Source: Octopus sinensis
Lineage: Eukaryota
Direction: 5' to 3'
DNA: 64,000 nt
Assembly (NCBI RefSeq): GCF_006345805.1
Contig: NC_043002.1
Location: 118,916,001 to 118,980,000 of the forward strand
Numbering within the stretch: position 1 is the first letter of the stretch; each line of letters starts with the position of its first letter. The notes under the pieces were generated by a model. That model ran no database searches, had not been told where the DNA came from, and saw nothing but the letters and a program-made list of their open reading frames with translations. A program made the position numbers and the translations under genes. Of this stretch, positions 1 through 64,000 are shown one piece after another.

Positions 1-94
1 AAATGAGATGGCTGGTACTACGGTAACAGTCGATTGGTAAACCAACAATAGTCAATAAAAATTAAGAAAATGTTAAAAATGTTAATAATACACG

Positions 95-399
95 TAAAAA
101 GCACCATCTGAATCGTGGCCGAAGCCAGTGCCGCCTCGACTGGCTTCCGTGCAGGTGGCACGTAAAATGCACCAATCCGACCGTGGCCGATGCCAGCCTC
201 GCCTAGCATCAGTGCAGGTGGCACGTAAAAAGCACCCACTATACTCACGGAGTGGTTGGCGTTAGGAAGGGCATCCAGCTGTAGAAACATTGCCAGATAA
301 GACCGGAGCCTGGTGCAGCCTTCTGGCTTCCCAGATCCCCGGTCGAACCGTCCAACCCATGCTAGCATGGAGAACGGACGTTAAACGATGATGATGATG
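95..399 (+). mobile_element. Family C: RTE 3'-tail repeat ending in (ATG)n
   Basis: ggcacgtaaaaagcacc...gttaggaagggcatccagctgtagaaac...ttaaacgatgatgatga; the same tail as the RTE at 25925-26857. Confidence 0.8.
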
Positions 400-1149
400 A
401 CACTAGGAATTTTTTTTTAATTAAACACCTAATCAATTTTCTCTTAAATTTACTTCAACTATTGTTGTGCTGTACCTACGCATAGTTACAGCTGAGTGAG
501 TATATCAACCAGAAAGGTATGCAAATGTAACACAGTTCCTCACAAAAAAAAAAAAAAAAAAGAAAAAAGTAACAACCACTTCAAACAAACTAACATGAAG
601 AAATGAATATAAAATAACCAGAATAAAATTTAAGCAAAAAGCAATGGTTCTTGCTAGAACATCTGCTATAATTACAAATGGTCTGATATACAATATGTTA
701 TTACATCCATTATACAATCAAGAATGACTTCTCTTGTGTGAATACAATGAATGTTTGAAATATTGCCAGCAACCAAGTTCATACAAACACACATGTGCTA
801 AAATAGTGATGAACACAAGATAAACTTGACCCCAAAAGCCAACCCTGTTTATTCATTGTGTAAAATTAAATAATAAATATCAAATCTAATGTGCAAGATT
901 CTGTCTAACTCTACTGAAAAAAAAAGCCAAAAATTCCCTAAAGTACTTGAAATTGTTGAGATGATTATCAATAAAAAGCTTAAAAAAAGGAAATACTTTT
1001 ATGGAGTCTAACAAATTTAGTGGTGTTATAAATTTAGTTTCAAGTGTGCAACAGACTATAGTCATGTATAAATTTGAATTTAAATCATTCAAGTCTTTCA
1101 ACAGCTTCAGTCCAAAACTATATCTGGCATTTTCAAAGTTTTGAATACT

Positions 1150-1366
1150 ATTAACTGTTAGATCTATACAGCCAAAATATTCTACCTGCTTTATATTCAA
1201 ACTGAACAGATATGCCTCCACCAACATACATACACCTACTCTACAAAGTCATTCTAAAAATAAACTACCCCATCATAAAAATCTTGAAGCTGTAGAATAT
1301 GCATGATTAATTCAAAACAATGTGAACAAGCACTGCATTTAACAGAATAATCTGGATGCTAAAGTG
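1150..1366. mobile_element. Decayed TTAA MITE family 2
   Basis: Shares gcatgattaattcaaaacaatgtgaa...tctggatgctaaagtgttaa with 20483-20686. Confidence 0.55.
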
Positions 1367-1988
1367 TTAATATTTAAAGAAAAATCCATCAGAAATTCTT
1401 CAAAGCTAGTGATAATTTTAGGAGATATGATAATCTTATTTCCTTTGACATAAAAATACTATCACCACAAATATATCAAGGCACAAGCCTTGCACTATAC
1501 CCTCTCTAACTCAATACACATGTTAAACCTCATATGATCTCTCATAGCAACCCAATATACAAAACCAAATTTGCATTTCCAAAAACTAGACGGTTACTGA
1601 CTCTCTATGAGGCACAAGTGGAACATTAGCTATCTAAAACATTGCAGCCGCTATATACATAAAGATACTGGCTCATCATCATTTAACATCTGTTTTTTAT
1701 GCCAGCATAAAAGGTTGGATAGTTCGGCAGGATTGCACTGAACTCTGCTTTGACATGGTTTCTATGGTTGGATGCCCATCATAATGCCAACCACTTCAAC
1801 ATATAAAAGTAAAAGAAATTATTCACCTCACTACAACCAAAAGCCCACAGATGTACTTTCATTTTGTGAACACTTTTACTTTCACTAAAATGGTGTTCTG
1901 CTCCTCTGAACCAGCAAGCTGCTCTCTATTGTTGTCCAAACCTACAACATGCTCTCATCTGTATTTCTCTCCCAGAACTCTGCATTAA

Positions 1989-2209
1989 CCCTTTCGTTAC
2001 TGTCATTATTTTGAGATGCTCTGTGTTTCTTTCAATCACTTTAAATATAACAAAGAATTTAGTAAAATAACTTAGTTATCATTCAGCTGGTGTTAGGAAC
2101 ATAAATTGTGACTAAGGTTTGGTAGAAGATTTTAATTAAAAAATTCTGAAAACAAGACATTTGTACTAAAGAGCCAGAGCCGGTTTCAGCTGGGTTGGTA
2201 ACGAAAGGG
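1989..2209. mobile_element. piggyBac-type MITE family 1
   Basis: TTAA|CCCTTTCGTTAC...GTAACGAAAGGG|TTAA: perfect 12-bp TIRs with TTAA TSD. Confidence 0.9.
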
Positions 2210-2555
2210 TTAAATAAGTTTCCCAATCAATCTTTCCTAGGAGTTCAGCTCTTGTCAATTTTATTGCAGCTCATGTCTTTCATATAAGCATCAATCTATA
2301 AAGTTTAAGTTGAACATAAACTAAACGAATCTTCCGGTCAACCTGAGAGAGGACCTGGAAAAAAAAAAGGGGGGGGGGTCACAAACATCATCCTTACTCC
2401 TTCAACTAAATAAACATCATTGGCCACAAGAGCTCAAGCATACAATACAGAAATGTCATACAAAAAAAAAAAAGGGACTGCAGAATGTCATGCCATATAT
2501 ATATATAACAAATGTAAGGGTGTCAACAATATTAAGACAAGTTAAAGGTTTAGTA

Positions 2556-2873
2556 CATCATCATCATCGTCGTCGTCTAACGTCCGCTCTCCATGCTGGC
2601 ATGGGTTGGACGGCTTGACTGAGGACTGGCCAGCCAGATGGCTGCACCAGGTTCCAATCTGATCTGGCTGAGTTTCTACAGCTGGATGCCCTTCCTAATG
2701 CCAACCACTCCGAGAGTGTAGAAGGTGCTTTTACGTGCCACCGGCACAAGGGCAAGTCAGGTGGTACTGGCAACAGCCACACTCAAATGGTGTTTTTTAC
2801 GTGCCACCTGCAGAGGGGCCAGTCCAGCAGCACTGGCAACGACCTCACTCGAATGTTGTTTTTCACATGCCAC
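2556..2873 (-). mobile_element. Family C RTE-tail repeat
   Basis: Reverse copy starting catcatcatcatcgtc; truncated by the solo LTR. Confidence 0.8.
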
Positions 2874-3357
2874 TGTAATAGAACTGGTTGATTCTTTACA
2901 CTGTTTGGGTGCAACCAATTTCCTTTCTTTAATTTCCACAAACTACCAGTCAGGAACAAGAACGCAACCTTAAAAATATATATAACTCTTTATTTTCTTA
3001 TTTACTAAAGAAGTACGTTGGTATATTGGTATCCACTTGGTTCGATATAGCAAGGCTGAACTTTAACGTTTGTAAGATAAACCTCACAACAAATTCAGCA
3101 GCAACAGAGCAGGTCAAATCCTAAGCGTCTGGGACAGGAGAATAGGCTGATCACACGTTTAACACGTCCTTTCACTTCAATAGCCGTGTCTCAAGTCAAC
3201 GACGCTAAACAAGGAACGCGATAGAAATTTCTTCCCCAGTCTCTTGCGCATGTGCATGAGGGAACTTCCTTAGGCCTTTCCAGAAGGTTCCAGCCCCGCA
3301 CACGCACACTGAAGAATGACGTTGCGTGTGCGCACACTGGAAAATGACGTCACTACA
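2874..3357 (-). mobile_element. Solo LTR (Ty3/gypsy-like), 484 bp
   Basis: TGTA...TACA termini, 4-bp TSD CCAC (2870-2873, 3358-3361), AATAAA on the minus strand near 2990, CpG-rich. Interrupts an RTE-tail repeat. Confidence 0.7.
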
Positions 3358-3537
3358 CCACCTACCTATATATATATATATATATATGGGTGAGAAGCAT
3401 TTACGTAGGTAGATCAAAACACCCACACAAGACTGACCACTCCAGCCAACTTCTACAAATTAGGTTCACCAAATCTGCCGGCCAACATCTTTAGTTTTGA
3501 CTGACTCTCAAAGTTTTTCACAACAGCACATCTTTAG

Positions 3538-3912
3538 CAATGGCCCATTGGTTAGGGCAGCGGACTCGCGGTCGTAGGACCGCAGTTTCGATTCCCAGAC
3601 CGGGCGTTGTGAGTGTTTATTGAGCGAAAACACCTAAAAAGCTCCACGAGGCTCCGGCAGAGGGGGGAGGGTGATCCAGCTGTACTCTTTCGCCACAACT
3701 TTCTCTCACTCTTACTTCCTGTTTCTGTTGTACCTGTATTTCAAAGGGCCGGCCTTGTCACTCTCTGTGTCACGCTGAATATCCCCGAGAACTACGTTAA
3801 GGGTGCACGTGTCTGTGGAGTGCTCAGCCACTTACACGTTAATTTCACGAGCAGGCTGTTCCGTTGATCGGATCAACCAGAACCCTCGTCGTCGTAACCG
3901 ACGGAGTGCTTC
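3538..3912 (+). mobile_element. SINE family D (tRNA-derived head, possibly tRNA-Arg-related)
   Basis: atggcccattggttagggcagcggactcgcggtc...gtttcgattccc (A/B boxes), then a ~300-bp body; CpG-rich. Confidence 0.7.
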
Positions 3913-4589
3913 CATCCAGCTGCTGTCAGACTTCTTGTGTGGGGCTTTTACCAAAAATGTATCATATTGCTGTCCAATGTACTAATCACTTCCTCAATAA
4001 TCAAAATGTGCTTTTGCTCCTCTTCAGCTCAATCTGCATCAAGTCCTCATTACTGGAGGTCCAATACCTTTCTGCAGAGGATTTGTTTTTTAGACAAGGA
4101 CCATTCGTTTCCTTATGTACTTCCCAAAGCAGTTTCCTCCCTTTCTCCAAGCTACATCTCCACTCCATAATCTGAAGACAATTCTAACTGCTACAAGGAG
4201 TCACTTGCTAGCCTTATGCATTTGTGAGTTCTCAGTACCCTATTTCATCACTCAGCACCCTTCCCACTGTACTGGTGACACAGAGGCAAAGACAATTCCA
4301 CTTATCTTTTCTTTCAATCTAACTACCCATGGAGCTGCAACTGGTGGTACTCTGAGTCTTCATTCACCTCTGATGCCTGCCTCTGTGGTTGTTGTTGCTG
4401 CCTAGTTTTGTTTTAACACTATTGGACAGAAAGCCCTCAAGTGGCCTTTATTGGGCTTTCTGCCCTGCACTCCTAGTCTAACTGACTATTTCCCTTTGTA
4501 CTCAATAGTTACCCACTGTGTGCCACAAAGATAAGCCAAACGTCAACATTAGTACCAATATCTCTGGACAAAACATACCCTTTTCTTAA

Positions 4590-4786
4590 CTGAATAGCAT
4601 TCAAAATAACCATGTGGCCAAAACATTCTAACCAGCCAGATCCAGCCTCTCACACATACCCTAAAACATCATTCTAAAAATAGTCACATCATCAAAATCT
4701 CAAAACTGCAACATAATGCATGATTAATTCAAAATAACGTGAATAAATAAGCATTAGGTTTGACAGTAATCTGAATACTTAGGGAT
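4590..4786. mobile_element. Decayed TTAA MITE family 2
   Basis: Shares ccagccagatccagcct...atgcatgattaattcaaaataa...tgacagtaatctgaat with 20483-20686. Confidence 0.55.
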
Positions 4787-4862
4787 TAAAGTAGTCCTAG
4801 AAGAAAATACCTCCAGAGTGGAGTTTTGTGAAGACACATCAAAAGCAAGCCACATTAATTTA

Positions 4863-5108
4863 CATCATCATCATCATCGTTTAACGTCCGTTCTCCATGC
4901 ATGCATGGGTTGGACGGTTCAACCGGGAATCTGGGAAGCCAGAAGGCTGCACCAGGCTCCAGTCTTATCTGGCAATGTTTCTACAGCTGGATGCCCTTCC
5001 TAACGCCAACCACTCCGTGAGTGTAGTGGTGCTTTTTACGTGCCACCTGCACAGGTGCCAGGCGAGGCTGGCAACGGCCACGGTCGGATTGGTGCATTTT
5101 ACGTGCCA
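4863..5108 (-). mobile_element. Family C RTE-tail repeat
   Basis: Reverse complement of 95-399. Confidence 0.8.
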
Positions 5109-5316
5109 ATAGGTTCATATCTAGACATTTTGTGGGAAGGGAGTAGTCAATTTGTGGGGAGGGAGTTGCCTGCAGAAGTTGAATGGTCTTAGAATCAGAA
5201 GTTGATGGATGAACGACGGTCTTGCCAAACGCTACTGATTTTAGCAATCTACTTCTCAAATAATAAACTCTGATACTGGCACAAAACAACAACAACAACA
5301 ATAAATAAATGCTTAC

Positions 5317-5461
5317 CTTTTAGAATATCTAGACATATCCTGCCAAGTTTATCTATATTTGGATGATATATTTTTGTCAGAAATCTCACTTTTGGTGCTG
5401 ACATAGGATATTCTTCCGGAAGAAAGAGTTCTAGATTAAAAACACCTCCCTCATACGGAGA
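5317..5461 (-). CDS. UBE2N: UBE2N coding exon 3 (HPN motif and catalytic Cys); gene continues beyond the window start
   Basis: tctcttccag | [48 protein letters not shown]+G | gtaagc. 145 nt, phase 0/1. No exon encoding the expected DKWSPALQIRTVLL continuation was seen in 1-5316. Confidence 0.97.
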
Positions 5462-5644
5462 CTGGAAGAGAAATAAAAAAAATTAAGGTTAAATAATATC
5501 AAAATTGGAGATATATATAATAAAAAATATTGGTTTCAATATATCCTTTAACAATAATTTAGCTATAGTTCAATAGCTTTATTCTACATTGATCTTTTCT
5601 AAGTACATAACTAACAAGTGTTCTTACATTCTTATTACAAGCCC

Positions 5645-5870
5645 CCTATTTCTTTACTACCCACAAGGGGTTAAACACAGAGGGAACAAACAAGGACAGA
5701 CAAACGGAATAAAACGATTACATCAACCCCAACTGGTACTTAATTTATCGACCCCGAAAGGATGAAAGGCAAAGTCGACCTCGACGGAATTTGAACTCAG
5801 AACGTAACGTCAGATGAAATACGGCTACGTATTTCGCCCGGCGTGCTAACATTTCTGCCAGCTCACCGCC
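5645..5870 (-). mobile_element. SINE family B
   Basis: Same consensus, reversed. Confidence 0.85.
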
Positions 5871-6177
5871 CCCACCACACAAGTTTCTCTTACACTATGT
5901 CATAGTCATTAGTAATAAATCTCAGTTTACTCACATTATAAATCCACTAAACAAAATTACTTTGAAAGGAATGAAAGATTAAAATATTTAGTTCCATAAA
6001 TACCACTTTTTCTCTCCCTTGTTAAGCTTATTTCCTAAGATTTCACCTTTCTAGGTATATCTGTAACTAATTTCTTTTTATCACTTAGTGAAGAAAGGAC
6101 AGAATGTACAACTTTATTCAAGGCCTGCAAGACTGATGAAAGAGAGAAAATTATCCTCAAATCGGGTCTGACCAGAA

Positions 6178-6563
6178 TCATCATCATCGTTTAAACGTCT
6201 GTTTTCCGCACTAGCACGGGTTGGACGGTTCGACCAGGGTCTGGGAAGCCAGGGGCTGCACCAGGCTCCAGTCTGATCTGGCAGAGTTTCTACAGCTGGA
6301 TGCCCTTCCTAACGCCAACCACTCTGTGAGTGTAGTGGGTGCTTTTTACGTGCACCCGCACAGGTGCCGGGGGGGGGGGTCCAGCATCGGCCACAATCGG
6401 TTGGAGCTTTTAACGAGCCACCAGCACGGAAGCCAGCCAAGGCGGCACTGGCAATGGCCACGTTCAGATGGTGCTTTTTATGTGCCACTGGCACTGGAGC
6501 CAGTCGAGGCAGCGCTGGCATCGGCCACATTCGGATGGTGCTTTTTATGTGCCACCAGCACAG
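6178..6563 (-). mobile_element. Family C RTE-tail repeat with internal ~58-bp subrepeats
   Basis: Tail plus repeated ggcatcggccac...gatggtgctttttatgtgccac units. Confidence 0.8.
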
Positions 6564-7614
6564 TTTGCAAAAAAAAGACTCTGCTTCTAACATCACCCAC
6601 AAATCAGTTAAACTCAAACAGATAAAGTCAAGCACCCAGGAACATGAACAACATTCCTGACAAGCTTCCACACATTTTCTGATTACCAAATTTCATTCCC
6701 AATTCTTACATTGAGCAAGAGTCTTCTATCACAGCTGTTGGCTAAAGTACCGCTCCAAAACCATATATTGTGGCAAAGCAAGCACCTTACCATACAGCCA
6801 GTCTTTTAATAAGAACATGCTCAACAGATATAAACTCTCTAGAGTATCAAATTAAAACACAGTGCAGTTTTAAAAATTTAGACTATAGAGAATATGTAAA
6901 TGAATTTTTCTAGATTAAAACTATTGTTTTAAATGTGTTGATAATCCTTTTTTTTAACCCAAATGCAAGCTTAGGAAGTTTCAGAGACGTGGCAATTTCT
7001 TGTTAAAGAAATGCAGAAGTGTCCCTACCACAATAAGAATTTTCATCTAGACACATTCCACAAAAGTGAAGGCAAAAGACCAAGTAGGTAAGGCACTGAA
7101 ATACCAGCATATGGTTGAAAGTTCAAATTCACTGCAGATGTTTTTAGCATCTCTCACAAAAGCATTAGCCAGGTTTATGAATATGCCTTTTTTTTAATAT
7201 AAAAACATGGCTGTGGTTTCCACAACATTTAATTTAACAGAAAAGTTTTATATTGACACCAGTGCACAACTGGTACTTACTCTGAAAGGACGAAAGCTGA
7301 CCCCAACAATGTTTGAACTAAGAACATAAAGATGGGTGAAATGCCCCTAAGCATTTTGCCCAGTGTGCAGCAATGGTTCTGCCAATAAAGCTAACTAAAC
7401 ATCCATTGTAATGCTTATTGATGGAGTCACAGAAGCATTTCTTGATTGTGCCTTTTGGATATTGGCCTTCAAGTTCAGAGTATCTCTTTAGACAGTCTTG
7501 TAACTGGCATTTTTTTCTTACATGCCCCAGTAGTCATTGGACAGTATATTGTTGATCATGTAGTCATTTCATTTTATGTTTAGGAGTGTCAATGTATTTT
7601 ATGCTAATATGTTG

Positions 7615-7786
7615 TAGTGGCTGTGTGGTAAGTAGCTTGCTTACCAACCACATGGTTCCGGGTTCAGTCCCACTGCGTGGCACCTTGGGCAAGTGTCTTC
7701 TGCTATAACCTCAGGCCGACCAATGCCTTGTGAGTGGATTTGGTAGACGGAAACTGAAAGAAGCCCATCGTATATTTGTATGTATG

Positions 7787-7821
<35 letters not shown>

Positions 7822-8022
7822 TTGTGTGTCTGTGTTTGTCCCCCCAACATTGTTCGACAACCGATGCTGGTGTGTTTATGTCCCCGTTACTTAGCGGTTC
7901 GGCAAATGAGACCGATAGAATAAGTACTGGGCTTACAAAGAATAAGTCCCGGGGTCGAGTTGCTCGACTAAAGGCGGTGCTCCAGTATGGTCGCAGTCAA
8001 CTGACTGAAAAGAGTAAAGAGT
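7615..8022 (+). mobile_element. SINE family A (tRNA-related head, internal TA/TG microsatellite, ~400 bp)
   Basis: gtggctgtgtggtaagtagcttgc (A-box-like)...gggttcagtccc (B-box-like)...ccttgggcaagtg...ctccagcatggccgcagtcaaatgactgaaac tail. More than 12 copies in the window. Confidence 0.88.
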
Positions 8023-8496
8023 ATGTCTCATATTGTAGAAAGCACAAGTCTGATAAACCAAAACATTCATTTTGAATCTCAATTTTATGGGTTTAAAAGC
8101 AAGTGTGATAGATACTCAGTGCATTGTGGGATAAGGACTACTAGCTGTTCAGTGTGTTGTGGGATAAAGATGAGTGGCTGCTCACAATGCACTGGTGAGA
8201 CCTCAAAAACTAAATAGGGGGCTAAACAAGATGAATTCACAGCACACACAGAAAATATCAGGTCATTAAAAATGAAATGTCCAATTTTGAACTGAAAGTT
8301 TATTTTACTTTATCTCAACAAAAAGCAATCCAGTTAATCGAAGTATGCACCTAAATTACCAACATAATTTTGCCATTTTATCGGTAGCTTATTTCTACCA
8401 GCAGCAAAGAATTCTGGAGAGCAAGATGTGATGAAATCACAAAAGGTTCTTTTTGCACCTTATTTGAAGCATTTTTCCTTGCAAAATGTTGTCTTC

Positions 8497-8893
8497 TGTG
8501 TGGTAAGTAGCTTGTTTACCAATCACATGGTTCCGGGTTCAGTCCCACTGCGTGGCACCTTGGGCAAGTGTCTTCTGCTATAGCCCCGGGCCGACCAAAG
8601 CCTTGTGAGTGGATTTGGTAGATGGAAACTGAAAGAAGCCCATCATATATATGTATATATATATGTATGCGTGTGTGTGTTTGTGTGTCTGTGTTTGTCC
8701 CCCTAGTATTGCTTGACAACCGATGCTGGTGTGTTTATGTCTCCGTTACCTAGCGGTTGGGCAAAAGAGACCGATAGAATAAGTACTGGGCTTACAAAAA
8801 AAAAAAATGTCCCGGGGTCGAGTTGCTCAATTAAAGGCGGTGCTCCAGCATGGCTTCAGTCAAATGACTGAAACAAATAGAAGAGTAAAAGAG
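8497..8893 (+). mobile_element. SINE family A, nested in the mariner
   Basis: Same consensus as 7615-8022. Confidence 0.88.
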
Positions 8894-9864
8894 TTATGCC
8901 TAGAAAACATGATAATCAGTTGGTGCAAGGTCTGGTGAATATGGTGGATGACAGAGTTCTTCCAAGTCCAGTTCCTGTAACTTGAGTAGCATTCTTCATA
9001 CATGTGGTCGAGCATAGTCTCGCAAGAGAATTGGCCTGTCTCTGTTGACCAATATCAGTTGTTTAATTGAATGTTTACTCATCATTTCATCCAATTGGTT
9101 GACTTACTGCAATTGACTTACCAGGTCTCATGAAGTTGTAATGAATGACACCAGCACTGGACCACCAGACAGACACCATTAGCTATTTTTGGATTGTGTT
9201 TTGGCACTTCGTCTCTGTCCAACTGCCATGCAGAATGTTTGCTATTGCTGAAAAGAATCCATTTTGCATCATACGTAACAATACGATGCAAAAATGATTC
9301 GCTTTTATGCCGTGACAGCAAAGAACGGCAATTTCCAAGACTATGTTTCATTTGATGCTCATTCAGTCCATGTGGTACCTATTTGGCCAGTTTTTTTTTA
9401 ATTTGCCGATTTGTTTCAGATGGTCCAATACAGTTGGAATCAAAACATCAAACCTTGCTGCTAACTTATGCGTAGTTTGAGATATATCTGTTTCCACTAC
9501 AGTTTCCAGCTCATCATTATCCACCTTTGTCTCAGGTCTAACACGGGGCTGATTTTCAAGAGCAAAGTCATCAGACCAGAACTCCCCAAACCATCCACGT
9601 ACAGTGCACTCGTTCACCACATCCTCAAACACCTCATTGATGTTTCAAGCTCGGAACTCATTAATAAACAATACGCATTTTTGATTTATCCATGGGTTCA
9701 CAAAAATTGATTTAAAAGAGAAAACTCAATATAAGACACCAAGAATTGCATTTCGAAAAGTGATGCTGTAACTCTTCAATGTTGTAAAACAAAGAATTGT
9801 CAGGATAAAACAGTTAACAACTGTCAAACTTGGTGCATAAGAAAATTAGACATTTCATTCTTAA

Positions 9865-10072
9865 CCCTTTCGTTACCGTATTTATTTTGAGATGCTCTGA
9901 GTTTCTTTCAATTATTTTAAATATGACAAAGAATTTAGTAAAATAACTTATTAAGCTAGTGTTAGGAATATAAATTGTGACTAAGGTTTGGTGGAAGATT
10001 TTAATTCAAAACTTATGAAAACAAGACATTTGTACTACAGAGCCGGTTTCAGCCGGGTTGGTATCAAAAGGG
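9865..10072. mobile_element. piggyBac-type MITE family 1, inserted in the mariner TIR
   Basis: Same sequence as 1989-2209; left TTAA intact, right TTAA eroded. Confidence 0.85.
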
Positions 10073-10947
10073 ATGACCTGATAGTAAACAAAACTGAACA
10101 ATATACAATCCACTCACAGGCGCACCACTTATAGTCAAAAGAATGATGAACATTAGTGTTCAAACAATATATAAGATCCATCATTGGATCATCTAAGTAC
10201 TAAATAAACTCCAACCTAAAATGGTACACCTCACTTCCCTGTAGCTGCAGATGAACTATGCCTACAGGCAACCTATATAAAGAAACGAAAATACTCAAAA
10301 TGAAAGACTAAAGGTTTAGTAAATTGAAACATAGGCAAAAAAAAAAAAATTATTGAATTTACACTATCAAAAATGAGAGATTAAATTGCGGTACACTAAA
10401 ACCAAAATCACGACTATTTTGTTTATCAATTTGCAAATTAATCATACAAGAAAATAATGTTATATCTTTGAAACAATATTTAGTATCCAAATCAGTTTGT
10501 GACCCAAACTAACTGCTAATCTTGATGGCTTTTATTAACAGAAGGAAAAAAAAAACAATGATTTGGAGACAAGCTTAAAGAAAAACAGTCAGTTTTAAAT
10601 AGCAGCTTAGCAAAATATTACCATTAGCTAATCTTGATGGCAAAATAAATTCAGTACGGTAACATTGGAATCCTTCATATCAGTTTCACTAACTATTTTT
10701 GTTCAAAGAAGTCACCTAAATGTGTCTCCTTTTGGGTGAGTTTACATAACTAATCACTTCATTCAAGGCCACAGTATGCAGATCAATACTCATTGCTTCC
10801 AATAATATATCTTCATTCAAAACACTGGTGTATACAATATTAACTCCAACATCAGTTTTAAAAGCATTTTTTTCACTGTGGTATAGATTAAATATCCATT
10901 GAAAGCAAGACAGTCCAAGGAGGTTCTCTTCTGAAACCTACACAATA

Positions 10948-11301
10948 GGCACAGGAGTGGCTGTGTGGTAAGTAGCTTGCTAACCAACCACATGGTTCCG
11001 GGTTCAGTCCCACTGTGTGGCATCTTGGGCAAGTGTCTTCTACTATAGCCTCGGGCCGACCAAAGCCTTGTGAGTGGATTTGGTAGATGGAAACTGAAAG
11101 AAGCCTGTCGTATATATGTATATGTATGTGCGTGTACGCTTGTGTGTCTGTGTTTGTCCCCCTAGCATTGCTTGACAACCGATGCTGGTGTGTTTACGTC
11201 CCCGTCACTTAGCAGTTCGGCAAAAGAGACCGATGGAATAAGTACTGGGCTTACAAAGAATAAGTCCCGGGGTCGATTTGCGGAGATATGAAAGTAATAC
11301 T
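10948..11301 (+). mobile_element. SINE family A (3'-truncated)
   Basis: Same consensus. Confidence 0.88.
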
Positions 11302-11667
11302 TGTATATAATGTATGGTGAATTCATGGAAAGAAGTCCCATAAACTCAATTTATTTTAAAATGGAGGCAACAGAAAAGGAAAATAGCAGAAAAATTGAAT
11401 CTAGGAGATTCCTATTTTTATCCTTGTGAGAAAGATGTGAGTCATAACTAAGGGATATAACAGTTATTTGAAGATATAAGAGGTATCAGAGACGTTCCCC
11501 CTATAAATGAGTACAAAAATTAAAAATTTTAATCCAAATAAGTAGCGTAGTGGGTGGGGTTGTGGTGTTATGTCTATATTTTTTGGGAATAATAGACATA
11601 ACACCACCCACTCCTGCAAAAAAATTTTTAAAATTTTTTTTTAAATTGTATAGTATAGTACAACATA

Positions 11668-11962
11668 GGCGCAGGAGTGGCTGTGTGGTAAGTAGCTTGC
11701 TAACCAGCCACATGGTTCAGGGTTCAGTCCCACTGTGTGGCATCTTGGGCAAGTGTCTTCTACTATACCCTCGGGCCGACCAATGCCTTGTGAGTGGATT
11801 TGGTAGACGGAAACTGAAAGAAGCCCATCGTATATATGTATATGCGTGTGTGCGTCTGTGTTTGTCCCCCTAGCATTGCTTGACAACCGATGCTGGTGTG
11901 TTTATGTCCCCGTCACTTAGCGGTTCGGCAAAAGAGACCGATAGAATAAGTACTGGGCTTAC
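11668..11962 (+). mobile_element. SINE family A (5' part)
   Basis: Same consensus; breaks after gggcttac. Confidence 0.88.
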
Positions 11963-12903
11963 TATGTATTAGAAATGTCCAATGGAAAGACACTTCTAGG
12001 TTTCAATTAAAATACGAACTGATCGTTGAAATCATTACGTGGTGTAATGTATTTTTTAAAAGAAATTTCTATACATAAGAATGAAGTTTATCATGAGGAG
12101 GAGATGGTACAAAAAGAGCCAAAAGTAGATAAGTTAATGTAAACAAACAGTAGGAGAAATAGAGAGGTAAAAAAAAAAGGGGGGCTAAAGATAGAATAAT
12201 GTATAAAAGGGACTTAAGTTTGCATAAAGATTAATATTCATTAGTATGGATTAAATAGAATGCAGAAAAATAAGTAAAGAAAGACAAATAGCTGTTAATA
12301 TTACAAATAAAATAATATATACTTGGTGTGACTAATTAAGATAAAAAAAAGTGAAATTGAAATAGGGAATAAAGATAGGAATAAGAAAAAAAAATTAATT
12401 AATTAATGGCAGTGCCCCAGCATGGCCACAGCTTGTGAGCTGAAACTAGATAAAAAAAGAAATGTAAGGGAGATAAATGAGTTGGGAAGAAAAGTTTTAA
12501 AAAAGTTTATTTTATTGATGTGTTGTTAGGTTATACAGTAGATGTGTTTTGGTATAAATAAAATATATATTTTAGATGTAATAATCTAGCTTAGTATTAT
12601 GGGAGAAGGATATGTAATGATAGTATGGTCGTAGTGGTATTCAAGCTATTAGGGTGTAGTGTCAGTTATGAATATAAGAAACTGTACGAGTAGGAGGTGC
12701 ACATAAGTGAACAACAATTTATACATAATGTAAGAGAAAAATAATCTAAGAAGAAGAGTGTGTATTTACTCGTGTGTAGGAGGCATATTTGCAGACTAGT
12801 ATATACAGATACTGGAATTCTAGTCGTTGTACGATTAGGGTATACATATAGAAGAAAACACTGTACAAATATACACATACAGATATAAATACACACACAT
12901 AAT

Positions 12904-13080
12904 ATTGCTTGACAACCGATGCTGGTGTGTTTACGTCCCCGTCATTTAGCGGTTCAGCAAAAAAGACCGATAGAATAAGTACTGGGCTTACAAAGAATAA
13001 GTCCCGGGGTTAATTTGCTCGATTAAAAAGCGGTGCTCCAGCATGGCCGCAGTCAAATGACTGAAACAAGTAAAAGAATA
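12904..13080 (+). mobile_element. SINE family A (3' part)
   Basis: attgcttgacaaccgatgc...actgaaacaagtaaaaga. Confidence 0.85.
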
Positions 13081-14271
13081 CTATCAAACCAGCAGCTGCA
13101 GCTATCTTCACATGAAGCATGGCTTTCTGAAGCTTTCTCCACAGCAACAGGAAGATATAAATGAGTATTAAATAAATAAATAAACAAGTTTGCAATCAGG
13201 TTTCAATTCCCAGTAGCATCCTCAGAAACTTAAAGCCTCCATTTACTTTAGATAACATGGGAAATTAGAAAAAAATAGCATTACAGAAATCTAAAAGCAT
13301 AACTTAGAAAATTGAACTGATAACAATTTGACCCATACCAAAGTACATTCTTCACAAAATTCTTTGCCAAGATATATCACCAATGTACATCAGTAAAAAA
13401 ATAATGTGCTTTAGAGATCTGAATACAAATTAATGTTATTTTAGCTAAAACACAATTATAAACTTTAAATGTTGGATTATATGCCATTCTGGGGAAAAAA
13501 GTTACATATATAAATTAACTATAGTGAAAATTTAAAGAAGCAAATTTGGTGCTGAGAAACCAAATCAGAAAAATTTAGCACAATGTTCAGTCAAATTACT
13601 GAAAATTTAATTGAAATAGAGTTGCCCTACAAAATCATGGTCTGGTAGATTTAAGTGGTAAGTTTGGAAAATTCACAAATACGATATCAGCTGAAGCACA
13701 TGTACATATGAAAAATAGTTTCTAAATATATCTCAGGTGTGCAAGTAATTTGAAAATACCTCACAGAGTGACAACCATGCCCTGCATAGTTATGGGCTGC
13801 CCTTTGGCAAGGCATAGCATCCATTCAATTACCCTGCCAGCAAAGCATGATGGATTGTGAAGAGGTAGCAAAATAGCTCCAGTGATGCTGCACAGAGGAA
13901 CACCAGAAGACCAACAGCCAGGATCACAAAGCTCCTTCAAAAGAGTAAGTGCAATACATCCAGAGGTGGCGTCCATGGTTGTGTAATCAGCTAATGAAAG
14001 GTTCACCATGACTAAAGCTCCCAATTCAAATTCTTAGCAATGGAACTGGATGATGCCAGAGTTATGATAATCCACAAAAGTAGCAAAAAAAAAAAAAAAA
14101 TCTATTAGATTTCACCTATGATCATCAGATATATGCTAGTAACTTACAATGTACTCATTTGCTCAATTGAGCAAATTAGTACATTGACTGATACCACCTA
14201 AGCACTGATGGATAGATAATCTGGATTTTATTATACACGTAACATGCACAACAAATTTCAAACAGTAAGCA

Positions 14272-14492
14272 TACCTATTTCTTTATTACCCACAAGGGGC
14301 TAAACACAGAGGGGACAAACATAGGTATTAAGTCGATTACATCGACCCCAATGCGTAACTGGTACTTAATTTATCGACCCCAAAAGGATGAAAGGCAAAG
14401 TCGACCTCGGCGGAATTTGAACTCACATCGTAACGCAGACGAAATACTGCTAAGCATTTCACTCAGTGTGCTAACGTTTCTGCCAGCTCGAC
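14272..14492 (-). mobile_element. SINE family B
   Basis: Same consensus, reversed. Confidence 0.85.
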
Positions 14493-15169
14493 CTACACAA
14501 TCTATACCTGCACAGTCTATATCAGTTCCTCTTTTGTTAACAAGCTTGATAGCATTGCCTTACATTTTAAATGGTGCCAAAGTAAGATTGCACAGGAGGC
14601 CATAAATTCATTAATCTTATCCCATAAGTCAACATTATGTATAGAGAAATGCAACCATGTGACCTAAATACTGATAAAATAATAATTTAGTTGTGACACA
14701 AAAACACTCCAAGTGAAAAACCTATCAACAATGGAAACAACTAGAACAAAAGCAAACAGTTAACCAACAGATATTAGATAATTGCCACAAAATGATTTCT
14801 AGTCTGTAGTATTAAATGGTAAATTCACAAGTCTATTTCAAAATGTTTAAATTTCATTTTCAATTATTTTCACATTCTTTTATCTTATTATGTATAGCAG
14901 TGGATATGAGGTGTTGAATATTATCAATCACATGCCCGTAAGTTTAAAAACCATACAATATTTATGACAATATGTTCATAAACAAAGCACATTACTACAC
15001 TACTTCAGTTTAAAATGCTAATACTCATGAGAAGAATCAAATACATCAACTAATATGCTTCTGTTAAGACACAGGAGTAAGAGATATACATGGTTGCAGA
15101 CATAATGAAATGATTAAGGGGTTTGTGTTCAAGCCTACTAAATGGTATCTTGGCAAATATATTTAACAA

Positions 15170-15434
15170 CAGCACGTAAAAAACACCATCCGATCGTGGC
15201 TGTTGCCAGCCTTGCCTAGCCCCCGTGCCGGTGGCACGTAAAAAGCACCATCCGTCCGTGGCCGTTTGCCAGCCCCATCTGGCACCTGTGCGGGTGGCAC
15301 ATAAAAAGGGCATCCAGCCGTAGAAACACTGCCAGATCAGACTGGGCCTGATGCAGCCTTCAGGCTTCCCAGACCCCAGTTGAACCGTCCAACCCATGCC
15401 AGCATGGAAAGCGGACGCTAAATGATGATGATGA
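15170..15434 (+). mobile_element. Family C RTE-tail repeat
   Basis: Ends ggacgctaaatgatgatgatga. Confidence 0.8.
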
Positions 15435-15563
15435 TTAGGTTGATCCATACTTGTGTATGGTGATCTTCTGGATTATGTGCATAAGATGGATTGTAGCTGT
15501 AACTCTAAAGCTCAACCTTGTCACATACTATATCAAGCTAATTTGGTATGAGAATTATATTAA

Positions 15564-15961
15564 CCCTTTTGTTACTAACCCAGCCAAAACCGGCTCTGGC
15601 TCTGTGGTAAAATGTCTTGGTTTCATAAGTTTTGAATTAAAATATTCTACCAAACCTTAGTCACAATTAATATTCCTAACACTAACTTAATGATAACTAA
15701 ATCATTTTACTAAATTCTTTGTTATATTTAAAGTAATTGAAAGAAACACAGAGCATCATCATCATCGTTTAGCGTCCGTTTTCCATGCTAGCATGGGTTG
15801 GACGGGTCAACTGGGGTCTGTGAAGCTGGAAGGCTTCGTCAGGCCCAGTCAGATCTGGCAGTGTTTCTACGGCTGGATGCCCTTCCTAACGCCAACCACT
15901 CCGCGAGTGTAGTGGGTGTTTTTTACGTGCCACCTGCAAAATAAATACAGTAACGAAAGGG
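15564..15961. mobile_element. piggyBac-type MITE family 1 (reverse orientation) with a nested RTE-tail repeat at 15754-15937
   Basis: TTAA|CCCTTTTGTTAC...GTAACGAAAGGG|TTAA, with an internal catcatcatcgtttagcgtcc... insert. Confidence 0.85.
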
Positions 15962-16277
15962 TTAAGGGTGCATGTTTGTGTGGAATATTCAACCACGTGG
16001 ATGTTAATTTAACAAATAGGTAGTTCAGTTTGATTAAACAGAATGCTCATCATCAAACCCAACAAGGGGTCCATCAAGGGATATGATTGCAGGACGATTT
16101 GTAGGACACACTTTAAAGTATTCAGGTTTCTTTATAAAAAAAAGTAATTCACTATATTCACTCCAGCCAATACTAAAATAACACAACACACCTACTTTGT
16201 AGCTGAGTGACAGATGTCAAGAGAAAAAAATCTACTTCTGATTCATCACTAGATTTATATTCTTAAATTATCTAATA

Positions 16278-16439
16278 GGTGCAGGAGTGGCTGTGTGGTA
16301 AGTAGCTTGTTTACCAACCACATGGTTCCGGGTTCAGTCCCACTGCGTGGCACCTTGGGCAAGTGTCTTCTACTATAGCCTCGGGCCAACCAAAGCCTTG
16401 TGAGTGGATTTGGTAGACGGAAACTGAAAGAAGCCCGTC

Positions 16440-16487
<48 letters not shown>

Positions 16488-16685
16488 GTGTGTATATGTT
16501 TGTGTGTGTGTGTTTGTCCCCCTAGCATTGCTGACAACCGATGCTGGTGTGTTTATGTCCCCGTTACTTAGCGGTTCGGCAAAAGAGACCAATAGAATAA
16601 GTACAAAAGAATAAGTCCCAGGGTCGAGTTGCTCGATTAAAAAGGCGGTGCTCCAGCATGGCCGCAGTCAAATGACTTAAAAGAG
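16278..16685 (+). mobile_element. SINE family A
   Basis: Same consensus; ends ~75 bp from the exon 2 donor. Confidence 0.88.
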
Positions 16686-16759
16686 CAATAAAATAATGTT
16701 GCGTATTCTCAATCCCATCACAGAACATTAGTTTTTAACCTGAATATAGAATGACTCAC

Positions 16760-16861
16760 CTCTGATGGCCCTGCAACTACCACATGGAAATATCGAGCAT
16801 TTGACTGATCAGGTGTGGCACTTATTCCAGGTACAGGCTCGGCCATGAGCCGCTGAGTCTC
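16760..16861 (-). CDS. UBE2N: UBE2N coding exon 2
   Basis: ttatttag | [34 protein letters not shown] | gtgagt. 102 nt, phase 0/0, matches Ubc13 residues 11-44. Confidence 0.97.
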
Positions 16862-16971
16862 CTAAATAAATAGAAAAACATTTTAAAGCTACTTTGAGTA
16901 TCTGTGAATGGAAAAGATGTGAAAATATAAAATATTACACTTACACTGAAATTATTAAATTTATACAATAA

Positions 16972-17341
16972 CTAACAGTATCGCCCGGCGTTGCTCAGGT
17001 TTGTAAGGGAAATAACTATATAAGCATTTTTAGAGAGTTATAGCCAAAAAATAGCAAAAAAATTATGGTAAATTTTTTTTAAATCGTTGACTCATCGTAG
17101 ACATTTTTAGAGAGTTACTTCCCTTATATAATAGCGAAAAAATGCATTAAAATGGGAAAAAAATTATGGTAAATTTTTTTTTAAATCGTAGACTCATCGT
17201 AGACGCGCGCTAATACCCAGAAGGGCTCGATATGAATCAAGACTATAAGATTGGTTAAACTGCACCGCAAAATGTGGGAGTAGTTAGGAATCTAAATCGT
17301 AGGAGATAAACAGCACACAACCTCACTTTTATATATAAAGA
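16972..17341 (-). mobile_element. Non-autonomous Helitron (~370 bp)
   Basis: Minus strand starts A|TCTTTATATATAAAAGTGAGG and ends with a subterminal hairpin CCTGAGCAACGCCGGG followed by ...TACTGTTAG|T (CTAG variant). Inserted between A and T with no TSD; has an internal duplication. Confidence 0.8.
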
Positions 17342-17986
17342 TTTACAAATATAAAAATGCATATTTCAAATAAAATAAGAGCAAATATACTAATAACATA
17401 CATTAGGGTGATGATATAGCAAAAATAACTGCTTCAGATTAAATATGTACTAAAAGCATTTGGTTTCATTCCTACAAAGCGCAAAGTAATTATCATTAGC
17501 ATAAATTAGACCAAATAACCCTTTACCAAAACAGATAAAAAGATACTTCTGTGTCAGTGCTGGGAGGAAGATACAGTCCCTCAGGATATGCGGGATGCTA
17601 ACAGCATTACGCTTTACAAAAACAAAAGTGACCGTGGTGATTGTAACAATTCCCTTCTTTCCTGCCACCAAAAAAAATCATTTTGTTCACATTGTAATGC
17701 AGTTGACAAATCAAATAGAAACAATGTAGGGTCAAGAAGGCAAATTTTGTTGAGAGTGTGACAACCTGACAAGTGCTGGTGCCATGAGAAGATGAACACA
17801 CTCTGTAAAGTGGTTGGTGTTAAGGAGGTCACTCAGCTGTCGAGATCATGTCAACAGAGATGACTTAAGACAGACTTGATCTGCCAACCTGGCAGTAACT
17901 CAGAATAAGAACCAACTCAGACCATTCAACCCATGCCAGAATGGAAATGGACTTAAAATGAAGATGATGACAACTTCACTAAAAAT

Positions 17987-18370
17987 GAGTGGCTGTGTGG
18001 TAAGAAGCTTGCTAACCAACCACATGGTTCCGGGTTCAGTCCCACTGCGTGGCATCTTGGGCAAGTGTCTTCTGCTATAGCCTCGGGCCGACCAATGCCT
18101 TGTGAGTGGATTTGGTAGACGGAAACTGAAAGAAACCCGTCATATATATGTATATATATATATATGTATGAGTGTGTATATGTTTATCTCTCTAGCATTG
18201 CTTGACAACCGATGCTGGTGTGTTTACGTCCCCATCACTTAGTGGTTCGGCAAAAGAGACCGATAGAATAAGTACTGGGCTTACAAAGAATAAGTCCTGG
18301 GGTCGATTTGCTCGACTAAAAGCTGTGCTCCAACATGGCCACAGTCAAATGACTGAAACAAGTAAAAGAG
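17987..18370 (+). mobile_element. SINE family A
   Basis: Same consensus. Confidence 0.88.
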
Positions 18371-18749
18371 TATTCCAGATATGCCTTAACTGTGAAAATT
18401 GAACTTGATATTTTATATTCATTATAAGCAATAAATGTGATAGGTTGAAAGGGACTCAAAGCTTTAGGTGTATCCAATGTAGCACTGGCACAACTAGCAA
18501 CAGAAACAGTAATGAATAAAAGACTATGGACTATTCAAACAGCTCGAAAGAAGTAGATAGATTGCTGAGTTGTGTTAAGTTATTAGTACTAAATTCAAAC
18601 TAGGGTAACACAGTAGCTAAAATAGTAAGTTATAAGAGATTAGAGATTTCTTTCTGAAGGCATTAACTATTAACATCACAAACTCATTCAAGTAGTTCAT
18701 GAGGTACACAGTACTTTAAATATCTAATTCATTATCTTTTATCTTTGAT

Positions 18750-19152
18750 GGCGCAGGAGTGGCTGTGTGATAAGTAGCTTGTTTACCAACCACATGGTTC
18801 CGGGTTCAGTCCCACTGCGTGGCATCTTGGGCAAGTGTCTTCTGCTATAGCCCCGGGCCGACCAATGCCTTGTGAGTGGATTTGGTAGACGGAAACTCTA
18901 AAGAAGCCTGTCGTATATATGTATATATATATATGTGTGTGTGTGTGTGTCTGTGTTTGTCCCCCTAGCATTGCTTGACAACCGATGTTGGTGTGTTTAC
19001 TTAGCGGTTCGGCAAAAAAGAGACCGATAGAATAAGTACTGGGCTTACAAAGAATAAGTCCCGGGGTCGATTTGCTCGATTAAAGGTGGTGCTCCAGCAT
19101 GGCCGCAGTCAAATGACTGAAACAAGTAAAAGAGTAAAGAGTAAAAGAGAGT
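18750..19152 (+). mobile_element. SINE family A
   Basis: Same consensus, with an (AAGAGTA)n tail. Confidence 0.88.
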
Positions 19153-19499
19153 AAGTGTCTTTTTATGATAAAAATATTAGTAACCCTCCATATAAATTGA
19201 AGCCCTTATGATTTATTCTTGGTAAGAGTGAGATTTAACATTAAATTAGCAACTTATCCACCAATTAAGAGCTTTATTTATTGTGTAGCCAATGTCTACC
19301 ACTGAAATTTTTTTTAATTGAATATCTTTTGCCACCATATGGATACTTCAGGACAGCTAAATAAATACTCAGAGACAACCAGAAAAGTGAGCTCAGAGCT
19401 GGCAACTGCTCAGAATTATCTCTAGTAATTCTGTTCTACTCATTAGAAAAGATAGATTACACTGCGTAACAAAGTTCTTTCTATTCATATTTTTGACTT

Positions 19500-19900
19500 T
19501 GGTCAATAAGTGCTATTTCCTATTTGCTTCTATGTAGAAATGAAAGGAAATGACTACCATTCCCTTCAAACTTTGCTTTTACCATCTATTTTGAAACTGA
19601 CATTTTCCATTACATTTCAGACAGATTCAGTGTTGAGTTACTAAAGCAGAAATACTGTTATAGCAAATATTCTGCTCAATACCACAAGTTTGCTTGTCTA
19701 TAACTACTTGAGCATGTCCATTAGTGGTTAACAATGAGCAAGAGTAGAGGGATTCTTTGGAGTTGGAATAAATGTAACACTAGTAAAGTTTGAAGTAAAT
19801 AGTAATTTTTCATACTTTCTAGGGGTAAGCAAACGGGAAAAAACAGTTGCTCGACAAGGACAAAAATTGTGTCAAACAGTGTTACGATATAAGTAAGATT
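19500..19900. repeat. Dispersed MITE-like repeat with internal imperfect inverted symmetry, copy 1
   Basis: Colinear with 63165-63615 (ttcctatttgcttctat...ctaccattcccttcaaactttgcttt...ttctaggggtaagcaaa). Confidence 0.7.
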
Positions 19901-20482
19901 CATTTTAAAAAGGAAAATATTAAAACTGCATAAGAAAGCTGGACTTCAAATCAACCACTGCAGCATCTATAGAATTAGTTCTCACACCAATTATGTAACA
20001 TTCAAAAAGTTGCATTATCATAAATGACTTTCACATACTAGACTCTTATTCCACTAATAAGTGATATACCTCAGTCTAAGTGCAATTGTAGGAAACTAAC
20101 TGTGATCTAGAATTACTATTTGCTAGAGACCCTGAAAATCTATAAATCTTAATTGTTGCATGCTAAAATTGCTAGATTTGTACCAAAAATTATCATTCCC
20201 AAAGAACCAGGCAGGCATTCCACTATATCTTTTAATATATTCCCAACTCTTTTATGATTTTCCAATAAAAGATTTTCATGATCAATAAAACATGACCCCA
20301 AATAGCTTTTACTAGACATTTTTCGTCTTCTTTCACTGACCTTGAACCCTTTGCTATTAATAGTGTAAGATAAATATGGAAGAATTCAATATAAAAAACA
20401 AAGTTATTAAACAATTTCATGTATGGTCAATGGTTTACTTTGCTATTTAAAACTGTATCAACGATGGTTTTCAGTAGTTTAA

Positions 20483-20686
20483 CCTTTTAGCATTTAAACC
20501 GGCCCAAATATTATGCTTTATGTTGAAACCAGCCAGATCCAGCCTATCACACCTACCCTACAGTGTCATTCTGAAAATAAACAATCACATCATCAATATT
20601 TCGAAACTACAAGATAATGCATGATTAATTCAAAATAATATGAAAGAATAAGCATTACATATGACAGTAATCTGAATGCTAAAGGA
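20483..20686. mobile_element. TTAA MITE family 2
   Basis: TTAA|CCTTTTAGCATT...AATGCTAAAGGA|TTAA. Homologous to 23219-23439 and to decayed copies at ~1150-1366 and ~4590-4786. Confidence 0.75.
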
Positions 20687-20899
20687 TTAAACAAACTGCA
20701 AATTTTTATGTCAGCAATCTTTGACCAGTTGCAATGCATGTTAAAATATTTGAGTATTAAATACGGTTCATCAAGTGAAAAGATGCCTTTTGTGCATCAT
20801 ACAGCCAGCAAGTCTCCCACTTAAATTGCAGCCATTCCTTTAGTCACTTGCCAAAAGAGTGTGTACTAACTTTGCAGAAACCTCCCACCTATTATTGCT

Positions 20900-22260
20900 C
20901 AAGCAAATGCATCTAATGGAGAGTTTCAACATTTACTGAACACTTCTCTTGAAACACTATAATACACACTGGATGAAACTATTCACAAACTTATCTTTCC
21001 CACTAGTCTCCCCATTATGTACACATACATGCCAAGCAAGAAAACCCCTCTTCTCACTTCAAACCAGCAAAGCTGCTAATCTTAACAACATCCCTTCAAA
21101 TACCCTAAAACACTGCACACTAGAGCTATCCCTAATCCTTGCCTTTTCATACATCTCTCTACTGATATCTTTCCCATCCTTTGAAAACATGTCTAAGAGC
21201 AATTTTTCTAATTTGGCCAATGAATAACTTATTGCTTTCACTACTGACATCTCAAGAGATGGAAATAGACACTTAACAACCACCTTCAATCTTGTTGCCT
21301 GTTGGACCATCAGTACAGCAATCCATTCGCTAAACACCTGCTTACTGTGTTATTCACCCTTGAGAAGTGAACATAATGCTATTGCATTTGACATCAGTAT
21401 TGTATTTGATCACATCTGGTATGAGAATCCAAGAAACCTGCCTATAGGCTTCAGTCATTTCCTCTTTTTCATTGCAAGCTTCCTTAACATGCACTGCTAG
21501 AGTTTTCTTTCGGGATCGATGGGCCACGCCTTCGTACTGAAAATCGAGATCGAGCGAGCTTTTGCCCTTTTGCTCGACGTGTGGTTTCCGTCCACGCTGA
21601 GCTCGCCTTGGGACACCTGCGTTACCGTTTGACAGACGTACAGCCCCAGTCAAACTCCCCGACCGACACTGTTCTCGACTAGAGAACACAATCAAATTTG
21701 GTGTGATCCAAGGTTCAGTTATGTACCCCACTCTTTCTTCCCATAAACTGTTGTCACTTCAAACAATGCCCACCCCACCAGACATTCTACACAAAGACAT
21801 CATCCGCATGCAATCTAAATATCTCTTGTTAAACTAGCACTGCCTCTGAGATTTTGAAAACACTCCAATGGAGATATGGCAATCTTATCTTTCAAAAAGC
21901 ACAAAGACACAATCACTGCACAATCTTGGACAATACAAGAATTAAAATTTTCAGTCTCTAGAAGTGTTTGATTTCATTATCTTTATAGGCCTTTCCTGAC
22001 AATCTTACATTCATAAGATAGCGAACATTGCATTCCATAAGACTAACCTTCCTCTTCTGTAGCAGAGAATATTCAGCTTCTGTATAACTCAAGTAAGAAC
22101 TATCATGGAAAACTGTTCCCTGCACACAAAAATCCTAAATTGCATCTAAAAGAAAGCCATCTTGGTAGCTGGTAATAACTTACTCAGCACACAACCACCT
22201 GTGTTGTAATGCATAACTCATTTACTTCCTTAAAAAATTTTTTTAATGACAAAAATTAAG
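20900..22260 (+). mobile_element. Highly decayed non-LTR retrotransposon RT (CR1/L2/Jockey-like), interrupted by the 28S fragment
   Basis: Remnant RT motifs IAFDISIVFDHIWY (~21381, cf. ALDISKAFDRVWH), GVIQGSVMYPTL (21700, cf. GVPQGSVLSPTL) and TQVRTIMENCS (~22087). Many frameshifts; ends approximate. Confidence 0.65.
21503..21678 (-). pseudogene. Retroposed 28S rRNA fragment (domain V region)
   Basis: Minus strand GGGGAGTTTGACTGGGGCTGTACGTCTGTCAAACGGTAACGCAGGTGTCCCAAGGCGAGCTCAG...GGGCAAAAGCTCGCTCGATCTCGATTTTCAGTACGAA matches conserved eukaryotic LSU rRNA. Only ~165 nt, flanked by CTAGAG direct repeats. Confidence 0.93.
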
Positions 22261-22302
22261 ATCAAATTTAACAAGACTTCTCCACACATGAATGACGGTA
22301 TC

Positions 22303-22516
22303 TCTGGCAGAAACGTTAGCACACCGGGTGAAATGCGTAGCCGTATTTTGTCTGCAGTTACTTTCTGAGTTCAAATTCCGCCGAGGTCGATTAAATAAGT
22401 ACTAGTTGCGGGGTCGATTAAATAAGTACTAGTTGCGCACTGGGGTCGATATAATTGACTTAATCCGTTTGTCCCCTCTGTGTTTAGCCCCTTATGGGTA
22501 GTAAAGAAATAGGTAT
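22303..22516 (+). mobile_element. SINE family B (internal deletion/duplication)
   Basis: ggtcgattaaataagtactagttgcg is duplicated. Confidence 0.8.
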
Positions 22517-22924
22517 CTCTGAATCATTCACGAGCAGCAACCATACACATAGGGTCACACAAACCACTTCACCCAATTATTCTCACATTTTTCTCCTTCT
22601 GCAGACAACAAATATCCGATTTCAACATCAACACCTGTGAAAATCTTGAACACTGCTGCTTCCTAACTAAACCAAGAAAAAAAAAAGTTACGACATTAGC
22701 AGCACTACCAGCTATATTCTAAATTTATTATAAATACTGCATAATTGAATCATAAAAATAAATAAAAACACACAGGTGTATATTCTAAAGGTAAAGGAGA
22801 TATATATGAATATATATGCATGCACAAATACAAGATTGAGAATGTAAATTTAAGAGTTCATGAGCTATAGGATTTATTTCAGAAAGTGACAAATACTAAT
22901 GTGACTAAGGATTTGTGCTTAGTG

Positions 22925-23208
22925 TTTCAATGATTCGTTGCTGGGTCATTTTTCCAAGCTGGGGCACCCCCTAGAAGGGTTTAGCCAAGCAAATCGACCT
23001 CAGAACTTACTTTGAAGTCTAGTACATATTCCAATGATCTCTTTTTGCTGAACATAAACAAACACCAGTTGTCATCAAGTGGTGAGAGACAAATGCATAC
23101 ATACACATAATGAGCTTCTGCACAGTTTCTGCTTGTTGGTCACTGGTCAACCCAGGACTATAATAGAACCATGTAGTTGCAAAGCAAGCTTCTTAACCAC
23201 ACAGTCAT
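22925..23208 (-). mobile_element. Old, decayed family A-related SINE
   Basis: gtttcaatgatt...gcaaatcgacc...gcttcttaaccacacag in reverse orientation. Confidence 0.5.
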
Positions 23209-23218
23209 GTTTGTTTAA

Positions 23219-23439
23219 TCCTTTAGCATTTAAACTGACATATCTGGCCCAAATATTTTATCTGTTTCATCTTCAAACCAGCCACATTGGACCTCTCATA
23301 CCTACTCTACAATATTGTTCTAAAAATAAACTTTCACATCATATTAAAATCTCAAAGGTACAAGATAATGCATGATTAATTCAAAACAATGCGATTAAAT
23401 AAACATTACATTTGACAGAGTAATCTGAATGCTAAAAGG
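23219..23439. mobile_element. TTAA MITE family 2
   Basis: TTAA|TCCTTTAGCATT...AATGCTAAAAGG|TTAA. Confidence 0.75.
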
Positions 23440-23763
23440 TTAACTACAGTAAAGTTGTTAATCAGAAGCTACACTCCTAAACAAAGTTCATTAGAGTAGG
23501 AGGAGTCATGCAAAATAAATAACACAAATCAACATGTCTATGCTAAACTCTAGAAGATTAAAATTAAACACATCCACTCTCCACGAAGGATATTTCTAAA
23601 AGGAGGGGGGGGTTACTAAAGGAAATCTTCACAGGAAAATTAAATAAATTAAACACTAGTTTAACATAAAATACAGTATCACTGATATATATGGCAATTA
23701 GAAAACATTCAATTTCCTAACTTGAATCCTAATGTTTAATTTCACGTTAACTAATATTATATA

Positions 23764-24024
23764 TTTACGGAGATGTACTCGCATAGCAAGTGATTTGATC
23801 TGAGATCGTATGCTGGAACGAAAACAATTGCAGCGTGGAAGGTGTTTGTAAGCCATTTAAGAAACACACAAAAGCCGTTCGATTCACTTCAACATTTAAG
23901 TTTAATTTGTCAAAATATTTTCGTCGCTAAAATCCGCGACCTGTTCACTGACAAAAATCCGTGCTGCATCTGAGCATTTGTGTGTTTCTTAAATGGCTTA
24001 CAAACACCTCCTATGCGGCAATTG
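23764..24024 (-). mobile_element. Small foldback insert, putative non-autonomous Penelope-like (pLTR) derivative
   Basis: 49-bp inverted arms 23824-23872 / 23977-24025. 12-bp flanking direct repeat TAATATTATATA (23752-23763, 24025-24036). Internal hammerhead-like motif. Confidence 0.6.
23906..23955 (-). ncRNA. Minimal type-I hammerhead-ribozyme-like motif with variant core
   Basis: UUUGUCA-GUGAACA-G-GUCGC-GGAUUUUA-GCGAC-GAA-AAUAUU-U-UGACAAA: 7-bp helix I, 5-bp helix II, palindromic helix III, core G3/C8 instead of C3/G8. Confidence 0.55.
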
Positions 24025-24402
24025 TAATATTATATACAGAGTTAAAAAGATTACTGGCAATGAACAATATAAAGTGACTGCAAAAGAAAACGATAATAGT
24101 ATTGAGTGATTAGTACAGATTATATATAACCAGAAGAGAAATAAATCCAAGAGCACTTCCTGTGAAGTAATTTAGATTAACTAAACAAAATTAGGGTTAA
24201 TAAAGAATATTGAGGAAATGAGATAACATTAGACAAAAACAATTGACCAGACCTACACAACAGCAGAATATAAATGATGATGATGATGATGATGAAGAGA
24301 TGCTTTCTGCTGCCAGTAATGCACAAATTCTGCATACAATACCAATTATATCAACTAAGCCAACAGTTAAAATGTTGAAATACACTATATTGATAAAACA
24401 GG

Positions 24403-24903
24403 TCATCATCATCATTTAACGTCCGTTTTCCGCGCTAGCATGGGTTGGACGGTTCGACCGGGGTCTGGGAAGCCAGGGGCTGCACCAGGCTCCAGTCTGA
24501 TCTGGCAGTATTTCTACAGCTGGATGCCCTTCCTAACGCCAACCACTCCGTGAGTGTAGTGGGTGCTTTTTACGTGCCACCTGCACAGGTGCCAGGGGGG
24601 GTCTGGCATCGGCCACGATTGGTTGGTGCTTTTAACGTGCCTCCGGCACGGAAGCCAGCCAAGGCGACGCTGGCATCGGCCACGTTCGGATGGTGCTTTT
24701 TATGTGCCACCAGCACAGAAGCCAGTCAAGGCGGCGCTGGCATCGGCCACGTTCGGATGGTGCTTTTTATGTGCCACCGGCACAGAAGCCAGTCGATGCG
24801 GGGCTGGCATCGGCCACGTTCGGATGGTGCTTTTTATGTGCCACCAGCACAGAAGCCAGTCGAGGCAGCGCTGGCAACGGCTACGTTCGGATGGTGCTTT
24901 TTT
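24403..24903 (-). mobile_element. Family C RTE-tail repeat with expanded ~65-bp tandem subrepeats
   Basis: About five units of gcacagaagccagtc...ctggcatcggccacgttcggatggtgctttttatgtgccacc at 24600-24903. Confidence 0.85.
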
Positions 24904-25924
24904 ATTCAATTGGTTTATCTTGCAAATTAGAAAATGGCAGTTCACATTCATTAACAGCCAATTAAGAGTAACAAGTGGTCTAATTTTTCTGCTACTAAAG
25001 ACTAGATAGGACTTATGACTTCATACTTTTGAAATACATTAAAAATTATTAAAATAAATAGAATGTGATCTGATTAAAGTAGCAATCTACTTGAATCAGT
25101 TTGTAGCTAACATGCAGCAGGAAGATCAATGCTTGCAAACAGCAACAGATATTACTTAACTGGCATATTCGATTCCGATAACTAGAACTGGATTTGATAT
25201 GTTGACAGTGGTCTGAATTTAGCCAACATAGAAAATAAGCAGAACAGGAAAAGTTGTTCTGCATTTCACTGGTAAAAGACAAAACATGGTTTCATAATGC
25301 AGCATTTTCATTTCTGACAGTTTCTCCATATGTAACTCATCCAAATTGAACCAACCTCCTTCCCTTTTAATTTTACATATATCTGTTCAATTATTTTGCT
25401 TTCATGTGGAGATATAATCTTGTTAAACACTTTTTTTTTATGATTCATTTAAAAGAAAATAACATTGTTAAAATTTATAATTATTGATTACCTAATGACT
25501 AATTAAAGCTTCTGTAAGTGGTACAGAAATAGCTAACAGCAATAGACTGTTTGCATGGCTGGAAATTCTCTTACCGTCCTGATATGATTATTGCTAGAGA
25601 TTAAATGTTCAAGTTGGTTTCATAACCAACCCACCCAACACTGCCCAAAACTTTTCACAGTCCAATTCATCCATATTTACCTCTTCATATTTAAACAATA
25701 ATATTCATGTTAGCGAAAGCATAAGACTTAGCAAGATAAACAGTTGCTGTACAGTAGCTGATATTTTTATGGGAAATTTGTGTTCTCCAAATTAAAAAAA
25801 AAAAAAATTTTCCACGTTTTAACTTTTTATCCTTGAAATAAATGAATTTTTGAAAGAAGTGGCAACAAATAAAAAATGCAATAAGAAAAACAAAGAAATC
25901 AAATATTACAATTTCTTACCACTA

Positions 25925-26857
25925 AAATAAGAATAGCCTGGGCAAAGTTTAGAAAGCTTCTACCCCTACTGGTGACAAAGGGTCTCTCACTCAGAGTGAA
26001 ATGTAGATTGTATGATGCATGTGTGCGAACTGCCATGCTTCACGGCAGTGAAACATGGGCTGTGACTGCTGAGGACATGCGTAGGCTTGAAAGAAATGAA
26101 GCTAGCATGATCCGCTGGATGTGTAATGTCAGTGTGCGCACACGACAGAGGGTAAGCGCCCTGAGAGAAATGTTGGACATAAGAAGCATCGGATGTGGCG
26201 TACAAGAGAGACATCTGCCCTGGTATGGTCATGTACTATGGAAGGATGAGGAGAGCTGTGTGAAGAAGTGCCACTTCTAAACAGTTGAAGGAAACCGAGG
26301 TAGAGGTTGACCCAGGAAGACATAGGATGAGGTGGTGAAGCATGACCTTCGAACGTCGGGCCTCACAGAGGCAATGATAAAAGACCAAGACCTCTGCTGT
26401 GACTGCAAAGATCCAGCAAATAAAGTGAGTTCGCGGCTGTATCCTACGCCAGTTTTGCATAACCAGCCCCATCCCACTCAAAAGTACCTTGGATCGTAGA
26501 GTGACCTGCTGTGCTTGAGGAGACCTATTGAGTCAAGTACATCAACATTAAAATGAAAATCAAATGGAAATTGTAGTGGTGATGCCGGTGGCATATAAAA
26601 ACACCATCCGAACATGGCCGATGCCAGCACCAACCATGACTGGCTTCTGTACGAGTAGTACGTAAAAAGCACCAACCGATCATGGCCGTTGCCAGTTTCC
26701 TCTGGCCCCTGTGCCGGTGGCACATAAAAAGCACTCACTACACCTACGGAGTGGTTGGCATTAGGAAGGGCACGAGCAGTAGAAACACTGCAAGATCAGA
26801 CTGGAGCCTGGTGCAGCCTCCTGGCTTCCCAGACCCTAGTCGAACCATCCAACCCAT
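25925..26857 (+). mobile_element. 5'-truncated RTE-clade LINE (RT C-terminus plus 3' UTR)
   Basis: TKGLSLRVKCRLYDACVRTAMLHGSETWAVTAEDMRRLERNEASMIRWMCNV...LPWYGHV, then GRGxPRKT-like sequence with stops. Continues into the family-C 3' tail. Confidence 0.88.
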
Positions 26858-27699
26858 GATAACAGCAATTCAAACATCAATACTGAAAGCAAGAATAAAT
26901 TCATTCCAGAAACACAATGGAACAACAACTTCTAAATATTTCCCAGGTTGAAATTTTCAAAAGAAACTCAACCCAATCAATCATCTCAATGATTCAAAAA
27001 CCAATTTTGGCATTTAATTTTTGTGTTGGTATATTCCAAACAACTACTGAAACAAATCTTTACACATAACACAAAGAAAAAAGGTGGCTATGGTCTTTTA
27101 AACACCTGGATGAAATTCAGGCCTTTTTTGCAGAAAATATGGGCATCAGGAATCTCTTCAAGACTGGAAACAACTGGAACAAACATTTTAGTCATCCCTG
27201 TTTCCACTACCACAAACAGTACAGCTCTTTGTCATGCCAGCACTTGCATATATGAGACACCAGTAGTACACTTGTAGACAAAGAACATTCTGCCCTCTTA
27301 TTTGAAGATTCTATCCATTGGTATTTAGCTCTCTGAAATAGTCCACATTATAGTCAATGGTGAGATTCAGAAAGAGGTTGATTAATTCAAGTATTTTGAT
27401 GCTACCTTCATTGATAGAGAGGAGATGTCAGCACCAATCATGCACAAAGTACATTCAATCCTTTTGAAAGCTGGTCTGGTTTGGAGATACACGTAACCAT
27501 AATAATTCACATTTAACAAGTGTTCACCATTTCGCAGTACAACTGTGCAGTGACCAATAAGGCACACATGCGTTCAAATTGATCAATTTCACTGAATTCA
27601 CTACACTGACACTTAGGATTTTGTGTGCAACTCCACTGCCAGATCGAGTCCCTTCAACAGCTTTAGCTCAGAAAGAGCCTGTATTGTTTTGGTGACGAA

Positions 27700-27922
27700 T
27701 AGGCAGAAACGTTAGCACGCTGGGCGAAATGCGTAGCCATATTTCGTCTGCCGTTACGTTCTGAGTTCAAATTCCGCCGAGGTCGACTTTGCCTTTCATC
27801 CTTTCGGGGTCGATTAAATGAGTACCAGTTACGCGCTGGGGTCGATGCAATCGACTTAATCCCTTTGTCTGTCCTTGTTTGTCTCCTCTGTGTTTAGCCC
27901 CTTGTGGGTAATAAAGAAATAT
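27700..27922 (+). mobile_element. SINE family B
   Basis: Same consensus. Confidence 0.85.
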
Positions 27923-28410
27923 GTATTGTTTTGGTGACATAACAGTCATGCCAGAGCCCTTCTCAGAATGGCTTAAAAAGAAGGACAGGTAGCTAAAAAT
28001 ATGGATCTCACCATAGACTAATGGTGTAAATAAATACACCCTAAAAACACCTAGATTTACATAAATGGTGTATTAACACCTATCTATCTCCATGACAAAA
28101 TACAATGAATGGCTTTCTTACTAGTTCGAATATGCCCAAAGCATATTTGAACTGGTAATTATCTTGTATTTATAAGCATCACTACTTAGTGCTCCCGCCC
28201 AGTAATAATTACTGAAACAAGAGGAAGAAGCTGATTTATAAGAGACAAAATGAATATTGGAAAGACGAAGGTGATGGCAAATTAAGTATTTAGTAAAATG
28301 GAAAAAGGTTAATGATCATGTAAGGATCACTCACCTACTTTTAGTGAAAGGAGTATACAAACTTTAAGTACACTGGAAATATCCACTGAAAATGTAGCAG
28401 TGCCACACCC

Positions 28411-28900
28411 TAGTGGTTGAGGGGAACCTGTGGAAGAGGTAGACCCAGGAAAACCTGGGACGAGGTGGTGAAGAACAACCTTCGCGCTTTAGGTCTCACA
28501 GAGGAAATGACCAGAGACCGAGACCTTTGGAAGTATGCTGTGCGCGAGAAGACCCGGCAGGACACGTGAGGCCATAACCCATGGCCCCTAACTGGGACGT
28601 AGTCAGTCCACCTGTGCATACCTTCCTTCTTGGGACACTTGTGAAGACCTGTTGAGGCAAGTGAAAATCAAACCAATCGATGAACATCAATGGAATTTGT
28701 ATTTTTGTGGTACCAGTGGCACATAAAAAGCACCCACTACACTCACGGAGTGGTTGGCATTAGGAAGGGCATCCAGCTGTAGAAACACTGCCAGATCTAA
28801 CTGGCCTGGTGCAGCCTTCGGGCTTCCCAGACCCCAGATGAACCGTCCAACCCATGCTAGCATGGAAAGCGGACATTAAACGAAGAAGAAGTAGTAGTAG
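28411..28900 (+). mobile_element. RTE-clade LINE 3' end
   Basis: VEGTCGRGRPRKTWDEVV remnant followed by the family-C tail and a trinucleotide end. Confidence 0.8.
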
Positions 28901-29154
28901 TAGCTAAATCTAGGAGAAGCTGGAAGAAATGACAGACTAGATCTTGGAAACAGTATGAAGACAGGTGTGAAAACATTTTAAGAGACAAAGAATGAAGAAG
29001 GTGGATCTACTCAACAGTGGCTAAAGCAGGATGCAGATGAAAGAAATTGCGAGAAATGATAAGGAGCATGTTAGTGAGTAGTACTGTTGAAACTACAGGA
29101 AAAGGTGCATGTTGCATGTTTAAGAAGCACTGTGATTTATGGGAATGCAATATA

Positions 29155-29556
29155 GGCGCAGGAGTGGCTGTGTGGTAAGTAGCTTGCTAACCAACCACAT
29201 GGTTCCGGGTTCAGTCCCACTGCGTGGCATCTTGGGCAAGTGTCTTCTGCTATAGCCCTGGGCTGACCAATGCCTTGTGAGTGGATTTGGTAGACGGAAA
29301 CTGAAAGAAGCCTGTTGTATATATGTATATATATATGTGTGTGTGTATGTGTTTGTGTGTCTTGTCCCCCTAGCATCGCTTGACAACCGATGCTGGTGTG
29401 TTTATGTCCCCGTCACTTAGCGGTTCGGCAAAAGAGACCGATAGAATAAGTACTGGGCTTACAAAGAATAAGTCCCGGGGTCGATTTGCTCGACTAAAGG
29501 CGGTGCTCCAGCATGGCCGCAGTCAAATTACTGAAACAAGTAAAAGAGTAAAGAGA
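29155..29556 (+). mobile_element. SINE family A
   Basis: Full-length copy. Confidence 0.88.
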
Positions 29557-29912
29557 TATGGGTAATAGAAGTGAATCAGCAAAGAATGCTGGGGAAAAAA
29601 AAAAACAGAAATGAGAATGGCTCAGTGGCAGAATGGAAAGAATGGTTCAGTGACCGAGTGGAATACTGGAGAGATGGAGAGTGAGTGAACTGCAGAGAAT
29701 GATGGAAATACAATTAGAAATGGAAATTGTGAATGAAAATGAGATGAAATGGCTGGGTCATATGTTGAGGAAATATCAAACAACTTAAATAATTCCAGAG
29801 CAAATTTTTTAGAATAAATCCTTTTTATAATAGGCACAAGGCCTAACACTTTGGGAAGGTGTCCAGTTGATTACATCAACCCCAGTGCTCAAGTGGTACT
29901 TATATTTTAACA

Positions 29913-30146
29913 AGGCAGCAAGCTGGCAGAACCGTTAGCACGCCGGGCGAAATGCGTAGCCGTATTTCGTCTGCCGTTACGTTCTGAGTTCAAATTCCGC
30001 CGAGGTCGACTTTGCCTTTCATCCTTTCGGGGTCGATTAAATAAGTACCAGTTACGCACTGGGGTCGATATAATCGACTTAATCCGTTTGTCTGTCCTTG
30101 TTTGTTCCCTCTGTATTTAGCCCCTTGTGGGTAGTAAAGAAATAGG
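29913..30146 (+). mobile_element. SINE family B (tRNA-related head, Meta/MESC-like core), nested in an older opposite-strand relative (~29840-30282)
   Basis: gctggcagaaccgttagc...gagttcaaattcc (B-box)...gcctttcatcctttcggggtcgattaaataagtaccag core...gtgggtagtaaagaaata. Confidence 0.85.
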
Positions 30147-30325
30147 TACTTATTTTATTGACCCCAAAAGAATGAAATTCAAAGTTGACCTTGGCGAAAT
30201 TTGAACCTAGAACATTAAAGTAGACAAAATGCTGCTAAGCATTTTGCCTGGAATGGTAATGATTCTGCTAGCTCACTGCCATTTTAGAATTAAATAATCC
30301 CATCAAGTAATAAATTCTTTTAATA

Positions 30326-30560
30326 TTTATTTCTTTACTACCCACAAGGGGCTAAACACAGAGGGGACAAACAAGGACAGACAAAGGGATTAAGTCGATT
30401 ACATCGACTCCAGTGCGTAACTGGTACTTAATTTATCAACCCCGAAAGGATGAAAGGCAAAGTCGACCTCGGCAGAATTTGAACTCAGAACGTAACGACA
30501 GACGAAATACGGCTACGCATTTCGCCTGGCATGCTAACGTTTCTGCCAGCTCGCCACCTT
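30326..30560 (-). mobile_element. SINE family B
   Basis: Reverse complement of 29913-30146. Confidence 0.85.
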
Positions 30561-30863
30561 AAGATGACATATATGTTGTCATATACATATGTTGAAAGTT
30601 TAAGTACAGGGCTTAGTTATTGTGTTACATTCATGATCACGAAATCATGGTTTTGATTTCACTTTGCTCCGCAATCACTTTGACATCTGACATGTGGCGG
30701 CACGCTGTGCAGCTGTACTGTAAAAACATTTGATCACTATAAACAAATCATCTCTACAGGTTGTTTTGCAAGAAACTGCAGATCCATTATCCATAACAGG
30801 AGGGTTCCCAATATGTTGAAAGTAAATGTTTGCAAAACTTGTTAACTATGGACATTTGTTTAA

Positions 30864-31074
30864 CCCTTTCATTACTGTATTTATTTTGAGATGCTCTGTG
30901 TTTCTTTCAATTACTTTAAATATAAACAAAGAATTTAGTAAAATAACTTAGTTATCATTCAGCTAGTGTTAGGAACATAAATTGTGACTAAGGGTTGGTG
31001 GAAGATTTTAATTCAAAACTTATGAAAGCGGGACATTTTACCATGGAGCCAGAGCTGGTTTAGTAACAAAAGGG
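30864..31074. mobile_element. piggyBac-type MITE family 1
   Basis: TTAA|CCCTTTCATTAC...GTAACAAAAGGG|TTAA. Confidence 0.85.
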
Positions 31075-31449
31075 TTAATAACTATCACAAACACCTCCAG
31101 AGTGCCGTACAGCAGTAATGGATTCTCAGTTTTCTTATGCCAAGGCAGAGGGTACAGAAACGAGTTTCAAATGCAAACATCTTCAATGAATCCTATTTAT
31201 TTTCCTGTAGAAATACCAAACGTCACTGCTTTGAGACTGACTTTCATAATCCTTAAGTAAGCACAGCATTGTAACCCAAATCAAATGATGAAAGGAATTC
31301 AAATCAAATCAATCTAAGCTCAATTCAAAACATAAATACTACTATGTTTTATCTAAATATCTATTATTTAATTTGCTCTGAGGTTGTTTCAATTCGTACC
31401 TGAAAAGGTATAGTAATAAGAACTTAAACTGCGAATTTCCATTTATTCA

Positions 31450-31910
31450 TTCATTATCATTTAATGTCCAGCCACTCAGGCTTCATGTCTGTTTTAGCAT
31501 GGCTTCTACAATTGGATGCCCTCCCTAACACCAACCACTCTACAGAGCGTACTGGGTGCTGTTACGCAGCACCAGCACAGGTGTGTTTACATGGCATTTA
31601 TTTCAGTCTCTTGTCATTCCCTCTGTGAGTCCCAACATCTGAAGATCGTTTCTCACCCCTTTGTCCGTCTTTCTGGGTCTACCTTTTCCACATGTTCTCT
31701 CTACACTTAAAGATCAGCACTTCTTGATGCAACTGTCCTCATTCATATGCATTACATGACCATACCAGCTCAGTCTTCTCTCTTGCACACTACATCTGAT
31801 GCCTCATATACCCAGTATTTTTTTCTCAAATCACATACTGTTGTATATGCACACTAACATTACCCATCCATTGGAGAATACTGGCTTCATTTCTTTCAAA
31901 CCTTATGTCT
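31450..31910 (-). mobile_element. Decayed RTE-clade LINE 3' end
   Basis: Reverse complement resembles 26090-26400 (gaaagaaatgaagccagt..., tggtatggtcatgtaatg), plus the tail motif ggatgccctccctaacaccaaccact. Confidence 0.65.
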
Positions 31911-33252
31911 AAATATTTTATTCTGGAGATAGCATTTGTAACACTGCAACTCTCAGAGAATCAAATACACTTAATACTTGCTTTCTGTCAAATTGGTTTC
32001 AAATTTTTGGCACAAGGCCAGTAGTTTTGGGGGAGCAATTTTTACATCAACCCAGTACTCAATTGGTACTTATTTTATCAACCCTGAAAGGCAGTAAGGT
32101 AAATCAACCTTGGCAGAATTTGAACCCAAAACAAAGACGAAATACTGCCAAGCATTTTGCCCAACATACTAACGATTCTGCCAGCTTGCCACCTTTATGC
32201 TTTCTGACAAAATGCCAAAGAATACCTTACACTCTGTGCACCTAATATTTGCTTCCTTTGGGTATTCAAAGTGAAACCATCTCTCAGATATGAGGGTTCT
32301 TCGTATGCACTACCAACATAGTTTGATCTTGTGAGTCTTCAAACACTTCAAAATCTAAAATTTTTGCAGTTTTCCAACAGAATTTGTAATGACATTAGCA
32401 CAATTCCAATAAAAGCAAAGGTTAGAATGAAGAGAATGCAAAGACTTTTAGGGAACACTCGTCTATACACTAAAATTCTTAAGTTCTCTGCTTGTCCTGA
32501 CCCTTTTCTCTACTTCATACATGGTCAAAACCCCTTACACAAACCATTATCCACACTTAGCTTTTCAGACCAATCAAGCTTTGAGAAAAAGGCTATGCAA
32601 AAATGCTTCTGAAAGCAGGTAACTGCAGTAAGTTATCTTTATAGTGACTAAAGTCATGCAACTATGTGACCTCAATGACTGGTATGGCAGCAATTTTCAT
32701 TTGGGCAGGATATAGGTGCAGTCAAGATGTGAGTCATGACAGACAACTATAAAAGATTACTTTAGAGAAGCAGAAAATGCAATTGTGATGACTAATGAAG
32801 AATAAAAAAAATCATTTTCTCCGAATATTGATAAAATCACAAGAGATACTTGCTGCAATCAAATTATGTAAAATACAGCTCATACAGACTAATACAACTG
32901 ACTAGTAACTCAGGTTTCAGAAAATCTAAGAGAGGGAGCACTACAACAAACAAACAATATCAGTTCAAGAGAATTATCTCAGAATTCAGTGAGTAAAAAT
33001 GACTGCAATAATATTGTTGGCTAAAGAAGAAAGAAAAACATGAGTCCATTCAAAACACAGAAAAGAAGATGTGAAACTATGTACCAAAATATAAACCTCT
33101 GAAGAGAATTTTTCATCCAAAAGAGTTTAAATTTTAACAATCATTGAGAATTGGTTAAGTATAAAAACAACCCCAAAAAGTGTAATTCTTGCAGAACTGA
33201 AACCAATATATATCATCATTTAGTATCCATGTGTGTGTGTATATATATATAT

Positions 33253-33720
33253 CATCATCATCATTTAACATCCACCTTCTATGTTGCCATGGGTGGGATG
33301 GTTTGCCAGGAGCTGGCCAAGCAAGAGCCTACACCAGACTTCTGTAACTGTTTTTGCAGGATTTTTACAGCTGGATGCTCTTCCTAACACCAACAACTCA
33401 GCAAAATGGACTTTTTATGTGCTTAAACAAGCAAAGGCGAGGCAAGTTTTGGCAAGGTTTTTACAGCTGGATGCCCTTCTGAACACCAACCACTTTACAG
33501 AGTGGATTGTGGCACCTGCACTGACAGGGTCACCAAGTAACTTGCAAGACAAAAATTATTTGCAAGGCAAGGGGGCACTGGAGGAGGTGACCTTGTGTCA
33601 GGTGATGAAAGATTATAGTGAGACAGAGAGAAACAGAAACAGGTGTCTTGCAGTAGAAGAGGTACAATGTTACCCACCTGGAGAGTAAAAGAGGGAGATC
33701 AATAATGAAATCAGAAACAG
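33253..33720 (-). mobile_element. Decayed family C-related tail repeat
   Basis: catcatcatttaacatcc...acagctggatgc(t/c)cttc occurs twice. Confidence 0.55.
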
Positions 33721-34868
33721 GTGTGCAGCTGCAAGATGTATATGAGAGGAAAGAGATAGAGCATATTTTTGTGTTAAATAGTTATTTTTAACATACTTTT
33801 TCTGCTTCAAAGCTACAAATTTATATTCCTTGCGTACTAAAATTTCGTTAAATATTAATGAGTAAGCTGAACTTGATTTGGTCTTCCAGTCGAAATTGAA
33901 TATTTTCAGATTTTATAATGAATGCAGAATTGTGTCTTTAAAAGGCAGACAGTTCACAACCATAAACAGCATGGAAAAGAAATGATCATCAGCGTGTGTG
34001 TGTGTGTGTAACCTTGTATCAATATTGAACTCAAGTCCTCCTACAAGTTATTGAAGATAGAAGATACTAGAAAATGTAATATAATCCATGCTAAAAACAA
34101 ATTTCTTCTGAGCTACTAGAAATAATAGATTCGATAATTAAGCATCCAATTTTCTTCACATATTTGTGTTTACTAAATGGCATAATTAACTGAAATTAAT
34201 GGAGCAAGTATGCTTGTAACTAGATAACATGAAAACAAATCTAGAAATGGTTACCCATTTCAGACAAGCTGACTACCATAAACATTGTGTACCTTATCTG
34301 AAGACAATGAAAATGCTTCAATTTATGACTTTTTACAGCTTCCATGAACCTTACTTAATGCAACAGGATTCAACACTGCAAATAGTAACAGTTTTGTTGA
34401 TGAATGTAACTAACCTTCACATTGCATCTGTTGTCTTTGAATTGTTTTTTATTTTCTTGTCTTCATAAAGGCTAAAATTGCTTGCAGTGTGCAAATTAAT
34501 GCCTATGAATTGATCAAGATCCTCACAGTCTGGTCCACAATTACAGCAATCTATGAGTGACATTAGACATTAACTTTGTGCTCAGAATTACAAATACTGT
34601 AGTTTAGAGTTCTTCATTAAACCACTTCTTATAAACTCTTTTTACATAATTCCCTCAAGACATAACTGACAATACACAACTACATTTTAAGAGAATCATT
34701 ATGCAATAAAAAAAAACTTACTTTCTTTTAATTAGAGCAAACTATTAGTCATTGGATAGGTAGTCACAGTACAGTCAATACATAAGACTTTGCTATGTTA
34801 TATTCCACTACCTCTTTCAACAAAATGTTTATTTCTATTCCACCTCAGTATCTCAAACTGAAAAAAGG

Positions 34869-35065
34869 GCACCTGTGCAGGTGGCACGTAAAAAGCACCC
34901 ACTACACTTGCGGAGTGGTTGGCATTAGGAAGGGCATCCAGCTGTAGAAACTCTGCCAGATCAGACTGGAGCCTGGTGCAGCACCTGGCTTCTCAGACCC
35001 CGGTCGGACCGTCCAACCATGCTAGCGCGGAAAACGGACGTTAAACGATGATGATGATGATGATG
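34869..35065 (+). mobile_element. Family C RTE-tail repeat
   Basis: Ends ggacgttaaacgatgatgatgatgatgatga. Confidence 0.8.
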
Positions 35066-36836
35066 AATGCACTCAATCCACAATGCCTTAAAGACAACCA
35101 TTTTCCTCCCTGTTATTGTATGCCAGGTGACAAAGGAGCAAGATGAGACCTGTCCAAACAACAACAAAATAGAAAAGGAGATGTATGATGATGATGATGA
35201 TAGCGATCTATTCAGCACTTCCTTATTTGCACAAATTTTCACTGGCTTGTGAACAAAATTCTCTGAAACTATGAACTCTGACCACAGAAAAACAATGATC
35301 ACATTCTAAATAACCATTACTTTCTACAAAAGTAATTTAAATTACTCAGAATACCCTATCCACTACTCTCTCCAGCAATTCTATTCAGACACGACTTGGA
35401 TATGTTCACAAAATGAAAACCGACAAGTGCTTTCTAAGTGCATAATAAGCTTAGATACTAACAATATCATTACAGTTTGGTTACATATAAAAATTACTAT
35501 AAAGAAAATTGAAAATTGTTACCTTATTTAAAAACATAACAAGGGGAAAGGGTTTGAACCAGGAATTATACACCTCCAAATATCACGAATATACCAATGA
35601 TACAAAACGTTAATGCAAGATAAACATACTCTAAGCATTCAATCACAATATAATATATGCTAATATCTGAAATCACTTTAAAACCAAGAGCAAATTTTGC
35701 TGTAGCGTTATGCGATCAATTAATGAATACACTAATGAAATGAATTTCAGTGAATTCTGAAGGGCTTTAATCACAAATAAAAAGAGGACTTCACATGATG
35801 GATATTTCTTCTGATAATGAAAGAGCATTTGAAGATATTTGCAAATTTGAATAAAGTCATTCTAAACTAGGTGTAAAATGAGTGAACAATCTACGTGGTC
35901 ACTCGTCGTGCTAGAAACAGCAGCCATATCTTTCTCAACTTACACCTTCACCGTCTTTTATGAAAACAGGCCATTAGATAGTGTAGTCTTAAGATACCCT
36001 AAAAAGGCAAGATGATCATGGCTGGAATGGTTTTGATCAAAATTCCTCTCGGTCAGAGTTAACCTTAGACTAAAAACTAGATTTTGAAGGCCTGTAGATA
36101 CATACGTAATTACTCGCTTTCTATAGGTAGTGTTTTTATTATTATTATTATTATTTTATTTTATTTAATACGAACGTTTTAACTTCATAATGATATCATT
36201 GGTGTCATATATATATTGTTATAACAGATTTATAAATTTCCCAAAACATATTACTGGTGTCCTGAAATAATATGATGCTTCAAATACAAAGAAAATATTA
36301 ACGACGGGGTACATGCGAGTCAGCCTCAGCCAATTAACCTAATTAACTCGTGTCACACACCTCACAACAGGTCACCTGGCTACTAACTCAGTTATCTCCC
36401 CTCTACATAGCGGAAGTAACCTCTGTGTAATAGAATATTTCAAGAGTCAGAACAGGTAGATCCTAATGTAAAAGGTAAAAAATCCTGTAGGATTTCAAAG
36501 ACATTGATTTTTACTGAAACTAGTAAAAGTTAAACACATTATCAATAAAATATTTTCCACGAACATTTAATTTCTACGACGCCACGATCTGTATTATTAA
36601 ATTCTTTAAGTTCATGTAACCTTTCGCAGGAGGTTCCGCTTGAACGACATCAAATATGTATATGTGAGAAAGAAAAGGTTTAGAGAGACAGACAAGAAGA
36701 CCATTTCGACAAAATTAGCAAATGAAACATCAAATAATTTAAACTTATTTGCCCAAGTACACAACACAAACTATCTCAGGGTATCATTATTAGTAGAGTA
36801 TAAGTGTTTTAACACACACACACATATATATATATA

Positions 36837-37231
36837 CAAATTGAGATAGGGGTTGTAAATGCAACCCTACATGGGATAACATATATCCAATATACTGCTA
36901 GTGAAGTACCCAACAAAGTTAATACATAAATGTTAAGAATTGCGATGCAATTAATTCATTTACTGTATTATATGGGCAAAGGTAAAATGTTTTACCACAA
37001 ATTCATAATACAAATTAAGAAAATGGAGAAATACATCCAAATCAAATATCGATTACCAGATAATACCCAATCACATACTTTATTAAAACCACCACATAAG
37101 AAACTTTAAGGTCAAACATAATAATATAGACCTTAAAGTTTCTTGTGGTGGTTTAATAAAGTATGTGATTGGGTATTATCTGGTAATCGATATTTGATTT
37201 GGATGTATTTCTCCATTTTCTTATTTTGTAT
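36837..37231. repeat. Foldback insert with ~105-bp inverted arms in a TA/CA tract
   Basis: 37008-37113 and 37129-37231 are near-perfect reverse complements with a 15-nt spacer. Both ends abut microsatellite. Confidence 0.8.
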
Positions 37232-39062
37232 ATATACATACATATATATAACGACCAACAACCTAAGAAAAAAATCAGGTTGCTATGCACACTACTGATA
37301 GAACTGGTAAGCTTTTCTCCACTAGATACACTGACAAAAACAACAAAAGGGAGGAAAATACAATCTAATTATTATAATTAACTGAGAACTTGTGAACATC
37401 TTTTTAACCTCAAATTTTTCAAGAAATAATTATAAAATACGCATTTCCATCATTTGGGGAAATAATTATCCAAGTCTATAATAGAATTCAATGCTATTGT
37501 ACGACTAAAGAGCAAAATTCCGCTGACGAGTGCTGTAGATTCAAACAGAAGGGTATTTTCTTAATATTACACCCATCTCACGAGACGGGTGTGATAGTAA
37601 AAATTTACCCGAATTGCAGTGAGGGAGAAATGTAAAATAAAATTTTGAAGAAAAATTGTTTCACTGTTGGGAAAAACCACCTAATAATAATTCCGTGTCC
37701 TTTTCCCCATGAGGTTGTGATTCCTAAGTCCACCGATCAGAGATTAAACCAAATTCATTGAAGCTATATATATTTCTCGCATATGAAATGAAGTAGCGAG
37801 ACACGATAAACTAAATTTCATGAACCGGCAGAGGAAAACTACGCAATTACAGGACACAGTAGCCAAATCTTTCATCTACCCCACTCCTCTTACACAAAGA
37901 GGAAAGAAGACATCTGGAATGATAGAGAGAAAAATGGGATGTATACGGCGGGAACAATATCGAAACGTTCCCGCCGTATCACTTCCCCCCATACCCAATC
38001 AGAGTTTGGAACTAGACTAAAACTAAACGTATTTTGATTTATTAGAAAACAAACCGTCTTTTACGGCGAAGGACGAGGGAACATTATGGGAGCAGATTAG
38101 AATGTTGGTACAGTATTCAGGTAAGAGAGAGAGAAACATACTGTACACAGAATAGACCCAGAAAAAATAGCTTCCCAGAGCCAATCAATACTATGGGTAT
38201 TTTGTTAATGCCTTAGCTAGGCCCATTCAAGCGAAACATCCCCACCATTCTACAAACCTACAGAGTAAAGGGATGGGGTAGTACCTCCTTCTTCATCTTT
38301 ACCACTAGTCCTTGGAGGTTGTACTAACTAGCTCCATTATTCGATTGATAGAGAGGTTGCGAGCGCTTGATAACATTCCAGATGTCAAACGCCCACCCAG
38401 TTTTTGGTCTTCCCCCCGAACATAGGACAGCAGTTCCGTTAAAAAGAAAAAACGATAAGCTATGGGGAGGAAATGTGCCTCACAGTACATTTCTGCATAT
38501 CATCAACAACATACCCGCGTGGGGGGACTGCCTGACCAGATGAACGCACGGCTAAGATTCAGTATGGTGAAGCGACAAGACGGTCAGATGGCAGCATATA
38601 AGATGGAAGCCCATATAAGCGTTCGGTACCTCTGATCGACCTTGCAGGGATAAATGCCTCTCAAACCGTTTCTAGGTGAAAGTGTTTACCCTCTCGTAAT
38701 TTCGCACCAATTCCCAATTAGCCGTATCAGTCGGTCGGCCCCAGGACCCCCATCACATCTAACTGGCGGCCGCCTCTCAGTGCGCCAAGCTGCAAAACTG
38801 ATTTGTCTGGGGTTAACTTTTGCTCCTGTCACCTTAATAATTGTTTTTTAAGCACAGACACAACTTAAAAAACACTTCCTAACAGACAGAAGATCATACA
38901 ATTTATGGCGAGACATAAATATCGATTAAACAAACTTCTGTAACCAGGCTTGTACTTATTTACCGAGCCCGGAAGAATAATAACCAAAAACGACATAGGC
39001 AAGATTTGAACTCGGTAACGAAATATTGCCTGCCATCATCTAATGCTTCTTGCCAGATTATT

Positions 39063-39213
39063 AATTCCGCCGAGGTCGACTTTGCCTTTCATCCTTTCGG
39101 GGTCGATAAATTAAGTACCAGTTACGCACTGGGGTCGATGTAATCGACTTAATCCGTCTGTCTGTCCTTGTTTGTCCTCTATGTGTTTAGCCCTTTGTGG
39201 GTAGTAAAGAAAT
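39063..39213 (+). mobile_element. SINE family B (5'-truncated)
   Basis: Core and tail only. Confidence 0.8.
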
Positions 39214-42200
39214 ATATTATTATTGGACAATCAGCGCCTTGCTTAATAAGCGGATTACAAAATTCATCAATTTGCTTCGAGATAATCATGGAAGAGCTCA
39301 TTAAAAAAAAAAACATGAGACGAAAGGAAAAATAAATAAATGTAGCATCGAAGAGTCTGCAATCTTCAACAAAGAATAATTTCAAAGCTGTATTATATCT
39401 AATTCTTTTTACGAAACTGTGGATAGAATGAACTCTATCACAACGGACTGAGATGGAAGAAATACCAAATGATATCAAAAGCTGAATCTTTTCACAAGTT
39501 TAAATTACATATGTATTAAAAACAATGATCAAATCCAGAATACCCTAATTATAAACAAAAGAATATTTTCCATTTTCTAGTCACATATTCATGTTCAGTT
39601 TTATCTAGGAATCTAAACTGCTCATAATTAACCCCAACTTCATAAATATATAAAAAACATGTCCCTTTCTATGACTCAATAAACAGAGTTTAATGACCAT
39701 AGCAAAACCATCCCTCACAAGAAACCTATTCACTTACATAGTCTTTCAAATAAAAATCTTCTCCTCCTACTACTTGTAACTATAGCAACTAAGTACTATA
39801 ACTTGAACTGAAAACAGTTTTATTCTTAAACTATAATTTCGATATAATTACCAACGACTAAAAGCTGTTTTGGCTATATATGTATCCAGACAAGATACTA
39901 AGTATTATTATCTCTTTGTGTTTACCTATGAAATATGATTTACCGCCATTAGGGATCAAACATCTGAAACAGCAACAAGTTTCTTGAAAATCTTAATGTT
40001 TTCTCGATTATATTGATTTCTGATACATAAAGGCTATATTATCAAACTATGAACAATCATTTTTCGTTCGTTTACCTCGGGACAGAAAATTCTTTTAACT
40101 GCAAAATCACACCTCAGCTTATTTGAGAACTGGTGTAGCTTTAAAAAAAACAGATTTTTTATTTCTTCTTCACAACTATAGAACAGATAGAGCGATACAT
40201 TCTCCTTCTATTGAATCTAGAAAAAAAACACTCCTCGTCAATATATGTAATCACACAACACACAGTATGACGATTGTTATTTAAGCAAAAGTCAACTTGG
40301 ACTAAGCTGGTATGCGGCTGATTCCATTTACAGATATTTAAGTCTAGCCACATTGCAACTACTTCTAGCAAGTCAATCGACTAGCCAGAAGCCTCCTCCA
40401 ACTATAATATTTAGGCACAGAAGTTGTTATTATTCTGTATATAAGAGTGTTCTGATAAAGATAGTAACAGTGTAAGTAACTACTAATCACATGTTAACAG
40501 GAGAATTACAGTTTAAAAAAATGTCAGAAAAGAATTTTGAAAAAGTCTGAAAAAATCTACAAACGAACATTGTTTGTAAGATCCTAGAAAAATACTTAAC
40601 ACCAACGGAAATTCATTTGAATGAGTAAGGTTAAAAGCTCCGGTTTACGGAATCAAAATCTCAATTATGAGAAAGTGAAATAAAGACATCTAATTCAGAC
40701 CAAGTGAACTAAATGTGTAAGGGTGTATATGTATCATAATGGCTTTGAGTTCATGTTGGGGGGAACAACGGTGTTTAATAATTTGAGTAATGCCCAAAGT
40801 GGACACTTAAACCGCTACAATAAAGAAAATTAACAATCAAGATAATGTTACTGGTGAAATTCCATAGACAAATCGAATGAATAAGGAACGAGATAAATAT
40901 TTCACACGTATCCATCTGTCAACGAAAACTGTTTTTTTTTTCAATATGAACCAATATATATATTAAATACATACATCGCAATTAATTTTCAACGAAAATA
41001 CTAAAGAGATTTAGCGTTAAAGAACCATTTAGTTAATTAGGCAACCCATCTTTATTTGCTGTATGAAACATCTTTCACAGAATTGTGTGTATGTGTAGGA
41101 GACAATGATGTAGCTTTCTTGGAATCGCAGGTTCTTTAAAATTGACAAAATATTTATATTATTAAAAGAGGTTTCAATAAAGAAAAAAGTGGCAAAACAC
41201 AATTTTCTTACAGATTTTTGTCAATTTTCGCACAGGACATATTCCAATTATAATATATGGCCAATTTTATACAGAAAGGGGAGGGTGTATCGTCAACTAA
41301 ATCGACATTAGTATATTACCGGTACTTAATTCTTAGAAGGAAATATGAAGTTCAACTCGAGTTAAACTGAACTCCACATTTAAGAAATATAAAATATGTT
41401 GGCACATTACAGTAAAAATATGATCCTTATGAAACAATTCATCTAATTCCGGTACATTAATTTTTCCAAAAATAAAAATTGTCCAACCTCCCTTCCCAAA
41501 TTAAATTAACCGGAAACCGTTCCTGGGTGCTTGGAACATTTCTTAGAAAGCTCTTATCCAGTATTTTCCCCTTGGATTAATTCTTATCAGTCAGTTTTTC
41601 CTTCTTTAACCTCAAGTCAACTTTGAGCAGATTCTGATTAAAGGTGTACTACTAATCGTCATTTTGACTGAGCAGATTCTGGTCAAAAAAGTATACTAGT
41701 AACATAGGTCGTCAGTAAAGGGGGTTTATGTCATTCGAGATAAAATTAGCTAATTCTACCAGGTCGAAAATAAGAGAGATTCAGGGAGTTGTTCTTTCAT
41801 TTTGTTATTTACATAATCTCACGCACTGATCAACGAGGAAGTAAAAATATATAACAATATGAAACTTTAAATATGCGTATATACAGAAATATTCTATCAA
41901 TGAAGTTGCCAATACACAAGTTCCAGTATTGTACATTATATACCCATGAATATATATAGAACAGTGTGTATAAAACACAATGACGTGGTGAAACTTTCAA
42001 CATTATAAATTGTCATTTTCTTGCTTTAATATTCTACAGTATATACGCATTTTATGCGTGCAAACATATGTGTACACGTTATTTATACATACATACATAA
42101 AGGAGCGGCAAGTATACGTAAATTTATATATATATATATATTTATTGGAGTTTCAGATGCCGAAGTGGAAATCCACAACACCATCTCTTCGGTTATCTAT

Positions 42201-42225
42201 CTATCTATCTCTCTCTCTCTCTATC

Positions 42226-42284
<59 letters not shown>

Positions 42285-42525
42285 CAATAATTAAGGACTG
42301 AACACGAAAAGTGGACAGTCAATATGCTAGATATAGACGTCAAATCGCCATTCTCCACAAAGAGTGGAGAATGGCGATTTGACATCTATATCTAGCACGT
42401 TGACAGTCCACTTTTCGTGTTCAGTCCTTAATTGGTATATATAAATATTTTAATCTTCGGATTCTTTTTAATATGCTAGACCACTGGTTTTAATTGACTA
42501 ATATCAATTTCTACCCTTAATTGAT
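42285..42525. repeat. Foldback insert with 70-bp inverted arms in a (TA)n tract
   Basis: 42289-42358 and 42364-42433 are reverse complements with a few mismatches and a 5-nt spacer AAAGA. Confidence 0.8.
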
Positions 42526-45500
42526 ATTATATATATATATATACACACACATATATACACACACACATATATACACACACATATATATACACATATATAT
42601 ATACACACTATATATGTACACACATATATATGTACACACACATATATATATACAACACATATATATATAACACACATATATATAATACACACTAATATAT
42701 ATACACCACACATATATATATATATATACACACACATATATATATATACACACATATATATATACACACACACATATATATACACACACATATATATACA
42801 CACACATATATACAACCACCAACATATATACACACACATATATATACACATATATACACACACATATATACAACACACATATATATAACACACACATATA
42901 TATACACAAACATATATATATCACACACTATTATACACACATATATATACACACACATATATATACACACACATATATATACACACACATATATACACAC
43001 ACATATATATACACACACATATATATACACACACATATATATACACACACATATATATACACACACATATATATACACACATATATATACACACACATAT
43101 ATACACACACATATATACACACACATATACACACACATATATACACATATATATATATACACACACATATATATACACATATATATATATACACACACAT
43201 ATATACATATATATATACATATACATACACACATATATACATATACAACACATATACATATACACACCATATATACATATACACACATATATATAACACC
43301 TATATATATATAGATAATACAACACATATATACCTATATACACATATATATCATATATATACACATATAATACATACATATATAGACTCATATATAATAA
43401 TCAACATATATAATATCATATAAACATATATACTATAACTTATTATATACATCATACATATATACATATCTAATATACATATATAGATACATATATACAT
43501 ACACCATTATATACACACCACATATAACATACCCACATATCCATACATATATATATAACACATATAACACATATATACACACATATATAATACACATAAT
43601 ATACCACATATAATAAAACATACACATATAACAAATATATACATAAATAATAAATAAACATATAATCAAGAAAAATATACATTACACCACATATATAATA
43701 CATATACTACAAAAACATAATAAAAAACATATATACAATACATATATATATACACCTATATACACACTACATATATAATACACATATATACACTATATAT
43801 ACATATATATATACACACATATATACATACATATATACACATAGATACTCATACATTAGACATACATATATACATACATATATAACATACACACATATAT
43901 ACATACCTATATACACATATACATACACACATATACATACATTATAACACATATATATATACATACATATATACATATATACAATACATACATATATACA
44001 TATATATATACATACATATACATATATATATACAACCATATTACATATATATTACATACATAGATACATACATATATATATACATATATATACATATACA
44101 GACATATATACATACATATATACATACATATATATATACATATATACATATATACATATATATATACATATATACATACATATATATACATTATACATAC
44201 ATTATATAATATATACATCAATTATATATATACATACATATATACATATATATACATATATAACATATATATATACATATATACATACAATATATACATA
44301 TATACCTACTATATACATATATATATACATATACTATATATATATATATATTATATACATATATACATACATATATACATACATATATACATATAATACA
44401 TACATACATATTACCTATATCATATACATATAATATAATATATACATATATACATACATATATACATATATATATACACATATACATATATACATATATA
44501 TATACATATATATATACATATACATATATATACATATATCATATATAATACATATACATATATATATACATATACATATATATATATATACTATACATAT
44601 TATACATATAATATACTAACAATATACATATATATACATATATATATATACATATAATAACATATATATATACAATATATATACATATATATATACATAT
44701 ACATATATATATACATATATACATATATTATACTACATATACATATATACATACATATATCATATATACTATACATATATATATATATATATATATACAT
44801 ATATATATAATATATACATATTATATACATATATATACATACATATTATACATATATACATATATATAACATATATATATACATATAACATATATATATA
44901 CATAAAATATATAATATATATACTAATCATATATACATATATATATACATATTATATACGATATACATATATATATACATATATACATATATATATACAT
45001 ATATATCATATATATATACATATATACATATATATAATACATATACATATATACATATATATACATATATACATATCTATATATCATATATATAATATAC
45101 ATATATACATATATATATACATATATACATATATATATACATATATACATATATATATACATATATACATATATATATATTAATATACAATATATAGACA
45201 TATATACATATATATACATATATCATATATATATATACATATATATACATATATACATATATATATACATATATATATACTAGATATACAATATATATCT
45301 ACATATATTATATACATATATATTATACATATATATATACATATATATATACTACATATATATATACATATTATACATATAACATATATATATACATATA
45401 TACATATATAAAATACATATATACATATATATACAATACATATATATATACATATTATACATATATATACATATATATAATACATATATTATATATACAT

Positions 45501-48500
45501 ATATATACACATATATATATACATATATATATATCATATATATATATACATATATATATTACATATATACTATATATACATACATCTATATATACATACA
45601 TATATATACATATACATATATATACATATACATATATAATACAATATATATACATATAATACAATATACATATATACATTATTATCATATGCATACATAT
45701 CCATATATACATATACATATATACATATAGTATAATATATATATACATATATACATATACATATACATACATCTACATATATACATACATATACATATAT
45801 ACACTATATACATATATACATATATATACATATACATATATACATATACATATACATACATATACATATATACATATATATACATATATACATATATAAC
45901 ATATACATATATAACATATATATACATATACTATATACATATACATATATACATATATATACATATACAATATACATACATATACATATACATATTATAC
46001 ATATACATATATACATACATATATATACACATATATATCACATATATATACATATATATATATCATATATATACACATAATATATACATATACATATACA
46101 TATATATACATATACATATATACATACATATATATAGACATACATATATATATACATATACATATTACATACATATATATATTATACATACATATATATA
46201 TATACATATCAATATATATACACTATACATATATACATAACATATATATATACATAACATATATATATACATATATATATACACATATATATACACATAT
46301 ATACACATTATATACACATATATACATATATATATACACATATATAGACATATATATACACATATATAGACATATATATACACATATATACACATATATA
46401 CACATATATATACACATATATACACACATATATACACATATATATACACATATATATACACATATATACACATATATCACATATATATATACACATATAT
46501 ATACACATATATATACCATATACACATATATATAACACATATATATATACATATATATATACATATATATATACACATATATATACACATATATATACAT
46601 ATTACATACATATATACACATATATAACATATATATACACATATATATACATATATATACACATATATACATATATATAACATATATATACATATATAAT
46701 ACCATATATATACATATATATACACATATATATATACATATATATACCATATATATATACATATATATACACATATATATATACATATATATACCATATA
46801 TACATATATATACACATATATATACACATATATACACATATATACACATATATACACATATATACACACTATATACACATATATACACATATATACATAT
46901 ACATATATATATACATATATATATATATACATATACATATACACATATATACATATACACATATATACATACATATATAATACACATATATACACACATA
47001 TATATATACACATATTATATACACATATATATACATACATAATATACATATATATACATACATATATACATACTATATATATACACATATATATATACAT
47101 ACATATATATATACACTATATATATACACATATATATATCATACATATATATACATAACATATAATATATACACATATATATACACATATATATATACAT
47201 ATATATATACACATATATATATACATATATATATACACATATATATATACATATATATATACACATATATATATACATATAATATATACATATATATATA
47301 TACACATATATATATACATACATATATATATACATACATATATATATATACATATATATATAATCTATACTATATACATATATATACATATATATACATA
47401 TATAATACATATATATATACATATATATATACATATATATATACACATATATATATACACATATATATATACTACATATATATATACATACTAATATAAT
47501 ACACATATATATATACACATATATATATACACATATATATAACACATATATATATACACATATATATACACATATATATATACACATATATATATACACA
47601 TATATATACACATATATATATACACATATATATATACACATATATATATACACATATATATATACACATATATATATACACATATATATATACACATATA
47701 TATATACACATATATATACACATATATATACACATATATATATATATACACACATATATACACATATATATATATATACACACATATATATATATACACA
47801 CATATATATACACACATATATATATATACACACATATATATATACACATATATATATATACACATATATATATATACACATATATATATATACACATATA
47901 TATATACACATATATATATATACACATATATATATATACACACATATATATATACACATATATATATACACATATATATATACACATATATATATATACA
48001 CATATATATATATACACAATATATATATATACACATATATATATATATATACACATATATATATATACACATATATAATATATACACATATATATATATA
48101 TACACATATATATATATATACACTATATATATATACACATATATATATATTATAAAATACACATATATATATACACACATATATAATACACACATATATA
48201 TACACACATATATATATACACCATATATATATACATATATATATAATACACATATATATACACATATATATACACATATATATATACACATATATACACA
48301 TATATATATACACATAATATATACACATATATACACATATATATATATACACATATATATACACATATATATACACATATATATACACATATATATATAC
48401 ACATATATATATACATATATATATACACATATATATATACACATATATATACACATATATATACACATATATATATACACATATATATACACATATATAT

Positions 48501-48766
48501 ATACACATATATATACACATATATATATACACATATATATACACATATATACATATATATATACACATATATACATATATATATACACATATATACATAT
48601 ATATATACACATATATACATATATATATACATATATATATACATATATATACACATATATATATACACATATACACACACATATATATATATACACATAT
48701 ACACCACACATATATATATATATATACACACACACATATATATATATATACACATATACACCACAC

Positions 48767-48799
<33 letters not shown>

Positions 48800-49214
48800 T
48801 ATATATATATATACACACATATATATATATATATACACATATATATATATATATATACACATATATATATATATATATACACAATATATATATACACATA
48901 TATATATATACACATATATATATATACACACATATATACACATATATATATATACACATATTATATACACATATATATATATACACATATATATATATAT
49001 ATACACATATATATATATACACATAATATATATATAACATATATTATTATAACATATATATATATACACATATATATATATACACATATTATATATATCA
49101 CATATATATATATTATATATACACGCGCGTTACGGTTGATCTAAACGTTTAATAATTAATCGGTGTAAAAGGTTTAGAACGATTTACAAAGCATTATAAA
49201 TATATATACACCAG

Positions 49215-49277
<63 letters not shown>

Positions 49278-49301
49278 CAGCATTATATATATATATATAT
49301 A
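42526..49301. repeat. Giant compound (TA)n/(CA)n microsatellite, ~6.8 kb, in UBE2N intron 1
   Basis: Almost only A/T/C on the plus strand, with ACATATATAT-type units. Confidence 0.97.
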
Positions 49302-49609
49302 CCCGGTAGCTTTTGTCTTTTGTCTTTAAATTTGTCAAATAATTTGTGTGTTGGAAGAAGGAAAGAAGTGAAAGAAGGGAAAAAGAGAAAGAGTTGCCGA
49401 ACGATGTTCTCGACAGAATGACGAGAACAAAGATGGCAAAGACAGCCAAAGCCGTCTTCACATCGCTTTTCCCGGCATCTGCAGTCGAGCAATTTACATT
49501 ATAAGGACTCGAATAATGCAGTTAAAGACCTGAAAATATACGATTCAGAAACTTTTCCAAAAAATGTTCTGAAGGATTTGGGGGGGGGGGATTTAAGTAT
49601 GTTTGAGGA

Positions 49610-49642
<33 letters not shown>

Positions 49643-49890
49643 GGATAAGGGTAAGGGTAGATTCTTGTGGGGAATGTTTAACAGAAAATAACAAACAATA
49701 AAACGACCCCTGCCTCATGACATGTCCATTGGTAAAGAGGAAAAAAGGGACAAAGTGAGGAAATAATTTATAAGTTGAGGGGGTCACGTCTGGGGATGAA
49801 TAATTATTTGAGGCTCTGAATAAGAAATGACCTCATTTGTGGGTGTTTTGAGGAGTAAACAGCAACAGAGTCGCCAGTTGTGTATCTTAC

Positions 49891-49920
49891 CTTGATAATC
49901 CTTCTTGGTAGACCAGCCAT
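49891..49920 (-). CDS. UBE2N: UBE2N/Ubc13 (K63-chain ubiquitin-conjugating E2), coding exon 1
   Basis: Minus strand reads ATG GCT GGT CTA CCA AGA AGG ATT ATC AAG | gtaaga = MAGLPRRIIK, identical to the vertebrate UBE2N N-terminus. Phase-0 GT donor at 49890-49889. Confidence 0.95.
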
Positions 49921-50090
49921 TGATCAGAAATAATGTAAAAAAAGGGGGAGAAAAGGCCTCGTCTTTCGAATAATCAGTTGCTCTGACTCTCTCTCCAAGC
50001 ACCTTACTTACTTTAAGATGGCGCACAGCCAGCATACAGAGCTAGCAACACCTCCGGAACGAAACAAAAAGAGAAAAAACACACACTCCA
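49921..50090 (-). promoter_or_regulatory. Probable UBE2N 5' UTR/core promoter
   Basis: Directly upstream of the ATG. Pyrimidine-rich leader, YY1-type motif AAGATGGCG at 50015-50023, ETS-type CCGGAA at 50054-50059, locally raised CpG. Confidence 0.55.
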
Positions 50091-50147
50091 TTCTATTTTT
50101 ATATATATTTAAAAATAATATATAAATACGTATATATCCCCCTTGGC

Positions 50148-50603
50148 GATCTTTCGTTTCTAGTAGACCTTTCCGTCGATTTCCGTAAAAAAATTTTATT
50201 TTTTTTTTACATATGGGCTTGCGGGAACTTTTGAAGTAATATACATACATACACACACACACATACATACATATACATATACACATACACCGAGTAAAAA
50301 ATTTCAGTTATCTCTTTCTTTCACACATTACTCTCTGTCTCTTCACACACACTAACAGAAGCACTTCACTTACACAACATACTGTCTGTCTCCCACACCC
50401 CATCAAACACACACACACACACACATGTACATCAATCGCTTTCCATGCACGGTAACTTCAAAAGAACTTCCCTCGTCATAAAATCGCTTTCTCTTAGTCT
50501 CTTTCGCTCTCATTACTTCAAAAGTTCCCGCAAGCCCATATGTAAAAAAAAAAAAATTTTTTTACGGAAATCGACGGAAAGGTCTACTAGAGACGAAAGA
50601 TCG
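50148..50603. mobile_element. Foldback/MITE-like element with ~93-bp terminal inverted repeats next to the UBE2N promoter
   Basis: 50148-50240 (cgatctttcgtttctagtagacc...gaagtaat) is the reverse complement of 50512-50603. Confidence 0.7.
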
Positions 50604-51101
50604 GCTTTATATATATATTTAAAAATATATAAATACGTATATATCCCTTTTATATTTCAATTTATTCACTATCCGTTTAGTTGCGTATTTGTTATTGGTC
50701 ATTTTTTTTAATTTTTTTTATTTTCAGACTATTCTCCCCCCCCCTTTCCAACTCCCGCCCTAAACAATGCGTTCCATTCCGATCCGAAATCCGAAATATG
50801 TCCGGTTTCGTAGACTCTCAAAGAACAGAGGGGGATGGCCGAAGGAGGCGAAGGCGAAACTCTGCCTCCATATATATATATATGAGGGAACGAACCCTCT
50901 TATGTTATCGATCGACCTGCTAAAAATAACAGCCAAATTTCCCTGAATCCACATTATATATCATCTTCAAGAATACATGATGTATGTAGCCCTGGTTATA
51001 TATAGTATGATGTGAATATAAGATATGGTAGCCATGATTGGAACGCTTTGGTCACAGGTTTGTTTCTGTTTCATTAGAGCTGCCCTGGGGCAAAACAATA
51101 A

Positions 51102-51920
51102 CATATCTACATGCCTTTTCAGACAAGGCACGCTCGCCTTGCTAGAAATAGCAGCCGATTCTCCCTAAATCACACTCAGACTTCTTTTAATACAGAAGGA
51201 CAGATTGCATAGTTGTCCCTAATATACAAAATACGGGATGGTCAAAGCTGGAACGCTTTTGATCCCATATCTACATGCCTTTTCAGACAAGGCACGCTCG
51301 CGCTTGCTAGAATAGCAGCCGATTCTCCTTAAATCACACACAGACTTCTTTTAATGCAGAATGGACAGAATGCATAGCTGTCCCTTATATACACAAATAC
51401 GGGATGGTCAAAGCTGGAAACGCTTTTGATCCCATATCTACATGCCTTTTCAGACAAGGCACGCTCGCCTTGCTAGAAATAGCAGCCGATTCTCCCTAAA
51501 TCACACCCAGACTTCTTTTAATACAGAAGGACAGATTGCATAGCTGTCCCTAATATACAAAATACGGGATGGTCAAAGCTGGAACGCTTTTGATCCCATA
51601 TCTACATGCCTTTTCAGACAAGGCACGCTCGCCTTGCTAGAAATAGCAGCCGATTCTCCCTAAATCACACCCAGACTTCTTTTAATGCAGAAGGACAGAT
51701 TGCATAGTTGTCCCTAATATACAAAATACAGGATGGTCAAAGCTGGAACGCTTTTGATCCCATATCTACATGCCTTTTCAGACAAGGCACGCTCGCCTTG
51801 CTAGAAATAGCAGCCGATTCTCCCTAAATCACACTCAGACTTCTTTTAATACAGAAGGACAGATTGCATAGCTGTCCCTAATATACAAAATACGGGATGG
51901 TCAAAGCTGGAACGCTTTTT
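51102..51920. repeat. Tandem array of five ~164-bp units
   Basis: Unit starts (catatctacatgccttttcagac) at 51102, 51266, 51433, 51597 and 51761. The unit resembles a dispersed repeat also seen at ~35895-36078, ~50905-51100, ~52804-52855 (reverse) and ~57595-57735. Confidence 0.92.
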
Positions 51921-52238
51921 GCTCATAGGTTTGTTGAATCAGGACTAACCTGTGACTATAGAATGTATTCGTTATTTTTTCTGTTTTTCGTTATTGAAAG
52001 CTAAATGGAGATAAATAATGTCAAAAGCGATTTTTAAATTTATTGAATGTTTTATGAAAACAAAAAAAAAAAGCTTTTATTTAAGAGAAAGAAGAGGGCA
52101 AAGATTTGACTATCAAATAGTTTGATAAAGTGTTTGTGCCGTTTAACCCTAGGTCACCATTGAGTCAGGAGACCAACGCACAGCAGTTGTAACAAATCTA
52201 TTATATACACGTACACACAAACATACATATATATATAT

Positions 52239-52458
52239 ATTTCTTTACTACCCACAAAGGGCTAAACACAGAGAGGACAAACAAGGACAGACAAACGGAT
52301 TAAGTCGATTACATTGACCCCAGTGCGTAACTGGTACTTAATTTATCGACCCCGAAAGGATGAATGGCAAAGTCGACCTCGGCGGAATTTGAACGCAGAA
52401 CGTAACGGCAGACGAAATACGGCTACGCATTTCGCCCGGCGTGCTAACGATTCTGCCA
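52239..52458 (-). mobile_element. SINE family B
   Basis: Same consensus, reversed. Confidence 0.85.
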
Positions 52459-52520
52459 TATATATGTATGTATGTATGTATGTTATATATATAGATATAT
52501 ATATATATATATATATATAT

Positions 52521-52576
<56 letters not shown>

Positions 52577-52719
52577 ATGTATATATATATATGTATATAT
52601 ATATATGTATATATATATGTATATATTGTATATATATATATGTATATATATATAGATATATATATATATATATATGTATATATAGATATATATATATATA
52701 TATATGTATGTATATATAT

Positions 52720-52783
<64 letters not shown>

Positions 52784-53582
52784 GTGTGTGTGTGTGTATA
52801 TATCAAGGCGATTTGAGGGAGATTTGGATGCTATTTCAAACAGATCGAGCGACTTACAAATCCCTTTGCTAACTCGCCGAAGAATCTCTCTCTCTCTCTC
52901 TGTCTCCCTCTCTCTATCTATCTATCTCTTTCTCTCTCTTTCTCTCTATCTATCTATCTTTCTCTCTCTCCCCACTCTCTCTCTATCTATCTATCTATCT
53001 ATCTATCTCTTTCTCTCTCTCTCTATCTCTCTTTCTTTCTCTCTCTCGCATTCTGTGAGGGAACGACTAACATGTTAAACAGAGTAGAACAAAAACAAAG
53101 ATCTTAGCGAGCCGCGTCTGCCGACCGGTTTCAATGAACGTGAATAGGACTTTGTTAAGAAGCGTATGGACATTTTAATCTCAGCCTCCTTTCGTATAAA
53201 ATCATATATAATAGATATTAGGCAATGAGCGCAAGAAGGACAATACGGGAGGGACACGTCTCAACAAATGTTGTAATTAATACTTAAAAAGAAAGGAAAG
53301 ATATATATATATATATATATATATAGTATATATATATATATATATATAATATATATATATATATATGGTGTGTGTGTGTGTGTGTATATATATATGTGTG
53401 TGTGTGTATATATATATTATATATATATATATATGTATATATATATGTATATATATATATGTATATATATATATGTGTATATATATATATATATGTATAT
53501 ATATATGTGTGTATATATATATATATTGTATATATATATGTATGTATGTATATGTATATATATATAATATATTATATATATG

Positions 53583-53650
<68 letters not shown>
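52459..53650. repeat. Microsatellite cluster: (TA)n 52459-52802, (CT/CTAT)n 52885-53046, (TA/TG)n 53301-53650
   Basis: Directly visible. Confidence 0.95.
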
Positions 53651-54024
53651 ATCGTCCGAAGATCAGGAGAGTATCGATTGAAGTTTTAATGTGCAATAAT
53701 TTATATCATTATTTTCAGTTTTCGCTTCCTTGTTTACACAAGCACACCTACATACATACATATATACAAATGTGTGTATATGTGTCTATATATATAATAT
53801 ACAGGAAGAGAGAGGTTTATCTTTTTCTCGGATGGGAAGCTAATTCCAAGAAATTGACTGCTATTTTTAGAAGATAAGCGACCACGCCAGGCCTCCAATG
53901 TTAGCTCGTGTAAGATAGTTTTAATTCTATATTAAATCAATTATCTGACAGATACTTTATTTTATTACCTCTGGAAAGATTAAAAGCAAGGTTGACCTCG
54001 GCGGGATTTGAACTCACAACTTAA

Positions 54025-54077
<53 letters not shown>

Positions 54078-54079
<2 letters not shown>

Positions 54080-54294
54080 TTTTTTCTTTTTCTTTTTCCT
54101 TGTTTCAGTCATTTGACTGCGGCCATGTTGGAGCACCGCCTTTAATCGAGCAACTCGACCCCCGGGACTTATTCTTTTGTAAGCCCAATACTTATTCTAT
54201 CGGTCTCTTTTGCCGAACCGCTAAGTAACGGGGACATAAACACACCAGCATCGGTTGTCAAACAATGCTATGGGGGACAAACACAGACACACAA

Positions 54295-54349
<55 letters not shown>

Positions 54350-54509
54350 CGACGGGCTTCTTTCAGTTTCCGTCTACCAAATCCACTCACAAGGCTTTGG
54401 TCGGCCCGAAGCTATAGTAGAAGACACCCGCCCAAGGTGTCACGCAGTGGGACTGAACCCGGAACCATGTGGTTGGTAAGCAAGCTACTTACCACACAGC
54501 CACTCCTAT
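54078..54509 (-). mobile_element. SINE family A
   Basis: Reverse-complement full-length copy. Confidence 0.88.
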
Positions 54510-54864
54510 ACAGACACACACACACACAGCTTGATGAGAAGTGGCGATGGTAAACATAAATATCAGAGTTCAGTGTATTACTTCTCATTCAACATCGAAA
54601 ATTCATGTTAAATGCATTTTCATGTAAAATGCTGCGCACATGAACATCAGTGGCACTATCTTCTGCGCTTTATATGTATATATGTGCGTGCATAGATACG
54701 CGATGCAGGATAGGAAGTGTTTATTCTTATTGCACGTGGTTTTATGAAAATGTTTGCATCTACTGGCCGTTTCTGCTAACATTTTATTTATTCGATTATT
54801 TTCTTGTTAAACTAAAATAAATTTATGCTATCCTATTTCAACTTACTGAGATGTATGAGTGTCT

Positions 54865-54898
<34 letters not shown>

Positions 54899-55216
54899 TT
54901 TATTTCGCTTAGGCATAACGGTGCTAATAACCTGGTGGTAGAATTCAATATACATATGCTTCCGAACGAACCGTCAGTCGGGTACAGAACAGTGACAAGA
55001 AATTAAAATGACAAGGGAATAAATATTGTGAACTTCATTAGCTCACAGCTGTTTCTGCTATAGGGTGCAATGCGCTTATAGTTAAGTGTTTGTGCATCAC
55101 CGTATAACTTCATCGGCGTTTCAAAGATAAGTGCAATTATATTTCGAAAAGCATTTACATTTGTATATATTTTATATACACAAGCACTCAACATTGTACC
55201 TTATAGCATAAATAGC

Positions 55217-55249
55217 GGATCTTTTCGGTTTGACCGGCCGAAAAGATTC
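55217..55249. mobile_element. 33-bp TIR-only DNA transposon remnant with 8-bp TSD (Merlin- or hAT-like)
   Basis: TAAATAGC|GGATCTTTTCGG-TTTGACCGG-CCGAAAAGATTC|TAAATAGC. Confidence 0.65.
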
Positions 55250-56677
55250 TAAATAGCTATAAGCTAATGAAGTTCACGTCATTATTTCTTATTCCCTTCT
55301 CATTTTAATTTCTTATACATATACATATATATTCATACGTTCATTCATATATACACTGACGAATGTGTGTATATTTGTGTTAAGCTGCTCTTGCCTATAA
55401 GTAAAATAAGCAACATAAGAACTACATCACCCTGTTCTAAAGATTAGGGTAAAAGTTCATTACAATTTACTTTTAATGCGTTAAATAAAAGTAATCTATA
55501 TAGTTGTTAGGCATTACATCATCTGTATTGACCATGCCTAGCCATTATCATCCCATCTTTTATATTTGCTTCTTCATCCCAGTTACAGTACGTCCAAGAT
55601 TATCCAATATGCCCCATTTTACTAAGATCATAGGATTTGAACTCAGAACGTTTAGGGTCATAAATGCCGCTAGTAATTTTTTTCCGACACCCTAGCAATT
55701 GTACCTATTCAAATATTTTGTAGGGTAGGGTATTGGCTTTACTTTTGCTTACTGAAATCAATGTTTGACGCAGGGCACTTTTATAAAAGTGATAGTAAAA
55801 CCTAGCGAATGGAATGAAACTTGTATTTGTTATTTGTGTTTCTTTAACTTAAACTTTAAATTTAATAATTTCATCTATATTACTATGTGTTTATTTTATA
55901 TTTTAATTTATGCGAAAGAAAAAAAAATTATGTAATAAATATAGATGTTTTTGATACGCTTAAATAATTTCATATTTTATTTCACTTTCGTTTACTTTTT
56001 ACATTAATGATTGACAGGTCAAAATGAGCAAATAAAATTTACTTCTTACCCCTGAGCTCAAAACATGTTTTAAGCGGGGCATATACGCCTTATTTAGTGA
56101 GCCCTTATGTACGACTGGTATTTATTTCATGAACCCTCTGAAGAATAAAAGAGAAAGTCATTCATCCCATCGTGATTTGAACCCAGATATTGAACTGGAT
56201 ACTATAAAACATAATACAGTTCCGTGTTCTATTATCCAAACTAACTCAACTTTTGGTTTTCTTGAAAATTCGTAATGACATAAATCCGATCTAATGACAT
56301 CTGCAATGTGATCGAACACGTTCGGCTGAGATGTCAGTCGGTATCGAATGACATGAAGCCGAGTTGCAATCACACAAACATTTGAAGGGGTGTATTTTGC
56401 AGAGAGAATGGAAGAAGAAGAGTTGAGGAATCAGACACTGAATAGTCACCCTAAACTCTCATTGTTTCCTGGTATTCATTTACATTATTAAGGAATTGAT
56501 CCATCCAGTGATGAACTAAAAACATTTCCAGTTACATTTATTTATATGATTTATCAACTTGTTTGTTTCGTTTTTATTTCCTGTTTCCCGCTATTCCACT
56601 CTCTTTTCTTCTATTCTGCCGGCTGATTTTTCTGGTTTGCCTTCACCTGACAGTTTAAATGCTCTTACTCTCCCCCT

Positions 56678-56967
<290 letters not shown>

Positions 56968-57793
56968 CACTATTATGATTGCTTGCCTCGCCCCCAAAGG
57001 GGACTTAGGGGACGTTGACAGGTTCTTAACACTAGGCGGTAAATGTCGAACGGATTGCTCAGGGGCGTCGGGTTCTTCAGAGGAGTTTTGTGAGAAATAA
57101 AGTATTTAAACCAAATACTAATATTAAAAAAAAATACTTTATCAGAATTAAAATATGAACAGGACCTGCTATCAGTGAGGAGAAACATGATCGATGCACC
57201 AAGATCTGATATAATTTCATTATATAACTATTCGCCTTCGGTAATTTGCGTACAAATTTAACATAGGAGGCACGAGTCCTTTCAAATACCTTGATAGGAT
57301 AGTATCAGAAAAATATGAGAGGAAGCGTTTATAAAACTTCATTCTGTGAAAGATGTTGAGTTGCCAAAACTATTGATATAGATCAATGCTTTAACTCTGG
57401 TTTTTCTGGTTTCTGAACTGGTTTCTGAACAGCTGATAGGCAGCCTGTTTCTGGCCTGCTTAGAGGGCTGTATGCTGATTATATACATAACAAAACGAAT
57501 AAATTAATTCAAACAGAAGACTTTGAGCTGGTTGCGCAATATCCTATCCAGCCTAGCTATGTCACTTAATTATTTTGATTTATAAACGAATGAATGGGTG
57601 ATCGTTCGATCTGCAAGAAATAGTAGCTAGATCGTTAGTAAGAGCACGTTGCCAAATATAGTCCTAGTATATGAAAAGATGGGAAAATCATGACTGGAAC
57701 GCTTTTCATAATACATATTCTTGAGACAAAACTATGTATAGTTGTGTAACATATTGCTCAATTTTAAAGGTATTCTGAAAGGACTAAAATAAT

Positions 57794-57935
57794 ATTACTA
57801 CTCACAAGGGGCTAAACACAGAGAGGACAGACAAATGGATTAAGACGATTACATCGACCCCAGTGCGTAACTGGTACTTAATTTATCGACCCCGAAAGGA
57901 TGAAAGGCAAAGTCGACCTCGGCGGAATTTGAACT
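57794..57935 (-). mobile_element. SINE family B (partial)
   Basis: Tail and core, reversed. Confidence 0.8.
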
Positions 57936-58099
57936 AGTTATTGAGTTACTACTGACTTTTCTTCTCCGCATAAAAGTTCACTCAACCTTTACTGTTTTCA
58001 GGCTGATGACGTAGCAGAGTAAGTAATCTCAACTGTTTATTTTTTTTTTTTTAAGATGCTTGTTTTTGTGCTTACTCATGTATAACATTGTACATTTTC

Positions 58100-60383
58100 A
58101 TAATTCTTTCGCCAGCATGGAAGACCAGTGACAAGACCCATTGACGTCAAGGATCAAGTACAGATCAAAGACAGCAGTATTTGATTTCAACTTCACTTCA
58201 TACAATGACTCTGGTGTTTACAGGATATTTATTCTCAGGTTCACTCAAAGATAAATTTCTCGTTTGTTCTGCACTTAAAGCAATACCAAGGCTTTATATA
58301 GTTTGGAAAAGATTTCATCTTACATCGAATCAGAAAATCTTTTGTAAGACAATGTCTGTGGATGTTGTCAGTGGTGCAGCTAATTTTTTAAACTCTAGTC
58401 TCTTGTGCGATAGAAGTCGAATCTCTTTCTTTTTTTTTTTTCTGTTAATGGTGTGGCCTTGGAAGAACTTTCTGGAAAACTTTATTTGAACTGTGCTCAA
58501 TCTCCTGTGATGTGTTGGTGGCTACTGACATTTGAAGAACCAGCACAAACCCTGACGTCATTGAACGACCCCGTGGAGTTTAATCTTTTTCACGTTATGC
58601 TGAGTTGTAAGTTTCATACAAAATGCCATTGTTACCGAAACATAAAATTAATGAATATAGAACACAATTACGTATATTATAACTAAGAGAAATTAGTTAA
58701 AAATTGTTTGGTATGTGTCACGGTTCCTTTTTTTTTTTTTTTTTTGCATGTTTGACTCTGTGTGTTGAACAAATGGAGTACTAGCAATGTGGGGAGCAAA
58801 ATCTAAATTTCAAATTAGTAGGAAAAAAAACCCACCCAAAATGAAAGACAATCATTCAATGACCCATTGTTAGGCCTTAAAAACACTTGAAGCTTCACTT
58901 GGAAAGATTTTGGACCATGGAATTCAAATTGTGAATTTGTCAAAATGAGGAGCTTACTTTATGCAGTTTGTCACATGCTTCTTTTACATACAAATGTTTG
59001 GTGGCTTTCCAAATGGAATGTACCTATTTGAGCTTAGAGATGAACTTGAATTATTTTTTTAATTTCAGGGTAAGAAAGAATTTTTGTCTCACTGAATGAG
59101 AAAGAATGGATCACGTGCCTTCCTATCTGGTTGATGTTTTTGAACAACTGAAAAAAATTGAAGCTTCAAGTGCAAGACATGAATACAAACACCATTAAAT
59201 TCTTTGAAAGCTTTCATGAGCAAAATGGAAAATGTAATGTTTCAGAAACTGTTACCAATTCTTGTTGCTAGTGGTGAAGATTATGCCCTCCTATATTTGT
59301 ACAGATAACATTTTGCAGTCTTTGACGACACTAACAAATGAATTCAGTGATTAGTTGAATTTAATTAAATGTAAAACCCATTTAAGTTCACTTTTTAAAA
59401 GTTCTTGATGATTGCTGATATAAATGTCTAGAGCTGAAGAGTGATTCAGAAACAATAATTCATGTTCATTAAGAAAATGATCACAAAATTCTTGCTCTGT
59501 GAGCGCTGTCCAAAATTGACAGAAATAGCTATTTATGCCATAATTCCATTTGTACCATCATTGAGTTAAGCTTTTCAACTTTGTTGTAAATGAAAATGAA
59601 GCAATGAAGAAGACTAGAAGTTAAGAATTTCCTATAATGTCCCTTTCTAGCACTCATCTATGTATCCAAGAATTTGGTAAATAAAAAAAAACAATCACAA
59701 GAAAAACAAAAAAAAAATCATTTTTCTCATTGACCGTAATCTTCATCAGAATAAAATAAATTACAATAGCCTGGCATTGTATCAAATATTTTGTTTATAG
59801 AAGTGTGCTACAGTAACTTCAGTCTTTAAAGTAATTAGTTATGAACATATGTATAACAAAAAAACTATTTTTATTTGAGTTTTAAAATCAACATTTTTAT
59901 TGCTATTAAATTTGTAAAACTCCATTATGAAAATAACCCAGGCAAAATAAATAGGCGCAGGAGTGGCTGTGTGGTAAGTAGCTTGTCTGCCAACCACATG
60001 GTTCCGGGTTCAGTCCCACTGCGTGGCACCTTGGGCAAGTGTCTTCTACTATAGCCTCGGGCCAACCACAGCCTTGTGAGTGAATTTGGTAGACGGAAAC
60101 TGAAAGAAGCCCATCATATATATATATATATGTATGCGTGTGTGTGTTTGTGTGTCTGTGTTTGTCCCCCTAGCATTGCTTGACAACCGATGCTGGTGTG
60201 TTTATGTCCCCGTTACTCAACGGTTCGGCAAAAGAGACCAATAGAATAAGTACTGGGCTTACAAAGAATAAGTCCCGGGGTCGATTTGCTTGACTAAAGG
60301 CGGTGCTCCAGCATGGCCGCAGTCAAATGACTGAAACAAGTAAAAGAATAAAAGAAAGAATAAAAAAAGTTTGAGAACCACTA
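58100..60383 (+). mobile_element. Decayed hAT (Buster/Charlie-like) transposon remnant
   Basis: hAT dimerisation-like remnant at ~59560-59625 (E.AFSTLL*MKMKQ*RRLEV). Charlie-type terminus gtttgagaaccacta at 60369-60383. Left end uncertain. Confidence 0.5.
59954..60362 (+). mobile_element. SINE family A
   Basis: Full-length copy. Confidence 0.88.
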
Positions 60384-61127
60384 TTAAAGAAGATAAAAAC
60401 AAGGTTTCAAAAGAATGACATTGAATCCAAGATCTTCATAGGAATGCCTTCCCTTATAATGCCCTATTAAACAATCTGAAGTCCTCCATTCTTGGGAAGT
60501 ATATGGGGCCCACTTTTTTTTTTAGAGAATTAACTAACTTATATTATTAAGAACCTCTACCAACACTGTGATGATGCTTATTTGAGTCAGAAACATGTTC
60601 ACATATGCTTTACTGCTTGAAAAAAAAAACAGATTTCCTTTCCCTTTGATGGCATGTGAATTTTGGAGAATTGTTGGTTTGATTATGTGAGATTATCTCC
60701 CCTTCTTTTTCAAAGCAAGCTGCAATTCCCACTAGGCAGTTGTTTACTTTCTCATAAAACAAAGACAATTTCAATAAAAATTTTGCCTTGTATGGCATTT
60801 AGTATTCTTTTCTTTGTCCTTGCCAATGACCTTTCTCTCCCTCTCTCTCACACACACACACAAACATATATAGTAAATACTAGCGATTAAAACCTAAGCT
60901 GTGTCATTATGAAGCACTTCTGTGAATCCCAGTTATATGTATGTAGATGTTTTATCTTTGAGGAGAAACCTATCCATGCAAGTTGAAATACCTAGTCAAA
61001 GTATATTAGTTGCAGAGTTTGGATATATTAAAGCAAAGACTGGGATCTATGGTATTAGATTTAATTCTGTAGTTACAATTATTTCAATACCATATGGGAA
61101 ATACATTTTATGAACATAGATATTAAT

Positions 61128-61545
61128 ATTTATTTCTTTATTGCCCACAAGGGGCTAAACATAGAGTGGACGACAATATGGACAGACAAAGGGATTAAGT
61201 CGATTACATTGACCCCAGTGTGTATCTGGTACTTATTTAATCAACCCCAAAAGGATGAAAGGTAAAGTTGACCTTGGCGAAATCTGAACTCAGAATGGAG
61301 CGGCTGACGAAATACCTATTTCTTTATTACCCACAAGGGGCTAAACATAGAGGCGACAAACATGGACAGACATAGGTATTAAGTCGATTATATCGACCCC
61401 AGTGTTTAACTGGTACTTAATTTATCGACCCCGAAAGGATGAAAGGCAAAGTCGACCTCGGCGGAATTTGAACTCACAACGTTACGGCTGACGAAATACC
61501 GCTAAACATTTCACCCAGCAGGCTAACGATTCTGCCAACTCACAG
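61128..61545 (-). mobile_element. Two tandem/nested SINE family B copies
   Basis: tatttctttatt...cccacaaggggctaaac...gctgacgaaatacc occurs twice. Confidence 0.8.
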
Positions 61546-61584
61546 CTTAACATAGATATTAATATTAATGATAGCATGATCTTC

Positions 61585-62250
61585 GGATGATGAGTCTCAC
61601 AGAACCAATGACAAATGACTGAGCTTTTTAGCAATTTGCTTTGCTTCAGAAGACACATCAAGCTAAGTGAAATCGTAGTTGTGGCCAGTGCCGGTGACAT
61701 GTAAAAGGTACCTAATACATTCTGTGGAGTGTTTGGCATTAGGAAAGATATCCAGCCGTAGAAACCAAGCCAAAAGAGACTTGAGCCTGGTGCAGCTCCC
61801 TGGCTTCCCAGCTCCATTCAAACCATCTTACCCATGCTAGCATGGAAAACAGACACTAAATGATGATGAATATAAACATAATGGGTTTCATGGTAGAGGG
61901 TTGAGAATGGATCTACTGACATCTACTGACATCGGAACACAGAGGGGACGGCAGGAGACTGAGACTACTGGCAGTTTCTTGTACTTGAAAAAATATGTCA
62001 AGCTAAGTAAAAGCATGGTTGCCCCTGTAACCCTCTCCAGCTGAGCATCTCTCATCTTGTGGGCTCATAGGTTTTGGGGCCACATAAAAAGTACCCAGGA
62101 CACTTTGTAAAGTGGTTGGCATTAGGAAGTGCATCCAGCTGTAGAAACCATGCCAAAACAGGGAGCCTGAACAGCCCTTCAGCTGGTCCACTCTTGTCAA
62201 AATGTCCAACCCATGCCAGCATGAAAAACAAACATTAAATGGTGGTGATG
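61585..62250 (+). mobile_element. Two decayed family C RTE-tail copies (61585-61869, ~62080-62250)
   Basis: ggcattaggaa...tccagc(c/t)gtagaaacc...cccatgc motifs. Confidence 0.6.
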
Positions 62251-62557
62251 AGACTTTATTTAGAACCGATTTGCATTTCATTGGACTGAATTTCAAAAAT
62301 ATGTCACTGTCTCCTTGCCTTGGTATCACATGATAGCTGTAAATGAATGCCACTGTCTTGCAAGCAGTGTCCTTTGTTCCCAAACTTCCATGAAAACATG
62401 TTTGGTTGTGGGGGAAATATTACCTTACTGGGAAACAAGTGAAAGCTGCCAATAGGAAGAGCAGCAGAAAATCTGCTTCAACAAAATTCCATCTGACCCA
62501 TGCAAATATGGAAAAGTAGGTGTAAAAGCAATGAGACACTGACAAAGATTATATATA

Positions 62558-62945
62558 GGCGCAGGAGTGGCTGTGTGGTAAGTAGCTTGCTAACCAACCA
62601 CATGGTTCCGGGTTCAGTCCCACTGCATGGCATCTTGGGCAAGTGTCTTCTGCTTTAGCCCCGGGCCGACCAATGCCTTGTGAGTGGATTCGGTAGATGG
62701 AAACTGAAAGAAACCTTTCGTATATATGTATATATATATATGTGTGTGTTTGTCCCCCTAGCATTGCTTGACAACCGATGCTGGTGTGTTTACGTCCCCG
62801 TCACTTAGCGGTTCGGCAAAAGAGATCGATGGAATAAGTACTGGGTTTACAAAAGAATGAGTCCCGGGGTCGATTTGCTCGACTAAAGGCGGTGCTCCAG
62901 CATGGCCGCAGTCAAATGACTGAAACAAGTAAAAGAGTAAAGAGT
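62558..62945 (+). mobile_element. SINE family A
   Basis: Full-length copy. Confidence 0.88.
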
Positions 62946-62979
62946 ATATACACACATACAGAGAGAGATAAATAGACAG

Positions 62980-63023
<44 letters not shown>

Positions 63024-63164
63024 ATAAAGTGAAGAAATACTATTGCTTCACTAATAATATTATTCATCTGCAAAACTCATAGTAGTGTATTTATATTCCA
63101 AGATTGCTGTTATTTTTCCACTAAATTACATTGCAAAACAATTTTCGTTATTTTTATTTCTTTA

Positions 63165-63615
63165 GTCAGTAAGTGTTGTTTCCTATTTGCTTCTATCTAG
63201 AAATCAAAGTAAATCACTACCATTCCCTTCAAACTTTGCTTTTGTCACCTGGACATCTATGTTTTGAAACTCACCTATTTTCCATTACATTTCAGTGAGA
63301 TTCAATGTTGAGTTGCTAAAGCAGAAATATCATTATAGCAAATATTCTGCTCAAAACCACAGATTTGCTTGACTTTAACCACTCGAACATGTCCCTTAGT
63401 GGCTGACAATATGTGCATCTCTAATCACGAACAGGAGTAGTGGGGGAATATCATAGCCATGTGTTGAGGAAGATTCTTTGGGGTTTGAATAAATGTAACA
63501 AAAGCAAAATTGGGAGGAAATATTAGCCATTTTTCACATTTTCTAGGGGTAAGCAAATAGAAAATAAAAGTTGTTATGCAAGGACAAAAATCATGTTACA
63601 CAGTGTTATAAGCAA
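63165..63615. repeat. Dispersed MITE-like repeat, copy 2
   Basis: Colinear with 19500-19900. Confidence 0.7.
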
Positions 63616-64000
63616 CACCCTGGGAGGGTGATCGGTGATTTGATCTTTACTAATTGTTCAGAGATTCCTTGCTGTTATTTCTAGCCAATGGAGTAAACAC
63701 AGCTTTTCAACTTTGCAAAGCAATGGTAAATATCTTTCTTCAAAATTTATTTCCCTATATTATAATTTATAAAATTGAAAAGTAATTATATAGAAATTAT
63801 AAAATAATTTTTAAATTGTAAAATATTTGAAAATAATCTAACATTTTATAATTTAGAATTACGAAATAATTTTTGAAATATTAAAAAAAAAATAAATTTA
63901 TAATTTAAATAATAAAATAATTTTAAAATATAAAATTTTAAAAATTACATAACCTATAAGCTAATTTAATTCTAAGTGTCAATCACTTAAAGTTTTGTGA

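Follow-up and report, generated by a model that had tools for sequence, protein, structure and literature searches.

Hammerhead ribozymes are recognized by a nearly invariant core, and a short foldback insert in an octopus intron raises the question of whether a motif with its 3-8 core pair exchanged is a hammerhead at all and, if it is, whether it cuts. The insert lies in a 64,000-nt stretch of the Octopus sinensis genome (contig NC_043002.1, positions 118,916,001 to 118,980,000), all of which was analyzed and is called the window here. Its features are listed in Table 1.

Table 1. Features of the insert and its surroundings (window positions)
Feature	Position	Strand	Remark
Minimal type I hammerhead motif with G3-C8 core, extra G after A9, and palindromic helix III	23906..23955	-	predicted cut 23913/23912
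3' part of Penelope-like pseudo-LTR (pLTR), forward copy	23825..23976	-	ends at the family's fixed pLTR end (23825)
Inverted 5'-truncated pLTR arm	23977..24024	+	copy of about 23825-23872; begins at the pLTR end
60-nt tail beyond the pLTR end	23765..23824	-	copies have their fixed end at its 3' end, the likely reverse transcriptase (RT) start site
Start of the element open reading frame (ORF)	23765..23856	-	ATG 23856-23854, first ~30 codons; stops at the copy's fixed 3' end
12-bp AT-rich target-site duplication, element 3' side	23752..23763
12-bp AT-rich target-site duplication, element 5' side	24025..24036
Inferred family transcription start	23971	-	A(-23) relative to G3, within TCAG; most frequent 5' end among short copies, mostly with an untemplated G
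Intron 1 (33 kb) of E2 ubiquitin-conjugating enzyme gene (UBE2N-like)	16862..49890	-	insert in sense

A hammerhead motif with a G3-C8 core

A first-pass annotation described the minus strand of the insert as a type I hammerhead, and each part that it named is present base for base. By direct reading, UUUGUCA (23955-23949) pairs with UGACAAA (23912-23906) as helix I and encloses the core GUGAACA (23948-23942), a single additional G (23941), helix II (GUCGC, 23940-23936, with GCGAC, 23927-23923, and a loop of 8 nt), the 3' core GAA (23922-23920), the palindrome AAUAUU that serves as helix III (23919-23914), and U17 (23913). U4, G5, A6, A9, G12, A13, A14, the A15.1-U16.1 pair, and H17 are all found in the window motif, and the conserved core positions are kept in 92 to 99% of the approximately 105 to 130 family copies available per site. 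The expectation that CUGANGA searches would miss this motif also holds: with G3 and C8 it departs from the literal C3/G8 consensus, and an Rfam search of window positions 14000 to 34000 gave no hammerhead match up to an E value of 10, as expected for a core that is both noncanonical and minimal.

The minimum free energy fold of the window motif consists of helices I and II (z = -3.56), and none of 200 shuffled sequences is equally stable. In a 207-nt RNA, the pair probabilities of helices I and II are 0.89 to 1.0, while that of an intramolecular helix III is 0; with the foldback context included, helices I and II have probabilities of 0.6 to 1.0. Helix III would cost the monomer +5.4 kcal/mol and is thus not stable there. 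The AAUAUU palindrome permits pairing between two molecules, as in the minimal hammerheads (min-HHRs) of Penelope-like elements. A strand-swapped dimer model (-28.8) and two monomers (-28.2) are about equal in calculated energy, and the most stable cofold (-32.7) is another, extended dimer and not the strand-swapped hammerhead model.

Genome-wide, the G3-C8 pattern has 5,965 matches compared with 2 for a reversed-pattern control. A covariance model (R1), built from C3-G8 and U3-A8 families alone with the window's own family excluded, places the better of its two window matches at 23905-23956 on the minus strand (34 bits; E value roughly 5e-7), which is the sole strong match in the 64 kb. Based on these pattern counts and the covariance model match, we conclude that the motif is not due to chance. 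That the G3-C8 hammerhead is real as a motif is well supported; its catalysis is a prediction. No second copy of the motif was found within the window.

The insert and its host gene

The foldback arms are confirmed at 23824-23875 and 23974-24025, although the description can be refined: the foldback is the inverted, 5'-truncated pLTR that normally accompanies Penelope insertions (PMC8557442). The predicted cut precedes the ATG of the element ORF by 56 nt. The window copy begins 5 nt upstream of the family's main start (23976-23972), which points to a slightly longer source RNA or to a junction. The same five bases, following an inverted arm, open several other copies, and this beginning could be either a minor start site or a truncation hotspot. 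The putative start of the RNA (23971-23965, with the presumed cap G) is also complementary over 6 to 8 nt to the end of the tail (23777-23770, minus strand), and the two ends of a short RNA could pair through it.

The insert was further proposed to be in sense with the UBE2N pre-mRNA. The host gene is on the minus strand. One of its exons is near 49920-49891, the next runs from 16861, and exon 3, near 5464-5315, matches Pfam UQ_con with an E value of 1.6e-22. The E2 identity, the sense orientation, and the position in intron 1 therefore stand, while the name UBE2N is one that we presume from motifs. The orientation is uninformative, since a chance landing among ~6,000 copies suffices to account for it, and the insertion most likely means nothing for the host gene. 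The same intron contains a fragment of eukaryotic LSU rRNA (21494-21685, minus strand; Rfam, 117 bits) and an array of about five 67-bp repeats (24559-24927) that lies inside a repeat recurring at other loci.

A young Penelope-like family

A search of the genome with the insert returned 2,555 candidates, the best 40 of which are 89 to 100% identical to it. Thirty copies that were fetched with their surroundings have a common fixed 3' end, a variable 5' end, and AT-rich target duplications; an inverted arm that begins at one fixed point is frequent among them. Among 84 copies picked by their tail, 31 have exact flanking repeats of at least 8 nt, mostly 12 to 13 nt, and many of the others lie within (TA)n. 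In some copies, the sequence upstream is rich in (CATA)n and leads back to the end of a GIY-YIG frame. In 24 of 30 loci chosen by their endonuclease end, the unit follows on the same strand, no more than 1.5 kb downstream (3 of these 24 loci are one segmental duplication), and the motif sits about 1 kb after the RT/GIY-YIG ORF. This, together with motifs at the same place in sister families, bears out the suggestion that the ribozyme is of the Penelope type.

The ORF recovered is an open frame of 1,042 aa with a YVDD motif, a Cys linker, and a GIY-YIG domain, the last matching Pfam over the C-terminal 123 aa (E value, 1.4e-5). Whole-protein Pfam searches gave no match for this ORF and a weak RVT_1 match for the sister protein; a 312-aa piece gave no useful Pfam match, and a PDB sequence search with the ORF gave 0 matches. 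A single ORF with RT plus a GIY-YIG domain at its C terminus, the organization of EN+ Penelope-like elements, is thus a property of the family as seen in its other members, the window copy having only the first ~30 codons. In tandem junction copies (L257 and L259), the tail continues into the ORF, and the same ATG inside the unit opens it. Partial tandems that form pLTRs, an inverted 5'-truncated copy, and a tail are all present as in Penelope elements; the tail, optional and 30 to 40 bp in the definition given in PMC8557442, is 60 nt here, and in the Penelope element of PMC11167929 the tail is the region where reverse transcription starts. We conclude that the insert is a solo pLTR plus tail of a young Penelope-like family in textbook Penelope layout. 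One candidate full element (C1, 32.59 Mb; spacing, 4.2 kb) was rejected, as it is really two separate solo copies.

A linker of the form C-X3-C-X2-C-X7-C precedes the GIY-YIG core, which contains C, C, H, and H. Neptune and Nematis elements are defined by a CX2-5CxxC linker between RT and EN and by CCHH in EN (PMC8557442), and by its linker this family would be of the Neptune or Nematis type. In an RT tree (quick search; 28 rows, none of them a named Neptune or Nematis reference), the window's family (family A) and a second octopus family (family B) are sisters with an SH-aLRT value of 100. A database protein with the source label Octopus vulgaris is almost identical to the family B protein, and contigs under five organism labels contain the unit. 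The hammerhead-bearing unit also occurs in tandem arrays of 170 to 200 bp (four loci) and of 400 bp (L269/L270), partly with G3-G8 or G3-A8 cores, and the 400-bp array junction retains an untemplated G.

Three Watson-Crick identities at positions 3 and 8

Positions 3 and 8 are G-C in family A and C-G or U-A in related families. A search by protein similarity led to family B (54% aa), whose motif at the matching position is C3-G8, and the C3-G8 pattern has 4,686 matches compared with 145 for the control. Small, older families have U3-A8 with an inner helix I identical to that of family A, although the total for the U3-A8 pattern (106, compared with 92 for the control) is hardly above background. 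Of the metagenome relatives found by protein, L286 has C3-G8 and L287 has U3-A8, right after their ORFs. Altogether, 11 metagenome loci gave 2 clear motifs, 1 weak U3-A8-like motif seen by eye (L288), and 8 without a motif, several of these 8 lacking the 3' region. The covariance model overlooked both the canonical motif of L286 and the motif of L288 and is too narrow for distant families.

Within family A, C8 accompanies G3 in 5,965 of 6,398 motifs, leaving 433 matches with G3 and another base at position 8 (control, 10). By eye, the first 100 of these comprise about 40 with G8, 44 with U8, and 16 with A8, about 17 of them from family B. The change from C to G at position 8 seems overrepresented, its bearers being scattered over subfamilies. 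G3-G8 copies were considered as an evolutionary intermediate, and this is unsupported, since 20 such copies are spread over several subfamilies by eye.

We aligned 21 motifs from these families. Eleven of the 15 pairs vary on both sides, a value reached in 0 of 500 shuffles, and pairing is 82%, compared with 24 to 45% in slid controls. For helix I, the comparison covers the inner four pairs; helix II is 93% paired. U4, G5, A6, G12-A14, and A15.1-U16.1 are invariant over the 21 rows, in part because the search patterns impose them. Helices I and II thus covary, with a result that is inflated by row selection and kinship: 19 of the 21 rows came from patterns in which the 3-8 pair and part of helix II are prescribed, and the rows are akin to one another. 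Complete (100%) pairing at 3-8 is therefore partly by construction.

Variation within family A was examined in 150 copies from 104 loci, 20 of the 104 having been chosen by core. Common non-CpG variants are found at 5 of 9 sites in loop II and N7 but at only 1 of 41 core and helix sites (P = 0.0003), and the single core/helix subfamily variant changes U-A to U-G, which keeps the pairing. Set against the remaining unit, in which 15 of 149 sites vary, the difference is not significant (P = 0.2). The idea that the core and helices are conserved above their surroundings is therefore upheld against loop II and N7 and not against the rest of the unit. In contigs of four runs, only two variants within the motif exceed 5%, this same U-G wobble and a CpG change at C11.1.

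Position 9 also varies. Among the first 100 family B matches, no core is commoner than CUGAUGC (A9C) with the extra G behind it (also at L128, 5363-5412), and U3-A8 relatives (L287 and L310-L313) have A9C and A9U too. It seems that position 9 is free in this clade when G follows and that canonical descriptors would miss such cores. In family B, the abundant A9C core coexists with fully canonical ones. Taken as sequence, the relatives with canonical cores at the same place support the view that the family A motif is a hammerhead by descent.

5' ends of copies and how copies may arise

A search with the tail gave 5,742 matches (control, 0). The 5' ends were read in 84 of the first 100 tail matches listed, all from contig C1, with one misaligned locus (L189) set aside. 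Thirty-five of the 84 start at -24 to -16 relative to G3, 67 run across the predicted cut, and only 2 have their start within 2 nt of it, so that no pile-up of 5' ends at the predicted cut is seen in this sample. Because the ends cluster 23 nt before G3 and only 2 of 84 are near the cut, we conclude that the RNAs that were reverse transcribed were mostly uncut.

Thirteen of the 15 tail-picked copies that stop at or beside A(-23) carry an untemplated G, as do 26 of 32 over all loci (not all independent), and the bases preceding it are unrelated (12 T, 8 A, 5 C, and 1 G). A copied cap G is known for other retrocopies, and the untemplated G is likely a copied cap. Read as a cap, it places the transcription start at A(-23), in a TCAG context. 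Drosophila Penelope has an internal TATA-less promoter (PMC2377424). Two other origins of the G were rejected: a spliced exon end, because the copies share no bases before the G, and fold-back onto the tail, which predicts GG, found in 1 of 26.

There are ~5,700 tails compared with at least 300 endonuclease-end candidates and at least 59 ORF-start candidates, a large excess of solo over ORF-bearing copies for which cap-to-tail copying of only ~207 nt would account. In the mechanism that we propose, an internal promoter would start a capped RNA 23 nt before G3, and the element protein would nick AT-rich DNA and begin reverse transcription within the RNA, at the end of the tail. Use of the tail near the RNA 5' end would give a ~207-nt copy that runs through the uncut single hammerhead up to the cap. 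In pLTR-ORF-pLTR read-through RNAs or transcripts of tandem arrays, two motifs might exchange strands of helix I and pair with each other through the AAUAUU palindromes; the dimerized motifs would then cut after U17, possibly helped by the element's protein, and the cut would trim the RNA to a unit that begins 56 nt before the AUG.

Does the motif cut?

We put at about 70% the probability that the motif is the pLTR hammerhead of a young, high-copy Penelope-like family, with cutting predicted to be slow and dependent on a dimer or on protein. Minimal Penelope hammerheads have no monomer activity and low dimer activity (PMC4209133), and a protein-dependent Penelope hammerhead partly regains cutting when given an engineered C3G/G8C swap (PMC11167929). 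Contexts capable of forming dimers exist in the genome, both as pLTR-ORF-pLTR units and as the 170- to 200-bp or 400-bp arrays. Since the cutting predicted is slow and confined to dimers, the window's lone intronic copy is likely inert.

A different reading keeps the element and the ancestry but makes the motif a noncutting folded 5' leader, serving protein binding, translation, or the promoter, with G3-C8 as tolerated drift; the lone copy is likely inert under this reading as well. We consider this unlikely, although a good deal is consistent with it. Besides the absence of copy 5' ends piled up at the cut, cores that are expected to be impaired have nonetheless multiplied, including A9C (abundant in family B), A9U, and, among the 433 G3/non-C8 motifs and in the arrays, G3-G8 and G3-A8; the spread of A9C and G3-G8 means that activity may be dispensable. 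Hammerhead mutants of the anole element insert unimpaired in vitro, with no RNA-seq reads ending at the site (PMC11167929), and Naiads thrive without hammerheads (PMC8557442). Drift, on the other hand, does not readily account for three Watson-Crick pairs at 3-8 in related families, each switch requiring two changes, or for the invariance of the remaining core over the 21 aligned motifs, even if this is partly pattern imposed. Compensation at 3-8 and an invariant core are what selection on a catalytic fold predicts.

Co-option by the host, in which the window copy would cut the E2 pre-mRNA in intron 1 for regulation, is very improbable. The motif is intact and in sense, and helices I and II persist in the foldback context, but the copy is young, 93 to 100% identical to many others, and one of ~6,000, and it stands as a single motif in 64 kb when a monomer is unable to form helix III. 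Still harder to credit is a MITE or another kind of DNA element whose hammerhead shape is due to chance. The insert's shortness, high copy number, inverted repeats, and blank Rfam result would suit such an element; what argues against it is that one end is fixed and the other variable, that the inverted arms are variable too, and that relatives have canonical hammerheads at the matching place. The physical linkage to GIY-YIG ORFs, the C3-G8 motif of family B, and the ATG within the unit refute it.

Returning to a pLTR hammerhead that cuts, we advance a fuller account only tentatively and at somewhat less than even odds. The ribozyme would be an active natural G3-C8 hammerhead in a ~6,000-copy family with C3-G8 and U3-A8 relatives, some of them A9C, making three 3-8 identities in one lineage. 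Solo copies would be cap-to-tail transcripts of uncut RNA that record an internal RT start and cap copying, and the ribozyme would act only on dimer-capable (tandem) RNAs, sorting template from message.

Comparison with known hammerheads

The closest counterparts are the min-HHRs found in Penelope-like elements of metazoans (Cervera and De la Pena 2014, PMC4209133). Like the octopus motif, these are of type I, lie in a pLTR, and have an extra nucleotide that separates position 9 from 10.1, a G10.1-C11.1 pair, a short palindromic helix III, and commonly U17; they also exist as thousands of mostly solo copies, with inverted pairs nearby. The extra nucleotide, the palindromic helix III, and U17 are therefore standard in this class, and the G3-C8 identity alone is unusual. 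In contrast to the octopus motif, the extra nucleotide of the min-HHRs has the consensus H rather than G, and U3-A8 is the sole covariation described there; none of the 56 motifs of Fig. S3 in that paper is G3-C8, and neither that figure nor Table S1 includes a cephalopod.

Natural 3-8 covariation has been published as U3-A8 (Perreault 2011, PMC3088659; Schistosoma Cercyon elements, PMC4209133). Those covariants share with the octopus family a compensatory 3-8 change in nature, whereas in octopus two transversions turn the pair around, and related families of one genome have C-G, U-A, and G-C. In the literature surveyed, G3-C8 appears as a laboratory mutant only (PMC11167929, PMC3884650), and a natural G3-C8 core was not found there (PMC6765202, PMC6155905, and PMC11014351 included), in a survey that is incomplete, so that an earlier published example is possible. 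What appears to be new is thus the natural G3-C8 identity in a Penelope-type hammerhead, both Penelope hammerheads and 3-8 covariation being already known.

The Poseidon element PAc of Anolis (Frangieh 2024, PMC11167929) likewise has a pLTR hammerhead beside the start codon, AT-rich targets, a tail inside the ORF start that is the RT initiation region, and uncut RNA as its main substrate. It differs in that G3-C8 is a laboratory mutant there, that its cut site is 26 nt after the start codon rather than 56 nt before it, and that the octopus protein, of Neptune/Nematis type, has a Cys linker. Non-LTR retrozymes (bioRxiv 10.64898/2026.07.22.740005; see also PMC7229834) are tandem arrays of short hammerhead units derived from Penelope pLTRs; the octopus family has such arrays, but the window copy, unlike the retrozymes of the bioRxiv report, is a solo insertion with a target duplication.

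A G3-C8 family extends the natural sequence space of the hammerhead, the best-studied small ribozyme. CUGANGA and Rfam searches overlook thousands of motifs per genome, so that where an element has been said to lack a hammerhead, a second look with all 3-8 pairs and with position 9 left free may be needed. Natural controls for the role of hammerheads in Penelope elements are at hand in the sister families, and the cap-like G and the scarcity of 5' ends at the cut are genomic support for the finding in vitro that it is uncut RNA that serves as template.

Two minor observations concern individual copies. In three loci, a branch-point, a pyrimidine tract, and an AG that ends two bases into the inferred RNA (-22) lie upstream of the unit; this acceptor-like sequence resembles that of the pLTR intron of Drosophila Penelope, and no spliced copy was seen among the copies examined. 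Eight of the 84 sampled copies share an identical inverted junction at +3 and similar flanks, and these are one rearranged copy that has multiplied as a unit, probably inside another repeat.
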